Shown: positions 1-60,000 of the stretch, one piece after another
Numbering within the stretch: the first letter of the stretch is position 1
Layout of the letters: every line of letters starts with the position of its first letter
DNA from: Schmidtea polychroa
Lineage: Eukaryota
Direction of reading: 5' to 3'
NCBI GenBank assembly: GCA_044892525.1
Contig: CM097885.1
Location: 32,056,001 to 32,116,000 of the forward strand
Length of the DNA: 60,000 bases
The notes under the pieces: generated by a model
Told to the model about the DNA's origin: nothing
The model's input: the letters and a program-made list of their open reading frames with translations, nothing else
Databases searched by the model: none
Translations under genes and position numbers: made by a program

Positions 1-158
1 ATGTTAACCTTTTTCTACAGTCATTTTCATCACTTTAAAACTAAATTATAAGTTTGTTTATAGATTTTCTTTGTTAAATTTGCATGTCATTTGCATTTAT
101 GTTGCAATTAATAAAGAGAAAAAAACAAATCTGACTAATACATTTATTAAATATAACA

Positions 159-569
159 TTAAAATATTTGTGAAAGTCTAGCAGACATAATTTTCCAAAT
201 AGGAGAATATACATCATTATTATCAACTTTATATCCCTGGATTGCAATTGTTATATACCAATTTTCATTTTCTTTGAAAGCGATTTCATCAAAGGAATCA
301 TAAAATCTTGCATATTTATTGTTGAACCATGCATGTTGATTACACGATAGATTCGAATCTATCCGTTTAAAAACATCATCAATAGTTTTGACATCAATCA
401 TTGAAAGCGTGCCGGATAAGAATTCAAATTTAGTTGGAATTAGCTTGACTGGTGCAACCAATTTCATATTGATTTCTTCTTTCAAAAAATACATTTTGTA
501 GTTGTGGAACATTTGAACTGGTTGTACCATTTCTTTAGGTTTTTCGGTGCTTGAAATTTTCTTGGTCAT
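159..569 (-). CDS. Polinton hypothetical protein, 136 aa; possibly OB-fold ssDNA-binding protein
   Basis: ATG-initiated ORF in the element; beta-strand-rich C-terminus (WYITIAIQGYKV...PIWKI). Function is a guess. Confidence 0.55.
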   Translation of the reverse strand: MTKKISSTEKPKEMVQPVQMFHNYKMYFLKEEINMKLVAPVKLIPTKFEFLSGTLSMIDVKTIDDVFKRIDSNLSCNQHAWFNNKYARFYDSFDEIAFKENENWYITIAIQGYKVDNNDVYSPIWKIMSARLSQIF

Positions 570-917
570 CGTGAATAATGAATAAATTTAAATGTTACAG
601 GGTTTTTATACCTTTGACTCATGCCTATCAACCAATCAGATTATAGCATGTCTTTGTTTAAATTGCATTCAAAATGCATTGATGTTGCATTGTCACATGT
701 TCTATTTACAGATTTATTATTAATGTTTAAATTATTACATGTTTTGATATATGTACAGATTTATTATTAATATGTTTCATTATTATTAATGTTTTTACTA
801 TTATTACTATTCATATTTCTATTACTATTACTATTACTATTATTATTATTATTATTTCAAATATAAAACACAATAAAACACAATAAAAAAGATAAAACAC
901 AATAAAAAATACATTTA

Positions 918-1331
918 TTAATAACCCAAATCTACAATCTTGGAGTAGTGAAACCTTCTCAGAGTTTTCACTAACTCCCATTCGACATATCGCCGATATC
1001 GATCGGCGCAACATGAGCATCCGATGATGCACTGGTACTCTGGCTCCATTTGTTTGATGGTTCTGTTAATCTTTATATCCCACAGAAACTGGTGAAATAC
1101 ATCCATGATTCGAATTTGAGTCGCATAGAATATCAGATCTGGAATGATCTCAGGTTCGCGATCCTTGATAATTTCAATAATTTGAGGATAATAATATTTT
1201 ATCCTTTTTATCATAACTTCTAAATATTTCTCTAAAATAATAAATAGTAAATAATGTGAAAAAAAAATTTTAAATTTACCGGAATCGTCGATATCTTTCA
1301 TGAGGGTTGCAGAGCTTGGTAATTTGTACAT
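918..1331 (-). CDS. Polinton hypothetical protein (~121 aa) with predicted 48-nt intron 1232-1279; Cys cluster CIIGCSCC
   Basis: ATG at 1331; G|GTAAAT donor and TTTTAG|AG acceptor remove an in-frame T-rich stretch. Confidence 0.6.
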   Translation of the reverse strand: MYKLPSSATLMKDIDDSGKFKIFFSHYLLFIILEKYLEVMIKRIKYYYPQIIEIIKDREPEIIPDLIFYATQIRIMDVFHQFLWDIKINRTIKQMEPEYQCIIGCSCCADRYRRYVEWELVKTLRRFHYSKIVDLGY

Positions 1332-1404
1332 AGTGTTGAAAAAATGAATTCTAAACAAAAACCGTTTGTTTAAATCAATCAATAACCAATTAGAAATTAA
1401 CCAA

Positions 1405-1842
1405 TTAGAAATCGACCAATGAAATTATCTCATTTCGAACATTGTCAACAAATTCTCTATACTCCAAATTTCTCAACCCCAACATGACAACCTTTCCACT
1501 AGCAAACACGTTGACACATATAGGGTTATATTTTAATAGTCTTAGTGCCGGAAACAATTCCGGTTCAAACATACAATCACATTTTTTCGACATGTTATAT
1601 AGATTGATACTATGTCCCATATCCATAGTAACGGTAATTGATTGGATTTTAATATTATTTATTCGATATTGTAATTTATTAATATCCAAAGGTTTCTTAC
1701 ATCCCATGATTCTGCATTTACCAGTCTTGAAAAATATTATCGGATATTTCCCACTTCTATCGATAATTTGCTGGGGTTTCCCTGGTGGGAACCTCATATT
1801 CGATACATCAAAATTTCCTCGATAATTTATATTTGCTAACAT
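1405..1842 (-). CDS. TATA-box-binding protein (TBP)-like protein, 145 aa
   Basis: Second repeat IKIQSI...FEPELFPAL...VNVFASGKVVMLG matches TBP FKIQNM...YEPELFPGL...LIFVSGKVVLTG; first repeat keeps IIFFKTGKCRIMG. Confidence 0.85.
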   Translation of the reverse strand: MLANINYRGNFDVSNMRFPPGKPQQIIDRSGKYPIIFFKTGKCRIMGCKKPLDINKLQYRINNIKIQSITVTMDMGHSINLYNMSKKCDCMFEPELFPALRLLKYNPICVNVFASGKVVMLGLRNLEYREFVDNVRNEIISLVDF

Positions 1843-1941
1843 TATTAAATCATTTATGAAAATTAGTCTTTATATACAAATTGAGCACGAGTTCATTAAA
1901 TCATCGAATATAAACAAATACACATTTATAAAATATTTGAA

Positions 1942-2568
1942 ATGGAATTAAGAAATGATGCTGTATACCAAATCGTTGGTCCGAGTGGTAGTGGAAAAAC
2001 ATTATTTGTTTGTAAATTACTAAAATCCAATTTATTCAAATCAAAATTCAACAGGATTTATTGGCATAGGGGTGCTGATGAAGAACATGGATTAACTCAA
2101 TCAAGTTTCTGTAAATTAAAAAACATGAAAATAGTAAAGGGATTCGATAAAAACTGGTCCAGCCGATTAAAGAAAGGCGATGTCATTATTATCGATGATT
2201 TGTATCAAGAAGCTAATAAAGAAAAAGATTTTAATAATTTATTTACAAAGATTAGCAGACATGTCGGTGTAACAGTTATTTTCATAACTCAAAATCTATT
2301 TCATCAAGGTGGGGCACATCGAACACGTAATTTAAATGTACAATATTTAGTCATTTTCAAGAATCCTAGAGATGCAACAGTGATTGATTTTCTTGCACGT
2401 CAAGCATACCCTAACAATCGTAATTTTCTTATCAGTGCATTTCAAGATGCTACAAAAATACCTCATGGATATATATTTCTTGATTTCACACAACAATGTC
2501 CCGATGATTTACGTGTAAAAACAGATATTTTCAACCCAAAAGGTGCCATGGTTTATAAACAAAGTTGA
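1942..2568 (+). CDS. DNA packaging ATPase (A32/FtsK-HerA type)
   Basis: Walker A GPSGSGKT, Walker B IIIDD, SRH...FITQNLF, FKNPRD motifs. Confidence 0.93.
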   Translation: MELRNDAVYQIVGPSGSGKTLFVCKLLKSNLFKSKFNRIYWHRGADEEHGLTQSSFCKLKNMKIVKGFDKNWSSRLKKGDVIIIDDLYQEANKEKDFNNLFTKISRHVGVTVIFITQNLFHQGGAHRTRNLNVQYLVIFKNPRDATVIDFLARQAYPNNRNFLISAFQDATKIPHGYIFLDFTQQCPDDLRVKTDIFNPKGAMVYKQS

Positions 2569-2586
2569 AAACCTCTATGAATAATA

Positions 2587-3120
2587 ATGTTTCTAAAAGC
2601 AAGGGTGAAAAATATTAGGAAATTAAGAAAAGGTATTAGAAAGACTATTAAAGTTCCAAAGGTTCCACCAACAACTAGTTATACACCATCTAAAAAACTT
2701 GTAACTGAAAATTTCTCTGCAATGAATCTTATTTCGAAAAATCCTAAACCTAAACGTAAAACCCGTAAAACCCGTAAAACCGGTAAAAAAGTAGTTAAAA
2801 ATCATCGCAGTTTTCCATTTTTTAATGCATTGTTAAAGGCTCCGAGTATGAAAAGAATGAATATATTGCAATCATTCCCAAATTTTGTTGTCGATGATTT
2901 ACTCAATATTATACTTAAAGTAGTCAAAGGCAAAATTAAAATCAGTAAATCAAAAAAGCATTTATTGAGCAAACATAGGAAACCTTTATTATCTTTAGTA
3001 AATAATAAAAATCGTAAGCAAATGAGGAAAATTATATATAAACAACAAGGTGGATTTATTGGTGCCTTGATACCTCTGGCATTATCATTATTAGGTGGAG
3101 TTGTAGGAAATCAATCATAA
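2587..3120 (+). CDS. Basic virion core protein precursor with adenovirus pX-like C-terminus
   Basis: Very K/R-rich; ends QQGGFIGALIPLAL, similar to adenoviral pX GGFLPALIP and an adenain-type cleavage site. Confidence 0.7.
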   Translation: MFLKARVKNIRKLRKGIRKTIKVPKVPPTTSYTPSKKLVTENFSAMNLISKNPKPKRKTRKTRKTGKKVVKNHRSFPFFNALLKAPSMKRMNILQSFPNFVVDDLLNIILKVVKGKIKISKSKKHLLSKHRKPLLSLVNNKNRKQMRKIIYKQQGGFIGALIPLALSLLGGVVGNQS

Positions 3121-3123
3121 ACA

Positions 3124-3351
3124 ATGGGTGCTAATCCTTCATTGCCCGACATTAAATTTAATTTTAAATCTTCTTGTTGTAATGGAGAAGATTTGGACGA
3201 ACCCAGAAGACGAAGCCGGTTTCGGTGGAGTGGCAAAATTAAACAAAAGAGTTCCGAATTCGAAAAAAGAAACCCAGAAGTGGTTATCAGATCAGCTTGC
3301 GTACAGTTTGAACAAACCAATGCGGAAAAGATTTCCAACAAGAGCGTATAA
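3124..3351 (+). CDS. Small putative N-myristoylated protein overlapping the integrase start in another frame
   Basis: ATG 3 nt after upstream stop, good context (ACAATGG), MGANPS motif, SSCC pair. Confidence 0.5.
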   Translation: MGANPSLPDIKFNFKSSCCNGEDLDEPRRRSRFRWSGKIKQKSSEFEKRNPEVVIRSACVQFEQTNAEKISNKSV

Positions 3352-3569
3352 AACATTTGGTATTGACGATTTATGGCAAATGGATTTGATGGAGATGATA
3401 CCATATTCGAAAATTAACAATGGGAATAAATATATTTTAACATGTATTAATGTATACAGCAGGTTTGCACGAGCAATACCAGTCAAGGCAAAATCTGCAG
3501 AAGAAATGTCCAAGGCAATTAATATTTTATTTAAAGATGGACATCCTAATAATTTGCAAACAGATTTAG

Positions 3570-3646
<77 letters not shown>

Positions 3647-4276
3647 TTAGGTAAAGAATTCTACAATAGCAAAGTTAAGCAAATCCTCGATAAACTGAAA
3701 ATAAATCACTACTCGGTACATTCTCAATACAAAGCTGCCCATGTTGAAAGATTTAATCGAACATTGAGAGATAGATTAAAGAAATTGTTCGTGCATCAAG
3801 GTAATAAAAAATGGGTAAATGCTTTACCGAAAATAATAACAAGTTATAATCATTCATCACATCGAGGACTGAATGGATTGAGACCGGTTGATATTACATC
3901 AAAAACACCATTATCTAAAAAATCTGTAAAAATTGCAAAACCTAAATATAAAGTCGGTGACCATGTTAGAATTAGTAAAATTAGTGCATCACCATTTATT
4001 AAAAATTTTGATACAAATTGGAGTGATGAAGTCTTTGTAATTTCAAAAATAAATACTAAACAGAATCCTGTAATGTATGTCATCAAAGACAATGATAATA
4101 ATATTGTACAGGGGAAATTTTATGAGCAGGAATTACAAGTCATTCCTCCCCCAAAAGTATTTAGAATTCAAAAAATATTGAAAACTAAAAAGGTCGGTAA
4201 GGATAAACAATACTATATCAAATGGCACGGTTATCAAAACCCGTCATGGATATCGTCAAAAGACCTAGTAAAATGA
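3182..4276 (+). CDS. Retroviral-type DDE integrase with C-terminal chromodomain; intron 3570-3650
   Basis: WQMDL, QTDLGKEF (restored on splicing), VERFNRTL, YYIKWHGY...SWI; ATG at 3182. Confidence 0.93.
3570..3650 (+). other. 81-nt GT-AG intron made of (ATT)n microsatellite
   Basis: TTAG|GTATT(ATT)n TTAG|GTAAA; removal deletes the poly-Ile tract and restores DLGKEF. Confidence 0.85.
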
Positions 4277-5277
4277 ATTTTTATATTATTTTACCTAGCA
4301 ATAGCTGTCCACTTATTCATCCAGATAATAAAGCCAGCAAATTCAGGGTCAATCTTCAAAATCCGATATATTTGGATAATAGCTGGGAAGTTGCTCTGTT
4401 GGATTTTACATTTGTATACCAAGCCTTTCCATTTTATAGTAAGGCTAAAATTGGATACAAAAAGAATGAGTGGCAGGATAGATTATTGTCTATGATCATT
4501 GATAATGCAGATGATGAAGTTCGGTTGTCTAACTCAACTGATCCAGCTGTGAAAATGTATATTAACCATTCATATATAGTAGTTGAATGTAAACATTATC
4601 CTTTTACTGTAAAATTTGATAGTTTGGAAATGGCAAAACGATTGGAATTAAAAACCCAAAGTCATAAAGTTCTTTCCGATAAATTCACTATGCTACGACC
4701 GGGATATTCCAAAACTGTACAGCGATTTGAACCAATTTTATTTACAGTTTCATATCCGGGTATAACGTCTGGTACATTTGAGTTCAAAGATAATTTATAC
4801 ATTTCGAAATTGGATGAATTACAGACATATTTAAAACAAAGTGGTTTATTTAAATCATTGGAAATATCAGACAGATTCAAATTCAGTTTGAATCCCGAAT
4901 TTACTGAAATTACTTTTGATGCAAATCTAATAAAAACATTAGGATTATCAAAAGCAACATATGCTCAAGATGATCAAGGTACCCTAGCTCCGAAAATAAT
5001 TAAACTTCACCAACAAATGTTCATCTATAGTAATATTGTTGATCCTGTAATTGTTGGCGATTCTTTGGTCCCACTCCTGAAATCTGTTTGGATTGAAAAA
5101 TATGAACATGATGAAGTAGTCAATATAAATATCGATAATCCCATGTATTTACCTGTGTCAACCTCATGTATAAACAATATAGAAATAAATATACGTGATG
5201 ATTCTGGTAAATTAATCGCATTTCCAAAAGATTCAAAAACTCATTTAACATTACATTTTCGTAAAGTAGATGGCTAA
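4273..5277 (+). CDS. Minor capsid protein (penton-like)
   Basis: MNFYIILPSNS...DNKASKFRVNL...WEVAL start and MFIYSNIV...VGDSLVPLL...IRDDSG...LTLHFRK end; ATGA overlap with integrase stop. Confidence 0.85.
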   Translation: MNFYIILPSNSCPLIHPDNKASKFRVNLQNPIYLDNSWEVALLDFTFVYQAFPFYSKAKIGYKKNEWQDRLLSMIIDNADDEVRLSNSTDPAVKMYINHSYIVVECKHYPFTVKFDSLEMAKRLELKTQSHKVLSDKFTMLRPGYSKTVQRFEPILFTVSYPGITSGTFEFKDNLYISKLDELQTYLKQSGLFKSLEISDRFKFSLNPEFTEITFDANLIKTLGLSKATYAQDDQGTLAPKIIKLHQQMFIYSNIVDPVIVGDSLVPLLKSVWIEKYEHDEVVNINIDNPMYLPVSTSCINNIEINIRDDSGKLIAFPKDSKTHLTLHFRKVDG

Positions 5278-5635
5278 TTCGGATATTATAAGTATGTATA
5301 GTGGTAGCCAATCTGGCGGTGAATTACCATATTTTATTGGTAAACAGTACGGATCAGGATGGTTGAGAACAATTGGTAGATTTGCACTTCCTATTCTTAA
5401 ACGTATTGGTAGTTTTGGTATGAAAACTGCTAAAGATGTTATTATGAATGAACAGAAAATATTACCATCTCTAAAATCAAATGCTTTAGCAGAATTAGGG
5501 AAAGTTTTACCCGGGGTTGCAGGTATGTTTCAAAAACCAGCTCCAGCTCCAGCTCATGCTCCAAAACGTAAAAGACATGGAATATCACGTATAAACAAAC
5601 GAATGAAAGGCCATGGAACTATATTTGCAAAATGA
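5270..5635 (+). CDS. Small structural protein, pVI-like (cleavage motif plus amphipathic helix)
   Basis: QYGSG followed by WLRTIGRFALPILKRIG; basic C-terminus; lies between the capsid genes. Confidence 0.7.
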   Translation: MANSDIISMYSGSQSGGELPYFIGKQYGSGWLRTIGRFALPILKRIGSFGMKTAKDVIMNEQKILPSLKSNALAELGKVLPGVAGMFQKPAPAPAHAPKRKRHGISRINKRMKGHGTIFAK

Positions 5636-6854
5636 TTTGTGGTAAATCTGAATTATGTATATTTGATAGACCGTCGCCCCAGGCTGTAATAGAATTTGGG
5701 GCGTTTGAGGAAGTTTTTCCAATGAATTCAATTACTGATAGTAGAAATGATATAGAGTTTTATATTAATGGTTCGCAAACTGAATATTTAGATTTGAACG
5801 ATACTTTATTGACTGTTCAGATCAAGGTTATAGATAAAGATAAAAAAGCTTTGGGTGATGCTGCTGATGCAATACCGAACAATTTCATGTTTCATACTCT
5901 TTTTAAAGATGCTGTGTTGGGATTTAATAATATCAAGATTGAAGGTGGTAATAATACATTCATTCACAAGGCTTTGATAGAAACTATTTTAAATTACAAT
6001 TCCGATACTAAAAATACATGTCTTACTCCAATGGGATATGCTGCAACCGACGATGAAAGAAAAAAGTGGATTAAAGGCTCAAAAACATTCACCATGTGTT
6101 CATCGTTACAACTCGATTTTATGGATCAACCGAAATATTTGCTTCCAGGAGTTAATGTCCACATTCGATTGAAAAGATCCGATTCTGCACTAACTCTTAC
6201 TAGTGCTACAGGTGCACCAATATGTCAATTAGTTGATGCAAAATTATTGGTGAGAAGAGTTCGAGTAGACCCCTCAGTATTAGCTGGTCATCAATTGGGT
6301 CTTAATTCAAAACATGCAATTTATCCATTAAAACAAAGGAAATTGTACAATTTGCTATTGCTAAAGGTGCTTCATCATTCTATAAAGAACAAATATTTGG
6401 TGACAGAAGAATGCCTAATTTTATTCTGATAACATTTCAAAGTGAAGCACAATATAATGGATCATATACTGCGTCCAGCTCAATTTTCAAAAACTTTGGT
6501 GTTACATCATTGACTTTGTCGAAAAATACTGATTATAGAGAAACATATATTCAAGATTTCGAGAATGACAATTACTGCGCGACATATATGCAGAGTATTG
6601 TTAGAAATCTCGGTTATTTAGATAAAAATTTGAATTGCGGAATAACACTAGAAGAATTTAAAAGCAAATACCCATTTTTTACATTTGTTTTAGCCCCTGA
6701 TTTTGATTTAAATCAAAGTCAATTACCTCAAAATGGAAATTTACGACTGGATATAAAGTTTGCAAAAGCTATTACTGAACCAGTACATGTTATAATATAT
6801 GGAGTATTTGAAAATGAAGTTCAAATTACTGCAAATAGAACAGTGTTGGTATAA
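5632..6854 (+). CDS. Major capsid protein (double jelly-roll) split by one frameshift at A-run 6330-6333
   Basis: KSELCIF, IEFYI...YLDLNDT, QPKYLLPGV, GNLRLDIKF...VIIYG motifs; adding one A joins the two ORFs (YPLKTKEIVQFAI...RRMPNF). Confidence 0.88.
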
Positions 6855-7266
6855 ATGTATACAGAAACACAAAAAGTTATCATGGAGTAAGTTGTTTTTT
6901 ATACTCTGGATTTATTTAAATAGTTCTGTTCAGGTCAATAAAATCGGAAAACAGATATTGGGAAATGAATTTGTTGGAGTTTTTCCTCTTGATAAAATTC
7001 CATATTTGAGCAATAATCAAGCAATAATCGTCAATACTCAATCGTCTCATCTTGGTGGAGAACATTGGATAGCTATATATGTGAAACCTGGTAATATATT
7101 CGTGTTCGATCCTATGGGTTTCTATTACCCAGCTTTGTTGATATCAAAACTACAAACAATGGGAAAACCTATTGTGTATAATAAAACTATGTTTCAAAAT
7201 CCTTTGACCCAAACATGCGGTCAACATTGTTTAGCTTGGTTATTGTACAAAAAATTTGATGTTTAA
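6855..7266 (+). CDS. Adenain-like cysteine protease; predicted 37-nt intron 6887-6923
   Basis: Catalytic GEHW, FDPMG, Q...CGQHC; ATGGA|GTAAGT...AAATAG|T gives MDSVQVNKI in frame. Confidence 0.88.
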
Positions 7267-7324
7267 AGAAAAAAAATGTTTAATAAATTTGATGTTTAAT
7301 AAATGTATCCTTTCCTTTGTTGTT

Positions 7325-7358
7325 GTGTTATTATTATTAATATTATTATTATTATTAA

Positions 7359-7407
<49 letters not shown>

Positions 7408-7485
7408 ATTATTAATATTATTATTATTGTGAAAAATATTATTATTTTTAATTAATTTTATTATTATTCTAATAAATATTATTAT
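7325..7485. repeat. (ATT)n-rich low-complexity tract
   Basis: Direct reading. Confidence 0.9.
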
Positions 7486-7769
7486 TTGTAACATAAAGAC
7501 TGCCTTTGCATGAGGCATGCACAGTGCAAGTTAACAAAGGCATGACTAACAAAGGCAGTCACATGTAATTCTGACTGATTTACATTACATACATGCATGC
7601 GTGTGATTGGTTGAGAGAGTAAAATATTCAATGTATATGTGTGTGTGTCTATATTCTCATTGGCTGGGACAGGAAAATATTCATTCTCTTTATAAACATT
7701 GACAAATCTAAAATTTGTCACAATTATTTCAAAATTTTTCAAATTTCAATTTCAATTTTAAAAATCTAA

Positions 7770-8441
7770 ATGGCTAACAATAATAAAAATGGAATTCTAA
7801 GAAATCTTTTGACGACAATGGGTAATTTATTTTATTTTATTTTATTATATTTTATTTTATTATTTTAGAACCATTCGATTGGTACGATGTAACGGAAGAT
7901 GACTCGATATTAACAGTGGATAAGATCTTCGGTAAATTTATTATTATAATTTTTAATAAATTAATTTTTTTTCAATTCAGAAAATGCTTCAAATAGCGAC
8001 GATGATGTCGTCTTTATCGGGGAAAGTAATGCTCCTAATAAGATCTTTGGTAAATTTATTATTATTTTTTTATTAAATTATTTTTTTTTTCAATTCAGAA
8101 AATGTTTACAATAGCGACGATGATGTCGTCTTTATTGGGCAAACTGATGCCCCTAATTATGCCCCTAATTATGCCCCAGTTCTCAAAGAAAAAAGTAAAT
8201 TTTATTATTATTTCTATTAAATTAATTTTCATTTCAGAAAATGTTTTAAATGTTGATATTGACGAAGAAGAAATTAATGTCCTCGCATCGGATGATGGTG
8301 AAATCTGTGAGAATGATGGGCAAATCTCATCGGATGATGATCAAATCTCAGAGAATGATGGGCAAATCTCATCGGATGATGATCAAATCTCAGAGAATGA
8401 TGGGCAAATCTCTGAGAATGATTCCGACATGGAATCAAAAT
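7770..8441 (+). CDS. Multi-exon acidic protein with repeated SIM-like motifs (exons ~7770-7821, 7869-7931, 7981-8048, 8099-8194, 8238-8441; 3' end unresolved)
   Basis: Four phase-1 GT-AG introns give a continuous MANNNKNG...EPFDWYD...SDDDVVFIGE...SDDDVVFIGQ...EEEINVLASDD...; further donor GTAAG at 8442. Confidence 0.7.
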
Positions 8442-8549
8442 GTAAGAAATATTTATTTTTATATATATATTTTGTTTTTTATTTATATGTTAAATTTGTA
8501 ATAACTTATTTAAATATTTTGATAAAAAACTTTTTTAAATATTTTAATA

Positions 8550-8870
8550 AAAATTATGATGAAACTTCTGAAGAAAATGATTTTATGATTTATAATGAAA
8601 ATATACCGAAAAATTATGAAGAAAAATGATTATATGTTTTATAAAGAAAATGATGAAAATATGACGAAAATTATGATGAAGAAAATTATGAATTTATGAT
8701 GAAGAAAATAGGATGAAAATCAATTATGATGAAAATGATTTACAACCAAAATTATGATGAAAATGATTTATGATGATATAATGAAAATGAATTATGATGA
8801 AAATTATTTATACCGAAAATTATGAATTTATGATGAAAATGATTTATGACCAAAATTATGATGAAAATGA
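8550..8870. repeat. Degenerate tandem repeat (AAAATTATGATGAAAATGATTTAT-like)
   Basis: Direct reading. Confidence 0.7.
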
Positions 8871-9044
8871 TTATACTAAGTTTCTGAAAGTTATTATTAT
8901 CAAAATATTTAAAAAGTGATTACAAATTATGGTTATAAATCCTTGTAGTTTGCAATGTGCATCTACAATAGTTAAAATAATAATAATAATAATATTAATA
9001 ATAATAATAATAATAATATTAATAATAATAATAATAATAATAAT

Positions 9045-9594
9045 GTAGTCTACAGTGAGCATGTAGCTACATAGTAGTCTGCAGTGAGCATGCAGCTACT
9101 TTTCTTTTATATAATAATAATAATATATAAATAATAATTAGACCCCGTCTACAGTAGTTTGCAGTAAGCATGCAGCTACATAGTAGTCTGCAGTGAGCAT
9201 GCAGCTACTTTTCTTTTATATAATAATAATAATATAAATAATAATAATAATAATATAAATAATAATAATAATAATATATAAATAATAATATAAATAATAA
9301 TAATAATATATAAATAATAATCAGACCCTGTCTACAGTAGTTTGCAGTAAGCATGCAGCTACATAGTAGTCTGCAGTGAGCATGCAGCTACTTTTCTTTT
9401 ATATAATAATAATAATAATAATAATATAAATAATAATAATAATAATAATATAAATAATAATAATAATAATATATAAATAATAATATAAATAATAATAATA
9501 ATATATAAATAATAATCAGACCCTGTCTACAGTAGTTTGCAGTAAGCATGCAGCTACATAGTAGTCTGCAGTGAGCATGCAGCTACTTTTCTTT

Positions 9595-9636
<42 letters not shown>

Positions 9637-9662
9637 TATAAATAATAATCAGACCCCGTCTA
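9045..9662. repeat. Array of paired palindromic TAGTCTGCAGTGAGCATGCAGCTA-type units separated by (AAT)n
   Basis: Four higher-order repeats, eight palindrome units including variants. Confidence 0.9.
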
Positions 9663-9903
9663 CTAAAATCTCTCTAATATTCTATCGAATATATTAACCT
9701 ATTTTCTATAATGATTTATCATCATTTGTTATTTAATTCAAATGAACTATATAACAAATGATGATAAATCCTTGTAGAAGTAACAATTAGTTTTCTATAT
9801 AGAAAAAAAAACAATAAAATTTTAATTTTATTATTTAACAGGTATACTATACCCGAACTATTGTCAAACATCAATTGGACATAGTGATAAATGTCATAGA
9901 ACA

Positions 9904-12900
9904 ATGACAAAATATTACCGAAAAAAGTTTAATTCGGTCAACTTTTTTATATGCCCCAAATGTGTAACGAGCGAAAAAATAAAATATAGGGAATTTTTTA
10001 ATAAACATCATAATCACTTAGGGCAATTTTCGATATCAAAAAATGTTTTATTTAAAAAAATAAATAAAAAATTAAATAAAAAAAAAAATTAGAAAATAAT
10101 TTACAAAAAAACTTACAAAAAAATTTAGAAAATAATTTACAAAAAAATTTGCAAAAAAATATTAAAAAAAATAAAAAAAATATTATTAAAGATTCAAATA
10201 TTAAAAAAGATGCTATTAAAAAAGATACTATAAATATTATTAAAAAAGATATTATAAATATTAAAAAAGATTCTATTAAAAGACCTGCTGGTTTAATTAA
10301 AAATTGCATTCCTAATAAATTATCGCGACCTGAAGTGATAGTCATCAGCAAAGATGAATGTGTAGCTTCAACATCGTTTACACACCAAGCACCCATTACA
10401 CAACACGCACCCATTACACAACAAGAAGTGATAGTCATCAATGATGAATGTGTAGCTTCAACGTCTTTGAACATATGCCAAATAGGCGGCTCTTTGTTTG
10501 AACCTATGGTAGAATCCGATTTGAACGGATCGCGTAAAACTTTAAGATTTGATATTAGAAATCAAAACTTAGTAAAAATAGCCCTAACATCAAAAATTGA
10601 AGATAGATTAATACAGGAAATAGAAAAGATGGGCAATGTAAAAATTCAATTCACAATTTTAATTAAATTTGAAAAAGATGGGGAGATCCGGGATAATTAT
10701 TTTTCGAACAATGCTCAAGTTTTTACATCAAACTTTATAAACGAGGGGGTGAGCAAATTAAATGAAAAGATTGAGCAATTCACCTATTTAGGAAGCGGGT
10801 GGCGAGTAATGAATATTTTAGAAATAGATTTTATTTTAACGAAATACGCACCCGTCAGTAGATTATCCGGACATAGCTATATAAAAACCCCATCAGCATT
10901 AAAATTAAAACATGCAATAATTAATGTAAAAAACAACGACCATAAGTGCTTCTTGTATAGCATTCTTGCACTTTTAAAAAGAGAAGAAATAGGTCGTAAT
11001 CACCAAAGAGCCGCCAAATATATAGAATTTTTACCTCTATTAAATTATGACGAAGACACTGATTGCCCGATGAGGCTATGCAACATTCCCAAATTTGAAA
11101 GAAAAAATAGAGATTTAAACTTGAGCATAAACGTTCTGTCTTATAATCCAGCCAGTTCTGATTTAGATATTTCTGAGGATTATGTAGCTCACCACCCTCA
11201 TCTTAATATAGTACATCGCTCCAAGGTTATAGACGGTATACCAATTTATTTATTACTTTTGAGTAATAAAGATAAATATCATTATACAGCCGTGACAGAC
11301 TTGGACAAATTAATGAATTGTCATGAAAATGAAAATGTAAATGTTCAAATAAGGTGTAACTGGTGCCCACATTGTTTAAATGGCTTTAGATATAAGAATG
11401 CTTTCGATCAGCATGTTGCTCTATGCTGTAAAAATCAGACTGGCACAACTTTGTATACACTTCCTAAAAATAAAGATTTATTATTCACAGATTACGCAAA
11501 AACAGTTACACCTCCCTTCGTAATTTATGCCGATTTTGAATCGGTTTTACCAGAACATGAAACATATCATCAAATACATTTACCCATATCAGCAGGTCTT
11601 TTATTAATTAATAATTATACACACACTAAATTTTATTATTATTTTTTTGGACCTAATTGTATTTTGGATTTTTTGAGGAAAGTGGAGGAAATTGCTGTCA
11701 CAATTGTCCTGCCATATTATGATCTTGAAGGTCGTAAAGGTATGTCTACTTTGTCATTTGCTCAGGAGCGTGCCTTTCGATCTTCCACTATTTGTTATTT
11801 GTGTAAAAAATCTATTATTAATCCTGTGAGAGATCATTGCCATTTTACAGGTAGATATGTCGGAGCGGCATGTAGGAAATGCAATGTCTCTCGCAGGATT
11901 AATAAATTGTTACCTGTTGTCTTTCATAATTTACGAGGCTATGACCTCCACCATATTTTAAAACATGGTCTCAGTGATTTTCCCCTTTGGGAACTTAATA
12001 TTATACCTACCTCTACAGAAAAATTTATATCTTTAATTGCATATATTAACAAATTGCCTGTTCGTTTTATTGACAGCATGCAATTTGTTAATTGTTCTTT
12101 AGCAAAAGCTGTGAAAACCTTAACTACTTTTCCTTTGACTTCGTCTGTCTTTCAAGGGTCGATGATTCACTCTAAAGGTATCTTTCCATATAATTTCGCC
12201 ACTTCTTTAGATGTTCTTGAATCGACTTTAGAATTACCTCCTATTTGGTCTGATGTTACGGAAGATCAGTACGCTGAGGCTCAACTAATTTGGAATCAGC
12301 ATAACTGTAATAATTTGTTAGATTATATGTTAATCTACCTAAAATTGGACGTATACCTCCTCGCAGATTATTTTCAGCAATTCCGCGGTAAGGCAATTGC
12401 TTACAATGGTCTGGATCCTCTTAATTTCTACGGGATTCCCGGTATGTCATGGGCCTCAGCGCTTATGACATTAACGGAACCCATAGAACTTCTGCAGGAC
12501 ATGGAAATGTATAATTTCTATGAGGGAGGTATCCGGGGTGGGTTAACATTTGTTAACAAACATTACACGGCTACTTCAGATGATACAGAATTATTGTACA
12601 TTGATATAAATAATCTGTATGGTTGGGCTCTTAGCCAAAATCTTCCGTATGGTGATTTTTCTTGGGTGAATAATAACTTGAATGATGTTTTACTTGAATG
12701 TATGAACACGGATATTGATAACCTTCCATATGGGTATACTATGGAGGTCGATATCGATATTCCGGAATGTGTGCATGACTTTTTGAATGATTTTCCGCTT
12801 GCGCCGGAAAAGTTGTGCCCGCCTAATTCAAAAGTTGAGAAGCTTATGCTTACGCATTGGCCAAAGAGGAACTATGTTCTTCATTGGAGGCTTCTCAAAT

Positions 12901-13898
12901 TGTATATAGAATTAGGTGCGGTTGTTGTAAATATTCATAGGTGTATAAAGTTTAAACAAGGACCTATCTTTAAATCCTACATAGACACCAACACCACTTT
13001 ACGATCTCAGTCTACTAGTGAGATATATAGGGACTTGTTTAAATTGTATAATAACTCTCTTTACGGTAAATCGGTTGAAAATTTGAAAAAAAGAATGAAT
13101 TTGAGGTTGTGTAATTCATCCGAAAAGATGATAGTATACTCCTCAAAGCCGACTTTCAGAAAGTCCATAAGAATCGATAACGATCTGATTGCGGCACATT
13201 TGGAAAAAGATGTGATTTGTTTAGACAGACCTAGCTACATTGGTCAAACAGTACTAGATCTATCTAAACTGCGGATGTACCAGCTCCAATATATTGATTT
13301 GGAGAAGTACAGACGCCAATATAAATGTATCATAAATATTATTGCCGGTGATACCGACAGTTTCTTTTTGGAAATAAAAAATTTAAAATTAACAACTTTA
13401 TTACCTCAGATGATCTCTGATAATTTATTGGATACGTCAAATTACGATCCAACCCACCCCTTGTATAGTAGGAACCTTGACTCGGTCATCGGGAAGTTTA
13501 AAGATGAGAGCAAGGGATTAGGGTATTCTGAATGGGTTTTCTTACGCCCTAAATGTTATAGTCTTTTAGGTAGTAAGGAAACGGTAAAAGCGAAAGGGGT
13601 TAAATTACCAGGGACATCAATAAATCACGAATCATATCTAAATTGCTTTCATTCAAATCAGGTGATTTCTGTACCGCAGACTAGAATAGGTACTAGAAAT
13701 CACCAACTTTTTACTTTTAAAAATTCGAAAATTGCCCTAAGTAATAATGATGATAAGCGCGCGTGGCTAGGAAAAAACTTAAGTTACGCATTTGGGCACT
13801 ATTTAGGAGTTGACGAATTAAGCGAATATGATGAGGAATTCGGTCCAGCTCCAAGTCCCAGTTTTGACGACAGCGAATGGGACGAAGATCAAATTTAA
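9904..13898 (+). CDS. Protein-primed family B DNA polymerase with endonuclease VII-like insert; frameshift in A11 run 10078-10088
   Basis: YADFES, DHCHFTGRYVGAACRKCN, FHNLRGYD, YIDINNLYG, KLYNNSLYGK, GDTDS, LRPKCY. The PolB frame has no early ATG and joins the 9904 ORF (CPKC...HHNH) if the A-run gains one A. Confidence 0.93.
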
Positions 13899-14118
13899 AT
13901 AGAAAAAACTTTATATTTTTGATTTATAAAAACTTGTATAGTGATTTCATGATTTATAAAAAATTGTATAGAAACTTTTATTTAAAAACTTGTACAAAAA
14001 CCTGTATATTGTATAAAACTTGTATTTATATATACATATTCAATAAAATTTTTAATCAGATTTTTTAAGTATTTGGTGTTTTATTATAATTTTTTTATAT
14101 TTAATGGTGATTTTTATA

Positions 14119-14255
14119 TAGTCTGCAGTGAGCATGCAGCTATATGTTTTTTTATATAGTCTGCAGTGAGCATGCAGCTATATGTTTTTTTTATATAGTC
14201 TGCAGTGAGCATGCAGCTATATGTTTTATATAGTCTGCAGTGGGCATGCAGCTAT
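14119..14255. repeat. Four tandem copies of TATAGTCTGCAGTGAGCATGCAGCTATA palindrome
   Basis: Same unit as 9045-9662; fourth copy has GTGGGCA loop. Confidence 0.9.
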
Positions 14256-14296
14256 ATCAATGAAATAATAATAATAATAATATTAATAATATTAAT

Positions 14297-14333
<37 letters not shown>

Positions 14334-14341
14334 TTAATAAT

Positions 14342-14387
<46 letters not shown>

Positions 14388-14465
14388 CTTTAAACAGGTT
14401 GCAAAGGGTACTAGTCATGCTTATTATTGTTATACCTTTGATGGTTACATTTTGAAAGCTCTATT

Positions 14466-14897
14466 TTGATTTTTAATAAATCAATATGTGTTTGTCCGAA
14501 TACAGCCAAGTTGATGGATATTTTATATATTCTCGATAAACCAAAATGGTCAAAGCATCCAGGAAAAAGAATATCTCAAAGATTGGAGAATTTAGAAAAC
14601 AGTTATGAACTAACATTTGAATATATACAAAATATAAAAATTAAATTGATTGATCATATTGAGGTTTTCAATAACTCTATTACTGAAAATAAAAAGAATA
14701 TGAAGATTATTGATAAGAAGCATGATTATTTGTTAAAAAAGATTGAATTATTATTAAGAGAAATTCAAACAATCAAAGGATCAATAGAATATCTGAAAAT
14801 CAATTCAACGTTACCAATTTCTAACAATAATGCTGCGAATAGAAGTGCATCAATATTTAGTTTACCTTTGTTAATTTTACATTATTTTATTGTTTAA
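14466..14897 (+). CDS. Hypothetical coiled-coil protein with hydrophobic C-terminus; start uncertain
   Basis: 143-codon ORF with heptad pattern, followed by AATAAA. Confidence 0.45.
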   Translation: MIFNKSICVCPNTAKLMDILYILDKPKWSKHPGKRISQRLENLENSYELTFEYIQNIKIKLIDHIEVFNNSITENKKNMKIIDKKHDYLLKKIELLLREIQTIKGSIEYLKINSTLPISNNNAANRSASIFSLPLLILHYFIV

Positions 14898-15022
14898 ATA
14901 AATGTATGTTTTGTTGATTTGTTGAGCGTGACCAGTACCCTTGTGAGCATTACCCATAGGGGGACAAAATATTTTGTCGGATAGACTCAGAGTATATAGA
15001 CTCGGTGTATATAGATTAATAC

Positions 15023-15112
<90 letters not shown>

Positions 15113-15236
15113 GATATATGGCTCATTCGAAAGGTCTTGGATTGAGCTTTAAAATGAGCTATCGATTATTAATTTTCGTTGGCGGGAACTTTGAAAAAAT
15201 TAAAAATAAAATAATAATATTTTTAAAAATAATAAT

Positions 15237-15900
15237 ATGACCTTGATGAGTCATCGCGATGACTCATATGACCTTGGGAATGACCTTGGATGAGTCATGT
15301 GACCTTGAAAATGACCTTGAGTCATAGGATGACTCAGATGACCTTGAAAATGACCTTGAAAATTTTGATGAGTCATCGGATGAGTCATATGACCTTGAGA
15401 ATGACCTTGATGAGTCATAGGATGAGTCATATGACCTTGAGAATGACCTTGATGAGGCATAGGATGAGTCATATGACCTTGAAAAAAATTTTCAAGGTCA
15501 AATGAGTCATACTATGAGTCATATGACCTTGAAAATGGCCTTGATGAGTCATACTATGAGTCATGGTCTTTGTTTCAATGACCTTGATGAGTCATAGGAT
15601 GAGTCATATGACCTTGAAAATTTTTTTTCAAGGTCAAATGAGTCATACTATGAGTCATACGACCTTGAAAATGACCTTGATGAGTCATGGTCTTTGTTTA
15701 AATGACCTTGCGAAATTTTTTTGACCTTGATGAGTCATATTATGAGTCATATGACCTTGAAAATGACCTTGGTGAGTCATCGGATGAGTCATGGTCTTTG
15801 TTTAAATGACCTTGAAAAATTTTATGAGTCATAGGATGACTCATGTTCTTTGTTTCAATGACCTTGATGAGTCATATGTCTTTGTTTAAATTTGACCTTG
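15237..15900. repeat. Subterminal array of TGACCTTG and TGA(G/C)TCA motifs, likely within the Polinton TIR
   Basis: About 25 copies of each motif by manual count. Confidence 0.9.
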
Positions 15901-15995
15901 AAAAAAAAATGTACTTTTAGACTTAGAATATTTTTGAAAATCTTACCGACGGGGGGGGGGGGGGTACTGTGCCAGCGGTGCCCAATCCATCTACT

Positions 15996-18030
15996 AAGGA
16001 TATGACACTTTTCAGGGTTTATCCTAAGACCCACCTTTCCAATTTTGTCCAGCACTTCATTTAAAACTTCGTAGCGATAATTGATCGTTTCTATAAATAT
16101 CAAAATATCGTCTAGGTATACTGCCGCATATCTCGTACTCATTAATACTTTTCCCATCAGTTCCTGAAACGTACCTGGTGCCGCTGCTATTCCAAATGGC
16201 ATTCTGTTAAAACAGTATTGCCCTGATTTGGTTGAAAACGCCGTTTGTAACTTTGATTCATCTTCTAATTCTACTTGATAATATGCATTTCCAAGATCTA
16301 TCGAACTGAAATACTTTGCTGCACCCAATTTATCTAACATCTCTGCTATATTCGGCATAGGGAACGCCTGTCTGTTACTAGGTTTAATTGCCTGAAATCA
16401 AGGCATAATCTGATATCTTGCTTTTCTGTCTTCCAGGCGCATATTAATAGAGTGTTCCATGGCAAATTAAACTTTTTGATAATATTGTTTCCCATAAGTT
16501 TTTTATCGCTTCATCTATTTTACCTTCCAAGTTGACTGGTTGTCTCCAAGGTTTAATATTTAAACAGTTTCTATTTTATGCTTCACCTTTGTGTAGCCAA
16601 TATCCCATTTATCAGCCATAAAAACATTTTGATTCTTTTATATAATGTTTAGTAGTATCGAGTTATTTATCTTTAAAGTATTCTTTGTTCTTTGAAATAT
16701 GTGCTCTTGCTTCGTTTTCTTGACCTCTTCTACTGACTACTTTAATTGTATACCAAATTGTTTTTGCAACTCTATACCACCAATTACCTCTGGAGTCTTA
16801 CTATCGTAAACTTTACCCTTCGTTTCCTGCCATTTATTCCTATTTCTAATATTGTCTTACCTTTCCTTTCTAAAACACTATTATTTGCACATCTCAATGT
16901 TTTAGTTGTTGTTGTTAGTTCTACATCTTTAAGTTTTTCAATTTTGCTCCAACTCATGACATTTACTGTAGCTCCTGTATCTTCTGCTCTTGTATTCTAA
17001 TAGTTACACTTGGTCGGCTTTGCATTTTATCATAACTAATAATATCATTTTTCCATTCATCTAATGTGAGTATTTGTATTTTGTCTCTTTATCTTTCTGC
17101 AAAATCCTTTTTTATGAATCTGTTTACTTTCTTTATTACATTATTTTCCTCGTCCGTTACCTCTCTGAATCTTTCACATCTTTTTCTATAATACATGATA
17201 TTTTACTTTTATTATAATAATTAATAATTTGGGAGTCAGCATCGCTGTTTAATACACTGCCCCGACTATCTCCTTTTTTATCGGGGCTTTGATATTTGGG
17301 TATTCACTGAATTTATCTTCTATTCTTTCATTCATCACTTGGTTCGTCTATGAATGCTACGTATCTATTGTCTCCTTCTCTTGTATCCTTTCTCATTCCT
17401 CGATAACCATTCCTTGCGTCGTATCGATCGTGTTGTCTACCAAAAGTCTCATTGATTCTCCGATATCTCATTCTCTCCATATTTGTACAACAATCTGCCT
17501 CTTTATGTCCTCCCAAGCTACACCTCATACACCTTATTTTTTGACAATCTCTTCTCACATATCCCGGGGTACCACACGCATAACATTCGACTACCTTTCT
17601 ATACATCTGTGGACACTGACTTCTTATATGTCCTTGTCTTTTTGTTAATATTGAAATCTTAAATGTTAGTTTCTTTCTGATAAAAGATATTAAAAGACTA
17701 GTTACGAACTTTTGTCTCTTATCAGTACTATTTTGGAGACGCGAAAGTTTCTCTTTGCACCAGGTAAGCATACTATATTGTTGAGTCAACTTTATTGCAT
17801 ACTTTCTCTGGTACACTGAATATCACATCACTTGCTTTTTAACTTGGTCACGGAGTTCGAAGTTTGCTGAAACTTTGCATATCGTCGTATCTGTATATAT
17901 AAAACTTTTATTGTTGTTCCTTTAAAAACAATTTCGAGAGACGGGTGACGCTTGTAGCTGAAACCGTCTGGAGTCAAAGTTGAGCTGCACCAACATGTGA
18001 ATTCACATTCAATAGTTACCATTGTGTCAA
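15996..18030 (-). mobile_element. Decayed Ty3/Gypsy LTR retrotransposon (gag zinc knuckles, RT), interrupted by the Polinton
   Basis: RT motifs YFSSIDL...RMPFG...YLDDILI...NPEKC; CYACGTPGYVRRDC and CMRCSLGGHKEADC at 17328-17816. Confidence 0.88.
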
Positions 18031-18416
18031 CAACTCATCTGATACGTATCTTTGAGCCCCATCTTACTTTACTGAACATCATTTTTTTATTTATAATACT
18101 ATTGTAGTGTAACGTTAATTCTTTTGAATGCAGTTTATTTTGTAATTAAAAATAATCTTTATCTTTATTCGAGTCATATCCTTTGCAACCCAACAAAAAG
18201 AAAGTATATAGTTATTCTCTATAGTAATAATTTACTATGGAGAAATTACAAATTTAAAATAAAATCGATAAAAAAGAATTTAAAAATCTAAGAGTTATAA
18301 AGTAATCAAGCTGATCAAGTAATCTGAAGCCGAACTTAATATTCATTAAAGGAAGATCCATAGATATTATAAAAGAGAAAGGAACTACATTTGTTGTAAT
18401 ATTTACTACATCAATA

Positions 18417-18771
18417 GGTATTTCCGTGTTATCTTACCCCCAAAAATTAAATTAAAAAAGAACACATAATTATTATATTTATTTTCTAAATCACAGTTAC
18501 AAACTCAGCAAATGTTTGTAAAGAGTTTGTAAATGGTCATCCAGGTGGCCAGAAAACCACAATGTCGTTGAGAATAGTGTTGAACACATCGGCACTGTTG
18601 CTTAGAACACGTTTGCGCCACATAAACTCACATAATCACATAAATCACAGATAGCCTTAATAAATTCATGTTCAATAACATCATCAATAATGTATTCTCT
18701 CATTTTTTATATTGTTTTTTTAATTGTATTTTATAATTTAATTTTTGGGGGTAAGATAACACGGAAGTACC
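18417..18771 (-). mobile_element. Non-autonomous Merlin element
   Basis: ~37-bp TIRs GGTA(T/C)TTCCGTGTTATCTTACCCCC..., 8-bp TSD CATCAATA; internal minus-strand EFMWRKR...DVFNTILNDI resembles a Merlin transposase C-terminus. Confidence 0.85.
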
Positions 18772-19800
18772 CATCAATATAGTGTTGGAAGGATCTAATA
18801 ATCCACAAGTTAAAGAAGAACTAATCCAATACTAGAATTGTTCAAGTTATTCCAAATTGTTCAAAGAAATTTATAAATTACAGTTCTTCATTAAATCACC
18901 TACCTTAATTAATAATGGCTTGTATCGAGATCAATCCTAAACCCTTACGGCAGTCGTTTCCAACCTGCGGGGCGCCCCCCCCCCCTAGGGGGGCGTGTTG
19001 ATGTTTTTAAAATCTTGTTAATGAATACAGATCAAATAGGTTAAAAAATAAATCAGTAGTATATTTAATTTACAATTCTTGTCGGAAATTTTTCAAATAT
19101 GAATGCGAAATTATTTCATTAAAAATATTCTCAAAACAAAATATCTCATTTTCTTTTTTCAATCCGAGCACTAATAGAGCATGAAAACAAAAGATAAGTA
19201 CTTGCATCATTCGTGTATTCTCGTACTTACGCACGCCAAACTTCAGAAATAAGAAGCATCTGATTGTTTATATTCTATAAACAAAAGTAGTTGTTCATAG
19301 TGCTCATGGTAACAACTTCAATACATAGATAAAACACTTTGATTTGGTATTTTAAAATATAAACATACAGATAGATATCATAACTATTATAATAGTACCT
19401 TGTTAATTAAAAAATGCTGATATAATTCAAGGTAGTTTTTCGAAACTAGCGCAAAATTTCGAATCTGTAAACATAAAATAACATTTATTTTGACCTTCAT
19501 CTACTTCTTTTTTTTCATTTATATCGATTTTTTACTTTATTTTATATTCACCAATAACATTTTAATGGATTAATATGAATATTGTTTTTGTAGTAATTCA
19601 CGGTTAAGTAAAAATGGCACAAGATATTTTTTTATTGTTTATATTCATTAATAAAATTTGTTAAAAAATTAGTTTTTAATTCTACATTTATAAATTATCC
19701 AAATTAAGACTGATATTTTATTTAAAAGGTAATATTGATTTAATTGTATTGTATTTTAAATTAATATAAAAGGCTTGATTTAAAATAATACCCCTTTTAG

Positions 19801-21679
19801 ATGGATAAATACGTAACTAGCTTTAAAAGAAAATCAAATGAAGCTGAAGCTGAAGCAGAAGCAAAGAGCGAAAATAAAGAAGAAAATTTCATAAGCATAT
19901 CTTCACAAATTAGTAAACTTAAATATAGAAAATATGACCCAGTATACTTATCATTTGGATTTACATATAAGATTATTAATGGAAAAGAGCATCCATTGTG
20001 TTTATTGTGTATGAATACTTTGGCCTCAGACAGCATGAGGCCAAATAAGTTAAAACGACATCTGAAAAAGTACATGGTGATCACGTTGGTAAGACGAAAG
20101 AACTTTTCAAAAAAAGTTAGAAAGTTTAAGTAAACAACAAGAAATGTTTCTAAAGACCATGTCTATATCACAAAAAGCATTGCTTGCGTCATATAAAGTT
20201 TCTTATAGAATTGCCAAATGCAAAAAACCACATTCGATAGGTGAAACTCTTGTGTTACCTGCAGCCATTGATATGATAGAAACTATGCTTGGAGAATCAT
20301 ATGCTGACCAACTTAAAATAATCCCCCTTGCAGATAACACGGTTGGAAGACGAATATCAGATTTATCCGAAGATCTTTGCGACCAATTAATAGAAAAAGT
20401 AAAACTATCTTCTTTCGCATTGCAAGTAGATGAAGCTACTGATGTTATTAAGGATGCACACGTGATAATATATGTAAGATATGTTGTTGAAACCGATATT
20501 AAAGAAGACATGTTGTTCTGCAAACCTATTGAATTTAATACTACAGCAAAGGAAGTTTTTAAAATCATTGATATTTTTTTTAAAGAAAATGGCATTCTAT
20601 GGGAGAACTGTGTTGGGCTATGCACAGATGGAGCTCCATCCATGGCTGGAAAAAACGCTGGTCTACAGGCACTAGTTCGAAAGGTGGCTCCTCGTGCAGT
20701 TTGGACACATTGCATGATTCATAGACAATCACTTGTATCAAAAAATATGAATGAAGATCCCCTGGCAGTATTTGAAATTGTTACAAGAGTTGTAAATTTT
20801 ATTAAAAATAGCCCATTAAGAGCAAGGATTTTTGCAAAATTGTGTGATGACATGTGTTCAGAATATAGATCACTTCTATACTATTGTGAGGTACGATGGC
20901 TTTCACGTGCTAAAGTACTTTAAAGGGTGTTTGAGCTAAAAGATGAAATCGCTATATTTCTTAGTGATAATAATAGAGACGAAGCACATTTGTTTTTTGA
21001 TACGAAATTCCTTGTTAAACTTGCGTATTTAGTTGATATTTTTCAAAAACTTAGTATTTTAAATAAATCAATGCAAGGGGCTCAATTTCATACTTTTACG
21101 CAGAAAGACAAGATCACTGCATTTATCAAAAAAATAGAACCGTGGATAATATTTTTAAAAAATAATAACTTTGACATGTTTCCAACTTTTAAACTTACCT
21201 GTCTCGCTGAAGAAATAGAAGAAAGTAAAATTTTTATTAACAATCATTTGACAAGCCTACAGAAGCAATTTTCGTTGTACTTTAAGGATCTAGACATGTC
21301 CAAATATGAATGGATTAGAAATCCATTTATGATTGAGGAGTATAATGATTTTAACCTTACGACAGCAGAACAGGAAATGATTATTGATTTATCTAGTGAT
21401 AGCACATTAAAGCAGATGTTTTATGATGTAAATAATATTGTTACATTTTGGCTAAGAGTAAAGGACGATTTTCCCACTTTGGCAAATAAAGCTTTAGAAA
21501 TTTTATTGCCATTTGTAACATCTTATTTGTGTGAAACTGGCTTTTCTACAGTAGCTGTTCTTAAAACGAAGCATCGATCTCAATTAATGATAGAAAAGGA
21601 ATTGAGAACCGCGATTTCTTCAATGATACCACGATTTGAGAAGATTTGTGCAGGAAAACAAGCTCAAATATCGCATTAA
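19801..21679 (+). pseudogene. ZBED5/Buster-like transposase with frameshifts near 20070-20110 and stop at 20921-20923
   Basis: BED finger CLLC...LKRHL, FALQVDEATD, CTDGA, HCMIHR, VRWLS, YLCETGFS. Confidence 0.92.
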
Positions 21680-21788
21680 ATTTTTATGTTGTAGTATTTG
21701 GTTATAAATTCATTGTTTCTTTTGTTATTAAGTTTCTTATAATAAATATATTATATTTTTACATAATATAGTATATTGTTTTCTAGAC

Positions 21789-22089
21789 CAGTGCTTCTCA
21801 AACTTTCTGATGTGGCGTACCGGCAGATGTTTTTTATTCGACAGGGACCGACTAGCCAATCTAGCTATCTCAAGAGGGAAATGGGAAAAAAAGCGACGAC
21901 TAATCATGATGACATGAAGTCTTATTCAATTACTACCATGCTGTATTCTTATTAGATAAATAAACAAAAAATATCAGTCACATGACCCACCTGTTTCTCA
22001 TGGCATGTAATTTTACATTTGTTTATTTTCCTTTGAAAATCTCTTCGCGTACCGGCACCGGTACGCGTACCACACTTTGAGTAGCACTG
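21789..22089. mobile_element. Charlie-type hAT MITE nested in the larger hAT
   Basis: TIRs CAGTGCT(T/A)CTCAAA; TSD TTCTAGAC. Confidence 0.9.
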
Positions 22090-23029
22090 TTCTAGACCAT
22101 TAGATAAATGATAATATCAGTTATTTATTTATGAAATTTTATTTTTAGATTAATTAAAGAAAATCAATATCTGTTTTTAAAGGAGGCGCATTAATTTTTC
22201 TTTAAAAAAGGGGGGCGTCGATACAAAAAGGTTGGAAACCACTGCCTTACGGTATTTCTCAGATAATTGTTTTCCCAAATAACAGCATAATATCCATTGT
22301 ATATAATAGACTGAATCACTATCTCTTTTCAATATCACAAAGTATTTTAATTTTTTCGTTAATAAAATTGTAATTTTTATCAACTGTTATTTAACATCTT
22401 TGCTATCATTGTACATACAAGCACCCCGATTGTCCCGACATTTTTACTGGTGACTCTAGCGGGTTCTATAAATTTTCCTTACATATTAACAGATTATTTT
22501 ACCGACAAATATTAAAATACTCACCACAACTATATTATCTGTATTTACACCAAAAGATTCCAGCAAGAGTCGAGTCAAAATTTTGTACGGCCAAAGATAA
22601 ATTTTAAAAAGTTTATGAGACTATTTCAAACACCTTAATGAGTTTCAACTTCCTAAGAGTACCTAAACAATTTCATAGATTCATCCAATTTATTTCAAAA
22701 GAATCGTCATCAAAATATTCACATTTCCATTATTCTCATAATCGTTATGTTTACGAACATTATTTCTGAAAAAACCGTCTAAAAAGCTTGACTAATAGAA
22801 TCATCCAGTTCCTTACAGATTTGCAGACTCTATCAAAAATAAAATGTAAGGGTTCAGCCCCAGTAAGAAGTCCATGATGAAACACACTGAAATAAGACGA
22901 TTCGGTGACTGCAGGGTTAATTCGATTCACAAACGTTCTTCGTATTTATTGACCATTTACAACTTGCTTAAGATGAGCGGCAGAAGTCATACCGCAATGT
23001 CCTGAAGAAGGGAAACTTCCTTACATCAT

Positions 23030-23420
23030 TCAGGACTATGGATACGAAAAACTGGTGAACTTATTTTCAACTGATTTAAAATCTAGATTTCTTGGTGAAT
23101 TTACACAATTTGTTCAATTTATGTCTTCGGAAGATAATGCATCGAATGAAAGTTTATAAAATATGCTGAAAAGCCAACATCTGGAATCCACTTTTCCAAA
23201 TATTGAAATCCTTGTCCCTGTTCTGTACAAATTGCGAAACAAAAAATCATTCTCGAAACTCAGTCGCATTAAAAATGAACTTTGATACGTTATGACAGGA
23301 ACGATAAATCTCTGTTTCATTACAAAGTTTTCATTAAAAGTGATCTTACTAAGAATACGGATCTTAAAGATTTGATTGATGAACTAACATCTGTAACGTC
23401 AAAACACGCACTTCTGTAAA
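23030..23420 (+). pseudogene. Degraded hAT transposase C-terminal fragment
   Basis: LESTFPNIEIL...SFSKLSRIKN motif with stops. Confidence 0.6.
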
Positions 23421-24178
23421 TTTCATTGCTTTTTCTTGCTTTTCTTACTCAAATCCTGGGAAACCTTTATGGGCATCTTCAGCATGGCAAGGCCTAAAAG
23501 ATAAAATTATCACTGTCAATTATCCATGATTGATAATTTATACTAAGTTTAGCTTTGTATTATACGTTAATTATTGTGATCCAGCGAAATTGCACAATCT
23601 TTTTATTTTTAGTGACATCACTAAATAAATGCAAATTTTTACGACTCGAAAATTTCTTGAAAAGCTGAAATCTTGCCTGTTAAACTAGGCGGATTTTGTT
23701 TTCTAAATAAATTGATTATTGTCATCAACATAATTTTAATTAAATAATTAATTAATTAACTATTATATTTGCAATTTCATATGATGGGGATCTTAAATTA
23801 TTAGATTCGTCTTTATCTTTTCATTTGTAACCTATTTCCATTATCATCCCAATAAAGATTATAAAACTTAAATTTTATTTTTAAATTTTTAAATTTAAAT
23901 ATTTTTTGAATTTTTAAATTTAAATTTTTTTTAAATTCCTAAATTAACATTGCACTCTAATTATTAGTTATTTCTACAATAATAGTTGTAAGGCCGAATT
24001 CGAAACGTTTCCGGATATCCATCAATTCTGAATCCAGTAATTTAATAAATATCACATTCTACATAACATGCGATATTATTTATTTATTAATGAAGTTTTG
24101 TTTATATTATGCAATAATTTTAAAATTACAATATTTATCTAGCTATTTATAAACTAATAAATGTATCCTTTTATCTAG

Positions 24179-24303
24179 GTTACAAATCAAGTGGCGAGGA
24201 AGAACTAAGTCACTGGAATGAAATCATGGAGGGGGCCAAAAGTGAAGTAACGCACAGCCATCGACTTCATCAGAATAGCAGTTCTAAAACGTTTCTACAG
24301 TAA
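24179..24303 (+). CDS. Last coding exon of a synaptotagmin-14/16-like gene
   Basis: Acceptor CTAG|; GYKSSGEEELSHWNEIMEG...HRL resembles the SYT14/16 C2B end (SSGEEE..HW.EM). Confidence 0.7.
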
Positions 24304-25043
24304 CATTTTATAATGTTTGATCAGACAATTATTTGAGACTTTATTGGACTTATCTTTATAATTTAGAAGACAAAATTTTGTTTTGTTTTTATTTATATAT
24401 GAGATATTAACATGACTTTATAGAAACAATTGAATAATAGTGTAAATTTATTTTTTGGTAAATGAGAAGAAAATAGTATTTGAAAAATTAATTTTTCATT
24501 CAATTTATTTGCAGTAATATTGACAATACTTTGTAAAATCACCAATTTATGGTATTTTTTATTTGTTATTAGCAAGTTTTATAAATTTATTTATACACTG
24601 ATAGAAAGATTTTGCAGAAAACATTCTCCGAATTGCCAGAGTTCTTTTGTATATTCTGTTTAAATGCTCTTGATAATAAAATAAAATATATTTTAAATAA
24701 ATTCATTTTTATTTTCAAATTATATGCTATTAAAAATCCTCACTGATTTAAAATTATTTTCTTATTTTTTCATTCTTTTCCTGTTTTCATTGCTACACCA
24801 AAAAGGTATTTATTTTCAGATTTTGTAATTTCTTAATTAATTTTAATTAATTTTTCTAAAATTAAACAAAATTTTGAATATAAACAATTACTATCATATA
24901 AACAAAAATTGACATTAAAAATATTAAATATTTATTTTTAAATGACTGCTAGTTTTTAAAGGAAATTAATGTTTAAATTACTATATATATATAAGTGCTT
25001 GAATTATAAACATTTTATTTTCGTACGAATTTTATAAATAAAA

Positions 25044-25392
25044 ATGTCTTTAGAAATTTTGATTCTATTAAGTCTTAATCGTGGCCTTTTGACAGTAGAA
25101 ATAGCAAAAGGTACCGGATTTCCCAGCAATACAGGTACGGATTTAGTATATGTAATTTGTTATTTAGATCTTTTGATTTATTTACTAGAATATTGCGTTG
25201 AAGTGTCATTAAATTATAATTCTCCTCTTGTCTACAATAAAGATAATCAAAGAACGGAAAAATTCTTTGGAAATACACCTAATTTTAAAAAATCTTTCAT
25301 TTTTAATATGACAGATGAGGACCTAATAAATTCTGTTTTATCAGTAAATGTTCATGGACTAGGAATTATTAAAATTGTAAAAAAAGATAATG
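25044..25392 (+). CDS. Divergent C2-domain gene, exons 25044-25134 and 25189-25392; possible last exon ~29607-29712
   Basis: EILILLSLNRGLLTVEIAKG and PNFKKSFIF...L.NSVLSVNV are C2-like; canonical splice sites. Confidence 0.6.
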
Positions 25393-25848
25393 GTAAGTAT
25401 AATCGACAATTAGTTTGAATAAAAAATACTTATTAATGAATATAATTGGCATCAATTTTAAACCTTGGACTTTAAAAAGGTGCTCGGTTTTCTACCAAAC
25501 TAAGGTGAGTCTTTTAATAAAATAGATCACAACGGTAGCAATAAAACTTTCCATTTTCATATTTTACTTACAGAAAGTTTGCTCAGAAAATTCTGTAAAG
25601 ATACATCTAATGATAATTAAAACAAAGTTATCTGAAGCTAACCACGTCTCTTATATTTAAGGAATTTTTACACATAGTCATTGAAAGAAGTGAAATATAT
25701 ATTTATATCAGATGGAAAAATATGATTCCTCAGAAATCCATCATTTTATGTCAACAAGTTTACAAAAGTTACAAAAAAGACGTTAATTAGCACACTTTTA
25801 AAGTATCACTGCTTACTTGAAATCCAGAATTAAAATGACCATATATAA

Positions 25849-26207
25849 CAGTGTCTGCCAAACTGTGTGCCGTGAAATATTAAGATAATTTTAATCTACA
25901 ATTGAAAAAAAATAGCCATCAAGCATAAAGTTGGAAAAACTACAAAGTATAAGACAAAGTACGCGTGGATGTGTTTGTATTTGAGTGCGAATATACAAAT
26001 TGCTCGTTTGCGAGATTCTAGTTTCTTTATATGTGCATTATATCTTAATAAAATAATATAAGAATTTTTGTTATCAACACTAAAGAATTTGTATATTTTT
26101 GCTTATATTGATATATTTAATATTTCCGATATTTTTTATTTAGAGTGCCGCAAAACAAAGGTCGTTTCTTAGTGTGCAACGAACGAAAAAAGGTTTGGCA
26201 GACACTG
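25849..26207. mobile_element. hAT MITE
   Basis: TIRs CAGTGTCTGCCAAAC; diverged TSD ATATATAA/CTTTATAA. Confidence 0.8.
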
Positions 26208-29200
26208 CTTTATAATGAAGTAAATATTTGAAGTTTAAATAAGTAGCAACAAAAACTTGATATATATTTTTCAAAAATACCCTTTTATCTGTCTTTTTTA
26301 TCGCGATAAAGGCAGCACGGGAATACCTCGTTACATTTGAAATCAAATTTGATGTAGAAATAAATAAAAGTATATTAATGAAAATAAATATTAAAAAATG
26401 TTAAATGATTCATTTTAAAAAGAAAGTTCAGAAATGTTCAACATAAAAAAGAGGTAATCTCTCATACTGTGCAGTTATCATTATAAGTAATTTATTCATC
26501 ATAAATAAACAGATATTTACGAGTCATAATAATTCTGATATTGACAATTTTAACAAACATTCAAAATTTCAACACTCAACATTCTCATATACAAAATTTG
26601 AAACTGTAAATATATAAACTAACTTTTTAAATAATTTACTTTTATTAATTTTACAGTAATTTCGATTTAAATTTTTTGTTTGTTATATAAACAGCATTAA
26701 ATGTTTTATTATAGATGTCAGTGTCATATGTTGAATAATAATTTTGACAAAGGCATTAAAAGAAATAGGAAAGTACAGCAAGGAGAGTATAATTGAAAGA
26801 GTGAGTAAAAGAAAATTTTGAAGAATTTATAGTAAATAAAGGAGAAGAAACCAAAAAGTCAAAGTAAAGAAACCAGTCAAGTTAATTGAACCAAAATAAT
26901 AAATTTAACCAAGTGTCAGGCATAAGGTTTTTGATCCAGGAATACCATCTAAATGACCGAAAAAGGAATCCCTGGATTCTACTAAAATATTCCTGGAATT
27001 TGGGGAATTTGAAGAATTTGAAAAAAATAATATTTTAAAGATGAAAACTGAAATTTTACTACGTAAGCAAGGCAGTACCTGATCAGCGTTTATTGCGTTC
27101 AAAGCACGCTGGGTGCCAATTTAAAAGACGGCCAATTTGACATCATATTTCTTTTTTTTGGGCCAATTTAACATAATAAAATAAAATTCACTATTTAAGA
27201 CTTTTATAATTATATTTTTATAAAATATATAAGATTTTTGATAATTTTGGTCAACAAATAAAGGTCAGAATTTGAATAAATGTCAATATTTCTTTTGAAT
27301 TAATTTAACCGAATCCCTATTTATATTTTTAAACATTTTATTAAGAATACAATTAAATTTTAAAAAGTCAATTTAGTAATTTTTCAATTATTACAATTGA
27401 AAGTGAAATTGCTGATTCTTTAAATATTCACAAAGTGATTGAAGAATTTGATGCTAAAAATCACCTAGAATTAATTTTTGACTGTGCTATGCACATTATA
27501 TTTGTAGCTATATTAATAAACATTAAAGATTAAAACTTTATTTTTTTTCTTGTGTCATCTCTGAGACGGCCATATAAACTGACACGCAGGCGGTCATTCA
27601 CCCAGGCCCGGCTATGTACTCAAGGAGAGACTTTCATTGTTTAAAATTAATATCGACAATTGTATTGTTTATATCATAGCCGATGGAGCAATTGTGATGA
27701 ATAAAGTTGGAAATATTTTACTATCAGATGATATTTTACTCATGCCATTCAACTTGCTATAATTTCGGTGCCACGAAAGCCATTCATCCATTCAGAATTA
27801 GCTGAATTCGAAAATGAAATCAATGACGTGAAAAATATGGAATATCGAAATGATGAGGAAGAAGCAAACGATTCTGGGTCTAGTGACATATATTGTGAAG
27901 ATGGCGAAAATCTTGGATAAGATTGAGGATATATATATATCGTGATGATATAATAATGCATAGCCTATGATTGAGCAATTAAACTAACCCATGGAAAATC
28001 GTTCCAAATCAGAAAGAAAAACTCCAACAAGGGTAAAAAATACAAAAAACTACAAAAAGGAATGCCGTTATTTGAAAATGGTGGTAAAATAGAGGACCAT
28101 TTCCAAAGGGTTTATGAGTTTTTAATAACGATAAATAAGTCCAATTAAAGAATGTGTCTTTTCTTTGTTTTACTGGGAACTATTTTATTTGATTCTATTA
28201 ATTTTGCTTATCTTCATTTCTTTTAGACAGGAGGTTCTCTAACATTTTTTACTTGGCGACCCCTTTAAGGCTAACAAATATTTTTGCGACTCTGGACATA
28301 GAGGTAAAAGTAAGAATAAGAATTAACATATTTGGTGACATCAAATTAAAGAAATAATTTATTAGAAAATAATTTTTTGGTATACTTACGGATATAATTT
28401 TACTTTTCAAATAAAACAAAGTCAAATATAACAAATTAATGAGGTGATTGTTTACTTTTGCATAAACAAATTAATATTGAATGAATATTTGACACTGCAG
28501 GATGTAGATTTTTTGATTTTACATATGTTAATGCTGAAAAATGCTGCTTCGCATAAATATTTAGTAATATCGCAGTATGTTTAGAGCCATTTCAGAGACC
28601 ATTGGAAATTATATCCTAAATTCCCAGCAAAAATTCATTGAACGATTTTTAGGAAAACTCAAGTTTTATATCTGGGTCCCTTGATAACTTAGCAAATTCC
28701 TCACGAGTGTTTATTGGTAAGTAACTGACATTAATCATTTCAATTGAATATGGTTAAGGAATCCAATTTTCTTTTTCGAAATCAAAATTTGAAGAAAAGT
28801 ATTTTTGAAATATTATCTCATATGACCCGTTATAAGTTCTAGGATTATATGTTCAGAAAGCCTAGTTTCAATTATAAAAGCATTTATAATTGCAGACATT
28901 TCTAATGGCCTTTTCACCACTCTATTTTTCCATATATACACATATAATACATCACTTGTAATGCTAGGTCATGATTTTCTTGATTAAAGATTCCACATTG
29001 TCCCTTACAGTTATTTTCCAATATTCACTCTATTAGAAATACAATTTTTTTTATTCTCTACAATATTTTGTAATTTCATAATTTCTCTCTCGAATTCCAC
29101 GGAGGTGTCTTGAAACCATTCAAAGACTATATAGTATTCGATCTTTTTATCGATCTTTTTCTTCTAGTATAATTTCAATTATGAGATCCTCGTAATTCTT

Positions 29201-29829
29201 CTACTTGATGAATTATCTTTTGATGATAAAAAGTTTCTTTTTTGATATTTGAAACGACATTAAATTAGAATTAGCAAAAGTATGGATGAGTGTTAAAAAT
29301 TATTATTTCCAAAATTCAAAAATAATTTCCAATTTATGTGCAATCGATGTGCAAATCAATAAAATAACAAAACCTATAACATCTACGTTGGAAACCCGAA
29401 GCATGTGAAGAACTCAAACGATAAATGAGAAAATAATGAGATAATCCCTTTCTCTAAAATGAATAAAGAGATTAGCTTTACAAAATTTAACATTTATTTT
29501 CACTGTTATCTGTTAGTTTTAATTTAAATAATTTTGAAAATAGTCGATCCCCACAGACTAATTTTGTATTATTGCGTATCGGTATTAACTAAATATGAAT
29601 TTTCAGGCTTTGTACCTAGAGGTAAAGGAACTCAGTGGCAATGGAATCGGTTCATACAGAGAGTCAGAAGTAATACTTTTCCAAGAACTAAATCCAACTG
29701 TCAGATATTATAACATTTTGAAAACAATTTTTGATTTTGAACAATCTATCCATTTTGATTATTAAATAATTATTATGCTAACAAAACATTTATTATAATT
29801 ATAATTATTATAATTATTATATAATTATA

Positions 29830-29979
<150 letters not shown>

Positions 29980-32299
29980 GTTATTATTTTATATCCATGT
30001 CAAGTGTTGATTTTGTCATTTAATAGATTAATAGAAATTTAAAATTGGAATATAGTCATTATAATCACAAGCGCAAGATATTTAGTATATCATTTTGTAG
30101 CCGTTAAGGGACTGAAATTAGAATAAAATTATAAGTCTGATGGTTCAGATTCAGATAAAAAAGGTATGGAGATAAATGTAGGCAAAGAAATTGAGGAAAT
30201 TAAAAATAGTGATGTTAAAAATGAGTTTGATAACAAAGATCAACCCATAGAAAGGAAGTACAAGTAAAACCACACGGAACTAAAGCAAAGTAGATAGAGA
30301 CATTGAAAATACGAAATCTAGAAAATTGAGTGAGGTTAGATAAAGAGTTTGATTAAGTTGGTGTATTCAATTTTAGAAATAGAAATAGAAACAGACTTTC
30401 TAAAGTTGTACAGAAATGTGGCAAACATATACTTTCTGTGACTGAGCAGTGATTGAAAATTTAACTAAAGATGAGTTTAGAAGACAAATAATGCTAACAA
30501 GTTTAACTTAGGCTAATTTAGAAATTGGAACTCACGCTTTTATAAAGCCTGATAAATTAGACAAACTAATTGACATTGCTGTTGGAACTTTGAATGAGTA
30601 TTGAATGAAGTGGGTAAAAGAAAACAGGGTTAGAAAATTTTGAATCCACAACTTCTAACAAGGGAAAAGGAAAATTTAAAACGATATAAAATACGTATTT
30701 ATACAAGGAGTCCGATTTACGACGAACTCAGGTTAAATAATATACTGATAAACGCACAACCTTTATATTTTTCTTTGTTAAATGAAGTCATGTGAAATGA
30801 GGTGGTTATAAGTTATGTTAGTTTTATGAATTATTTTGTAATTTGGCATATGAGAAAAATCTGTAGAGCGCGACAGCGTCTCCAGTAAAAATATGTGGTG
30901 TGACAGTCGGGATGCCTGTATGTATTGCGTATTACAACCCGAGTGATTATAATGTCAAAATAATAACAAAATAATAACAAAAAATATAACTAATAAATTA
31001 TGTTTCCAACTTTTATTTGAAAAAATCAAAAAAACCTTGGTTAGGTATTTTCGGTAATGGTTTGGCTGAGGCGATTTGAAGGATCTGATGATGCTCGTAA
31101 TATAATTACTTTCGTATAATTCGTAATTATCATTTTCCCTTCTTCTGTTTGATAATTCAGGTTGGAATTCTTCAGTTAAATACACAAAAGGCTGACGCTA
31201 TAACTGTTTGCAGTGTGCCTCGTAAGGTCGTTTAAATAACGAACCAAATAAAGTCTACTTGAATCTTATTATTCTAAAACCAAGTAGACCAAGTAAACCA
31301 ACTTGAAATTTTCTTTAACAATGTCTTCTGCCTTTTAGTTGGATCCGTAGATTTTGATTTATTAGAATAATTTTCAGGGGGAAAATAAATTTAATCTGTT
31401 GTCTATAATTTCTTAATTTATTCTTCCTGATTGATTTTTTTCGAATTTTTTTAATTTTTATCAATTTGTCATTTTACTACAGCGATAATTCACTATAGTA
31501 AATTATCGCTATATATAGTTTAAATCAATAAAATACCAAAACGTATAACATCTACGTTGGAAACCCGAGGCATGTGAAGAACTCAAGTGATAAATGAGAA
31601 AATAATGAGACAATCCCTTTCTCCAAAATCAATAAAGAGATTAACTTTTCCGCATTTAATTAGCTAAGTTAATTGTTGGGAAGAGAGAGGCTGTCTGTCT
31701 AATTGTCTTGGTTTCAACAAAATACAGTTCATATAATTATTTTGTTTGCGAAAAGAGATTTAAAAAGCTTTGACAATAGTGGTGAATGGCTAATTGGCCG
31801 AAGAGAAAATTTAGATGATGGTTATTCAAAAAATAGTAAAAAAAGAAAAGAGTAAAGTTAGAATTAGTAAATAAAATCAATTAAAGATGTATCAGAAAAT
31901 GTTGTTTTCTTTTGGAAATATCTACATTAGTGCATATCAAAGTAAAAGTATTCTTGACAATATTGTTAGAAATTGTGTTAAAATTAAATAAAATCAATTG
32001 TGTTGGATATCATTGTTTTAATTCAACTACAGAGCAGACCTTACTTTAATAATACAGGAAATTTATGATACAAATCGTGATTATTTAAATCTGAGTGTAA
32101 AAACATATTCAAGACAGGAAGAGAATCGTTTTAAAACTAATCATTTTGACAACCAACGAACCTTGTGATGTAAAAGTAAATATGAATACTGGATATTTAA
32201 TTCTTCCAAAAAAACCCAAACTGTCTATGATAAAATCCTTTTATCATTATTTAATTTACTATTTTAATTAGTAAATCCAAGACATTCACTATTTATAAC

Positions 32300-32730
32300 A
32301 AGAAAGTTTCAGCACATAGCCTTTCTCTATGTATAATGCAATGAAACTTAAAAATATCTTGATCCACTCGCTGTTTAAAAGGGAGAAACAAAACATTTAT
32401 TCTTACCGCTAATGCTTGGGGCTACATCCGTCGAAACTGAAACTAATTTATTGCTGAAATTATTTTTGGTTAGAAATTTTATATATCTTCACCTCGAGTT
32501 TTGGTTTTGGAAAAAAGTAGCAATGGTAATAATTCTTCATGAATACCCCGAGTTGTTACATACCATCCCAACAGGCTGACCTTTGCAATATCTCTAATAT
32601 CTTTGGATTCATCACAAGCTAAGGAAAATGCCAGTGCTGTTATCAAGTCTTCAGTTTGTTGATTTGATGAATCCGCAATTATTTTAATGGTTCTGTCAGG
32701 AACTGCTTTATCAAATAGTTGAGTGTTCAT
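32300..32730 (-). pseudogene. hAT (GTF2IRD2-like) transposase fragment
   Basis: FSLACDESKDI...EELL...TRGEDI. Confidence 0.7.
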
Positions 32731-32835
32731 ATTATTTTTAAATATTTTATTTTTATTTTTAAATACGCTAAATAGAACTTATTGATAAAAGTAATTTGTT
32801 CCAAAGAAAGAAAACGATCTATGAGTATGTTTAAT

Positions 32836-33521
32836 CAGAGCCGTAGCTAGTGAAAATGGCGCCAGGGACGAGATTGAAATTCGGCGCCCCTGGTGCCAAA
32901 AGAATCCACCACTCCCATTAATTATGTACTTACAGGAATGGAATTGGTCTTGAAGGGTCAAATTAAGATGCAAAGCTATACAATGCCTCGCCAAACTTAT
33001 ATTATAACGAAAACTAATTAATTATAAATATTTATTATACATATTTATTAATATTGAAAATTTATTTACTCCGTATTTATTAAACCTAAGTTCAGAGTTT
33101 TGATCATTAAGTTCCTAATAAGGTTACTATTATAATATATTTGAAAAGATCAAGTGATCAACTTTAACATTTAACATTGAATTCTAAATAAAAGAAATTA
33201 AAGATAAATTAAATTAAAGATTATCATCAATTGTCCTTCCTTCCAGGTTAAGTAGCATTTTCTATGCTCAAAACTGTTTTCATGATCAGTTACATTCGGA
33301 TTTAGTCGCTCGTATGCAAAAACATCTAGATAGACCAGGAAAACAGTTTTGTTTTAGTTTAACTTTTGAAAACAGTAAACATGGAAAACAGAATATAAAA
33401 ATTTAATGAAAAAAAGAAAGAAAAGCAAAAAAAAATTTAATGATCATTTCACAGTTTTGGCGCCCTTCGACTCGGCGTCCAGGGCGGTCGCCCCATTCGC
33501 CACCCCCTAGCTACGGCTCTG
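32836..33521. mobile_element. hAT-type MITE
   Basis: TIRs CAGAGCCGTAGCTAG; perfect TSD TGTTTAAT. Confidence 0.9.
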
Positions 33522-34741
33522 TGTTTAATTATAACTTCAAACCAACATTAATGTTTTACAAACAAAAGATATAATAAATTTAATTAAATAAATTAAATAA
33601 ATTGTTTGTTGGTATTTAAAAATATTTTAACATATTACTTAAAACAATCAGTAGACACTTGGTAACAAATATTTGTTAATTATCTTTTTAATTATAGCAA
33701 ATTGGAATTATTTCCTTATTAATATTTAGGAATACGTTAAGAAAGTAAATATTAAATATATAAGTAGTAAATAGTAAGGACTCCAGCGCACTTTCAAGGT
33801 CATGGAATATCAAGATCAAATATAGACCAATCGAATCATTTATTTTTTAAATTAATATTTTATTTAATTACTTCTTTTTAATTTTTTTTCTTTTTAATTT
33901 TATTAATTAATTATTTTATTATGTTTTATTTTAATTACTTACGCTATTTAATTATTATTATTATTTTTTTTAATTTTCTTAATTAATTATTTTATTATGT
34001 TTTTATTTTAGTATTATTTTATTTATTTATTATTATTATTATTATTTTTTTTTAATTTTACATTTACATTATATTCTAACAAGAGGTAAATTATAACAAT
34101 AATATTTCAATTTGAATAAAATTTTAATTAGTAATTATTTAATTTGAATAAAATTTAATCATATTAATCATATGGGCGAACTCGAGAACGGGTAAGAATT
34201 TTTTTATACAGTTTTTTTTAGAAAATAGAGCACTAGTTACTCTTTAGTTACTTTTAAAAAGTGAAATTTCACTGCTGATGTCTAGAAATCACTCTTTTAA
34301 TAGAGTGAAGCCTGGTCAGTCGAAAAATTTCACTTCTATATTGATATACAGTTGGAAACAATCTAAGATTATTGCAAGCACGGTTAGCGAGAAAAATTTA
34401 GTAATTTACTAAACACATTTCTCTACTATTTTATCTCGCATAGAAGCAGTATTTTCTCACTGCAAACAAATTTTGTACTTTTAATCTAATCAAAAGGTAA
34501 TTTTGCAGTATTATTATAGATACCCACATACATTTGTGCAGTGTCAATTCGATAGTAGCACTTACTTTATCGAAAATTCTAGTACTGCCTCACTCATAAG
34601 CTAAACATATGTTTGAACACTGCTGCTCTTCATATATTGAGACAGTTAACCACTTGATAGTATCTTTTTATATCAGAACATTATTACTTAAAGTAAATTA
34701 ATAATAAAATCAATTTATTTAAATTTCATCAAGTTGCCGTC

Positions 34742-36437
34742 ATGCTTAATTCACGTGTATGCCTTAATCGTTTTGTAATTCCAGAAACTAAATTAATATG
34801 CCAACTTTATTTTGGCATAGCACCTATAGATCCGGTAACCAATTCATGGAAATGTTCGTGTGGAAATGTTCGTAAGCAGAACATAAAACTTGGTTACTCT
34901 AACTTAATAAGCCATATCAAACAGAAACACAAAAATTATCTTGATATGTACCACCTAAGTAAAAGTGCTAGTGTCGAAGGTGACTCGCAAGATATTGAAA
35001 ATAGTAACGAATCTCGAGAAATTGTTCCTTCTCTTGCATCACGACAGATTACTCTAAAGTACATGCTTGATACTAGATCAAAAAACATTTACAAATGGAT
35101 GGAATGGATCATAATGGATGAACATGAACTCGTTTTTTGTGAAAAAGAGTTTACTCGTGCAAATACAAATCTTGAATCTATTTCCGTCAAAACAATAAAA
35201 AAGTATATGTTTAAGGTAGCAGACAAAGTAGAAAAAAAATATTTCTCTCCAAGCTAAAGAAGCACCTTGTTATGCACTAGTATTTGACGGATGGTCTGAA
35301 AATTCTACACACTTCATTGGTATTTTTATTGTCTTCTCAGGAAAAGAAAGAGAAGATGCTCCATTTATGCATCTTTTGGCCTTTGCACCGTTACTTGATG
35401 AGACAAGCTTTAATGCAGATAATCACGCTCAATTCATTCGTGCAACAACCAATAGCTACTCCCTTTCTTTGAGTAATTTATTTTGTTTAATTGGGGATAA
35501 TTGCTATACAAACAAGGCAACAGCTAATCTTCTTGGTGTACCCCTTTTAGGCTGTCGTAGTCATCGTTTTAATATAGCTGTTGAAGCCTATTTAAACAGA
35601 TTCCTTTCTACATAAACAGATGTAATAGGAATGTTGATGTCCAAATTATCAACACTCAAGCAATCAGGCAGAATGCGTCTCATGACAACACTTCGCCCAG
35701 TCAAACGAAACGTCACACGCTGGCCTGGAATTCCAGATATGTTGGAGCGTTTTAAAAGATTATTACCACGCCTAAATAACGAAGATGAAGAACTCTTAGA
35801 ATTTATTCCAACTGCAGCACAGAAAAAAAATGTTCGTGAACGTAAACAAGCATTAGTGGACTTCAAGTCGGTTACACTATCCATCCAACGAAACGACATG
35901 ACAATAAATGAATCAGAAGTTTTATTTCAATCAATAATAGATTCATATCCAGAAATGAATTTTGCATCCTATATTGGTGAAGATGCAAAAATTATTCATA
36001 ATAAGCAATTGGAATCCGCAATCATCAAAATTCAAGGAAAAAAGGAGATTTATCTGACAGTTGAAGAAAAAGAAGAAGTAAAAAAATTGTTATTAAAAGT
36101 CGATAATAATGAAGGTGATTCTCAAGAACATTTTGAAACTTTATCTTTTGCAGAGAGGGCCCTCAAGAGACAACGATTGCAAGAGAAGCAAATGTGCAGC
36201 AAGTACATCAATACTAACTTTTTAATTCCAACATCTTGTGAAGTGGAAAGACTTTTTTCTTTAGCTAAAAGAGTATTTAGTCCTTACAGAAGAAGCTTGC
36301 ACCCTCAAACTTTAGAGACATTACTTTTTCTAAATCGAAATAAGTCCCTTTGGAATTTGACTCTAGTAGCATTAGTGGTCAATGAAAAAGATAATGACAA
36401 GGATGAAGATGAATACGAATTTGAGGAAGAATGGTAA
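34742..36437 (+). pseudogene. hAT-like transposase with BED-like finger; one frameshift (~35235) and one stop (35613-35615)
   Basis: CSC...NLISHI..KH, FDGWS, IGDNC, GCRSHRFN, TRW, PTSCEVERLFS. Confidence 0.88.
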
Positions 36438-36609
36438 TATAGTAAATTAAAACTATTTTTATTTTAATAAATATTTTATTGCTCAAACCTTAAACCTTTT
36501 ATATTGTTTCTCTTTAATATCTTATGTTGTACAAAAATCAATTTATTGCATATTTTATGGCTAGAACCTTAAATTGACCATCAATAATATGGTAATGAAA
36601 ATAAAAAAT

Positions 36610-36884
36610 GATGCAATATATTATATTAAAAAATAAGAAAATAAATAATACTATAAATTACATATCAACATAGTATTGAAAAAAATATATAATATTATAT
36701 TGTAATAAAATAAAAAAAATATATTATATTATATTGTATTGAAAAAAAAATATATTGCAATATATTATATTGAAATAAAAATATATTGCAATACATTGTA
36801 TTGTAATAAAAATATATTGCAATATATTGTATTGTAATAAAAATATATTGCAATATTTTAACAATATTATTGTGCGCAGCCTTG
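36610..36884. repeat. Subterminal ATATTGCAATAT/TATTGT repeats and probable right end (GCAGCCTTG) of the hAT-like element
   Basis: Short palindromic repeats; matching left end not found. Confidence 0.5.
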
Positions 36885-39247
36885 ATATAATCCCTTATAA
36901 CTAATGTATATTAGTGCTTGTATATTTGTGTAATGAATGTTAAATGTTTGGGTATTCAGAATATATCAATGCTCATTATTTATATCAATTTTACACAACG
37001 ATTTGTGTGTTGTAGATACTCATGGAGTATATAAATTGGGTGATTTTCATTAATAAATCTTTCACGTTAGTGTTACTTAATCTTATTGAATTTTATTACA
37101 ATTATTTAATGTATGATCATTGATTTTGATTCGACTTGGTGCGGTTTTCATACTATGTTTTTCGACTCATTCAAACAAACTAATAAATTTCTCGTTTATT
37201 GTCCAACATAATAGAGTATCATAATCTGGATCAAATTGAATATGGGTGCAACAGTATTTCTTCACTAGCCTTTTAATTTTCTCTTCCTAATTTTGTTTAT
37301 CATGAGCATTAATTATAGTCATTTTATTATTTTTAATGCTAAAAAGCTGATATTTTTATTAATTATACGAAATTGTGAAACTGTATAAATTTGATTATTT
37401 TGATAACAATTCAATTACGACTGATGGGTTAATTTTAAGACTCCCTAATCTATATTCATATGAAAATGATTAATTTAATTTGTAAATTGCATTTTAAATA
37501 ATTTTGAAACGAATTTTATTTTTAAAATTTTTTATAAAAATAGTCAAGCTTCATAATTGTTGCATATAGAAGTTTTAGTCGGTATCACCGAATGAGAAAA
37601 AAATCTCCATAAATAATCCCCAATAATATTTCCAAAACAAAGAGAAATATTATAAATTGAATCTCAGGAGAAAAAAACCTTTAAGATTACAAGTTGAATA
37701 AAAGTTTTAATTTGATTAAAATTACGCTTGAAAAACAGACAATTTCAAACAACCTACAATAAATCAAACATTAACAAAAGATAAACGAGATTAAATAATT
37801 CTATTTTGAATTGTTTTACACATTATATAAATAAATGTCAATGAATAATTTTTGAATGTCATCATTTTTTTGTTTAAATAGTGTAAAATTGATTTATTTT
37901 TGAAATGTTACAAAACAAATGGCACAGAATTTTAACAGAAAATAATCTTTTTTTCAATAATAACACCCACCCCCTAAAGTCGGTTTGGTTTATCTAGATG
38001 TATTAATTTTATTTTTACTCAATTTCCTGAGTAAGAAATTTTGGATAGCATTTCAACTTTTGTAAAATGAACACAATGAATGATTATGTCATTTTTTATT
38101 CTATAATTTATCAGAATTATAACAATTGATGCGTGTTGCCTTAATTAATTAGTTTCTAGTAAATTTGTTGTCAATTTTATTATTAGTATATTTAAACAAT
38201 ACAATCTCATATTTAAATTTTTTACATTTTTTCAAAATAAATATAGTTTTTCCGTTAAAGTTTGGCTTAGGATAATATAGGTTATTTATATTAAAATATA
38301 AAAAGTAATTTAATAATTGAAATAAATTAAAATTTTAAATAATTATTTTATACCTTAATAATTTCTGTACGCATTTTTTCACCTTATTTATATTAACTTC
38401 TTTATGATAAATGTAATTTTATTATTCTTAACAGTAAAAAATTGCTGATTGAAAGATTTTAAAATGTTCTATAAAACTTTAATAAGTGGAAAAGAATTTT
38501 ACGTGAGGCATTGGTGATTAAATCACAATCCTCTACAATTAACATTTGATTAACAACGAATTTGTTGAGATTATTTTATCAATTTATTAAATCATAACTA
38601 ACATGTACTTATTGTTTCCATATATAACTATTAAAAAAACTATGATGATGATAATTCCCTTGGAATATATTTTGTTTTTTTGGTGTTTAAGTGTTTTTTA
38701 TTATGGACCACAATTTATTAGATATTTTCTTGCAATTAATATTTATTAATTGAAAATTAATTTGGTCATAATTTTGCATAATATTCGGACCTAATTCAAA
38801 TTTTATACATTTATCATTTGAGGTTTGCTTATCCAAATTTTGCAAAATTTGACAGAAATTTCAAAATAAAATAGAAAATGAACCGCAAATGCCAAAACTA
38901 AATCAGTTTGTTTAAACTCCTGAAAAAGTCTGACGAATTTAATGGCTAAGTGAATAATGTCATCTCATTTGTTATATTTAGTAAAACATTGTGTATTGAG
39001 CCTTTACCTTATCAGAACAATAGAAATACCACTATAGCCTTTCACCACTATTTCTACAATAGCATACGTATGTGAATGCATTAGCATAATTTATGTATCA
39101 CCTTGCGTTGATCTGCATACGTTGCCGGGAATGATGCATGTATATAATTTAAATATATTAAAAATTTCAACGCGATTGGTTAGTTTAAACACGAATTATA
39201 TTAGTATAAAATAATTTTAACTTTTATCAACGCTGTCAGTGTTAGCG

Positions 39248-39622
39248 ATGAAAATTTGGTATTTTGCTATCTGTATGTTTTTGCTTATGAACTTTGCTTT
39301 CTGTCGGAACAAGATTCACTATGAATTCGACGAAGGTTAATTTTTTATAAATTATATTCTATAAGAAATTTAATTTTTTTAAATTTTTTAATTGGTTTTT
39401 TTTATTTTCGTATAATTTTAACCTCATTTTTGTAATTATTGTAGTAAATTTGTAAAAAATAAAATTAGACTTTTTGTTAAAATAAATAAATGAATTATTA
39501 TTCGATTTATTTTATCATTTATAATTATTAAAAAAATATTTCCATGATTGATATTTGAATTATTTTGATTCGAGTACTATTGAGAAATTTTGAAAATAAA
39601 ATAATAAATGAAAAATATACTT

Positions 39623-39694
<72 letters not shown>

Positions 39695-42105
39695 GTTTTT
39701 AAAAATGTATTTAATTAATGTTTTTTATCTTTTATCGAAAGAGATCAAGGAAACTCAATTTCAAAATTTTCCTATTTTATGAAAATTATTTTTATTTTAA
39801 TTTTAGAGCAATAAAAAATAAAACCTGTGCATTTACTAGCTTTTACTTCATGTAATATATTTATAAATAAATTCATAATATTTTAACTACAGAATTCGAA
39901 ATTTAATTTACAAATAATATCCAATTAGTAAAACATTTTAGTTTACATTTACAATTTTATTTATCTTCATTTAGTGTTTGATTATAGGTCAATGTTTTAC
40001 ATTTAACAAAAATTTTCAGCAGTTTCATTTTCAAATGTCAAATAAATAAAAAATTTGTACTAAATACGAAACATTGAACTACGGTCGAAAACTAAATGAA
40101 GATAAATAAAATAATTTTCTTACTTATGTATAATGTAGAGATACCAGTAAATTATATATTTAACTATAGTATATAAATATTATAGTAAGATATTATAAAA
40201 AAGTGAATATTGTAAGATGAGTATGTGGCAATAGCGTTTTACTGCACTGTACTTTCCATTTCCGTTTCCATCAGATGATTGTTGTGAAATAACGAATTGA
40301 GTTATTTTTAATAGTTCTCAAAACCGTTTGCAGTTTTTGCAATTCGTCATGCGCTTTATAATGATGATTCCAGATATTTTTTGGAAATAGAAGATCTTTA
40401 TCCACTGAACCTTCAGTATATATAGAAGAGAGATATGTGAGAACCTCGTTATAATTATCTCAAAATGTCCAAACCAGTGGATTTAAATTTTTTATCACTT
40501 CTGGAAGTTGGTTTGCTGGATAGCTATTTGGACGACCAAATACTCCATGCCTTGAACTTCTCATATATATACAATGGAATAAGAATTGACTAAATTGAGA
40601 TAGATTAATATAATATATTTGCTTGCCCCACTAAATACCCTTATATCATCTGATTTAGATAAAATGATTTATTTTCTTAAGAGAAAGGTTTCCTACTTTA
40701 ATCTATATTTTCAATTGTTTCTGAATGATTTTCATGCTTTGTTTTCATTTGTTTCATTTTTGAGTTCAATTGTTAATTGACGCGTGACAATGAAATTTTT
40801 GACAGGCTATTCAGATTATTCATCAACAGTATTTAGTATTAAATAAAAATAAATAAAGGTTAAAAATTTTATGTTGAACCAAATCATAAGTAACACTAAA
40901 ACTACAAACACGTATGTGAAAGTAATTAAATAGAATTAGTATTTAATTTCCAGTTTTAAATAGATATAAATAATATAATAAAGGTAGATGATAAAATTAT
41001 AAATTAAAATAATAAATTAAATATATTTAAGAATGATTGAAAATTAAAATATAAAATATTTATTGAATGCTTGTGTACGAATATTTCCTATTCAATTATT
41101 AACTCATGCTTGCGAAAATATCCTCAATTCTAAAAACAGAGATTGTTTAAATAAGAGAGATTTTGTGTTGTTTTTAAAATATAGTTTTGTTTTTGAAATA
41201 TTATGGATGTTATTAATTTAAGAAATCAAACATCTAATAAAGTAAAAATGACAGATTTGACATTTCCTTTTTTTAATTTACTAACACCTCATTTGTATTG
41301 CTATAAGAATTTATGTTAACTTTAAAATATATTTTTAATTTCGATTTAAGTACATTAATTTCAATGGTACGCTTAGCGTATACATAAATATGCCAATCAA
41401 TTTTTGGTAGTGTTAATGTAGTTATTTTTGTATTGAAAAAATGATGTTTGACATGAATACGTTTTTCTTTTCGGCATATGGCAAACGAAATTATCAATAT
41501 AATTTCCGCGTTGTTTCTTATTTTTCCTTTTTATCAGAAAATAATTTTCTGAAATAATTTTAAATATTTCTTTTTAAAAAACGTTTTACCATTTAAACAA
41601 CTAAAAAAACAAAAACAAAGAAAATTTGTGTTGAATAATAAAAATCATTGACCTCTAGTCGAAACGAAAGTAAAAGAAATTTTAAAAAATAAACAATGAA
41701 ATCAAAATAAAATAATCATTATCATCGAGAAATTTTTTACGAAACAACAAATTCCTAATTTAAATTTCATATATTAATTTAATAGTAGAAATCAAAAATA
41801 ATATAAATTAAAATTTGAAAAATAAAAAACCGATTCATAACACATTTGTTTTAAAATCAAATTCCCGTCAAATAAATTTATAATTCTGTTTTTATAAAGA
41901 TGATGTATGGGAACAAGCAATTTGTTATAATTTTTTTATTAAAGAAACTAATAGTTTTTGTTTTATTATAATAAATATATAAATAAGCTTTTATTTTGAG
42001 CAGTATCTAATTTCTGAATTTTAATTGCAAAGTTAGAAAGGATTTTGAGAAAGTGACAAAACACTATTAATTTTCTGCGTTATTAGTAAGTAATATATGA
42101 TGATG

Positions 42106-42193
<88 letters not shown>

Positions 42194-44378
42194 GACTCAG
42201 AATTGACCAATTATTATTATTATGCAATGTTATCAACATTATCTTTACACTAAATTGTTAAATAATAAATTAAATTAAATAGAAATATGTATGAAAATCA
42301 TTTTTAGTAATTAGAAATTCGTCTTATTTTTATATTAAATGTGAAAATGTGACAGAGAAAGATTTTGTTTTTTAATACAGCTATATCCTCAAACTTGGTC
42401 TTATTCTTAACATATACCACTCAGTTTAGCAATTTCTTCAATTTAATATGTGATATAGTGTTTTGCAAAACATGAGTTCTTAACGGTGAGGTGGTGCCCC
42501 TCCGTTCTTATTTTGTGTATAGGCGAAAACAATAAATTCATGATGTATAAAATGTTTAGAAATTTTAAAGCTTTCATTTTTCTATGATCATTCAGATGGT
42601 AAAATTGGTTTCAACACTGTTTTTAAGGCAATGTTTAATTTTGATTAAATTTTGCATAAAATCTCTCATGTCCAATACAATACACAACATAAACTTATTT
42701 TAATAGAACTTTGAATTTTATTATTTAATTCAATAAAATCTAATATTATAATCTCTCATAACATTCTTATCTACAGTTGGCTCTTTTCCTAATCCGTCTT
42801 AGGGTTAGCACTCATATAGTATCTAATTGTTCTGAATTGTCTTTTTATAAATCCGTTTGCAATATTGTAATATTGTAATTTTATATCGTATTTCACAGCA
42901 GGGCATCATTCAAGATTTGAATTTTTCCCACGAGTTTAATAATATAACAAATTTCAATATCTATTTTTCCATATATAATTTTACTGTAGTTATTTCATTT
43001 GGGGAATTTATTGTGGAAATTGACTATAGGGATCAATTATTCCAAGGTTATATTTTCTCCTACCTGTAACAGTGTACAAAGATTTATCGATATTATCTCA
43101 AAAGATTGTGCAATTTCTGAAATCTTAATGATTTTTTGTTTTATTTGTCACTGATTCCTTATTCGAAAGTCAATGACCCTCTACAACATCCCCCCTTAGC
43201 CAAGAAATAGCTGAGGCTCGTGAAAATCGATCAATACTTTTTCAGTGATAGGTCAAAATGAACTATTGCAGCTGAGTATATTAGAACAACGGTATTTATT
43301 GGAAAATTTTGGTCTCAGGATTTTTGGAGAGGGAATTTGTAACATAAATTAAAAATACTAAGATTTTTGGTCAATGATTTTATACAGGATTTTGTGGTCT
43401 TTTTTACAGGCAAAAATTGTCTATGTTTTTGAACAAGGATTTTTGGTCTCAATAAAAAACACGTTTAATTAATTTTTATAAACAAATATGGTCTTAGTCT
43501 TTTGGAAGAGGAACTTTAGTTTCGATAAAAAGCACTAGGACTTTTATAGTAGAATGAAATATTTTGTGAAAGAAATTTGGTCTCAGTATTTTCTATTGGC
43601 AAATTTCGGTTATAGAAATTTTTGAATATAGAAATAAGTAGATTTATTGTAGGGACTGTAGAGTAGAAATAAAATCACAAGACAAAATTATCGCATAGAA
43701 TATATTAAGAAATAGATAAGATCCCAAATATGTATTCAAATGAGAAATGCTGTACTCCATTGTCACGAATATTGGCTTTTGTAGGTGCTTTGGATTGAAG
43801 TTCAAACTCGGTGAATAAAATAAAATATAATCTCCAATAAAAATTTGAGTATGAAATAATGTAGACTTGAGACTGATTCGTTGTATATTGAAATGATTAG
43901 CTTTTAAAAAAAATCCATTTTAATTAATCATGAAATAAATTTTGTAAACAATAATAATAATTATTATTGACATTATATTTATTAAAAAATTGACTATGAA
44001 TCAGTAAAAATAGCGGTGTTTTATTTATATTCATGAATATTGTTTATATTGCTTTTTCCCAAGTTTTTCTAAAATTAATAGATAATTATCAAAATCATTT
44101 GAAAATGGCTGTACTGAAAATTCGTGAATATCAAAAAGACATCGATATCTTTACTGAGTCAATCTTTTAATGTCAATTGAAAATAAAAAGAAGTTATATT
44201 ATTATTATTATTATTATTATTAAGTGATGATTTCTTGGTAGCAGCATTTATTATTTAAAACAATAAAATGATAATTTAAGCCTTTTGCTGCAAATAATGT
44301 ATTTAATAATGTATTTATCTTATAGTCGAAAATTTTTTCATTAAATACATTATTTGCAGCAAAAGGCTTAAATTATCA

Positions 44379-44475
<97 letters not shown>

Positions 44476-44720
44476 AAAGGACTGTAATGGTGGCTAATAA
44501 TATATATATGTTTTCAAATAATGATTTATTATAATTCAGAAAAATTGGAAGATGAATTCAAAAAGCTTACAAAAGACGAGGAATTGATGTATAAAGAAAT
44601 GAATGATGAATACCATTTAGAAAGTAAATTTTTCATTATCTTGGTTTTAAGTAAATTAGTTATAATTTAGATATTAAAAAGAAAAATCCTGAAGCTGATT
44701 ATGTTGGAGCGTGGCGATAA
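39248..44720 (+). CDS. Predicted small secreted peptide precursor, 73 aa (exons 39248-39335, 44540-44623, 44671-44720)
   Basis: Signal peptide MKIWYFAICMFLLMNFAFC; phase-1 GT-AG junctions; acidic spacer; KKK then NPEADYVGAWR. Confidence 0.6.
39626..39692. repeat. (TA)n microsatellite
   Basis: Direct reading. Confidence 0.95.
42106..42191. repeat. (AAT)n microsatellite
   Basis: Direct reading. Confidence 0.95.
44262..44385. repeat. Perfect 46-bp inverted repeat with 32-nt spacer, followed by (ATT)n
   Basis: 44262-44307 is the reverse complement of 44340-44385. Confidence 0.9.
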
Positions 44721-47700
44721 AATTCAATAGTTAAAAAAAATTATTTAAATATTATCTGATGACACTAATTTATTTTAAAAATTATGTTCTGTGATTAATC
44801 GATTAATTAATTTTTCAATAATTGATTTTTACTATTTGAGTGCTTATTAATTATTTGAGCACTAATTGCCGCACGCAGTAAATTTTTCAATTATTTTGCA
44901 AATAATAATCTAATTAAATATTGAAATAAAATATTAAAAGGTATGAGAATAAATCAAAAGGTAAAAATTGAAACGTCACCATGAGAATAACAAAACAAAA
45001 CTGAATCAAACTTGGTTGCTATTGAGATAACTTTATTGGGATAAGTTTACCTTGATATTGTGCTAGGATTTAAAACTATATCCACCAATATGTTTAAGTT
45101 TGTAAGCATCCTCCAGTTGGAACAGTTTTTCAGATGTACGTCCAAATCAACTTGTTGAAAATGAATTTCAGATAACTACTTCGTTTGGAAAGTTTTTTGT
45201 CAAAATAAAAGTTTCAATTGATACACATTATTATAATAGTTGGGATAATAACAAATTTTTTATAGGAATTTTGTTCTCGTGTTCAATCAAAATTAATAAT
45301 CGAATTCCAAAAAAATAATTAAAAAATGATGGGGTAGACACCGAATGGATATCACCTCCTAATCAAATACATATTTGATTCGGTTAACTTTATTCGAATA
45401 AATCGCTTTCAATTTCGTCCCTGTTTTCTCTTTGGCCGGTCAATAAAAATATTTTTAATAAAAGTTTCCTGTATCGACCAACTGGCAATTTTAAATTTTA
45501 TCTCTTACTTTTATATGGGTTGTTCCCCATTCATCATTTTCTTTTAATGGGAGTTGACGTTTCGTTACTCAAAATACCCATGTAATAATGAGACTATTTT
45601 CTCCTTATTATTTTTGTGAATGAACTTTTATCTGGTTTGATTAACCGGTATTGATATTGATAAATCTAATAATTTTTTTGTAAAAATTATTCCCATCTCA
45701 ATTAATTAATCGGCATCATAAAAATTTCTATCATTATTATTATTTTATTACACCAATCCCTCGCTTTACGAAGTCTCTTTTTACGAAGTTTCGCTATAAC
45801 ATAAATCTGTTTACAAAAAAAAATTCGATTTACGAATTTTTGTTTTTTATTTAATTAGAGAAATCACACCGTACGAATATACAGAAACAGAATACAAAAT
45901 AAAACAAATGAATTATGTATTTATTGTTGTGATTACACCAATCCCTTGCTTAACGAAATTTCAACTACTGAACCTCAACGTCAACAGACACCTTTGGTAA
46001 TAGGATCCATCTAAAATAACAGACATCGCACTCGTTTGGGCATACGAAACCGACGGGAATTAAAGGCCCTCCTAGAGTTCATGAATCAAATCTACATTGT
46101 TTTAATCGCGAAGAAATGTCAGAACTTAGACTATTTTGGTGTATTAATTTCATGTAAATCAAATCTTTCCGGATATCAAACAAATAGGAGAACAAATTAC
46201 GAGAAATGACAATTATTGGAAAGTTAGTTGAAAGTTCTGAAATTCCAAATTCTAATTCCAAATTCAATGTTGAGGATACCTGGATAACAAAAAATTCATA
46301 AAAATAATCATGGGGAAAATGGCGTCATTAAATTTAGGTTTTCAAAAAATGATTAAAAATATTGATCGAAGTCACAGAACTGGAAGAGACAATATCATAA
46401 CAATATCATAAAAATTTTCTGAAATTATTTATGAATAAAAACATTTTAGAAAGCATAAAGAAATCACTGTAATTTTGTAAAATTAATTTTAAATGAACCT
46501 GATTTAATGAAAAATATAACTTTTAACTAACCAATTGCCCATAATACATGTCCTTATCTTACAAAATCGATATGGTTTTTTTATATATAATGTCCTCAGT
46601 TCCTTAAATATAAAAAGTTAGAAAATGTTTAAGCACAATGCTCAAACTTTTTATAATAAAAAAAGTATATATTATATGTCGTCATCCCTTATTTAATTTA
46701 ATTTTGACCCTTATTTAATGTCTTTTTTTACCTTTATTTTTTGAACTTTGTACCCAGTGCTACAACAATCTTACTATTTTACACTTAGTCAGAAATTTTT
46801 TATCGTTCAAAAATGTTATATTTTTTATCCAATATTAAAACAAAAAATTACAAATTTACAAAATATTTATTCTAAACAGTAAAAGGATCAAAAGATTAAT
46901 CAATAATGACGAGTCTCATTTTAAATATCAGAAAAGAATTAAGGATGTTTTCGAATAAATTTTTCATGTTGATATAACCAATTATTCCACAAACAAATAT
47001 ATACGATTTTTAGTTAATTTTTGGTTCTTTTAGAATTGGTACCAAAAATTGCTGACTTATTAAAAAATATTATATAAAATTAGTCAGGTATTTTTCATCG
47101 TTGAAAATTTTATTTAGAAAAATGTTTTATCCAATATTTATCCAATTTGGAATATAATTTAAACCTATTGGAAAATTGAAATCATTTCTTTCTGGAAATT
47201 TTACAGTTTGGATTTAAAGGAATTCCGAAAGCTCTCAAAAATATCCAATAATTCATTTCGAGGTTTGTATGGAGTAGGAAACTTATTTTTATTTATATAA
47301 TAAAATCTTTATTAAGGAATCAGTGCTTTATACTGTTATGTTTACTTTTAAATTTTCTGTATTTTTTACTAAAAAATTTCGGGAAATACTTTCTTGCTTT
47401 GACACCTACATCGGGCTGTTGATGAATGTTAGGACCTATCTTGATCGCTTAGAAATAATCTTCAGGGCGGTTTGTATAACCGATTATCTTTCCTTTAGTA
47501 AAGGACAGTAGTTTCTTTTATATCTGTTGCGGGTACACTACTCGGATGACCCCTTTCTAGTGCAACTTTAGTCTAGAGGATGAATGCCACCTCGATTTCG
47601 CTCATCATTTATTTGGTCATCACCGAGCGGGACCCGTACATAACTTACACTCCAACATAGCACCCGTGAATTGCTTCACGTTGGAACTGTGCTATGCCGG

Positions 47701-48089
47701 CGAGACGCCAGTAAGCAGGTGAGCCAGCTCCTCCGGACTACTCCTTACTGAGGCCTCGACTTCCCAACCCTGACTGCCGATAGAAGGACTTACGTCTACT
47801 CATTCCGTCGCCCCATCGCAATGTTTCTAGCTGAGTTTGCCAACTGACTAATGCTCCTCCAAGTTTTATGACTCTCAATACCATTCACCAATTTCAACTC
47901 AACTGTCCTAAGATGAACACAAAAGGAAACGTATGCAGACAAAATGGTTTATTATTAAGATTATCACACAAATATACCTAACACCTATACAATAAAATTT
48001 ACGACCACCGGAAAAGAAACAAAGGTAAAAATGTTATCCGACAATGTTCGGGTCATTTCAGTGAACGAAGACTTGTTACGGAGAAGTTC

Positions 48090-48839
48090 TCATTTCTCCC
48101 ACTCTGAGTCTGCCAACAGATCTTCCAAATCGAAAAATTCAGAGGCATTTTCCTCCCAGGAAACACCAGCGGCGGAGATGATTCGCCCTGAGATCACTGA
48201 TGCTAAATCGATTGCTGCAGGAGGGTTGATGACTTTGATTAGATGATCCGACGATTGCTGGTTCTGTTTGGCGGTTACGCGTTCCCGCTGTTTCTTTTTG
48301 CGTTCGGCTCTCGATAATTGCCGACGCTTTGGCTTCGATGCCGTTGGATTGGTCGGGGGTGTTGCAGAGGTAGATGCCATCACAGGTAACGCTTTACTGG
48401 TTCCGGTAAAGATGACTTCTGGTTCTTTAGGTGAGAGCTCGGTCTCTACGCACCCATGGCAGGACTTTCCGACTGGAGAAGAAGATCCGCCAGAGATATC
48501 ATGATGTGCTGGGAAAAGATTACTGGCTTCATTAATTGGGATCTTCGCGATCCTCCTTGTGGTTGCTGCCTGAACGTATAATTTGTGCAGCGCCTCCGAC
48601 TGCTCTTTTATCAGGCTCCTCTGCGCCCGACTCTCGGAAATCAACGCGTCTCTACAGTGCTCGCTTCGATGCAGCTTCTTCTGAGCCTCCTTCATCTGGG
48701 TGGGACTAAACCATGTCCCCTCCAACTCATCTATCCTTCTCTTATGCTTTCCGATTTGGGCCTGGAGCTCTTTGATAATTGAATTCTTGTCGGAGCAAGG
48801 AAAACAAGGTCGAAGAACGGTCTTGGAATTTGGCAACAT
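48090..48839 (-). CDS. ORF within the putative LTR, 249 aa: CxxC, coiled coil, basic NLS-like stretch, acidic tail
   Basis: ATG at 48839, 11 nt after a strong acceptor (polypyrimidine-CCACAG); AATAAA at 47948-47953. Confidence 0.7.
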   Translation of the reverse strand: MLPNSKTVLRPCFPCSDKNSIIKELQAQIGKHKRRIDELEGTWFSPTQMKEAQKKLHRSEHCRDALISESRAQRSLIKEQSEALHKLYVQAATTRRIAKIPINEASNLFPAHHDISGGSSSPVGKSCHGCVETELSPKEPEVIFTGTSKALPVMASTSATPPTNPTASKPKRRQLSRAERKKKQRERVTAKQNQQSSDHLIKVINPPAAIDLASVISGRIISAAGVSWEENASEFFDLEDLLADSEWEK

Positions 48840-51338
48840 TTTTGAGTGACTGTGGAAAAAAAAATGAAAAATGAAAATAATTAACTCAACTGGAGTGTCA
48901 CCATCTGACCCCATTCATACTTTACAGATCATAGACAAAAATATGAGTTTACCAGTCAAGACAAGTACTACTGCACGATGGATTCTCATACCTTTTGGGT
49001 CTTTGATTATAAGAAGATAAATCGATCAAACCCGATTCCGTACACGGAAAGGAAGGTAATACTATTAGTGAGAGAGATTCTAGATCGATGAAAAAGGATT
49101 ATTTAGTTAATCCGCTTGAAGTCATTATTTCACGTTTACCGAGCATCGAGTTACATTGTTGATTTCTCCCCCCGTACGAGTGATTTTGATGAGTGTATCA
49201 TATACTGGGGTCGAGTGACTATCTATGGAAAAGGGGTCCATAATGTCTGTTGATTAGTTCCTACAGGATAAACGGAATGCTATTTAAATTTTTAATTATT
49301 TATTCATTCTCTCTAATTACTCACATATGTGTTTTGCCTGGTTTAAATATTATTTATTAATAATATTCGACATTAATATTAATGATAATTATGTCAAAAA
49401 TGACATAATTTCCGTGCCATTCATTCTACGATAATAAAGAGAGAATAATCATAATTACGATCGGGTTTAGCACTAAAAAATATTATCTTTATGATAACTG
49501 AGCACGGTATCAATGTGAGCTAGTAGCCGACCATTCCTACTAGGTAGATAAGGAAATGTCAGCCCGGTGGTTGACTATTAATCCAGAGCGGTGAAATATG
49601 ATACCTGTCGGTAGTCTAATTGGTTAACAGAAATTCCATCTGGTATGTTCGTCGGATTTTTCCTGAGTAGAGGCGTGTGTGACTTTGCCCACTGTACTTG
49701 GCCACTAGGTGAGTCTGTACCTGGTGACGCATGCAGGGTGTGCTTTCACACACTTAATTATACTACAATTGTAGGTGTTAAATGTTTGCAAGATGTCATT
49801 TTCTCAGAATTTTATCTATCGCGTAATCACTCACAATTCTCCTGCATATGGCGCTGATTTACTAATTCTCACCGGATTATTGGAAAAATTATAATTATCT
49901 GTATTGCAAATGTTGGATATAGCTTGCTCCACGGGTGGATTTTTTCGTCTTTAATTCCTCAAACCTAGTTTATCGATCTACTCTCTAAGTGCTGGAGGAT
50001 TTCTACCTATCCCTGCTGGATTGCCAACCCCACGAAATACTGGAATTTTATATTTAATTAACAAGATCATCGGCTAACTTGAAGAAATATATTTTTCGTG
50101 GCTCGCATTGGTTGCATTTTTCAATTCTAAATTATTTGATGCCAATAGTTTATGTGGTTATGATAATTAATTGTATGTAACTCCTTTTATATAAAATTCA
50201 AAAAAAATTATGATAGCGAATCATTTTATGTAATTTGAACTTTTATTTGGAACAAACTCGTTTTATGCAATTCTGAATAACTATTTGGATTAAATCATTT
50301 TACCTGGTTCTACCCTTTATTTACAAGTAGTCATTTCGAGTAAACCTAATACTTGTATGAAGCAATCTACTTTGAACTCCCTGGCAACTATGTCTTTAAG
50401 AGAACTTTTAGATGAACGGAATAACAGTTCCGTAGGTCATAGGCTAAAAATTGGTCGAAACAGATTCTGAGTGAAAAGTATGAACATCGAAGATATGTCA
50501 CAGATAGCCTCACTAAGGTTTGAACAATTTTTGACACACAACTTACATTGATGATAGAGAAAATTTAGGCTTAGCAAAACCGATATTCGAAGACGATAGT
50601 GTGACACTCTCAATCACTACGCGAATACATCAAAATTTTCCGATTCCTTTATTACATATCTTTGTTTTCAATCACTACATGACTATCAATTTCGGCCCCC
50701 ATTTACCTATAGATTTTAGTCGCACCTTCAGCGATTGGACCCGTGAAGAAGCCCTCACATTTCGGCCCAATCTAGCTGCGTGATTGAAATACCCTATGTC
50801 CACCGGTGGAGCTCCCGAAGGCACCTCACACCATGACATAGAGTATCTCAACGCCACGTTTCTCGCCAAATTGAATGGTCTCCAATAATAATTCATAAAA
50901 ATTAATTCATAAAAGATCGATAATTCTGAACGAGCAAATCATTTATTATTAAGCAAATTATTAATTTAAATAAAGTATTCTAATATCAAACGAAAAGAAA
51001 AACCATTTTTTAAATTAAGAATATTATTGAACTATACGCATTACTTAAAAATCCAAACTAAGCAATCAAAAATCCTTACCGAATGATTGATACAAGTATG
51101 GGCTGAGTCGAAAAGGGTACTATGTCGAATCAGTTAATGCTCGAGTGTCGTCTAGTTCTGTAAAAATCTTTTGAATCTTGGAATTGTCCTCGTGAGTTAT
51201 CGTGCGTTAGTTGCTGGAGTTCTGTTCCGTCGTAGAATAGATTTACCTATTGAGGTGGTTTGATTAACAGTCACAGTTATTTAAATTTCACTTACCTATT
51301 GAGGTGGTTTGATTAACAGTAATTGTTATGTTTTTAAT

Positions 51339-51378
51339 GCCTGCTTATATATTAATTTTTTGTTTGCGCGGACCAATT
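51339..51378 (-). promoter_or_regulatory. Putative LTR promoter (CCAAT box plus TATATAAG)
   Basis: Minus-strand ATTGG...TATATAAGCAGGC upstream of GTAAG donors. Confidence 0.45.
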
Positions 51379-52026
51379 AGAATTGAGTACCGCTTTATTT
51401 TATTAATTTAATTTATTTTCTTTGTTTTCGAGTTATTTCTTCTTACTTTCTTTATTAAAATTATGTTTTTATTTATTTTCCTTAATTTTCTTAGTATTTA
51501 CTATATTTTACGTTGTTTTCTGTCATTCTATTGTCTTATTTTAATTTTTCTCATCTTTATATTTTTGTTTTAATTCTTATTTTCTAATTATTGTTTTTCT
51601 TATGTTTTATTCTATTTTATTTGTCAATTTATTTGTTTTTATTTTTTATTTTATTTTAGTTCAGTTTCCCTAATTCCCAACTACCCTTCGACTCAGCCCA
51701 ACAAATCACTCGGGGACCCATCAAAATTGCGTCCCGCAATTGCATAGCTATCTTACTTCAGACATTCATAAAAAGGATATATCGAAATAATTATACTACA
51801 ATAACAAAAACAATTTTATTCTAAGATATAGGTCAAAACAAGACCAAGCAAGTATCACTTAAGGTGATAGTTTGTATATACAATAAAAGTTTCTACATAT
51901 GATAACACCAATATTTGAGTTAGAGTTTATGAACTGTTAACCATTTGATGCTTCTGCTGGCGGTTGTTGGTTGGTTTGGGTATTGATGTTGAGATAGGTC
52001 TGACTGTTAGAATGCGGCTGGATTGG

Positions 52027-52596
52027 TTAATTACTCGGGATTCGAGGTCGGACTGGGGTTGGGTTAGGATTTGTCAGTGGCATTTCTTGAGGATTTCTGT
52101 TCGAGGTTACTCTTATTGATGTCGAGATTCTGCATTTATTTCTAACTTCGTAAATCTTCATGATTATTAGTAGACATAGGAGGAGGGTTTCTGCGATCAC
52201 CACATATATGAGATAATGGGTGTCATTGATTTTGGGAGGTATTTTTGGCTTTTCTACAAGATTTTCAAAATTCTCTTGTTGCATTTGTTGTTCCAACTGG
52301 TCGAATTGTTGGATTTGTTCGAGGATTTGTTTGTTTATCATTTTACAAATGGGATTCTTTTTACACATTGTTTGGATGTTGTTGATGTGTGATCGGGTTG
52401 ATTGAATGGTTTGGATGATATGGATTTTTACTGTCATAGGGTATGTGCATTGGCCGGATTCTCGTTTAGGTTCTTGATTTTGATTTCGGTAATCTCGTAC
52501 GATTTTCGGTTGGGCGTTTACTTGTTTGTTCTCCGTCAGAATCATCAATACCGTCATTGTTATCATCATCTCGCCTCGCATGATACTATTATACAT
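52027..52596 (-). CDS. Small type-I membrane protein
   Basis: N-terminal hydrophobic segment, Cys plus coiled-coil ectodomain, TM YLIYVVIAETLLLCLLIIM, Pro-rich tail. Confidence 0.75.
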   Translation of the reverse strand: MYNSIMRGEMMITMTVLMILTENKQVNAQPKIVRDYRNQNQEPKRESGQCTYPMTVKIHIIQTIQSTRSHINNIQTMCKKNPICKMINKQILEQIQQFDQLEQQMQQENFENLVEKPKIPPKINDTHYLIYVVIAETLLLCLLIIMKIYEVRNKCRISTSIRVTSNRNPQEMPLTNPNPTPVRPRIPSN

Positions 52597-52640
52597 TCAT
52601 TATTATACATTCATTACAATTGGTTTTAGTGACCCTTAAT

Positions 52641-53348
52641 TTAATGATTCTGGTTTGGGTTATTTTCGGCGATTCTCATCAGGGTGGATTCCGCTTTAAT
52701 GACTCTGTGTCTTAACTCGGGCAGCATTTCCAACTGTCTGTTCTTTTCACGGGCCTCCCTTCTCATGTGCCTTATCTCCTTTTTCAGTCTCTTAATTTCT
52801 TCCCGTTTTTTGTCGAGATTCCTTTTTAGTTCGATTTGTAGGAAATCTTGTTCGTTTTCCTGCGAAAGGTTTCGTTGTTGTTGTTGTTGTTGTTTTCTCT
52901 CGATCTCTTGGTACTTGCGAATCTATTTCTTCATTTCCTCACTTTCTCGTTGTTTTTCCTCCAATTGTCGATTTAATTTATTTATAGTTATTTGGTGTTC
53001 TTTCGCCTCTGTTTTCCAATAATCTTGGATTACTTCTTCTGCCTTGAAGCTTGCCCTCTCTTGCCATAGTTCCTCTGCAATCTTTTCCCAGTTTCTTCCT
53101 CGTGTTCGTTGTTCTTGCAACCATTCATTCTTCTCTTCAGCTTCTCTCTTTATTTCTCCTAACACTTCGCACTCCTTCTTTAGTATTTTAATCATTTTTC
53201 GGTCTTCTATATATTTGTTTACTAGTCTCTCGTTTTCGTCCCTCTCTTCCCGTAACTTGGCCTTTAACGTTTGTGTTTCTGTTGTTTCTGCCTCAATCTC
53301 TCCCTCTTCCACGTCGCTCGTAATTTCTATTATTTCCTCGATTTTCAT
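52641..53348 (-). pseudogene. Coiled-coil protein with one in-frame TAG at 52923-52925
   Basis: Frame stays open 94 codons past the stop with the same coiled-coil composition. Confidence 0.7.
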
Positions 53349-53515
53349 ATCTGTAATATGTACAGTTAATGGTGCGCTATAGTGCGACTTATACTTATGC
53401 ATTTATATAAAATTTTAATAGTTCGGGTTACAGTCCCTTGAATACTTTTACAATACTTTAATTTTTTTGTTTGGGATATACGTCCCGATTTTTGTTTTTA
53501 TCTTTTTATTCACCC

Positions 53516-54571
53516 TTATACGAAGGTTTCCTCCTGTCCCACATAACCTTCGTCACTATCGACCGCTGGATGCAACTGTATCGCAATAGGGTCATAGGGT
53601 AGGTAATATTGGGGGATTTGAGCTCTCAATTCATTAACTTCGTCTCTTAGAGCTCGAGTGATATTCAGCTCTTCGTCGAGCAGATAAGTGAGATACCTTG
53701 TCTCTTCGTCTTTCGCCTCTACTTGTCTATCTAAGGCCTTGATTTTCTCGTCGCCCTTCCATTTTTCAATTTCTATTTCCAAGTTTTTGATATTTTCGGT
53801 ATACATTTTCCTCTCGTTTTCTAATTTTCTGTTTTTTCCCGCTAGGACCATGTTTCTTTGTTCTAACGATCCTTGTAATCCATTAAGGTCTCTTTTCATC
53901 TCTTCGACCTGATTTACTAATTCCACAATCCGTCCTGCTTGTTGGGTTATCATCTCTTCCATTGCGGCATTCTCGTGCTCTCTTATGTCGCATTTTATTG
54001 CCAAATGTCGCTCAAACTCCATAGCCTTTGTCTGCCAGGTTTGACTTCGGGCGGCGACCTTTCTCAACCGTTTCAATTCTTCCTTTATTATTAAATTCTC
54101 CTCCCATTTGCCTTGTTCGCTTTCATATCCGAGTCTCATGGGCAATTCTTTCATCTCTTTTTTCATTTCACTGTTTTGTCTTTTCCATTTTCTCGCTTCT
54201 GCCACTAAGTGCATCATTTTCCTTCCTTCTATTTGTTTTTCCGCTTCGCGCTTGGTGTTCTCATCGGTAAGTCTCTTTCTCGCTTCCTGCACCAGCTGCT
54301 TTAAGTAGTGGCTGTGCGCTTCTTGGCGGGTATTTTCTAGTGACCCCCATTTTGATGCTCTTTTGCATGCTTCTGCTTCCGCTCTTAAGTTGTGTATTAA
54401 CCATTGGTATTGACTATTCTCATCCTCTCTAGCTTCTTCGATGTGGTTTCGGGTGAGATTAGTTAGTTGAAACATTACTTTGTTCCATTTTTTGTTATGT
54501 TCTCGGGGAATTTGTGTCTTGTTGACATTGGTTGGGGCTATCGCTGTTTCGGTTAGTTTCTCTTGTGTCAT
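53516..54571 (-). CDS. Long coiled-coil (SMC/myosin-like) protein, 351 aa
   Basis: Intact E/K/R-rich heptad ORF. Confidence 0.8.
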   Translation of the reverse strand: MTQEKLTETAIAPTNVNKTQIPREHNKKWNKVMFQLTNLTRNHIEEAREDENSQYQWLIHNLRAEAEACKRASKWGSLENTRQEAHSHYLKQLVQEARKRLTDENTKREAEKQIEGRKMMHLVAEARKWKRQNSEMKKEMKELPMRLGYESEQGKWEENLIIKEELKRLRKVAARSQTWQTKAMEFERHLAIKCDIREHENAAMEEMITQQAGRIVELVNQVEEMKRDLNGLQGSLEQRNMVLAGKNRKLENERKMYTENIKNLEIEIEKWKGDEKIKALDRQVEAKDEETRYLTYLLDEELNITRALRDEVNELRAQIPQYYLPYDPIAIQLHPAVDSDEGYVGQEETFV

Positions 54572-54764
54572 CTCTAAATCATAGACATCGATTAATCTTT
54601 TTATTATGAAAAAGGAATTTATTCATTATCTACTGTTTCTTTGGGAATTTTCGCATCATTTTTGGGTTTTCGTATTTAGGGTTTTCATACTATTATTATA
54701 TAATATTTTATTGGTTATATACACCGATATATACAGATTATTATATACAACGTTATTCGATTGG

Positions 54765-56153
54765 TTACTCCGTTCTACCCTTCTCCTCTTTCCTCACGGT
54801 CATCTTGATATACACCGTGTCATTTCTTGCCATATCTTCTACTTTTTGTTGTAGGATGAACGTAGGTGCTCCTGTTGCTGATCCTTCTTCTTCCGTAGGT
54901 CTCTGGTAACACATTTGGTTTCCAGTTGTCTTGAAGCTTTGTTCGTGGATGTTTCGGTCATTCATTAGTGCAATATCGATTTTTGCCTGGAACGGCCACT
55001 CTATTATTTCGTCGTATTCCCCTTTACATAGCAGAAAGAAAATCGAAAAGTGCGTATCTAATCCGGTTCCGTCCCCGTTGGGATATATCTTCATTTTCAT
55101 TTTGTACAAATTTTTCCCAGAATGGAATGCAGGACTTGTTATTCTTGTCTCTTCTCCGGTTTTTGCTTTTCGTATTCTTTCTTTTACTCCCGTTATTTTC
55201 CATATGTAGGGTGCTGTTGGTATTACTTCATTTAGATTTATTTCCCGTATTTTCTGATGTAGCTCCTTGGCCTGATTATTACTGATTTCTATTCGGTTTA
55301 TTTGCATCTTTATGTTTGCTCGGGCTTCTTCGAACGCTTCCCTTTCTTCTAGTAGTTCTTTGACTAACACTTTCAACGATGTTATCTCTATCTCCATTTG
55401 TTTTATTTTCTCTTCGCTTTCTTGTAACGCAGTCGACCACATTTCTGCGTGGGTTGAAGCATTTTCTACTAAATGATGTGGTAACTCCCCTCGGTGTAGT
55501 AGTTTCTGACAACCCCATTTACCTAGTACACATGTCATTCTTTTCCTTTCACATTCCCTTAGATGCTGTGCCACTTTCAATATTTCCCCTTGGTTACATC
55601 CGTTTGGGCATTCCCCACTGAATTCTGCACATACTTTCTCCTCTTGGACATTGTGATGTTTGAGGGTGAGATTTTTCCACGTGTCTATTTCTCCACAATG
55701 TTCACATCTTTCCAATCTCTCTTCACACTGCCTTTGATGCTCTTTTTCTTCGCTTGCTCGAATGGTTTTATGGCACCTTTCACACTGGCCAATTCTGTAC
55801 ATACATTCTCCCATATGTTGTACTACCTTCCAGATTACTCCTTTCCATTCGCATGGGGCATTTTTGCATCCCAGGTTGGTGTTTAACATATCTTTGACTG
55901 CGGCTTTATCCTCGTTAGTGTCTTCTAAACTCGATATTAGTGTCTCTTTACACACCGGGCACCGCTGTGGTCTATTCTTTATTGCTTCACTGATACATTC
56001 CTTACATACTCTGCATCCACATTGAGTTTGGTGAGGTTCCTTTAACAACTTTTCACATATTCCGCACATAACATGTTTGTGTATTCTGATCGTTGTAGAT
56101 TTTCGTATTTGCTCGACAATCTTTCTGAACTCCTCTCTTTGTCGTTTATCCAT
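54765..56153 (-). CDS. Intronless TRAF-family protein (RING, TRAF zinc fingers, coiled coil, MATH)
   Basis: CGIC...QTQCGCRVCKEC...CPVC; YIWKI...SPAFHSG...IYPNGDGTG..THFSIFF...GEYD..IEWPF. Confidence 0.93.
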   Translation of the reverse strand: MDKRQREEFRKIVEQIRKSTTIRIHKHVMCGICEKLLKEPHQTQCGCRVCKECISEAIKNRPQRCPVCKETLISSLEDTNEDKAAVKDMLNTNLGCKNAPCEWKGVIWKVVQHMGECMYRIGQCERCHKTIRASEEKEHQRQCEERLERCEHCGEIDTWKNLTLKHHNVQEEKVCAEFSGECPNGCNQGEILKVAQHLRECERKRMTCVLGKWGCQKLLHRGELPHHLVENASTHAEMWSTALQESEEKIKQMEIEITSLKVLVKELLEEREAFEEARANIKMQINRIEISNNQAKELHQKIREINLNEVIPTAPYIWKITGVKERIRKAKTGEETRITSPAFHSGKNLYKMKMKIYPNGDGTGLDTHFSIFFLLCKGEYDEIIEWPFQAKIDIALMNDRNIHEQSFKTTGNQMCYQRPTEEEGSATGAPTFILQQKVEDMARNDTVYIKMTVRKEEKGRTE

Positions 56154-56238
56154 TCTATAATTATATGTACATATAGTCCTTATCGATACAGGTTCGATAT
56201 TTTATTTACAATTATTTACATTTTAAGCTAGGTTTGGT

Positions 56239-56598
56239 TTAGGGTTCGGAGGAGTCGGCTTCGTGTCCGCTCTCCTCTCTATTCATTAGCCAGTCCGACC
56301 AGTCTTCTATTTCTGTCTGTTCTGCTTCCTCCATCATTCTGTTTAGTTCAATTTCCTGTCTACGGCTATATTGGGTTATCCTCTCTATCTCTCTTTGCAT
56401 TTGGTCGATTTTCATCCTCTGGTCTTCAATTATCTTCAAATAACTAAATCCTCTATTCATACTCTCGATTAGGTTTCTGTGCATCGTCAATCCTTGTTCT
56501 TGCAAATTGGACACTAATTGTGCTAATACGGCACATTGTTGCTTCCATAATTCTTCAGTTACTGTATTGTGGTTCATTTCGTTATTTCCTTGATCCAT
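56239..56598 (-). CDS. Small coiled-coil protein, 119 aa
   Basis: ATG at 56598; helical; acidic tail ESGHEADS. Confidence 0.65.
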   Translation of the reverse strand: MDQGNNEMNHNTVTEELWKQQCAVLAQLVSNLQEQGLTMHRNLIESMNRGFSYLKIIEDQRMKIDQMQREIERITQYSRRQEIELNRMMEEAEQTEIEDWSDWLMNREESGHEADSSEP

Positions 56599-56758
56599 TC
56601 TTAATTTATATACACTTTTCAACTCTTATTTAAAGTTAATTTTATTTTATGATTCCCGTTATTGTATAATATTGATACCGCGCTTATATAAAGATATGGT
56701 ACTGTTATATACATAAGATATACTTACTTTTTACAATTATATACAGTCATATTCCTTT

Positions 56759-59700
56759 CTATATACGTGAGTTTGGAGGGCGCTGAGCGTTCCAGGCCTC
56801 CACCCACTGTTCTTGTTTGATATCACTTGGTCGTTTCACTCGATGTTGGAAATTTCTGATTCGGGTCATCTCTAGTTCTCCGCGATGTCGTTTATCTTTA
56901 ATTATTTTTATTGTTCCCCCCGTTATGATTAGGAAGGCTCCTGTTATTATTATCCCACTAATCCACATCATCTGCCTCACGCTTATATTTTCTGGTTTCT
57001 CCTTGTTTGTTAATGTTACTATTGCTTCTGTACTTTTCTCGTTCCCTCTTTTGCCATTTCCTTTCATCATCTCTCGTATTCTTGCTATTTCCTCGTTCAT
57101 ACCCTCCTTTGCCATCTTTTGTATTTTTTCCATCTCTTCCTCCGAAACATAGTTGTCCTGAGCTTCCTCACCGGTTTTCTTGTGCTTTCCGCCTTCGTCC
57201 TTTTCGTCGTTGTTTTTTCTTTTCTTTCCTCTTTTCACCGGGTATCGTCGACATTCCCTTTTTGATTCGTTCCTCCAGATACAAACCGTGTATTCTTTCG
57301 GCGGCTGTTGCTGCGTCACGTATTGATGGCATTTCTCACCTGGTCCTAATCTTGAAATACAGACTTTGTGCTCTTTTCTAGGTTGGAGTTGCGTTATTAC
57401 TACTTCACCACCTTTTCCTAGGTGTACCTCTTTTCCTTTAACGTTCGTTATTCTCTTCCCGTCTCGATTTCGGTATGCTTCTTGTATTCTTACTTCTGTT
57501 ATTGGTTCTGTGTCCTCATTTATCAGTACTAGTTTCTGATACGCTCTAGACATGCATCTTCCTAGTATGCACCTTTCCTTTAAGTCCCATTCCTCCTTTA
57601 AATCCCACTGCTGCTCTTGTGCTTGCTTTTTCTTTTCTTGTTTTAGCTCATCCTCTTTGCTGTCTTGATTCTCCGCTTCTTTGGTTTCTTTTATCGTTCT
57701 CGTCCCTCCATGAGCTGTTACTAACTCTATCATGGTGAGCATGATTATCATTAATATCATATTTGTCTCTATTTCTTTGTTAGTGAAAGGTAGGCATACC
57801 CTCTGTTTTCCATTATTCGGTTTTTCCTCCTCTTTGGTCTTGGTTCCCGGGCTGTTTCCCTCTCTTTTCGTATCCAAATCCTTGTTTTCCGGTTTATCCT
57901 CTTCCGGTTCTCTTTTCCCTTTATCCTCTTTTCGGCCTTTTCCGTCATTGTCATCGTGTTTATCTCCCCCGCTGTCGTTTAAAATGTCGTCCTCGACATT
58001 TATATCGTTCAATAATCTGCGATATGCTGTTAGCACCCTGTTTCTTGCTAATTTTGCTTCGAATTCAAACTCTTTTCTACCCGTTGCAGCATGTCTCTTT
58101 CTATTCCATTCTTTGACTAACTCTCTCAATTGAATACGACGATGTTTTCCCACTCGTTGTAGCTCGTTCTGATTTTGCGTGAATTTGAGGTCTTCTCTGT
58201 TTAATACTATTAAAATAATTTTTGGTGTCCCCCTTTTAGTTAATGTATTCTTTACCATTGCGTTTTCTCCGTTTTCGTAGAATTCGTTTATGTTTATCGC
58301 ATATTTATTATTTTGTGGTACCCTCCATGTTAATAATAATTTCATTGCTTCTAGATTTTTCCGTACCGTATTCCATTGAAATTGAGATGTGTTTTTGCAC
58401 ATATTTTCAACTTCTTCTTTTGTCGCATTTTTGCAAATAAATCTGATCATTTCCAAGTTTGGCTGTATGGTTGCCCAGTCCAATGTGGAGTTCCCTTCGT
58501 TTGATTTTTCGTCTAGTCTCGATCCTGATTGATGTAGGATGTGGAGTGTTTTTGGGTGTATTTTTGTTATAGCTGCATACATCATGGCGGTTTCGCCTTG
58601 TTCATTTTTCGTGTTGGTTTCCTCGCCCATATCCCCAAGGATTCTTATGATCGTTATTGCTCTATTCTCTTTTGCAGCCAGTATTGCTTGTTGTAATGGT
58701 GTTCTTGAATCTTTCGTCACCATCGTAAATGCTCGAGGCAAGAAGGTTTTGATTTTCCCGATATCTAAACCCGTGGTTTGATCTCTTGCGTATGTGTGTA
58801 CGGCTTTTATTATTTTTGACAATATTATTTCGTCTGACAGCTCTAGCATTTCCTCGAAGAATACTTCTTTTGCTTTGCGTATTATTGTCTCTTGATCTAT
58901 ACTCATTGATTTGGTTTCGATGACGTTGTTTGTGACCGTTTGGTTCGTTGTCGACTTTGGTTCCCTTGATTTCCCATACATTATATTCGTTTTCTTTCCG
59001 TTTGGATTATTGATTCGTTCCTCTGCTGTAAGTATTTGGATAATATCCAGGTAATTTTCGCGGATGTTATTCATTGTGTCCATCATATATAACACACTTA
59101 CCGTTTCCCAATATTTATTTCGTACTTGGTTAATAAATTGGAATAGTGATTTTTCGAATGTGTCGATTCGCTTTTTTGCTAACTGTTCATCTTTATGATT
59201 TGTGAATTTTATCCCTCGTTCTAGTAATTGATTCGGGATTTCGAATAGATGATGTCCTTTCATAGCTTCTCTCATCAGCGTGTTCTCTCCTCTCGTGAAC
59301 GCTTCGTTTACGTTGATCATATAATCATTTTTAATTGGATTTCTCCATGTAATTAGTATTCCGGTAATTGTTGTCAGTTTTTCTTTGATCGCTGTTAACA
59401 ATCCATCATACATGTTTCCGACTTCTCGATTGTCCTCATATGATAGTAGTTCCATCAATGACGTGAACGCCTCGGTACTTTTCCCTTCGATAGCATGATG
59501 TAGTGCATTTTTCCGCTCGTGGTCTTGTGTAGTTATTTTTGATCCAGTATCAAGTAATGCGGTTATAATGTCTTTGGTTTTGCCTCTGTTTGCTGCTATC
59601 ATTAATGGTGTGTAACCTTGGTTGTTTTCTTGTTCTGTTGATCGCTTGCAGTCGTGAAATGCTTCTATTGTTTCCAGTATTTGCTCGTTGTTACCTACTT

Positions 59701-59970
59701 TCATGAGTTTGTGTAATGGTGTGTCTCCGTAATGATCTGTTATTGTAAATAATATTGGCCATTGGCTTTTGACTACTCGCAATAATGGGTGTGTCCTTTC
59801 TCTTTTCTCTCGATCATCGTCAATAATCCTCCTAATATTTCGAAATCTAATCGATCTTTTGCCCATCCAGGTATTTTAATTTTTACCTCTTTTACAATCT
59901 TTTCCGCTTCTGATGGTTGGATACCCAATCGTCCAGTGATCGGTTCTGCGAGTTGTTGCATCATGTTCAT
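56759..59970 (-). CDS. Ankyrin-repeat protein (two tandem modules) fused to a membrane-protein part; frameshift near 59790
   Basis: GDTPLH, GYTPLMIAA, KNALHHAI, GETAMMYAA, GNSTLDWA; hydrophobic MILMIIMLTMIELVTA; FN3-like ITQLQPRKEHKVCI; TM WISGIIITGAFLIITGG. Confidence 0.85.
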
Positions 59971-60000
59971 TCTGTAGGTTTGCGAACGTGTGGTTAATGT

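Follow-up and report, generated by a model that had tools for sequence, protein, structure and literature searches.

Maverick/Polinton elements of vertebrates and Caenorhabditis have intronless core genes, with introns only in nematode cargo genes, according to the available portions of PMC8097293 and 10.1101/2022.07.12.499685. This agrees with the statement, in a first-pass annotation of the DNA studied here, that Polinton core genes are usually single-exon. Spliceosomal introns in Polinton core genes receive no mention in the accessible sections of PMC11296320, PMC8502044, PMC5718144 and 10.1101/809541. Dinoflagellate Maverick-Polinton-like elements also hold introns of spliceosomal type; the accessible text of PMC11957031 describes introners, repeated intron-generating transposons that were mostly inserted after integration. 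Cryptophyte Polinton-like viruses likewise show introns in a Polinton-like genome, but these are group I introns, which splice themselves rather than using the spliceosome, are 309-376 bp long and sit in a small gene outside the core set (PMC12220804, available text). Ginger1 transposases, which have a related DDE integrase, contain one to four mostly canonical introns, some position-conserved; unlike the element described below, however, Ginger1 elements are simple cut-and-paste transposons that lack a capsid, a protease and a polymerase (PMC2836005, in the sections available). In planarians, Polintons are reported to be de-repressed upon smedwi-2 RNAi (PMC8532177, available text).

The window, that is, the whole 60,000-nt stretch of DNA analysed, holds a high-copy Polinton/Maverick of a TBP-carrying clade in an AT-rich animal genome, probably that of a dugesiid planarian. 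Like the vertebrate and Caenorhabditis Mavericks, as far as the available descriptions go, it has a protein-primed B-family DNA polymerase (pPolB), RVE integrase, packaging ATPase, adenain-like protease and double-jelly-roll capsid. Unlike them, it has predicted GT-AG mini-introns in the protease, the integrase and perhaps a pPolB leader, and its clade has a TBP-like gene. Intronless core ORFs are a described regularity rather than a definition, and this element departs from it.

The minus strand carries an accessory ORF (159..569), without an intron in the window copy, a small gene of unknown function (918..1331) with a candidate intron inside, and an intron-free TBP-like gene (1405..1842; Pfam PF00352, E 1.5e-15), found in 7 of 50 related loci as well. 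On the plus strand lie an intron-free A32-like packaging ATPase (1942..2568; Pfam Pox_A32, E 3.6e-7), a basic protein conserved across the clade (2587..3120), an RVE integrase with chromodomain (3182..4276), interrupted by a candidate intron, an intron-free putative minor capsid protein (4273..5277), assigned by position only and with neither a Pfam nor a PHROG match, a small conserved ORF 5' of the capsid gene (5270..5635), the major capsid protein gene (5632..6854), an adenain-like cysteine protease (6882..7266; Pfam Peptidase_C5, E 4.8e-6), five acidic exons (7770..8441) separated by four phase-1 candidate introns, a region linking these to pPolB (8442..9841), a Cys/His-rich exon (9842..10092), and pPolB itself (10080..13898), with an intron-free catalytic part and an endonuclease-VII-like insert. 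The ATPase, capsid, putative minor capsid, TBP-like and catalytic pPolB ORFs contain no such mini-intron. The integrase matches Pfam rve at E 1.4e-5 with its insert in place, below the cut-off, and PF00665 is present in all 120 integrase homologues listed. pPolB matches a PHROG DNA polymerase (E 1.1e-19) and is 45-48% identical to the polymerases of related loci L007 and L026; its endonuclease-VII-like insert matches Pfam Endonuclease_7 at E 0.0013, below the cut-off, and a sequence search of solved structures returned no match for pPolB.

The window copy is decaying: the capsid gene is frameshifted, with two overlapping frames, and the pPolB frame is also broken. Judged on the intact relative in L026, which is 54-61% identical to the window capsid and whose model (pLDDT 63) best matches the iridovirus, PBCV-1 and mavirus capsids (E to 1e-13), the capsid is predicted to be of the double-jelly-roll type. 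At 15230..15968, palindromic repeats and then a G-run abut a reverse-transcriptase fragment; we take this to be the terminal motif of a probable right end (15968), the left end lying outside the window. Three scans of viral_contigs found no relatives of the element, and an exact look-up matched three of its ten proteins, none informative on the integrase junction.

The first-pass annotation proposed at least seven short introns in four genes, and all seven segments indeed begin with GT and end with AG. They lie in the small gene (1232-1279, minus strand, 48 nt), in the integrase (3570-3650, plus strand, 81 nt, with an (ATT)25 core), in the protease (6887-6923, plus strand, 37 nt, phase 2, GTAAGT donor) and between the acidic exons (7822-7868, 7932-7980, 8050-8098 and 8195-8237, plus strand; 47, 49, 49 and 43 nt); the small-gene and integrase segments are in frame and stop-free. 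Each of the seven combines a GT donor, a T-rich 3' end and an AG acceptor. A mechanical mini-intron scan of 918-8441 recovers six of them, a stricter setting dropping the protease segment, and finds only three such segments across the remaining 44 kb of the window. After dinucleotide shuffling the mean count was 0.11-0.72, and at each of three block sizes none of 200 shuffles reached six, in a test that was not blind because the scan rules were fixed after the introns had been seen. The segments have at most five independent origins, since three of the four in 7770-8441 are paralogous, and they are not equally secure as introns.

Other copies of the element vary in length at nine places listed (26 further rows lie outside them), three of them within predicted introns, five at other non-coding sites and one at a coding site; for this distribution P is 5e-4 when judged by length and 0.044 when judged by homopolymer share. 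Contigs of four runs over 1-8900, none recorded as RNA, gave no joint matching a predicted intron among the 15 listed, in a table that has 274 others, is dominated by the deepest run and skips the repeat 3561-3656. One X2 contig extends in colinear fashion into the protease intron, which is what DNA or an unspliced transcript would show. Intron lengths in Schmidtea mediterranea peak at 45-85 nt in the available text of PMC13594981. Four of the seven lengths fall within this peak and two (43 and 37 nt) below it. Adaptation to a host mini-intron splicing system, which the first-pass annotation had suggested, is not demonstrated. Every intron would have to suit the host spliceosome, and capsid size would likewise favour short ones.

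Introns had been called in two core enzymes, a claim that holds best for the protease. Its predicted first exon is 5 nt (6882-6886), so that the intron begins two bases 3' of the start codon, and exon 2 spans 6924-7266; another in-frame ATG lies at 6855. With the intron retained, the gene reads start-codon-stop; excision restores the homologous reading frame. Six of the eight related loci covering the gene start have an intron at the identical site, 37-47 nt long with a GTAAGT donor, and these amount to five independent loci because L014 and L015 are near-identical; the intron is missing in L034 and L038. Position and donor are invariant in 7/7 aligned sequences, while the interior diverges. 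Moreover, independent assemblies contain near-identical protease copies with the same segment, and a 1-nt length variant occurs inside it in other copies. In the integrase and capsid trees (12 rows), L034, L038 and L017 are set apart, at 98/96 and 100/100, from the elements with the intron; the split is weaker (89/94) in the protease-only tree, which leaves out P0177 (the window's family) and P0186, P0188 and P0191 (chimeric or partial). Among 16 database proteases, four read through intron-like sequence at this site and three start late. P0192 has a variant donor and reads through the site. P0178 is 61% identical to the window's protease and is its neighbour in the protease tree (86/91); it begins right at the canonical position, so that it either derives from a spliced transcript or has lost the intron.

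Being common to relatives at about 50-60% protein identity, the protease intron is older than the window's family. The comparison shows a predicted intron already present in the common ancestor of the clade, its site kept while its interior diverged. The 37-nt segment is very likely a genuine intron, and we infer that the protease cannot be produced without splicing. Real spliceosomal introns in core genes are thus supported at the sequence level, with the protease as the best case. L014 and L026 show intron-like matches 3' of the protease, and L004 has a candidate intron (1303-1342); none gave a clear open frame, and they were left uncounted.

Comparison with related Polintons, which the first-pass annotation had recommended, finds the protease intron at a shared site but the integrase insert in none of the 44 related loci covering its position. 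This insert is GT-(ATT)n-AG flanked by an 8-nt direct repeat containing AG|GT. Its 27 residues are missing from 119 of the 120 homologous proteins listed, removal of the 81 nt gives the integrase the spacing of 119/120 homologues, and the closest relative in the tree carries a single, unduplicated AG|GT site. The insert is probably an intron, and it looks like a recent lineage-specific gain in which the AG|GT site would have been duplicated and then filled by the host's common ATT microsatellite. As in intron gain by AG|GT tandem duplication (PMC3265369, available text), the insert is edged by a duplicated AG|GT 8-mer, and its excision leaves the protein unchanged relative to homologues; in contrast to that model, the interior is a microsatellite with no recognisable duplicated exon, and the mechanism is drawn from one case. 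The small-gene segment is 90% AT, contains a 1-nt length variant in other copies, and is a fairly likely intron. For this gene a word search found no homologue, an Atlas search gave no usable match, and the single HMMER match (44 aa) does not span the intron junction. The accessory ORF homologue in L026 has an intron-like segment (L026 1745-1787).

The acidic exons (7770-7821, 7869-7931, 7981-8049, 8099-8194 and 8238-8441; TATAAAC box at 7691) are each stop-free in the running frame, and the internal ones are multiples of 3. Their four introns are all phase 1, with lengths that are not multiples of 3, and are very probably real. Three are copies of one duplicated module, 81-88% alike with flanks, and the exons would have been multiplied by tandem exon-plus-intron duplication. 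The original count of four genes may be wrong, as the fourth, made of these exons, may instead be the 5' leader of pPolB. We put the odds as even that the acidic exons are such a spliced leader and not a separate gene. The link region has a phase-1 donor at 8442, T-rich acceptors at 8646 and 9841 and an alternative donor at 9780, with a decayed acidic repeat and tandem repeats in between. The Cys/His-rich exon resembles the N terminus of the L007 pPolB (pairwise E 4e-6, 14/48 identical) and gave Atlas leads below 0.9 only; its frame differs from that of the main pPolB ORF in the window copy. Since this copy is decaying and the DNA past 8442 changes frame repeatedly, the exon chain to pPolB is not traceable. 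Three phase-1 introns (45, 53 and 49 nt) interrupt the L026 pPolB, whose internal exons are open; the introns in the accessory gene and the pPolB leader of L026 are lineage-specific, like the integrase intron here. The first reading had overlooked the donor at 8442 and the intron-like signals at 9780 and 9841 upstream of pPolB, and an alternative short first exon, 9758-9779, would fit too.

We favour, at a probability of roughly 80%, the reading that the element uses U2-type mini-introns in some genes. The TBP-carrying clade would be transcribed in the nucleus, and its mini-introns, of the ordinary U2 type, would be removed by the host spliceosome. That all seven segments are chance GT-AG pairs or assembly noise is extremely improbable: the high AT content of the window (about 70-80%) and scan rules fixed with the introns already known speak for chance, but it must also account for the same-site protease intron in relatives, the failure of all 200 shuffles to reach six, the frame continuity of the acidic exons and the same segment in near-identical protease copies of independent assemblies. 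Host introner transposons that entered the element after integration have their precedent in the dinoflagellate elements (PMC11957031, accessible text), from whose introners the window introns differ in being AT-rich, in forming no dispersed family in the window and in including one inherited by position across the clade. This origin is highly improbable, given that the introns resemble one another only inside the tandem module, with no near-identical copies beyond it within window 1-16500, that the protease intron is common to divergent elements by position and not by interior, and that the other 44 kb yield just three such segments.

A mixed case, in which the protease and acidic-exon introns are real but AT-rich insertions specific to this copy of a decaying element mimic introns in the integrase and the small gene, is rather unlikely. 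Both segments lack stops and keep the frame, so that they could be insertions that are translated, and long ATT/AAT runs are common in the window (11), which makes a copy-specific expansion plausible; moreover, the insert is missing in 44/44 related loci, and the window copy is frameshifted elsewhere. However, just one of the 11 runs, the integrase insert, has GT and AG directly at its edges, together with the 8-nt duplicated AG|GT site, and the 1-nt length change inside 1232-1279 in other copies would break the frame if translated. It is doubtful that the protease intron is kept for gating or dosing virion maturation, with a similar role for a spliced polymerase leader. The invariant position and donor (7/7), the two-codon peptide that retention would give and the adjoining capsid gene fit such a role, but the stop would simply follow from the strongest donor consensus in phase 2, the variant donor of P0192 is read through, the intron may have been lost in P0178, and inheritance alone would explain conservation in a DNA element without a reverse-transcription step.

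On the favoured reading, of mini-introns removed by the host spliceosome, the significance is moderate: most core ORFs of the element stay intronless, and splicing is read from sequence. Nuclear DNA viruses and DNA transposons commonly contain introns. Intact Mavericks, however, are routinely recognised and annotated as intronless ORF sets, so intron-bearing clades would be mis-called as degraded and their proteases and polymerases as truncated. A bolder and rather unlikely reading is that core virion and replication genes of the clade have come to depend on the host spliceosome, with a maturation protease gated by an ancient intron near its start, a modular polymerase leader assembled by duplication of phase-1 exons, ongoing intron birth at AG|GT through duplication and microsatellite filling, and splicing as part of latent-to-lytic control; if so, intron birth could be followed across the many copies of the family as in a natural series. 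Because the family is so numerous, its lineage-specific integrase intron could allow intron gain by AG|GT duplication to be tested directly from copy to copy. The position-conserved intron in a core virion gene would point to long nuclear, spliceosome-dependent expression, and may serve as a marker of the clade.

All seven of the short GT-AG segments that the first-pass annotation had placed between 918 and 8441 are present where it put them: 1232-1279 (-), 3570-3650, 6887-6923, 7822-7868, 7932-7980, 8050-8098 and 8195-8237. A mechanical scan of 918-8441 recovers six. Shuffled sequence gave mean counts of 0.11-0.72, with none of 200 shuffles attaining six matches at any of three block sizes; the scan is supportive only, as its rules were chosen after the introns had been seen. 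The identical scan of the other 44 kb gives three matches. Outside the element, at 44540-44670 (+), an 84-nt candidate exon is followed by a 47-nt GT-AG candidate (44624-44670) of similar style. Among the listed rows from other copies (26 more lie beyond these), length variants fall in nine places, namely three predicted introns, five stretches of other non-coding DNA and one of coding DNA; for gene-body places only, the enrichment in introns has P = 5e-4 on the basis of length and P = 0.044 on that of homopolymer share.

Window positions 1 to about 15968 hold an incomplete Polinton/Maverick, the element in which the seven segments lie. Pfam searches identify an RVE integrase with a chromodomain, an adenain-like protease (E = 4.8e-6), an A32-like ATPase (E = 3.6e-7) and a TBP-like gene (1405-1842, -; E = 1.5e-15), and a PHROG search the B-family polymerase (E = 1.1e-19), whose endonuclease-VII-like insert recalls the pPolB2 group (PMC10748475). 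The short TBP-like gene is kept in the clade, occurring in 7 of 50 related metagenome loci (L004, L006, L007, L022, L026, L034 and L040). The capsid gene of the window copy is split over two frames; its intact relative in L026 has a predicted fold like that of double-jelly-roll capsid proteins. The left end lies beyond the window. The right end is probably at 15968, abutting a reverse-transcriptase fragment, and the element appears to be inserted into a retroelement reverse-transcriptase gene (15855-16397, -). A palindromic repeat block and a G-run occupy 15230-15968 at this probable terminus. The family's copy number is very high, with 83,007 contigs from one run matching 1-8900.

TATAAAC boxes on the + strand precede several genes (1909, 2554, 3037, 5169, 5590 and 7691), and another lies at 10736. 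A small ORF that begins Met-Gly (3124-3351, +) runs across the integrase start in a different frame, and its N-terminus is conserved across many related loci. Several related elements have a small gene 3' of the protease that the window lacks, a putative minor capsid gene stands in two tandem copies in L001, L002, L003 and L007, and there are cargo ORFs in L007 (222-719), L010 (952-1263) and L019 (190-705 and 1545-2732). These cargo ORFs resemble, by eye, a ubiquitin-conjugating enzyme, dual-specificity phosphatases and a RING/TRAF-like protein. Elsewhere in the window are two decayed hAT-type transposase remnants (20093-21679 and 34697-36437) and, at 52000-60000 (-), A-skewed ORFs with RING, MATH and ankyrin domains that resemble a Burro-type giant retroelement, in agreement with the description in PMC6431247. 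Together with the AT content, these ORFs suggest that the host is probably a dugesiid planarian.

The strongest case among the seven is the protease intron (6887-6923, in the gene at 6882-7266, +). The metagenome scan yielded 50 related loci with the gene order of the window, eight of which cover the protease start, and six of these eight have an intron there (L007, L008, L010, L014, L015 and L026, five of them independent). In each of the six, ATG plus two bases lead into a GTAAGT donor and a T-rich interior, and the AG falls at one shared codon position; the introns are 37-47 nt long and their interiors differ in sequence. In L034 and L038 the protease begins without an intron. Trees of the integrase and of the capsid N-terminal half, each of 12 rows and midpoint-rooted merely for display, group the window with the intron-bearing loci, apart from L034, L038 and L017, at 98/96 and 100/100, respectively; the protease intron state is read for the rows other than L002, L004 and L017. 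A protease-only tree of 21 rows supports the split at 89/94. Of 16 database proteases inspected by eye, four read through intron-like sequence at the site, three start late, three start directly, two are ambiguous and four are uninformative. One direct starter that groups beside the window, P0178, represents either spliced RNA or intron loss. Unspliced, the window gene hits a stop two codons past its start, and the downstream frame contains no ATG ahead of the catalytic region, so the protease would require splicing. Since proteases elsewhere are intronless, these unrooted trees are most simply read as one gain in the ancestor of the clade.

For the integrase (3182-4276, +), the conserved D to EF spacing is three residues in 119 of 120 listed homologues, a sample biased to unsplit ORFs, and 30 in the window; the segment (3570-3650) is also absent from all 44 of the less biased DNA loci that cover the site. 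Its edges are an 8-nt repeat with AG|GT inside, and the AG|GT site is unduplicated in five of the 44 loci, the tree's nearest relative among them. This fits an intron gain by AG|GT duplication, a route described in PMC3265369, followed by ATT microsatellite filling. Long ATT runs are common in the window, numbering 11, and no other is edged by GT and AG. The segment keeps the frame and contains no stop, and other copies gave no reading across it, so a copy-specific insertion is possible. The segment of the small gene (918-1331, -) is likewise canonical but in frame; searches with its sequence found no homologue spanning the junction, and outside support comes solely from other copies, which have a 1-nt length variant inside it.

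None of the four introns of 7770-8441 (+) has a length divisible by three, and all are in phase 1; the internal exon lengths are multiples of three, and the running frame meets no stop in any exon. Three of the four introns are paralogues that arose when a module of exon plus intron was tandemly duplicated, so the seven introns would represent at most five independent origins. The fourth gene may not be a separate one. A phase-1 donor at 8442 closes the fifth exon, and 9841, alone among four listed candidate acceptors, opens a long phase-1 frame (82 codons), whose exon resembles the L007 polymerase N-terminus (E = 4e-6). L026 carries three phase-1 introns (45-53 nt) and an acidic exon in the 5' part of its polymerase gene, and a TATAAAC box lies upstream of 7770 with none ahead of 9758. 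Because of these features, the acidic exons may form a leader of pPolB (10080-13898, +). The case against a leader is that 1.4 kb of repeats and of acidic DNA that switches frame lies in between, that 8646 offers an acceptor closer by, and that a different, short first exon (9758-9779) fits too; we put the odds of the link at about even. Mutually related tandem-repeat arrays (9040-9650 and 14110-14390; ~81% alike over 180 nt) lie in direct orientation on either side of the polymerase ORF, and a 76-nt palindrome (87%; 9704-9779) stops exactly at a candidate donor, 9780.

In earlier work, intact vertebrate Mavericks are reported without introns (PMC8097293), nematode Mavericks have intronless core genes and intron-containing cargo (10.1101/2022.07.12.499685), introners are present in dinoflagellate elements (PMC11957031), and cryptophyte PLVs carry group I introns (PMC12220804). 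Our literature search, which covered listings and passages of selected papers without Repbase or most subscription titles, turned up no paper describing spliceosomal introns at conserved positions in the core genes of Polintons; earlier annotation of such introns is possible. The first-pass annotation had also proposed adaptation to host mini-intron splicing. Schmidtea mediterranea introns peak at 45-85 bp (PMC13594981); introns of 47, 48, 49, 49 and 81 nt fall inside this range and those of 43 and 37 nt below it, which indicates compatibility rather than adaptation.

The observation of an intron-rich Polinton holds and its interpretation only in part: from sequence, one intron conserved across a clade can be securely inferred in the protease, a core virion gene, one recent intron gain is probable and a spliced polymerase leader is possible. 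The integrated element would be transcribed in the nucleus and its short, intron-defined introns removed by the host spliceosome. An accessory gene has a candidate intron in L026 and none in the window. Regulation via splicing is possible but unnecessary to explain the data. As the element has no reverse-transcription step, introns that have been gained would be passed on, the protease intron as a clade marker and the others as private to lineages.

Follow-up and report, generated by a model that had tools for sequence, protein, structure and literature searches.

The window, the whole stretch of 60,000 nucleotides of Schmidtea polychroa DNA analysed here, opens within a Polinton of ~18.7 kb that starts ~2.74 kb before base 1, ends at 15995 and carries a TBP-like gene beside its packaging ATPase gene (Table 1). 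The terminal inverted repeats of the element are 99.8% identical over 642 bp of their inner part. Within the gene set, the ATPase and the protease score above the Pfam cut-offs and the integrase below, and the polymerase and capsid assignments are putative: we take the long ORF on the right to encode a B-family polymerase from familiar motifs in its translation, the minor capsid label is presumed from position, and the capsid labels as a whole draw on known motifs, on synteny and on a weak DJR-like match of a relative (E 0.039, below cut-off). The virion gene block is not intact in the copy in the window, where a frameshift splits the major capsid gene; an intron at this place was considered and ruled out, as relatives have a single ORF of 403-427 aa. 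In the integrase gene, GT..AG inserts of (ATT)n, 42-114 bp in length, lie beside the Asp of a catalytic motif in 11 own-genome copies and are absent from one other locus (L124) and from four metagenome relatives. The insert looks like a young microsatellite intron, and such inserts in many copies would fit transcription by nuclear Pol II, with splicing putative.

Table 1. Genes, promoter boxes and boundaries of the Polinton within the window.
Feature	Position	Strand	Remarks
TBP-like gene, 145 aa	1405..1842	-	N-lobe without helices, TFIIB stirrup E93/E95 retained, DNA face altered
Canonical TATA box TATATAAA	1869..1876	-	34 nt before TBP-like ATG; putative host-TBP (early) promoter
TATAAACA box	1909..1916	+	33 nt before ATPase ATG; putative target of the TBP-like protein
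A32-like packaging ATPase	1942..2568	+	Pfam Pox_A32, E 3.6e-7
TATAAACA box	2554..2561	+	within ATPase C-terminal Tyr-Lys-Gln codons; 33 nt before basic ORF
Basic 177-aa ORF, putative core protein	2587..3120	+	no Pfam match
TATAAACA	3037..3044	+	87 nt before small ORF overlapping integrase start
Retroviral-type integrase	3182..4276	+	Pfam rve, E 1.1e-5, below cut-off
GT..AG (ATT)n insert in integrase gene, 81 bp	3570-3650
GATAAACA variant box	4202..4209	+	44 nt before Met9 of putative minor capsid ORF
Putative minor capsid protein	4222..5277	+	no Pfam match
TATAAACA	5169..5176	+	101 nt before 121-aa ORF at 5270
TATAAACA box	5590..5597	+	42 nt before major capsid ATG
Putative major capsid gene, frameshifted	5632..6854	+	ORFs 5632-6429 and 6411-6854
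Adenovirus-type protease	6799..7266	+	Pfam Peptidase_C5, E 4.6e-6; no ATAAAC box ahead
Putative B-family DNA polymerase	10506..13898	+	no Pfam polymerase match
Right terminal inverted repeat	14471..15995		partner left of window
6-bp target duplication AAGGAT	15996-16001

The TBP-like ORF agrees in its basic features with the original prediction, which had called it intact, intronless, 145 aa long, endowed with both TBP repeats of which the first is shortened, and 99 bp distant from the ATPase gene: the reading frame is uninterrupted, the distance to the ATPase ATG is exactly 99 bp, and both repeats, including the shortening of the first, are borne out by residue spans and by an AlphaFold model. 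Pfam TBP (PF00352) matches residues 63-125 in the second half of the protein with E 1.6e-15 (57.1 bits against a cut-off of 22.9), and all 35 PDB sequences matched by phmmer are TBP (best E 1.8e-11). The AlphaFold model, for which a 95-sequence alignment served as input, has a mean pLDDT of 96.3 and superposes onto yeast TBP 66-240 over 145/145 residues (Z 13.1, rmsd 2.5 A). All Foldseek matches listed for this model at E<=0.001 are TBP, and the ESM Atlas search with the protein returned TBP clusters only. The TBP fold on which the prediction hinged is present in both the AlphaFold and the Foldseek results, and as modelled the 145-aa protein is a two-repeat saddle of the TBP family.

The reduction of this saddle is concentrated in its N-terminal lobe. 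Asn4 to Phe38 in the first repeat spans 34 residues (family median 37, host canonical TBP exon 47), Gly47 to Gln67 spans 20 (family median 21, host exon 33), and at the family median the two stretches of the lobe that carry helices H1 and H2 are reduced by ~10 and ~12 residues. Model residues 1-80 contain no helix of four or more residues, and both canonical helices are thus missing; the N-lobe helix surfaces of TBP serve TFIIA, TAF1, Brf1 and Mot1. The intercalating phenylalanines are conserved at three sites (F38 in 94/95 sequences, F97 and F113 in 95/95 each), and at the fourth, equivalent to F99, no Phe is conserved. The acidic C-terminal stirrup that contacts TFIIB is preserved at the sequence level, with E93 in 92/95 (Asp in the other 3) and E95 in 94/95.

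The DNA-binding face is altered at a fixed set of positions, namely N6 (90 of 95 sequences), R44 (94), M46 (95), S68 (91), T70 (88), R101 (93), C109 (95) and N111 (95), although in a set of 90 ORFs with the distant clade included, R101 is present in 81 and C109 in 72, 15 others having Ser in place of Cys. In yeast numbering these changes read V71N, V122R, T124M, N159S, V161T, I194R, V203C and L205N (88-95/95) and are mostly to polar residues, the mapping having been anchored on motifs and checked against alignment end points rather than read from a printed residue table. R101, C109 and N111 correspond to I194, V203 and L205, the three altered-specificity sites of TBPm3 according to PMC1636458, and R44, M46, T70 and N111 correspond to V122, T124, V161 and L205, positions at which KSHV ORF24 also differs from TBP (PMC12529657, Table 1).

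The 150 own-genome copies that were scored, drawn from 4173 first-look candidates, are all full length and free of stops; 111 of them are identical to the query, which is a recent burst and uninformative on function. Other own-genome types are 51-63% identical and occupy the same position in the element. Homologs outside the genome were found in 109 of 113 candidates and, by profile search, in 353 of 1301, and 112 cluster representatives of the family pass 1e-10. Among the best 80 of 182 metagenome loci, 37 contain a Polinton core gene, 13 contain only the small gene orf136, and the remaining 30 have neither and are all <=4.4 kb long. We note that orf136 (159-569, minus strand, in the window) neighbours the TBP-like gene in 21 of the 80 metagenome loci in either orientation, has no Pfam match and gives a single-sequence model with pLDDT 33.5; its C-terminus presumably resembles an OB-fold single-stranded-DNA-binding protein.

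The head-to-head arrangement with the virion genes, to which the original prediction had attached significance, recurs in just 2 of 26 ATPase-bearing relatives, the order being tandem in 23 and the TBP-like gene lying behind the block in one; it is local to families of the S. polychroa genome. Selection was compared among relatives, with dN/dS values all below 1 for the TBP-like gene (median 0.24, range 0.10-0.72, 27 non-overlapping pairs) and 0.08 for the ATPase (7 pairs). In three own-genome comparisons, ATPases that are 95-97% identical (dS 0.40-0.55) accompany TBP-like proteins that are 56-61% identical (dS 1.6-1.8 or saturated), and because near-identical ATPases travel with such strongly diverged partners, exchange of the TBP-like gene by cassette swapping is suggested. 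The putative minor capsid gene of the window (4222-5277) is ~55% identical to its counterparts in loci L125-L136, the integrases being mostly 89-97% identical, and seems to be swapped as a module in the same way. Judged by its sequence, the TBP-like gene is real, under selection and clade-wide in Polintons.

A quick maximum-likelihood tree with 77 rows, among them no TRF2 reference, unites the Polinton proteins with a group that has longer N-lobes in one clade (SH-aLRT 98), set apart from the host's six TBP-family loci. The longer-N-lobe group (P0183, P0198, P0214, P0219 and others) comprises proteins of 155-220 aa that share R44, M46 and N111. The host itself has a canonical TBP, the best matches of which fit a flatworm, and at least five divergent paralogs, together with 13 intronless TFIIB-like frames of 301-310 aa that cluster on C1 and C3. 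Grouping of the own-genome copies with the host paralogs was rejected by an AU test on 52 of the 77 rows with 5000 replicates (p 8e-8), and recent capture of a host TBP paralog was discarded on this result, within the same TRF2-free tree. The phylogenetic comparison with host TBPs called for by the original prediction returns a separate clade; no host paralog comes close to identity with the gene, which is also not restricted to one copy. Trees that place the Polinton clade beside the host paralogs or beside compact viral TBPs were left unrejected (p 0.06-0.42), and an origin from giant-virus TBPs is neither shown nor rejected by these sequences.

The 99-bp gap between the TBP-like and ATPase genes holds two opposed boxes, a canonical TATA facing the former and TATAAACA facing the latter, with TATATAAA retained in 30/30 copies examined, all of which had been selected as protein-identical. 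This division extends to the relatives: ATAAAC occurs at -60..-20 of 26/28 non-redundant ATPase starts (mean 1.5 and maximum 7 in 300 shuffles) versus 1/45 TBP-like starts, and canonical TATA precedes 26/45 TBP-like starts (shuffles: mean 9.0, maximum 16) versus 4/28 ATPase starts, which is chance level. An Inr-like TCAYT/TCATA accompanies 34/45 TBP-like and 3/28 ATPase starts. The Fisher p of 4e-11 overstates independence, as the loci are related, and in the ATPase counts the start is the Met lying furthest upstream among those no more than 22 residues from the P-loop, an internal Met in the distant clade having given 18/30. The ATPases of loci L103 and L105 lack the box.

With cruder start assignments, the box stands before 11/15 basic-protein genes (10/10 in the distant clade), 10/12 PLA2-like genes, 13/20 minor capsid and 8/19 major capsid ORFs, and is rare before the protease (1/8), the 121-aa ORF (1/8), the polymerase (1/10) and the integrase (5/26). 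Across 104 upstream windows it was found 75 times in sense and twice in antisense, and is thus strand-specific; position 1 of the 75 sense boxes is T in 51, C in 20 and G in 4. The copy of the box that falls inside the ATPase C-terminus is mirrored in codon choice, with TAT AAA at 18/19 Tyr-Lys sites against an expected 0.47 (p 1e-5), and ATPase GC content varies from 29 to 52% among the elements that share the ATAAAC box. CATAAAC is more frequent in the distant clade, whose TBP-like proteins are distinct at positions 43, 109 and 121; co-variation between position 1 of the box (T or C) and residues of the protein was set aside as confounded by kinship.

A second Polinton family, abundant in the same genome, has no TBP match with three profiles in two copies bounded by terminal inverted repeats, and in these two copies no box precedes any ORF (14/14 and 11/11, together 25/25, a third, rearranged site being excluded from the count). 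This control is one distant lineage with a polymerase 27% identical, and its own strategy may differ; all box-positive loci were selected via the TBP-like gene, such that the co-occurrence of gene and box covers few lineages. Scans of IMG/VR with the ATPase, with ATPase and capsid alignments and with the longer TBP-like group found no TBP-less Polinton relative, and the one viral match from another search belongs to a large DNA virus whose TBP is full length. In the TBP-less family (L144-L146, L190-L197) genes start directly behind a T-rich run and (T/A)AAA-ATG, an arrangement that we take to resemble poxvirus-type late promoters, and this family may follow a helper-dependent or cytoplasmic strategy.

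We propose, with a probability of roughly 0.63, that the gene, transcribed early by the host, specifies a pared-down TBP peculiar to Polintons, which recognises (T/C)ATAAAC and directs Pol II initiation at the virion genes. Host TBP/TFIID would first transcribe the TBP-like gene from its ordinary TATA box. The resulting protein, as alignment and model show, keeps the saddle, three of the four intercalating phenylalanines and the acidic stirrup, lacks both N-lobe helices and has a changed DNA face; it would then bind (T/C)ATAAAC(A/G) 30-50 nt ahead of the ATPase, basic-protein, capsid and PLA2-like genes. The retained stirrup would dock host TFIIB and hence Pol II, and the lost N-lobe surfaces would shed regulators such as TFIIA, TAF1, Brf1 and Mot1. 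The proposed box has C at position 7, and the protein would prefer TATAAACA over TATAAAAG; a TATA-like box of this kind is reported to be disfavoured by host TBP. PMC1636458 assigns recognition of the 3' half of the box to the N-proximal lobe of TBP and reports counter-selection of C at box positions 6-8 by TBPm3. A single viral protein would in this way drive a programme of two steps, early and late, comparable to the herpesvirus viral TBP with its TATT boxes.

The late transcription factor envisaged in the original prediction gains real if indirect support from the promoter box, which is a mark of packaging and capsid genes but is found neither ahead of the TBP-like gene nor in the TBP-less family; its supposed element-specificity falls away, the gene being clade-wide with a Polinton context in 37/80 metagenome loci. 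Some observations run counter to a switch of this kind: the box does not precede every virion gene (protease 1/8, 121-aa ORF 1/8, major capsid 8/19), its 5' half is mostly canonical even though the C-lobe that reads this half is also changed, and TBP-like proteins are down to 56-61% identity between elements whose ATPases are still 95-97% identical. The more ambitious form of the proposal, in which an autonomous early/late cascade operates across a widespread clade of animal Polintons by means of a single 145-aa viral TBP that reads TATAAAC, recruits host TFIIB and Pol II and has shed its regulator surfaces, is tentative and in our estimate falls a little short of an even chance.

The box might instead be read by a host factor, be it an extra TBP paralog, a Forkhead protein or, with low affinity, host TBP itself, with the viral protein acting as a decoy that ties up TFIIB or damps host transcription. 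ATAAACA fits the Forkhead consensus RYAAAYA, and TBP-family loci number at least six in the host, where TFIIB-like copies are numerous as well; the PDB title of 1qn3 describes a plant TBP on a C(-25) TATA variant, and conservation of the stirrup alongside loss of one intercalating Phe would suit a decoy. We nevertheless regard this as unlikely, as the box is strand-specific, lies at a fixed distance and is common to elements with ATPase GC from 29 to 52%, a decoy gives no reason for fixed R44, M46, R101 and N111 on the DNA face, and a Forkhead reader sits poorly with a GTAAAC variant in 3/104 windows and a final A missing from 13/75 boxes. It is more improbable still that the box-bound protein represses or times genes in integrated copies, or bends DNA for replication or packaging. 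Such a role would accord with the missing N-lobe surfaces for co-activators, and with no viral TFIIB-like or Pol II-binding partner having been recognised among the 18 neighbour-family proteins scanned; against it, one box per gene at a TATA-like spacing, in the place of a canonical TATA (4/28 ATPase starts), and the conserved TFIIB stirrup are together more easily reconciled with an initiator than with a repressor or a packaging signal. That the gene is a captured and decaying host TBP paralog, a functionless passenger, is hardly credible with dN/dS well below 1, hundreds of relatives and one clade apart from the host paralogs (AU p 8e-8), and is refuted by the tree, the dN/dS values and the AU test.

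Set beside known TBPs, the proposed initiator shares with cellular TBP and TRF (PF00352) the two-repeat saddle, the equivalents of F116, F190, F207, E186 and E188 and, in most sequences, P191; it differs in being ~24-27% identical by structural alignment, in an N-lobe more than 20 residues shorter that lacks both helices, in polar residues at several hydrophobic DNA-contact positions and in forming a separate clade. Giant viruses often bring their own polymerase and TFIIB, and no such set was recognised in the Polinton neighbour families. The TBP-like proteins of these Nucleocytoviricota are likewise virus-encoded TBP folds (best viral-library Foldseek E 2e-8), although identity across the best 30 matches is 7-20% and their lengths run from 186 to 608 aa.

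With the viral TBPs of beta- and gammaherpesviruses, KSHV ORF24 and its homologs, the Polinton protein has in common the TBP fold and a more polar DNA face, and the two systems share a variant TATA box before structural genes, (T/C)ATAAAC here and TATT there (PMC12529657). According to that paper, ORF24 is a 752-aa multidomain protein that acts in a six-protein complex, binds Pol II directly, has polar residues at V122, T124 and V161, Ser or Gly at L205 and four phenylalanines, and lacks the TFIIB glutamates. The Polinton protein, in contrast, is a bare 145-aa saddle that retains the glutamates and has no conserved first Phe, and the box associated with it, unlike TATT, is changed at position 7. 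On this comparison, it would work like the herpesvirus-type viral TBP late system without being a member of it, and the likeness to ORF24, which lies outside our tree, is best read as convergence.

The element otherwise resembles the Polintons, Mavericks and adintoviruses described in PMC8502044, with terminal inverted repeats, a 6-bp duplication and polymerase, integrase, ATPase, protease and capsid genes. In that paper (Starrett et al. 2021), TBP is labelled for a related virus in the legend of Fig. 5; an analysis of the gene, its range, its anatomy or a promoter box was not found in the available text, and the supplement contains neither TBP nor TATA as a whole word. Neither term was found in the main texts of the further Polinton papers searched, nor was TATAAAC as a term in the literature covered, which leaves subscription papers, Repbase and bioRxiv supplements outside. 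Within this literature, the prior mention in print is a figure-legend label only, and earlier annotation elsewhere could exist. What appears to be new is a TBP carried throughout a Polinton clade together with a promoter box that matches it; among late-gene systems based on a viral TBP this would be a new version, of putative function.

If the more ambitious form of the proposal is right, a single protein would act as the late-transcription switch, in a system more compact than those of herpesviruses and giant viruses and separate from them in origin. Two open questions in the field are whether integrated animal Polintons are true viruses that complete a productive cycle of their own and what turns on their capsid genes; a defined factor with a defined 7-base box makes the matter testable. 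The protein would also be a natural altered-specificity minimal TBP, with changes at sites where the engineered TBPm3 and the herpesvirus mimic also have theirs, and could reveal the TBP surfaces that Pol II initiation needs, and the box could serve to label late genes in unannotated Polintons.

Three further small genes were observed in the element. A 75-aa ORF (3124-3351, plus strand) that begins MGxxxS overlaps the integrase start in another frame, has homologs in relatives and is possibly a myristoylated virion protein. A gene with a hydrophobic N-terminus lies within the terminal inverted repeat (14514-14897 in the window, 7931-8431 of L112 for the left copy), and its left copy has CCAAT and a canonical TATA upstream. 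Just inside the left repeat, a 103-aa ORF (L112 8537-8848, plus strand) contains a BH1-like stretch, which we take to be reminiscent of Bcl-2 proteins.

What the first reader, a model, noticed from the sequence alone, without database searches (positions are those of the whole stretch)
3566..3653. Microsatellite intron inside the integrase catalytic motif, with duplicated TTAG|GTA junctions
Seen: an 81-nt GT-AG segment of almost pure (ATT)n splits QTDLG/KEF, and both junctions read TTAGGTA. Inference: intron gain by proto-splice-site duplication plus repeat expansion. Retention stays in frame and would insert a poly-Ile tract next to the catalytic Asp, so splicing could switch integration on or off.
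Basis: partly seen in the sequence, partly recalled or inferred. Interest (0 to 1): 0.8.

Follow-up and report, generated by a model that had tools for sequence, protein, structure and literature searches.

The report
Repeat-filled intron in Polinton integrase
A virus-like jumping element, present in about a thousand copies in this animal genome, carries a short insert beside an active-site residue of its integrase; it is very likely an ordinary host-type intron whose body likely turned into an ATT repeat later, which is unusual because such genes were reported intron-free in vertebrates, but nothing shows that it works as an on/off switch.

Summary
Observation confirmed: an 81-nt GT..AG segment (3570-3650, 24 TTA units) with an 8-bp repeat at both ends splits the integrase of an 18.7-kb Polinton/Maverick (6-bp target duplication). 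It is not a one-off: 961 copies start the same segment; it is 45-177 nt in 75 measured copies. Sister families carry a non-repeat GT..AG segment at the same nucleotide that cannot be read through: 42 nt with an in-frame stop (248 copies), 43 nt (92 copies), 40 nt. Integrase exons stay under purifying selection (dN/dS 0.10-0.23) between subfamilies that all carry the repeat. So it is very likely a spliced intron, and the microsatellite is likely a later change of its body. The junction duplication is missing in the closest sister family and follows from two common codons plus splice consensus. Lengths in threes follow from repeat slippage; no evidence for a retention switch. Splicing itself was not seen: the read tool hides repeats, and one run of unsure type looks unspliced. 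One gain with losses, or two gains at one site, remains open. The scan noted this intron before on another copy in the same genome (e1-9281158).

The parts
3182..3569 (+). Integrase exon 1 (ATG to first base of the Gly codon); holds catalytic Asp 1 and Asp 2 (Asp 2 codon 3563-3565)
3570..3650 (+). 81-nt GT..AG phase-1 segment, likely intron; (TTA)24 at 3573-3644, T-rich acceptor TTTTAG
   Evidence: family-wide
3565..3572 (+). 8-bp direct repeat, left copy (donor junction)
3646..3653 (+). 8-bp direct repeat, right copy (acceptor junction)
3651..4276 (+). Integrase exon 2: catalytic Glu and C-terminal chromodomain-like part
1900..2568 (+). A32-like packaging ATPase of the element (stop-to-stop frame)
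6796..7266 (+). Adenovirus-type C5 protease of the element (stop-to-stop frame)
7770..8443 (+). Five small exons separated by four GT..AG segments of 47, 49, 49 and 43 nt, all phase 1; the frame carries over without stops
10080..13898 (+). 1272-aa open frame, taken as the protein-primed DNA polymerase from size and place (Pfam gave only an Endonuclease_7 hit)
   Evidence: name inferred
14471..15995 (.). Right terminal inverted repeat, ending CTACT and followed by the 6-bp target duplication AAGGAT; the left end lies 2,743 bases before the window (L236:7258); element 18,738 bp

Best explanation
The 81-nt segment is inherited by all measured copies of this Polinton family and is very likely a short host-type (U2, GT-AG) intron that the host spliceosome would remove to make working integrase, its ATT repeat being a likely later expansion inside an older AT-rich intron. 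Shown: position, family-wide presence, same-site segments in sister families, purifying selection on both exons. Inferred: splicing; the order intron first, repeat second; that unspliced transcripts give a dead protein with 15-59 extra residues beside Asp 2. Because the intron body is free, slippage changes its length by threes, which keeps the frame open as a by-product.
For: (a) 961 copies start the segment, 3 differ at the next base and none of the 3 is a clean insert-free copy of this family. (b) Of 80 copies taken in genome order, 75 could be measured: 45-177 nt, 73 of 75 end AG, 5 of 75 are not multiples of three; the 4 of length 3n+1 have both exons open (two of them look like one segmental duplicate). 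(c) Family B (about 75% identical, 248 pattern matches): 30 of 30 copies hold a 42-nt non-repeat segment with an in-frame stop, exons open in 27 of 30. Family D (92 matches): 16 of 17 measurable copies 43 nt, both exons open in 8 of 17. Family C, the closest sister (100/98): 40 nt. Single copies with 38, 41, 45 nt. (d) dN/dS 0.10-0.23 in 6 of 6 pairs of repeat-bearing subfamilies at dS 0.08-0.37; A-C 0.15; B-D 0.10. (e) The same element has four more short GT..AG segments that carry a frame over. (f) Two database proteins stop right after QTDLG, with C-terminal partners on contigs of equal length.
Against: No spliced read or contig was seen. In run X2 (RNA only by guess) the contig from exon 1 runs 39 letters past the unmasked part, which fits entry into the repeat (39-40) and not a spliced path to the next fork (25), so that run looks unspliced (indirect; its even cover also fits DNA). 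The donor GTATTA is far from GTAAGT and there is no classic branch sequence (recalled consensus). Some copies are only 21-33 nt, below the 45-85 nt peak reported for planarian introns (PMC13594981, passages); these may be dead copies. Intron bodies of different families are no more alike than shuffles (best 13 of 300), so common descent of the bodies is not shown. Family C is mostly decayed (both exons open in 0 of 12, 1 of 6).
Confidence: 0.85

Rival explanations
1. A regulated switch: retention of the in-frame repeat makes an inactive or interfering poly-Ile integrase in some cells, splicing makes the active one in others, and repeat length tunes the ratio.
For: 70 of 75 copies are in frame and 0 of 75 hold a stop when retained, so retained transcripts would escape nonsense-mediated decay; weak donor; one run looks unspliced. 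Polintons are de-silenced on differentiation in S. mediterranea (PMC8532177, passages).
Against: Trinucleotide slippage gives 3n lengths, and an ATT frame needs several changes to reach a stop, so neither needs selection. Families B, C and D amplified with segments that cannot be read through. Length drifts freely from 21 to 177 nt. No tissue data.
Confidence: 0.06
2. The segment is never spliced; it is an inactivating insertion (for example a retroposon TAA tail with an 8-bp target duplication), and the family spreads with integrase borrowed from intron-free families.
For: 8-bp direct repeat around a TAA run on the other strand; 117 uninterrupted integrase motifs exist in the genome; no spliced evidence.
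Against: A dead gene would drift to dN/dS near 1, observed 0.10-0.23; unrelated GT..AG segments sit at the same base in at least three other amplified families; family C has no direct repeat.
Confidence: 0.07
3. The insert is translated and tolerated as a loop.
For: The frame is open in 27 of the 30 closest copies.
Against: 15-59 mostly Ile residues two places after the catalytic Asp; no outside homologue has any insert there (17 of 17); sister families have stops or frameshifts at the same place.
Confidence: 0.02

Closest known systems
Vertebrate Mavericks/Polintons (Barreat and Katzourakis 2021, PMC8097293; passages read)
   Same: Terminal inverted repeats, AG..CT ends, 6-bp target duplication, integrase, ATPase, protease, large polymerase-size frame.
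   Different: That paper saw no introns in genes of intact elements; here the integrase and a further gene hold short GT..AG segments, family-wide.
Ginger1 transposons (Bao et al. 2010, PMC2836005; passages read)
   Same: Gypsy-like DDE integrase genes of DNA elements interrupted by 1-4 mostly GT-AG introns.
   Different: Cut-and-paste elements without polymerase or capsid genes; no repeat-filled intron in the passages seen.
Introners in maverick-polinton-like proviruses of dinoflagellates (PMC11957031; passages read)
   Same: Introns inside integrated Polinton-like elements.
   Different: Those are mobile intron-making transposons; here the bodies differ between families and sit at one site, with no sign of a mobile unit (not searched genome-wide).
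New introns of Daphnia pulex (PMC4202315; passages read)
   Same: Short AT-rich introns, 4-12 bp direct repeats at the ends of some, frequent parallel gain at one site (43 of 90).
   Different: Host genes and alleles, not a mobile element; not pure microsatellites in the passages seen.

Membership tests
Polinton/Maverick | Terminal inverted repeats with AG..CT ends and a 6-bp target duplication | tested here: met
   Ends AGTAG..CTACT, AAGGAT on both sides, 18,738 bp
Polinton/Maverick | rve integrase, packaging ATPase, C5 protease | tested here: met
   PF00665, PF04665, PF00770
Polinton/Maverick | Protein-primed family B DNA polymerase | tested here: inconclusive
   1272-aa frame 10080-13898; Pfam did not return the polymerase model at E 0.01; named from size and place
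Polinton/Maverick | Capsid proteins | not tested
   Frames 4207-5277 and 5572-6854 had no Pfam hit; not folded
U2 spliceosomal intron | GT..AG ends and T-rich acceptor | tested here: met
   (73 of 75 end AG; GT was fixed by the search pattern)
U2 spliceosomal intron | Position kept while length, frame and body vary; flanking exons under purifying selection | tested here: met
U2 spliceosomal intron | Removal from RNA | tested here: inconclusive
   Read tool masks the repeat; no run is on record as RNA; X2 geometry looks unspliced
Intron gained by proto-splice-site duplication / staggered break repair | Direct repeat at both ends and an empty AG|GT site in relatives | tested here: inconclusive
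   Repeat present in A and B, absent in C and shortened in D; empty TTAGGTA site in family L163 and in loci L259, L260; also expected from codons plus consensus
Regulated intron-retention switch | Cell- or condition-dependent retention with a functional outcome | not testable with these tools
   No raw stranded RNA reads were offered
Introner | Same intron body at many unrelated sites | not tested
   Simple-repeat body cannot be searched meaningfully; bodies differ between families

The most novel reading that the evidence does not exclude
The AG|GT site beside catalytic Asp 2 is a hotspot at which Polinton integrases of this host gained an intron at least twice in parallel (lineage A+C and lineage B+D, with intron-free families between them), making the elements dependent on host splicing; in family A the body then became a microsatellite whose length, different in each of about a thousand near-identical copies, sets how much active integrase each copy makes.
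Probability: 0.2. Interest if true: 0.7.

Novelty: new variant of a known kind. Interest (0 to 1): 0.4.

Why it matters
Core genes of animal Polintons have been described as intron-free. A family-wide intron in the integrase active-site region means these elements rely on the host spliceosome and that homology-based annotation will call intact copies broken. About a thousand near-identical copies with intron lengths from 21 to 177 nt, plus sister families with and without the intron, are a ready natural series for testing minimal intron length, splicing of a pure repeat, and gain against loss at one site. The on/off switch that gave the first score has no support.

Tried and rejected
RNA: no RNA holder listed on record. 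Laying four runs on the window and on a natural copy with a 24-nt segment: the junction was masked both times; 0 joints were dropped at the mask and 1 of unknown kind; no verdict. Looking for clean insert-free copies of family A (which could mark reverse-transcribed spliced RNA): none among 3 of 3 hits; 44 of 117 uninterrupted motifs were compared and all are 71-83% identical to A, so other families. Viral contigs: 38 pattern hits, none confirmed. Metagenome loci: 33 of 80 matched the uninterrupted motif, 0 of 80 the interrupted pattern, 47 of 80 neither. No near-identical full-length protein in the protein database; the 99% hit P0122 jumps from QTDLG to the last residues and looks like a deletion or misassembly. 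First DNA tree had long branches from truncated copies and an unsettled bootstrap; replaced by the protein tree. Test of one clade for intron-bearing rows: p-AU 0.153, so a single gain is not rejected. The 2006 founding paper on Polintons was not held; Repbase entries could not be seen and may already annotate these introns. Host species: the TRAF-like gene gave no taxon; 'planarian' is an untested inference.

Full report
The observation. The segment is as described: 3570-3650, 81 nt, GT to AG, 24 pure TTA units, with an 8-bp direct repeat over both junctions. It falls after the first base of the Gly codon two residues past the second catalytic Asp of an rve integrase with a chromodomain-like end; the motif aligns weakly to foamy virus integrase HSDQGA. 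Read through, the frame is open and gains 27 residues; 17 of 17 aligned outside homologues have nothing there.

The element. The gene lies in a Polinton/Maverick of 18,738 bp with AGTAG..CTACT ends and a perfect 6-bp target duplication, with inverted repeats 99.8% alike over one 642-bp stretch; it has an A32-like ATPase, a C5 protease and a 1272-aa frame taken as the polymerase. The host is an AT-rich animal genome of 781 Mb with four large contigs; a planarian is likely but I did not test it.

Other copies. The 30 best-scoring copies all carry the segment (66-114 nt; 29 of 30 multiples of three). A pattern for the donor flank plus the start of the repeat has 961 matches, control 0; only 3 matches go on with another base, and they are an inversion, a repeat with a substitution and a member of another family. 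I fetched 80 of the first 100 listed places (leaving out those already held and the last rows): 75 could be measured, 45-177 nt, 70 multiples of three, 5 not, 73 ending AG, none with a stop when retained; of the other 5, four break off at the repeat and one has a deletion in exon 2. So this is inherited, not a one-off hit, and its length drifts by slippage.

Sister families settle the reading. At the same base, family B (about 75% identical) has a 42-nt non-repeat GT..AG segment with an in-frame stop in 30 of 30 copies, with both exons open in 27 of 30 (248 matches). Family D has 43 nt in 16 of 17 measurable copies, both exons open in 8 of 17 (92 matches). Family C has 40 nt and is mostly decayed; single copies have 38, 41 and 45 nt. 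None of these can be read through. Between subfamilies of A that all carry the repeat, dN/dS is 0.10-0.23 (6 of 6 pairs), and 0.06-0.15 between families, so integrase was made and selected while the segment was there. The same element has four more GT..AG segments of 43-49 nt that carry a frame over five exons, all phase 1 like this one. Two database proteins stop right after QTDLG with partner halves on contigs of equal length, a hint that the split form occurs in other samples.

Origin. In the protein tree A is sister to C (100/98); B and D are sisters (99/94) and group with two intron-free families (95/95); outside homologues are uninterrupted. The fewest changes are two gains, but one clade of intron-bearing rows is not rejected (p-AU 0.153; 18 copies picked by me for long open pieces, 23 database proteins). 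Intron bodies of different families are no more alike than shuffles. Since A's sister has an ordinary AT-rich body, the microsatellite is likely secondary. The junction repeat is absent in C and shortened in D; it needs only the codons TTA and GGT plus the usual GTA donor and TTTAG acceptor, and the empty site exists in an intron-free family and in two metagenome loci. It is compatible with gain by staggered break repair as described for Daphnia (PMC4202315, passages) but does not show it.

RNA. No listed run is on record as RNA. The read tool masked the junction on the window and on a short-repeat copy. Against my reading: in X2 the contig from exon 1 runs 39 letters past the unmasked part, which fits entry into the repeat and not a spliced path to the fork at window 3667; X2 may be DNA or unprocessed RNA, and contigs drop rare forms. 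Splicing is therefore inferred, not seen.

The switch idea. In-frame retention is possible in family A and would escape decay, but slippage explains the lengths, the ATT frame hardly yields stops, and families B, C and D amplified without any read-through option. I give it 0.06.

What is known. Intact vertebrate Mavericks were reported without introns (PMC8097293, passages). Nematode Polinton (10.1101/2023.08.22.554363), adintovirus (PMC8502044) and cryptophyte PLV (PMC12220804) papers mention no spliceosomal intron in integrase in the passages returned for 'intron' and 'splic'. Introns are known in Ginger1 integrase-like genes (PMC2836005, passages) and introners in dinoflagellate Polinton-like proviruses (PMC11957031, passages). 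Planarian introns peak at 45-85 nt (PMC13594981, passages); Mavericks are expanded in Dugesia (10.64898/2025.12.11.693146, passages) and PIWI-silenced in Schmidtea (PMC8532177, passages). My searches returned no paper on an intron in an animal Polinton integrase; subscription papers, Repbase and supplements were not seen. Earlier notes of this scan report the same intron on another copy and a related one in another family; I had reached my reading before opening them.

Verdict. A real, family-wide, very likely spliced intron in a Polinton integrase, with a likely secondary microsatellite body: a new variant of a known kind, interest 0.4.

Noticed in passing
window 7770-8443: Five small exons with four phase-1 GT..AG segments; two lie in a 118-bp tandem duplication. 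Earlier scan notes read such exons as a spliced leader of the polymerase; the link to 10080 was not tested here. All five introns seen in this element are phase 1.
   Followed up: partly
window 1405-1869, minus strand: Small gene with a TATA-binding protein domain (PF00352, E 1.5e-15) inside the element.
   Followed up: no
window 5572-6854: The likely major capsid gene is broken by a frameshift near 6330 in this copy.
   Followed up: no
L037, L047, L051, L060: 4 of 80 copies break off at the repeat and go on in other sequence (L037 into the repeat-rich stretch like window 7400-7560), so the microsatellite seems to act as a deletion or recombination point.
   Followed up: no
window 8960-9670 and 14111-14385: Arrays of a 29-39-bp GC-richer unit between AAT runs, on both sides of the polymerase-size frame.
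   Followed up: no
window 15234-15906: Long degenerate tandem array inside the terminal inverted repeat with many TGAGTCA/TGACTCA words, which match the AP-1 site (recalled).
   Followed up: no
window 54768-56201 and 56762-59875, minus strand: Single-frame TRAF-like gene (RING + MATH) next to a 1038-aa ankyrin-repeat frame.
   Followed up: partly
window 20093-21679 and 34697-36437: Two broken hAT transposase remnants.
   Followed up: no
protein P0122: 99% identical to exon 1, then jumps to the last 14 residues of the integrase; likely a deletion or misassembly.
   Followed up: no

Follow-up and report, generated by a model that had tools for sequence, protein, structure and literature searches.

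Positions 1–15995 of the window (the whole 60-kb stretch of DNA analyzed) belong to a Maverick/Polinton, of which they form the right-hand part. Its left end precedes window position 1, which places the terminal inverted repeat (TIR) comparison, the 6-bp target duplication and any mirror array outside the analyzed DNA. The element encodes a protein-primed PolB together with an rve integrase, a packaging ATPase and a C5 protease, the genes by which Maverick/Polintons are recognized. These genes and the features at the right end are as follows.

1405–1842, minus strand: short TBP-like gene (PF00352, E = 1.6e-15)
1942–2568, plus strand: A32-type packaging ATPase (Pfam match above the curated cut-off)
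3182–4276, plus strand: rve integrase with chromodomain (Pfam E = 1e-5, below the curated cut-off)
5632–6854, plus strand: putative major capsid gene, two ORFs in this copy, identified by position alone
6799–7266, plus strand: adenovirus-type C5 protease (Pfam match above the curated cut-off)
10506–13898, plus strand: main ORF of the protein-primed DNA polymerase B (relatives of up to 67% identity carry PF03175)
14514–14897, plus strand: final ORF ahead of the array, resembling a coiled coil and ending in a hydrophobic C terminus
14920–15236, no strand assigned: probably a repeat in its own right, of very high copy number, that contains a (TAA)32 run and separates the last ORF from the array; its limits are uncertain
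15180–15195, plus strand: CDE-N4-CHR tandem (TGGCGG, 4 nt, TTTGAA), 42 bp inward of the array
15238–15901, no strand assigned: subterminal array of 27 AP-1-type words (26 perfect), 27 NR5A-type words and 5 TCTTTGTTT words, non-coding
15902–15995, minus strand: terminal 94 bp of the element, which include a C-run; the minus strand starts with AGTAGA, the end motif (15990–15995)
15996–16397, minus strand: gypsy-type reverse transcriptase remnant, the insertion site of the element (RVT_1, E = 4e-25)

The element resembles Maverick/Polintons of the adintovirus type in its pPolB, rve integrase, A32 ATPase, C5 protease and AGT-type end, and this lineage differs from those described in carrying a short TBP. 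The polymerase ORF has no direct Pfam match at 1e-3. The putative capsid has no Pfam or PDB sequence match and is 55% identical to a 406-aa ORF that adjoins the protease in a relative (L016). Because the integrase ORF contains a microsatellite, an in-frame (TAT)25 poly-Ile expansion (3571–3646), and the putative capsid gene is split, this copy is probably defective. No bZIP, nuclear receptor or HMG domain was found among the 14 element ORFs scanned. The last ORF (14514–14897), which likewise lacks a bZIP or receptor domain match, has a tail resembling that of a membrane- or GPI-anchored protein and belongs to no confident family, and an atlas search with ORF 918–1331 gave no usable match. Several plus-strand genes are preceded by ATAAAC boxes, and a near-palindromic 29–39-bp unit tied to AAT microsatellites flanks polB on both sides (9045–9665 and 14111–14257).

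We placed the right end at 15995 because the gypsy reverse transcriptase frame of the flank breaks off at the junction (ending ...NPEKCHIL), AGTAGA stands at the junction, and contigs of organism B have loose ends with mixed flanks at 15997 and 15999. AGTAGA is a 6-bp end motif of the AGT/AG type, one base off the (AGT)2 of vertebrate Mavericks. Among the joints listed for contigs on 14400–16400, none changes strand. The array spans 95–758 bp inside this terminus, and the word 'terminal' in an earlier note on this DNA is therefore apt, the array's outer edge lying ~95 bp from where the element ends.

In the interval that separates the last ORF from the array, the depth bin 14936–15002 stands far above its neighbors in all four sequencing runs (the analysis of depth leaves aside 15008–15237), and many loose ends fall at 14920–14997. 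The repeat at 14920–15236 resembles non-autonomous elements of Helentron/DINE type. The CDE-N4-CHR tandem at 15180–15195, recognized by the definition in an excerpt of PMC5716687, is the sole copy in the 60-kb window (0.013 expected) and may be part of the inserted high-copy repeat or of the Maverick end.

Elsewhere in the window, a series of ORFs that lack introns, share one strand (52027–59875) and encode ankyrin, TRAF/MATH and coiled-coil sequences matches the cargo described for planarian Burro retroelements, which suggests a planarian host. Two broken transposase-like regions lie at 19801–21679, presumably hAT/Buster-like, and at 34697–36437, with a hAT dimerization match. A Pfam scan of 23 window ORFs, which could miss short host exons, returned mobile-element-type families or none, and no host gene was recognized.

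An exact count over 15238–15901 gave 26 TGASTCA words (23 TGAGTCA and 3 TGACTCA) and 25 copies of the receptor word CAAGGTCA (23 as TGACCTTG on the plus strand and 2 inverted). In 2,000 dinucleotide shuffles of the array, the means were 0.31 (maximum 3) and 0.09 (maximum 2), respectively, which upholds the earlier estimate of about 25 of each over 660 bp. The array holds 26 of the 29 TGASTCA matches in the window, where 5.1 are expected by chance, and 26 of the 27 matches to YCAAGGYCR, where chance predicts 1.1. A third word, TCTTTGTTT, which was missing from the earlier word list, is present in five copies, exclusively in the outer half; it resembles a Sox/TCF (HMG-box) site. Approximate tiling with up to two mismatches yields 27 AP-1-type, 27 receptor-type and 5 TCTTTGTTT words, ~59 in total, and the three words cover 453 of the 664 array bases. 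The receptor-type words point one way in 25 cases (minus-strand CAAGGTCA or a variant) and are inverted in the other 2. Instead of the simple alternation of two words first described, the order is mostly one of AA and NN pairs, with start-to-start distances of 12, 9, 12 and 9 bp giving a 42-bp period, by arithmetic four helical turns. Each of the six reading frames has 7–44 stops, with 86 codons as the longest open stretch, which rules out a coding repeat.

The words vary far less than the sequence between them. By hand tally, 6 of 450 core cells deviate from the commonest base, against 20 of 140 cells in spacers of equal length (46 of the 58 spacers; 12 fell outside an equal-length class). 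Spacers account for 11 of the 15 distinct changes (p ~7e-5), a value that is optimistic, as p-values here generally are, because the units are copies of each other and the independent events few. Half of the core deviations (3 of 6) are the G/C swap permitted in AP-1 sites. The TRE core TGA(C/G)TCA is perfect in 26 of the 27 AP-1-type words, which are flanked by A in 25 and by T in 26 cases and do not have the GC flank that marks Maf/Nrf2 sites. Because 25 of the 27 receptor words share one orientation, base pairing cannot explain their conservation. Within the limit set by the small number of independent events, this pattern suggests that the array grew under selection on the words while the spacers drifted, which forms part of our preferred reading.

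To identify the receptor that best fits the second word, we compared the array with published sites. The FTZ-F1 consensus YCAAGGYCR, as given in excerpts of PMC7239656 and PMC3861103, agrees with 26 of the 27 receptor 9-mers. In gel shifts with Schistosoma FTZ-F1 (37 probes; PMC8673669 supplement 4), YCAAGGTCA was bound in 7 of 7 probes, none of 4 probes was bound when the C before AAGGTCA was replaced, and CCAAGGCCA was bound in 0 of 2. That C is kept in all 27 array words, of which 24 are of types bound in the gel shifts, 1 is like an unbound type and 2 are of types absent from the probes. The single TCAAGGCCA variant fits the textbook consensus and resembles the unbound CCAAGGCCA, and it may be a lost site in a flatworm. 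A substitution test on the receptor words gave P values of 0.0015–0.025, which are to be discounted as post hoc; the test is weakened because it was made after the variants had been seen and because flatworm FTZ-F1 leaves CCAAGGCCA unbound.

The ERR site, TCAAGGTCA with T at base 7 or, in its other form, TNAAGGTCA, fits 21 of the 27 receptor words. Their variation, Y at base 1 with a fixed C at base 2, follows the NR5A pattern better than the ERR pattern. Judged by their bases, the words thus fit NR5A/FTZ-F1 well, and ERR-type binding is also compatible with them, because mouse ESRRB likewise prefers TCAAGGTCA, with T at base 7, in an excerpt of PMC8451941. The two main words are supported as AP-1-type and NR5A/FTZ-F1-type sites by their perfect matches, by cores far less variable than the spacers and by in vitro binding of the two commonest receptor types by a flatworm FTZ-F1.

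To place the array among other copies of the element, we compared contigs of four sequencing runs with positions 14400–16400. All four runs cover parts of the array, and the two runs of organism A place 41,139 and 11,035 contigs on this 2-kb stretch. The array is thus a family trait of a multi-copy mobile element, present in thousands of contigs, and is not special to this locus. Among the best 15 of 275 joints, 10 skip 59–361 bp within the array, which suggests a variable number of units; misplacement between similar units can give the same picture. The best 40 of 157 variants include 15 in the array; 8 of these have at least 10% of depth in X1 or X5, and each of the 8 either falls in a spacer or preserves the word, a pattern that is not independent of the one within the array. 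In X5, though not in X1, summed contig depth, which is not a copy number, is ~2-fold higher over the array than over the last ORF. In organism B the array is covered, with both words present, and the last ORF is little covered. One organism-B contig differs at five receptor-core positions, breaking the word if the alignment is in register; these differences may reflect a unit offset or real divergence.

Searches beyond these runs did not return the array. Of the related polB loci in metagenomes, 14 were compared and 0 had it; all 14 stop short of a recognizable terminus, and 6 have <400 bp downstream. Viral contigs contained no relatives by polB or ATPase. In a motif scan, 1 of the first 95 loci had at least five words in 660 bp (five AP-1 words), and a later set of 145 loci included none with both words in three copies and none encoding the element's proteins. 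The array was absent from the 240 loci of the motif and protein scans. Of 124 receptor-pair matches in the motif scan, 78 lie in a stop-free Gln-Gly frame and are probably collagen-like coding sequence.

The position of the array can be set against what is described for Maverick/Polintons. Vertebrate Maverick TIRs measure 46–1447 bp, and the 758 bp from the terminus to the inner edge of the array would fit within them; the excerpts giving these lengths cover end motifs and TIR lengths and mention no arrays of host-factor sites (PMC8097293, PMC8502044, PMC6431247). We found no report of a Polinton end that bears a dense array of three words in the open-licence PubMed Central and bioRxiv literature. 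Natural FTZ-F1/NR5A targets have one or a few sites, as far as excerpts of PMC7239656, PMC3861103 and PMC8451941 and the data of PMC8673669 go, and the array has 27 words.

Reiterated host-factor sites are familiar from viral enhancers, namely the bZIP-site clusters of baculovirus hr regions, the cytomegalovirus immediate-early enhancer and retroviral LTR enhancers. The likeness lies in multimerized sites, variable in number, that respond to host signals and there serve the virus's own activation. The array differs in joining AP-1, NR5A and HMG-type words and in lying in an integrated Polinton, and its activity is a prediction. Host-factor sites in viral terminal repeats are thus already known, and a dense three-word array at a Polinton end is, as far as we searched, not previously described.

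Because the sites are perfect, the cores vary little and a flatworm FTZ-F1 binds such words in vitro, a regulatory role is the best reading of the array. The earlier note had proposed a stress- or wound-inducible, tissue-selective enhancer that may also affect neighboring host genes; on these grounds a regulatory role is supported, with enhancer activity, wound or stress induction and tissue selectivity as predictions, and the effect on neighboring genes is not supported, the element being multi-copy, its flank a broken gypsy reverse transcriptase and the 23 scanned ORFs mobile-element-type families or none. We consider it probable that host factors bind the array in the element's interest, whether by an enhancer or by a replication or excision route, and put the narrower claim, that it is the element's own host-factor enhancer, at even chances.

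Under the enhancer reading, the array would be a cis-regulatory cassette near the Maverick end for the element's own use, with predicted sites for three host factors, namely AP-1 (a bZIP of Jun/Fos type), FTZ-F1/NR5A and an HMG-box protein of the Sox/TCF type. The cassette would have grown by duplication and deletion of 9–12-bp units, with selection keeping the words while the spacers drift. Where these factors are active together in a cell, dense binding might open the piRNA-silenced element from its end and thereby boost host-type early promoters built with the same words; late genes would come next, perhaps through the element's own TBP. Binding and enhancer activity are inferred here, as are the target genes and the nature of the trigger, be it wounding, stress or cell type. 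AP-1 is induced by wounding in planarians, and a search of the open-licence PubMed Central and bioRxiv literature for planarian nr5a with wound fos yielded nothing relevant. According to an excerpt of PMC8532177, planarian Polintons are piRNA-silenced and gain active marks and activity during differentiation, which fits the enhancer reading without testing it.

The words are also reused inside the element, in two promoter-like stretches.

604–664, minus strand: promoter-like stretch of ORF 159–569, with an AACAAAG word, a reverse CCAAT, ATGAGTCA and TATAAAA
7530–7700, plus strand: second promoter-like stretch, with two AACAAAG around the AP-1-like ATGACTAA and two CCAAT boxes

Positions 648–664 are identical over 17 bp to array positions 15876–15892 (rough chance 3e-4), and this reuse of an array stretch beside AP-1, CCAAT and TATA words counts in favor of an enhancer. 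AACAAAG points towards the gene in both stretches, as it points inwards from the element end. The internal AP-1 word is not above chance (1 seen, 1.5 expected). Against the enhancer reading, the window's genes near the element end face outwards, with the array downstream of them and several kilobases from the promoter-like stretches. The absence of the array from all 14 related polB loci, which stop short of a recognizable terminus, and the core differences in organism B, if in register, also count against it.

The direction of the end genes, which face away from any promoter that the array could directly serve, favors a different use of the same host factors, as helpers of protein-primed replication or excision at the end. 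This would be compatible with an enhancer role, and the element does have a protein-primed polymerase, with the array starting ~95 bp from the element's terminus. The precedent is the adenovirus ITR, where host-factor sites (NF-I, NF-III/Oct-1) near the end of a protein-primed linear genome enhance replication, as an excerpt of PMC6410123 describes. The factors there are others, however, and the excerpted motifs occur singly, inside the first 88 bases, whereas here ~59 sites begin 95 bp in and reach 758 bp. An auxiliary origin of the adenovirus type, with NF-I and octamer in the first 88 bases, is therefore not what this end contains: no NF-I motif occurs in the 60-kb window, and no octamer in the array or the last 94 bp. 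The same words also occur in the internal promoter-like stretches, a setting in which they would hardly serve replication. On balance we consider a replication or excision helper rather unlikely.

The array might also be a minisatellite that slippage and template switching built up from a palindromic seed rich in TGA/TCA by chance; if it is kept by selection, that would be for hairpins in displaced single strands, and the motif match would be incidental. It does consist of tandem periodic units: Tandem Repeats Finder reports a period of 42 with ~10 copies and 71–76% matches, and the joints that skip 59–361 bp (10 of the best 15) are as in unstable repeats. It also folds strongly as a single strand (z = −15.6 against base shuffles) and outdoes all 60 unit-order shuffles (−125.8 versus −110.8 ± 4.6 kcal/mol), which keeps a hairpin or minisatellite origin in play. 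The extra folding is due mainly to two imperfect palindromes on inverted receptor pairs, that is, one pair and its duplicate.

15445–15530, no strand assigned: imperfect palindrome centered on the first inverted receptor pair, arms of up to ~40 bases with mismatches; a second copy is centered near 15622

An Rfam search of the array gave only weak miRNA-type hairpin matches, far below the gathering score. Pairing could conserve the near-palindromic AP-1 words, but the receptor and TCTTTGTTT words are non-palindromic and mostly point one way, yet are conserved like the AP-1 words, which the folding leaves unexplained. Nor are changes spread evenly along the unit, as in a neutral minisatellite; they affect 1.3% of core cells versus 14% of spacer cells, with few independent events behind both values. 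Moreover, each of the three distinct words has a known factor that matches it. We therefore regard an incidental minisatellite as unlikely, less probable than a replication helper.

The words could instead be sites for a protein of the element itself, for example one encoded in the left part beyond the window. In favor of this, the promoter-like stretches of the element contain the third word again. In a relative whose polB is 54% identical (L017, 1839–1937), the word recurs as three TCTTTGTT alongside octamer-like words where the contig ends, in what may be a promoter or a terminus. Several ORFs also belong to no known family. Two of the three words equal host consensus sites base for base, however, and bZIP, nuclear receptor and HMG domains are absent from the 14 scanned ORFs, which makes this origin improbable. 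Least credible is co-option of this copy as an enhancer of neighboring host genes: an excerpt of PMC8097293 suggests a general precedent for Maverick sequence, and a cluster of sites this dense could influence whichever promoters lie within range, but the array is a family trait in thousands of contigs, its flank is a broken retroelement and none of the 23 scanned ORFs is a recognized host gene.

Returning to the element's own enhancer, a broader and more tentative proposal is that animal Polinton ends act as a host-read switch for exit from latency, at once a multi-input gate and a genome-wide reservoir of sites; as a joint claim we think this possible but doubtful. The gate would take wound- or stress-induced AP-1, cell-type FTZ-F1, a Sox/TCF factor and perhaps a DREAM/MuvB cell-cycle brake as inputs, and it would time transcription and terminal replication to regenerating tissue. 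Polinton ends would then behave as the enhancers of LTRs or herpesviruses do, and the element, given its high copy number, would scatter dense AP-1/NR5A clusters through the genome of a regenerating animal. With ~50 sites per end in very many copies, these clusters would form an AP-1/NR5A reservoir that titrates or redirects the factors during regeneration. Most animal Polintons are not known to form free particles or to answer to a trigger, and the array supplies candidate host factors for the waking of integrated copies.

Repeated words also occur in other sequences. In a giant-virus bin, intergenic AP-1 triplets are repeated in L020 (652–682 and 1585–1615) and L025 (2002–2032), their 12-bp spacing having been selected by the search pattern. 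A related element, L011, carries a 21-bp tandem array of other words downstream of polB (1420–2210).

What the first reader, a model, noticed from the sequence alone, without database searches (positions are those of the whole stretch)
48090..51350. Protein-coding spliced gene inside the putative LTR
A minus-strand TATA (~51345), GTAAG donors (~51296, ~51078), a strong acceptor (48851), a 249-aa ORF and AATAAA all lie within the 4.2-kb unit. Solo LTRs would then be self-contained genes. The basic stretch and acidic aromatic tail suggest a nuclear regulator.
Basis: partly seen in the sequence, partly recalled or inferred. Interest (0 to 1): 0.7.

Follow-up and report, generated by a model that had tools for sequence, protein, structure and literature searches.

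The report
Regulator-like gene inside giant retrotransposon repeat
A giant retrovirus-like jumping gene, probably from a flatworm, seems to carry a small complete gene inside its terminal repeat, and the protein looks like a regulator of the element's own RNA, much as HIV Rev is, though neither the splicing nor the function has been shown yet.

Summary
A TATA box, ATG-free leader with splice donors, the window's joint-best acceptor, a 249-codon ORF and a poly(A) signal lie in order on the minus strand of a ~4.2-kb TGACA...TGTCA unit ending a Burro-like giant Gypsy element. The ORF is real: 13 relatives (about 24-46% identity) share a helical core, 9 an Arg-rich motif. Nine of the first 11 are fused by gene predictors to nine different host genes, as expected of a dispersed exon near element ends. 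The core is predicted to form a parallel coiled-coil dimer. A strongly folding RNA element (z -4.7) sits in the predicted intron. Best reading: an LTR-encoded, spliced regulator working like Rev/Rex/Rem or Cer1 CERV (0.45); a Tat/Tas-type activator is the main rival (0.3), as this protein lacks a strict export signal and ends in an acidic aromatic tail. Not shown: the second LTR, solo copies, any splice junction, any function. No family, fold or paper naming it was found; the scan had no look-alike on other DNA.

The parts
47400..51626 (-). Inferred 3' LTR, about 4.2 kb, TGACA...TGTCA. Right end firm; left end best guess (alternative TG start at 51663)
   Evidence: Inverted 5-bp termini. Contig depth rises across 47401/47402 from 670 to 151,820 in X2 and 90 to 21,669 in X5; junction contigs 46921-47485 (X2) and 46921-47477 (X5). 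Second LTR not seen.
51627..51688 (-). Purine-rich stretch before the unit, candidate polypurine tract (imperfect)
   Evidence: 11-12 purines in the 15 bases before either candidate start
51345..51351 (-). TATA box after a 61%-A stretch; start site inferred near 51320
   Evidence: start site not measured
51243..51329 (-). 49-bp tandem duplication holding donors at 51295 and 51246; a one-unit form exists in other copies
   Evidence: D2, 92%; joint 51242->51292 in X2
51080..51157 (-). Possible 78-nt non-coding second exon (acceptor ending 51158, donor 51079)
   Evidence: sequence only; inferred
48850..51079 (-). Predicted 2.23-kb intron, full of ATGs; candidate branch word TTAAT at 48884-48880
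   Evidence: no junction read seen
50730..50860 (-). Folded RNA element: long stem with G-U pairs plus a second nested hairpin; candidate response element
   Evidence: z -4.67, 0 of 200 shuffles on the minus strand; z -2.53, 3 of 200 on the plus strand; best of 77 windows scanned; no Rfam family
48090..48839 (-). 249-aa ORF: helical core 18-98 (predicted parallel dimer), S/T/P linker, basic helix about 170-204, acidic aromatic tail 229-249
47910..47953 (-). AATAAA and downstream U/GU-rich tract; inferred poly(A) site near 47935
   Evidence: site not measured
47400..47909 (-). Distal, G+C-richer part of the LTR: GTAAG words at 47793, 47748, 47648; AATAAA 47613; second TATA-like word TATAAAA 47522
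   Evidence: roles not tested
52027..59875 (-). Accessory block of the element: ankyrin + membrane protein (56759-59875), 128-aa ORF, TRAF-like RING+MATH protein (54765-56201), charged helical ORFs (53516-54622, 52923-53402, 52641-52922), small membrane protein (52027-52596)
   Evidence: Ank_2 E 6.6e-18, MATH_2 E 9.5e-26, zf-C3HC4 above cut-off; membrane and helical labels by eye

Best explanation
This is a regulatory gene of a Burro-like giant Gypsy retroelement, encoded wholly inside its long LTR. SHOWN: intact ORF under long-term conservation, full set of gene signals in order, right end of the repeat. INFERRED (about 0.85): the whole 4.2-kb unit is the LTR, so the gene is present at both ends and in any solo LTR. 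INFERRED (about 0.65): a transcript from the TATA at 51351 is spliced to 48850 and ends near 47935, giving a short mRNA whose first AUG opens the ORF. INFERRED (about 0.45 overall): the protein dimerises through its coiled coil, enters the nucleus, and binds with its basic helices to the folded element at 50860-50730, which exists only in RNA that keeps the intron; it thereby lets unspliced RNA escape splicing and early poly(A) addition and leave the nucleus. The element needs some such switch: genome RNA must keep this intron or new LTRs would lose it, and must pass the poly(A) signal at 47953 once. It would work like Rev/Rex/Rem and Cer1 CERV without being related to them.
For: ORF: 11 relatives at E 4e-8 to 7e-4 and 2 more; a profile of 10 relatives alone finds the window ORF at E 1.8e-23 and only one other, marginal frame (E 0.89); 7 invariant columns in 12 rows; 9 of 13 relatives have a Met in register with 48839 (by eye). 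Of the 7 listed read variants inside the ORF, the 3 in the core (codons 63-65) are silent and 3 of the 4 in the linker/tail change the residue. Position at an element end: 9 of 11 relatives carry nine different host Pfam domains above cut-off, 5 upstream and 4 downstream of the family segment; 0 of 13 match any internal ORF of the window. Both ends of the unit are deep (X5: 14,186-21,669 and 6,966-14,900) against 867-2,670 just inside. Burro LTRs must average over 2.5 kb (PMC6431247 section 7: internal up to 25 kb, total over 30 kb), enough to hold the ORF. Basic motif: 8 of 10 aligned relatives have 4-8 Arg in 12 residues, also P0012; one has a weak, sub-threshold Pfam REV hit over it (E 0.0007-0.0013). 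Dimer model: score 0.52, best of 3 controls 0.00, runs agree in at least 93% of contacts, pLDDT at least 81; the mark was reached by 21 of 30 solved homo-pairs and 0 of 23 single chains (microbes), 17 of 29 and 0 of 30 in eukaryotes. RNA element; a diverged loose end in X5 at 50774 (2 contigs) still forms the inner hairpin with an A-U to G-C change (by eye, table 7). Strict export-signal spacing after the basic motif in 3 of 6 relatives. Precedent in a Gypsy element: CERV (PMC10309623).
Against: No splice junction seen; the X1 contigs that cross the acceptor and donors are unspliced. The window protein has no strict export-signal pattern and its basic stretch is more Lys-rich than in the relatives (4 Arg, 3 Lys in 12); it has no Pfam hit at all. 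Its tail (net -9, 3 aromatics in 20) reads equally well as an activation domain. No sequence or fold link to Rev, Rex, Rem or CERV. In X2 the LTR ends are no deeper than the internal TRAF region (107,000-320,000 against 118,000-249,000), so the twofold excess expected of an LTR is seen only in X5, and contig depth is not copy number. The DNA around the 13 relatives was not available, so that they sit in LTRs is inferred. A coiled coil may pass the dimer test by general likeness. The hairpin could be a packaging, dimerisation or small-RNA signal.
Confidence: 0.45

Rival explanations
1. Same gene, but the protein is a transcriptional activator of the element (Tat-, Tax- or foamy Tas-like): coiled-coil dimer, basic helices on LTR DNA or nascent RNA, acidic aromatic tail as activation domain, giving positive feedback from every LTR.
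For: Tail with net charge -9 and 3 aromatics; acidic aromatic patches after the basic motif in P0004, P0006, P0012; no strict export signal in the window protein; parallel dimer; weak bZIP_1/HALZ hits in 1-2 of 11 members. Likeness to VP16/p53-type activation motifs is recalled, not tested.
Against: Basic region lies 70 residues after the coiled coil, not before it as in bZIP; relatives are Arg-dominated with an Asn-Arg-rich pattern like Rev; the folded RNA lies about 460-590 nt after the inferred start, inside the intron, not at the 5' end like TAR; it leaves the retained-intron problem unexplained.
Confidence: 0.3
2. MMTV-like layout: the ORF lies in a very long U3, the genome RNA starts from the second TATA word at 47522 with a very short R, and the ORF is reached by splicing from donors elsewhere in the element; the signals at 51351-51079 are then a secondary promoter or unused. 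Function open (includes acting on host RNA or stem-cell genes).
For: TATAAAA at 47522 and GTAAG words at 47793/47748/47648 in the well-conserved distal part; avoids a 3.4-kb R; MMTV sag and rem exon 2 and HIV nef lie in U3 (PMC12789967, passages).
Against: Needs read-through of a textbook poly(A) signal at 47953 and has no AATAAA after 47522; does not explain a 485-nt ATG-free leader with a rare AG|GTAAGT donor just after the upstream TATA. Not exclusive of the best explanation as to protein function.
Confidence: 0.15
3. The true LTR is only the last 0.5-0.7 kb; the ORF is an ordinary last internal accessory gene in the env/CERV position, present once per element and absent from solo LTRs.
For: Second LTR not seen; the middle of the unit is shallow (X2 8,000-20,000; X5 0-35) and some contigs replace 47800-48125; left boundary uncertain by about 40-60 nt; X2 shows no excess depth over the TRAF region.
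Against: No purine tract followed by TG between 47400 and 48150; inverted 5-bp termini at 51626/47400; 5 of 11 relatives are joined to host domains upstream with no element ORF in between; Burro LTRs are long (PMC6431247).
Confidence: 0.1

Closest known systems
Burro / GYPSM1 giant Gypsy-like LTR retrotransposons of planarians (PMC6431247, section 7 read in full; Grohme et al. 2018 not held, seen only through that review)
   Same: Ankyrin, RING and MATH/TRAF domains in one element, TRAF as a separate accessory ORF as in the Dugesia tigrina element, long terminal unit, AT-rich host.
   Different: The section read names no gene inside the LTR. It calls the D. tigrina TRAF ORF 'upstream' of the polyprotein, whereas here it lies 3 kb before the end of the element. 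Gag, RT, integrase, BIR, BCL2 and Env parts are not in the window.
CERV of Cer1, C. elegans Gypsy element (PMC10309623: abstract, passages, section 9)
   Same: Gypsy element, extra protein from a spliced mRNA, predicted coiled-coil pairing, basic nuclear signal; needed for export of unspliced RNA.
   Different: [quoted passage not shown] Here 249 aa, one coding exon, all within the LTR, Arg-rich family motif. No direct sequence comparison was made; no Pfam or fold hit links them.
Rev/RRE, Rex/RexRE, Rem/RmRE of complex retroviruses (PMC12789967: passages, section 23 part 1 of 2)
   Same: Small basic multimerising protein from a spliced mRNA; structured RNA element; RexRE lies in the LTR and RmRE overlaps it.
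   Different: No homology above threshold; long coiled coil instead of the Rev helix-loop-helix (recalled); no strict export signal in the window protein; promoter, intron, element, ORF and poly(A) signal all inside one LTR.
MMTV sag (and rem exon 2), HIV nef: ORFs in U3 (PMC12789967, passages)
   Same: Protein-coding sequence within an LTR, reached by splicing.
   Different: Sag is a membrane protein; those ORFs are in retroviruses and, per the passages read, are spliced products of the provirus rather than a whole intron-containing unit in the LTR.
Additional ORFs of plant LTR retrotransposons (PMC7264820, first third read)
   Same: Conserved extra ORFs of unknown role kept in most copies.
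   Different: [quoted passage not shown]

Membership tests
Burro-like giant Gypsy elements | MATH/TRAF, RING and ankyrin cargo domains | tested here: met
   MATH_2 E 9.5e-26, zf-C3HC4 22.1 bits (cut-off 21), Ank_2 E 6.6e-18
Burro-like giant Gypsy elements | Gag-(Env)-PR-RT-RH-IN polyprotein of about 5000 aa, Gypsy order | not testable with these tools
   would lie beyond 60000; no genome held
Burro-like giant Gypsy elements | Total length over 30 kb with two long LTRs | not testable with these tools
   only 12.6 kb of the element is in the window
LTR (as a structure) | TG...CA termini with short inverted repeat, sharp repeat boundary | tested here: met
   TGACA 51626 / TGTCA 47404-47400; depth step and junction contigs at the right end; left end not fixed by reads
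LTR (as a structure) | Polypurine tract directly before the 3' LTR | tested here: inconclusive
   purine-rich but imperfect before both candidate starts
LTR (as a structure) | Direct duplicate at the other end; target-site duplication; solo copies | not testable with these tools
   only indirect signs
Rev/Rex/Rem/Rec export proteins | Arg-rich RNA-binding/nuclear localisation motif | tested here: met
   8 of 10 relatives and P0012; window protein 4 Arg + 3 Lys in 12, in a predicted helix; binding itself untested
Rev/Rex/Rem/Rec export proteins | Leu-rich CRM1 export signal | tested here: inconclusive
   absent by strict pattern in the window protein; present in 3 of 6 relatives; such patterns arise by chance; spacing classes recalled
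Rev/Rex/Rem/Rec export proteins | Self-association | tested here: met
   model only: score 0.52 against best control 0.00; supports, does not show
Rev/Rex/Rem/Rec export proteins | Made from spliced mRNA | tested here: inconclusive
   signals strong; no junction among 15 of 57 joints listed
Rev/Rex/Rem/Rec export proteins | Structured response element in intron-keeping RNA, bound by the protein | tested here: inconclusive
   structure present; binding not testable
Rev/Rex/Rem/Rec export proteins | Sequence or fold homology to the retroviral proteins | tested here: not met
   window protein 0 Pfam hits; REV hit in 1 of 11 members, below cut-off; no PDB or BFVD match at E 0.001
bZIP / HBZ-like factors | Basic region directly before the zipper | tested here: not met
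   coiled coil 18-98, basic helix from about 170

The most novel reading that the evidence does not exclude
The LTR holds a whole self-regulating circuit of the complex-retrovirus kind (promoter, intron with response element, Rev-like gene, poly(A) signal), evolved independently in an invertebrate Gypsy element. Every solo LTR would then be a free-standing regulator gene able to switch on intact elements in trans, and a strong splice-acceptor/poly(A) trap for host genes it lands in.
Probability: 0.3. Interest if true: 0.85.

Novelty: new variant of a known kind. Interest (0 to 1): 0.68.

Why it matters
Burro elements are present in thousands of copies in planarians and are targets of PIWI control in regeneration studies (PMC6431247; PMC8532177, passages), yet how they are regulated is unknown. 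An LTR-borne regulator gives one small RNAi target and one exact splice junction by which to test the element's life cycle. A Rev-like switch has been shown for one other LTR retrotransposon in the papers found here (Cer1); a version wholly inside the LTR would bear on how complex retroviral regulation arises. In practice the exon also corrupts gene annotation: 9 of 11 database relatives are chimeras with host genes.

Tried and rejected
No genome held, so no direct search for LTR pairs or solo copies. No RNA holder listed among 15 runs; X7 (RNA guessed) has no cover over the ORF and X5 almost none over 49072-50407 although it holds the 47400 junction: holes in contigs prove nothing and were not used. 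Joints 46493->51395 and 47307->47392 (24-letter sides, AT-rich) treated as noise. X1 loose end at 48858 could be a diverged copy keeping an acceptor or just another host intron; not used. Word-index search with the single protein: 0 of 597 candidates; with the profile: 3 of 8000 (all known) and 3 of 7999 (2 new). Metagenome scan: 0 of 107 pattern matches confirmed. PDB by profile: 7 weak hits, all on the basic motif, best E 0.059. Foldseek: 0 at E 0.001 in BFVD and PDB; monomer model pTM 0.33. ESM Atlas: only unnamed or unrelated clusters at 0.82-0.90. Rfam: one chance hit, 19.8 bits against 50. Second fold candidate 49770-49510 weak (z -1.97); window 51680-51561 is an A-rich artefact. The upstream in-frame ATG at 48914 was rejected as start: it would translate the pyrimidine tract, and relatives start in register with 48839. 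The bacterial promoter scan is irrelevant. Literature searches that found no account of a gene in Burro LTRs: (listings; only the six papers named were opened). Grohme et al. 2018 with its supplements and the Repbase entry could not be seen and may annotate this ORF.

Full report
Context. The minus strand from 59875 to 52027 is strongly A-rich and carries head-to-tail ORFs: ankyrin repeats, a TRAF-like RING+MATH protein, charged helical proteins and a small membrane protein. This is the cargo described for Burro/GYPSM1, giant Gypsy-like elements of planarians, where MATH/TRAF can be a separate accessory ORF (PMC6431247, section 7). The host is therefore probably a planarian; that is inference. 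The gag-pol part is not in the window and no genome is held.

The unit. It ends at 47400 with TGTCA and most simply begins at 51626 with TGACA, after an imperfect purine-rich stretch; 51663 is an alternative. Public contigs fix the right end: depth goes from 670 to 151,820 (X2) and from 90 to 21,669 (X5) across 47401, and both runs, from two studies, have a contig across the junction (X2 may be the source sample). The left end falls in a stretch the tool skipped. Both ends of the unit are deep and the middle is shallow. In X5 the ends (6,966-21,669) exceed the adjoining internal bins (867-2,670) and the TRAF region (2,758-6,415); in X2 they exceed the adjoining bins but not the TRAF region. 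Contig depth is not copy number, so this is a hint. A short LTR that would exclude the ORF has no support: the only purine run of 9 or more followed by TG between 47400 and 52100 is inside the ORF, at 48157.

Gene signals. TATATAA at 51351; donors at 51295, 51246 and 51079; an acceptor ending at 48850 that ties for best among 2422 YAG sites; AAAAATG ten bases later; 249 codons; AATAAA at 47953 with a U/GU-rich tract. There is no ATG from 51526 to 51041, while the predicted intron has dozens, so the ORF can be translated only after splicing or from a nearer start. No junction was seen: 15 of 57 joints were listed, ranked by depth and so dominated by deep DNA runs, and no holder is on record as RNA. 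Four X1 contigs cover 48306-51361 nearly end to end with 1-3% differences and cross the splice sites unspliced.

The protein is real. 0 of 1000 shuffles give such an ORF. Eleven relatives came from the 1.84-billion library and two more from a profile search. They share a core around residues 30-113 (W43, P46, L66, E69, R71, Q73, R74 invariant in 12 rows), then a variable linker and an Arg-rich motif (8 of 10 aligned). A profile built without the window protein finds it at E 1.8e-23. Nine of 11 relatives are gene models in which the family segment is fused to nine unrelated host domains (subtilase, actin, SNF transporter, glycine cleavage P, L21, CRAL-TRIO, ABC, tyrosine phosphatase, DAD1), five on the upstream side; none of 13 matches an internal ORF of the window. 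That is what a strong-acceptor exon close to an element end, or in a solo LTR, does to a gene predictor. It does not separate solo from paired LTRs, and the DNA around these records could not be seen. The 7 listed variants inside the ORF (of 40 listed, 896 not shown) are silent in the core (3 of 3) and mostly replacements outside it (3 of 4): small and pre-selected.

Shape. AlphaFold2 gives confident helices 18-40, 46-98 and 177-204 with disorder between (mean pLDDT 67.7, pTM 0.33). Two copies of 15-115 fold as a parallel in-register dimer: score 0.52, best of 3 controls 0.00, contacts agreeing at 93% or more, pLDDT 81 or more; the mark was reached by 21 of 30 solved homo-pairs and 0 of 23 single chains in microbes, 17 of 29 and 0 of 30 in eukaryotes. 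This supports, and does not show, dimerisation. No family or fold match was found.

RNA element. Of 77 windows across 52100-47421, the best folding is 50900-50781 (z -4.0). Refolded as 50890-50690 it gives z -4.67 (0 of 200 shuffles) on the minus strand against -2.53 (3 of 200) on the plus strand, owing to G-U pairs; no Rfam family fits. It lies in the predicted intron, in a part shared by many copies. One diverged loose end in X5 keeps the inner hairpin with a two-sided change (by eye, 2 contigs). Against this, the commonest variant at 50840 falls in the long stem and its partner position was not listed, so compensation there is unknown.

How it most likely works. Whichever promoter makes the genome RNA, that RNA must keep an intron with strong splice sites, or daughter LTRs would lose it, and it must pass a strong poly(A) signal once. 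Complex retroviruses solve this with a small basic multimer made from spliced RNA that binds a structure in unspliced RNA (PMC12789967, section 23 part 1), and the Gypsy element Cer1 does so with CERV (PMC10309623). The anatomy here fits: default splicing yields the regulator mRNA; the dimer binds the intronic structure and licenses unspliced RNA. I put this at 0.45. The main rival (0.3) is a transcriptional activator: the window protein has no strict export signal (3 of 6 relatives do) and ends in an acidic aromatic tail. An MMTV-like layout with the ORF in a long U3 and a promoter at 47522 (0.15) and a short LTR with an internal ORF (0.1) remain.

Comparison and novelty. ORFs in LTRs are known from retroviruses (MMTV sag, HIV nef), Rev-like control is known from one Gypsy element, and earlier notes of this scan report BEL/Pao LTRs in this genome with captured host fragments read into gag (not checked), which is a different thing: this ORF has its own stop, poly(A) signal and a conserved family. 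It works like Rev/Rex/Rem/CERV at best; it is not a member, as homology was tested and not met. Nine literature searches turned up no account of a gene in Burro LTRs, but the primary Burro paper, its supplements and Repbase were not visible. The scan's own index had no look-alike by sequence or words. Verdict: real feature, new variant of a known kind, interest 0.68.

Noticed in passing
window 51700-56758, minus strand, gaps between accessory ORFs: Ten copies of TGTA(A/C/T)ATA in six short gaps, against 0.22 expected (0 of 5000 shuffles; gaps chosen after seeing the motif). It matches the Pumilio element (recalled) but also overlaps TATA-like words; most gaps also hold AATAAA, so each accessory ORF may be its own unit.
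   Followed up: partly
window 47299-47319, plus strand: AATAAA with an X1 contig running into 18 A residues 15 bases later (one contig): perhaps a host transcript ending 80 bases from the LTR, and a hint that X1 holds cDNA.
   Followed up: no
window 49645-50783, plus strand: Several short antisense frames inside the predicted intron (33-82 codons); no relatives tested.
   Followed up: no
window 1900-13898, plus strand: Polinton/Maverick-like genes: A32-type ATPase, integrase with chromodomain, adenovirus-type protease, and a 1272-codon frame with a weak endonuclease VII hit.
   Followed up: partly
window 15855-16397 (minus), 20093-21679 and 34697-36437 (plus): Reverse-transcriptase fragment and two interrupted hAT-type transposase remnants.
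   Followed up: no
window 21206-21199, minus strand: An 8-nt stretch between a top-ranked acceptor and the window's only other AG|GTAAGT donor: possible microexon.
   Followed up: no
window 52922-52925: Two charged helical frames (52923-53402 and 52641-52922) are separated by a single in-frame stop codon.
   Followed up: no
window 49072-50407: The middle of the LTR appears subfamily-specific: depth about a tenth of the ends in X2 and near zero in X5, while both ends are shared.
   Followed up: partly

Follow-up and report, generated by a model that had tools for sequence, protein, structure and literature searches.

The 60-kb window (the whole stretch of Schmidtea polychroa DNA analyzed here) carries, within 52027-59866, a row of six intronless minus-strand ORFs that begin with ATG and encode 189, 159, 351, 462, 119 and 1035 aa (Table 1). 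The six ORFs bear out a sequence-only reading of this locus, which had described a mobile cassette of six co-oriented genes with a strong strand bias. AT skew on the plus strand is -0.33 to -0.55 across 52-60 kb, and A occupies 370 of the 732 four-fold degenerate sites, confirming that the minus strand is A-rich. The end assigned to the cassette, 59970, requires correction: this ATG belongs to another frame, which stays open between the window edge and 59776 and overlaps the ankyrin frame.

The TRAF protein has the order RING, zinc fingers, coiled-coil stretch and TRAF1/2/3-type MATH domain. MATH was detected by Pfam (E 9e-26; PF22486 E 8.8e-26, PF21355 E 8e-25), and the RING match to PF00097 exceeds the cut-off. 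The best solved relatives are TRAF3 (E 1.8e-27), TRAF1 and TRAF2, while the RING/zinc finger part matches TRAF5 and TRAF6 chains. These results verify the earlier call of a full TRAF, for which E3 ligase activity is predicted from the domains. Cys replaces the usual His in the RING, a variant common to P0001, the single match (36% identity) among 3888 candidates in a homolog search. A search for longer TRAF forms, covering sizes of 810-2310 aa, returned five multi-MATH proteins without RT or integrase domains.

Ankyrin repeats in the 1035-aa ORF were detected by Pfam (E 7e-18). The protein has an ankyrin-plus-helical module in duplicate (25% over 201 aa, E 3e-13), followed by hydrophobic segments at aa 706-724 (signal-peptide-like) and aa 974-992 and a 46-aa tail. 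Between the two segments, low-confidence folds predict a Cys-containing, all-beta region; for the idea of an FN3/Ig ectodomain, two single-sequence folds gave pLDDT 45 and 39, a best Z of 4.5 and no Foldseek match. Homolog searches with the ORF returned generic ankyrin matches only, and its C-terminal 349 aa had no match among 1970 candidates and none in the Atlas. The hydrophobic segments agree with the proposed ankyrin-membrane fusion, and the predicted segment of the 189-aa ORF with the further membrane protein. A strict TRAF-binding motif is absent from both predicted cytoplasmic tails (ankyrin and 189-aa proteins), and Pfam found no BIR or BCL2-like domain in the ORFs inside the window, past whose edge the element runs. 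The suggested immune or apoptosis modulation kit is plausible by domain content only. We give even chances to a role of the cassette proteins in modulating host signaling.

The present copy is decaying. The 159-aa ORF (52923-53402) runs on in the same frame, past one stop, as a 93-aa stretch (52641-52922), and the two are probably one broken gene. Its likely start is the second ATG (53348), which follows an acceptor-like CAG and the Pumilio element at 53364. The ankyrin ORF, too, probably represents just the end of a longer one that starts outside the window: the frame entering from the edge is probably its upstream part, cut off by a frameshift near 59,800-59,815, and four contigs from other copies depart from the window sequence at 59803. 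Both lesions were overlooked previously. Among the 27 best-supported differences in cassette ORFs (out of 1721), 14 are synonymous, where random transitions would give 32% (p 0.027); the listed differences in the 274-aa ORF of the terminal region are all synonymous (4/4). The coiled-coil-type ORFs have the corresponding composition, with no Smc family match by Pfam.

Table 1. Features of the repeat and its gene row (window positions).
Feature	Position	Strand	Basis and details
High-copy terminal region, candidate LTR	47400..51740		Depth tables, GC step
274-aa ORF within terminal region	48090..48914	-	No family; ORF list, Pfam
Long-range stem	51074..51728	-	51660-51728 pairs with 51074-51142 around A-rich spacer
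Pumilio element behind last cassette gene	51875..51882	-	Motif scan
189-aa ORF, predicted type I membrane protein	52027..52596	-	Hydrophobic N-terminus, TM 128-146, Pro-rich tail
Coiled-coil-type gene, broken	52641..53402	-	One stop at 52923-52925
351-aa coiled-coil-type ORF	53516..54571	-	E+K+R+Q 39%, no significant family
Spacer with 3 Pumilio elements (54749, 54735, 54723)	54572..54764	-	Then AATAAA 54712; TTTAG two bases before next ATG
Intact intronless full-length TRAF, 462 aa	54765..56153	-	Pfam, structure-relative search
Spacer with 3 Pumilio elements (56220, 56210, 56171)	56154..56238	-	AATAAA 56206; acceptor-like TAG before TRAF ATG
119-aa ORF, charged helical composition	56239..56598	-	E+K+R+Q 36%, no family
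Spacer with 3 Pumilio elements (56745, 56713, 56614)	56599..56758	-	AATAAA 56646; AG one base before next ATG
Ankyrin protein, 1038 aa stop to stop (1035 aa from ATG, 56759-59866)	56759..59875	-	Pfam, hydrophobicity
Open frame in from window edge, 75 aa visible	59776..60000	-	Frames at edge; no Pfam match

Read data demonstrate that the entire stretch from ~47,400 to the window edge (60000) is a high-copy repeat, not the single-copy region named as contrary evidence in the sequence-only reading, and the mobile nature proposed there is supported by read depth. Across 51738-60000 (16 bins), summed contig depth, which is not a true copy number, exceeds that of contigs from the single-copy flank 122-693x in run X1 and 21-202x in run X5. 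The X1 contigs (n = 13,649) are scattered across every identity band. From the single-copy flank we infer that the repeat is dispersed in the genome. The RNA-like run X2 has similar low depth over the cassette and non-genic flank and is uninformative on expression. We conclude that this many-copy row of genes is very likely retroelement cargo.

Burro and GYPSM1, which occur in dugesiid planarians, are gypsy-like LTR retroelements of giant size (Jurka 2007; Grohme 2018, via PMC6431247). Their cargo, as listed in section 7 of PMC6431247, includes MATH_TRAF, ankyrin and Smc; in D. tigrina, MATH_TRAF has an accessory ORF of its own. The cassette matches this list in MATH_TRAF and ankyrin, and its coiled-coil-type ORFs may correspond to Smc. 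A similarity to Burro had been suggested from the domain content, and membership in the Burro family is likely. On balance, we favor reading the gene row as accessory genes at the 3' end of a giant LTR retroelement of the Burro type, with the UGUAHAUA arrays as predicted PUF sites that would repress the cargo mRNAs; the observed parts of this model are the copy number, which is high, the coding domains, the strand bias and the motif enrichment.

The arrays, missed in the sequence-only reading, comprise ten exact Pumilio elements (UGUAHAUA; TGTA[ACT]ATA) in 845 nt of sense-strand spacers and two antisense, where shuffling gives a mean of 0.51 and ten were reached in 0/1000 shuffles. The eleventh, at 53364, lies ahead of the second ATG of the broken gene, and the other ORF bodies have none. 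Perfect UGUANAUA, the Pumilio consensus with a described repressor role (PMC11182014), is thus above chance in these non-coding spacers. The motif was spotted by eye first, the counts cover the spacers of one copy, and an exact site is missing from two of the six spacers as first defined. TGTA[ACT]ATA ranks top among all 8-mer patterns with one free position in the spacers, the best p was undercut by 1/300 simulated sets of spacers, and host windows of equal size (n = 78) have at most two sites each. The spacer motif is probably read by a PUF protein.

A different meaning of the motif within a Burro-like element appears unlikely. It could be a 3'-end or promoter signal, either CFIm UGUA enhancers before internal AAUAAA or TGTATATAA TATA boxes of internal promoters, with each gene its own transcription unit. 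UGUA is a CFIm poly(A) enhancer, bare TGTA is enriched (18 vs 7.7 expected, 0/1000 shuffles), the motif clusters have AATAAA behind them (56646, 56206 and 54712), and several sites read TGTATATAA. However, 11/11 sites keep the full 8-mer, which is more than CFIm or TBP require, while the seven single-position variants have four sites in total. AATAAA itself is not enriched (288/1000 shuffles reach the observed count). The TATA-box interpretation was rejected for the same lack of enrichment (94/1000); in addition, three sites are just 16-18 nt ahead of an ATG, which is too close, and four are TGTAAATA or TGTACATA.

Of five start codons, four have an acceptor-like AG directly ahead of them, where the background is 6.4% per position, and these sites resemble host acceptors at 44670 and ~44539. 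The pattern was drawn after looking; two genes need the second ATG to fit, AAG stands at one of the sites, and the 351-aa ORF does not conform. Use of the predicted acceptors for splicing is about as probable as disuse. Separately, the AT-rich DNA and one intron of 47 nt would fit a dugesiid planarian host.

The minus strand is probably the sense strand and the cassette the 3' part of the element. The long-range stem has 43 pairs, including 3 G-U on the minus strand, and a folding energy of -55.6 kcal/mol on the minus versus -44.6 on the plus strand (500 shuffles: mean -29.6, best -43.0); being stronger on the minus strand, with G-U pairs, it was counted for that strand as RNA. This inverted repeat (51.1-51.7 kb) was rejected as a MITE, as no target-site duplication was seen by eye and G-U pairs favor an RNA stem. 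Searches found no Rfam family (one chance match) and no tRNA. The inverted repeat could instead be a self-priming pair, as found in Tf1, and the plus-strand T-rich tract 51351-51670 could be U5, if the element were read on the plus strand, with gag-pol beyond 60000 and the cassette as an accessory block in antisense orientation next to the 5' LTR, on its inner side. Such an arrangement would fit the D. tigrina MATH_TRAF ORF, described as "upstream" of ORF1 (PMC6431247), but we consider it improbable: the A bias of the minus strand is extreme even at silent sites, which was counted against a plus-strand element, the G-U pairs are lost on the plus strand, and a PBS search on that strand was negative.

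The putative LTR reported beside the ORFs is borne out as a high-copy terminal region but not by any LTR hallmark, with no inverted termini, PBS, PPT or second copy found within the 60-kb window. Its left edge lies at ~47400-47470, and GC steps from 0.22 to 0.40 at 47400. TG...CA terminus candidates occur at 47400 and 47473, with no convincing inner end; 47473 was dropped as the LTR end because loose ends of X5 and X7 at 47448 still match the window further left and the GC step is at 47400. Both ends of the region are very deep, while the middle (~49150-50700) is much shallower and almost absent in X5. This uneven depth, the unseen retroelement core (no gag, pol or env in the element part inside the window) and the compact intronless genes with short spacers might indicate another large mobile or endogenous viral element with a DNA-virus-like gene row, the terminal region being a separate neighboring or nested repeat. 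We regard this as very improbable, since the one-strand A bias and TRAF/ankyrin/coiled-coil content fit Burro as published, X1 depth stays above single copy throughout 47600-60000, and no Polinton or viral core was matched. Specifically, 47400-60000, where the element is cut by the window, has no Polinton/Maverick pPolB, integrase, ATPase, protease or capsid genes or terminal inverted repeats, and the Polinton-like genes at 1.9-13.9 kb have no similarity to the repeat. An RT fragment (15855-16358) lies 31 kb away from this part of the element. Metagenome and viral contigs yielded no related loci. That TRAF and ankyrin genes of the host were retrocopied into a cluster, as the many TRAF/MATH transcripts reported in planarians might suggest, is largely ruled out by hundreds-fold depth across the whole block, spacers included, relative to the single-copy flank and by a composition unlike host DNA, and we accord it almost no probability.

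Returning to the 3' end of a Burro-like element, its RNA would be the minus strand, and each downstream gene would be freed as its own mRNA by splicing to the acceptor just before its ATG, with a donor supplied in cis by the element leader or by spliced-leader (SL) trans-splicing. An internal poly(A) site in the following spacer would end each mRNA, and host Pumilio would deadenylate or silence cargo mRNAs in stem cells until PUF activity falls. The proteins would form a small self-contained signaling set of membrane anchors, ankyrin scaffold and TRAF ubiquitin ligase/adaptor, directed at host survival or immune signaling. A bolder version, which we think doubtful, is a giant virus-like retroelement with a polycistronic operon of signaling genes that is cut by the host spliced-leader machinery and gated by Pumilio, the TRAF ligase and membrane proteins coming on during stem-cell differentiation. 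At hundreds of copies with 11 sites each, the element RNA might in addition titrate Pumilio, in the manner of NORAD, a PUM-sequestering lncRNA, and its cargo could explain much of the planarian TRAF expansion.

That expansion has been reported as 121 MATH domains in one transcriptome and 282 contigs in another. Part of it may be element-borne cargo, which would affect the reading of "TRAF" RNAi and expression data. If the PUF sites are real, cargo genes would be under a host stem-cell regulator in animals where Pumilio is essential for stem cells, DjPum being expressed in and required for planarian stem cells (PMC5855632). Section 7 of PMC6431247 does not address expression of genes beside or downstream of the Burro polyprotein, for which the spacer anatomy suggests a route, and PMC6431247 calls a host-meddling role of Burro cargo unconfirmed. 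The literature examined (listings and passages) yielded no description of Pumilio elements in retroelements, or of retrotransposons that express their accessory ORFs by SL trans-splicing or as subgenomic RNAs. Listings and passages likewise gave no prior mapping of these ORFs in Burro/GYPSM1, although subscription papers, Repbase and Grohme 2018 with its supplements may already have them. TRAF, ankyrin and Smc-like cargo in Burro is already published, and the Pumilio-packed spacers are the most unusual feature.

With Burro/GYPSM1 as published, the repeat shares high copy number, cargo with MATH_TRAF, ankyrin and perhaps Smc-like coiled coils, accessory ORFs and a ~4.3 kb terminal region, and with the D. 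tigrina element MATH_TRAF as a separate ORF. In contrast, the cassette encodes a TRAF that is complete from RING to MATH, not just a MATH domain, two predicted membrane proteins, and Pumilio elements and acceptor-like sites that section 7 of PMC6431247 does not mention, while BIR, BCL2, gag, pol and env are not seen in the element part inside the window. The TRAF ORF would be downstream of ORF1 in our model, so its position may differ from that in D. tigrina. The canonical domain order is that of TRAF1/2/3/5-type adaptors/E3 ligases, from whose genes the TRAF ORF differs in being intronless and element-borne and in its RING Cys. The SSS stretch of TRAF3, which has a role in gripping receptor peptides, aligns with QMC, so peptide specificity may differ.

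Complex retroviruses have spliced 3' accessory genes and flatworms have SL-trans-spliced operons; co-oriented downstream genes, short spacers, acceptor-like AG before starts and putative spacer poly(A) signals are shared with the cassette. As in Pumilio-regulated mRNAs and NORAD, perfect UGUANAUA sites are clustered in non-coding sense sequence, here between cistrons of a many-copy mobile element and with binding predicted. The cassette has 11 sites per 4.9 kb, whereas PRE-containing Drosophila genes have 1-15 sites, with a mean of 1.5 per gene (PMC11182014).

Six intronless, ATG-started ORFs of 189, 159, 351, 462, 119 and 1035 aa occupy the minus strand from 52,027 to 59,866, as the sequence-only reading had described, and its claim of a strand bias is likewise borne out. 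Over 52-60 kb, every 1-kb bin has a plus-strand AT skew of -0.33 to -0.55, and four-fold degenerate sites in the cassette hold A at 370 of 732 and T at 79 of 732. In Pfam the 462-aa ORF matched MATH (E 9e-26) and RING, the 1035-aa ORF matched ankyrin repeats (E 7e-18), and the remaining four (189, 159, 351 and 119 aa) gave no significant family. The ankyrin protein contains a duplicated ankyrin-plus-helical module (25% over 201 aa) followed by a pair of hydrophobic segments. A single strong segment of this kind is present in the 189-aa protein.

Because it matches solved structures of both the C-terminal parts of TRAF3, TRAF1 and TRAF2 (best E 1.8e-27) and the RING-zinc-finger parts of TRAF5/6, the 462-aa product is a full-length TRAF, as first proposed, running from RING to MATH. 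Its RING has Cys at the usual His position, a change also present in P0001, the only close relative recovered. No strict TRAF-binding motif was found in either predicted cytoplasmic tail (ankyrin and 189-aa proteins), and the serine stretch of TRAF3 aligns with QMC; both observations count against the signalling role proposed below. A search for longer forms recovered unnamed proteins (P0153-P0157, 1129-2185 aa) made up of 6-13 MATH-like repeats in tandem; some of them begin with TRAF zinc fingers.

The copy in the window is in decay. A single stop divides what is otherwise one frame into the 159-aa ORF and a 93-aa stretch behind it. Another frame enters from the window edge, stays open as far as 59,776 and overlaps the beginning of the ankyrin frame, and four contigs from other copies diverge from the window sequence at 59,803. 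We read the overlap as a probable frameshift in this copy, and because of it the ankyrin ORF as the likely tail of a longer gene starting outside the window.

We lean slightly towards a reading in which the cassette forms the accessory block at the 3' end of a Burro-like element, that is, one resembling the Burro/GYPSM1 giant LTR retroelements. Each gene would be freed from a long RNA by splicing, either in cis or through spliced-leader trans-splicing (reported for planarians in the available text of PMC10899757), to an acceptor ahead of its ATG, and an internal poly(A) site would terminate each mRNA. These mRNAs would be repressed by host Pumilio, and the proteins might jointly affect host survival or immune signalling, a role suggested by analogy with TRAF biology (available text of PMC7586133). 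In 4/5 genes an A/T-rich stretch closing with AG stops 1-4 nt short of the likely ATG (background 6.4% per position), with the pattern defined after looking and the second ATG taken for two genes. These acceptor-like sites resemble acceptors of a host gene near 44,540 and 44,670; in public read run X2 its 47-nt GT-AG intron (44624-44670) is skipped and poly(A) loose ends lie at 44834-44839.

The spacers are dense in one 8-mer that the sequence-only reading had overlooked: the pattern TGTA[ACT]ATA occurs at 10 sense-strand (minus) and 2 antisense sites in 845 nt of spacer (five spacers plus 250 nt past the last stop), and dinucleotide shuffles gave a mean of 0.51 sites and a maximum of 4 in 1000. 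Because the motif was first spotted by eye, every 8-mer pattern that leaves a single position free was put to an unbiased test; TGTANATA ranked first (p 3.8e-10), with a smaller best p in 1/300 simulated spacer sets. In the broken coiled-coil gene an eleventh site precedes the second ATG, and the other five ORF bodies have none. Seven single-position variants total 4 hits versus 11 exact sites, 78 equal-size host windows hold at most 2 sites each, and 2/6 spacers as originally defined hold no exact site. By sequence the 8-mer is a Pumilio response element (UGUANAUA in the available text of PMC11182014 and PMC3192847) and is predicted to bind PUF proteins. That it is instead a CFIm or promoter signal is a lesser possibility; AATAAA stands after three of the motif clusters, and in the spacers neither the TATA nor the AATAAA pattern is commoner than in shuffles.

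On its left side the repeat reaches about 47,400, the point at which GC rises from 0.22 to 0.40. A long-range stem (51074-51142 with 51660-51728) forms 43 pairs around an A-rich tract, of which 3 are G-U when read on the minus strand, and has an energy of -55.6 (minus) versus -44.6 kcal/mol (plus); the best of 500 shuffles reached -43.0. The stem might serve in genome cyclisation or in priming. Since the minus strand is A-rich and the stem is stronger with its G-U pairs there, these two hints favour that strand as the element RNA, which would put the cassette near the 3' end; an antisense block behind a 5' LTR is improbable. In the terminal region (47,400-51,740) depth at either end exceeds that of the cassette, reaching 934x in run X1, and the middle (49153-50703) is shallow (28-48x in X1, 0-2x in run X5), which would reflect either variation in an LTR core or an insertion nested there. 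This profile fits an LTR whose core varies. Of the putative LTR noted earlier, the high-copy region with deep ends stands as a candidate LTR; matching inverted termini, a PBS and a clean PPT were sought there within the window and not found, and a non-LTR viral-like element is more improbable still. In the same region, the 274-aa ORF had no family or Atlas match and the 87-aa frame no Pfam match.

Contigs from four public runs (of 15) were compared with window positions 44,500-60,000. The X1 flank up to 47,485 is covered by single contigs at depth 227-408; across 16 bins (51,738-60,000) depth is 122-693 times the flank-contig median in X1 and 21-202 times single-copy depth in X5, both being summed contig depth, which is not copy number. 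On that summed measure the repeat is high-copy, of the order of hundreds, so the region is not single-copy, the result that would have spoken against the sequence-only reading; the claim of a mobile cassette is supported and a host gene cluster is scarcely credible. X1 contigs occupy all identity bands (3822, 4296, 3923 and 1608), which points to several subfamilies. Among 40 listed differences between copies (of 1721), 27 fall within cassette ORFs and 14/27 are synonymous, where transitions falling at random would give 32% (p 0.027), modest evidence, from a small, non-random sample, of purifying selection.

Elsewhere in the window, a Polinton/Maverick-like gene set spans 159-13898; its 1130-aa ORF presumably resembles a protein-primed PolB.

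Coordinates of annotated features in the window
Feature	Position	Strand	Remark
A32-like ATPase	1942-2568		Polinton/Maverick-like set
rve integrase with chromodomain	3182-4276		interrupted by ATT microsatellite, frame kept
Adenain protease	6799-7266		Polinton/Maverick-like set
1130-aa ORF	10506-13898		Pfam: only a weak endonuclease VII match
Decayed LTR-type fragment	15855-17771	-	RT match, zinc-knuckle-like ORF
Broken hAT-type transposase gene	19801-21679	+	
Broken hAT-type transposase gene	34742-36437	+	
Last exons of host gene	44540-44840	+	X2, very high depth
274-aa ORF inside candidate LTR	48090-48914	-	4/4 listed copy differences synonymous
Protein-like short frame of 87 aa between stops	50675-50938	-	in terminal region

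Elements of this class, and most of the domains listed here, are already known, and Grohme 2018 with its supplements may already show the cassette ORFs. Within limited literature coverage, we found no published account of the Pumilio-element array, the acceptor-like sites or the two predicted membrane proteins, and the available text of PMC11410931, PMC13309565 and PMC4558846 adds nothing further on Burro cargo. The available part of PMC6109357 presents planarian TRAF expansion as host gene-family expansion and does not link it to Burro. A bolder version, in which a giant retroelement carries a signalling operon that is trans-spliced and gated by Pumilio and that also swells the number of TRAF genes counted in planarians, is unlikely. 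As described in the available text of PMC6431247, Burro/GYPSM1 exceeds 30 kb, encodes MATH_TRAF, Smc, BIR, ankyrin and BCL2-like domains and has an env-like region, and in D. tigrina Burro MATH_TRAF lies on a separate 'upstream' accessory ORF. Of these domains, Pfam gave no BIR or BCL2 match in the ORFs of the window, and the coiled-coil-type ORFs matched no Smc family. The proposed likeness to Burro holds for high copy number, MATH_TRAF and ankyrin repeats, all found here, and in these respects the cassette works like the described Burro cargo.
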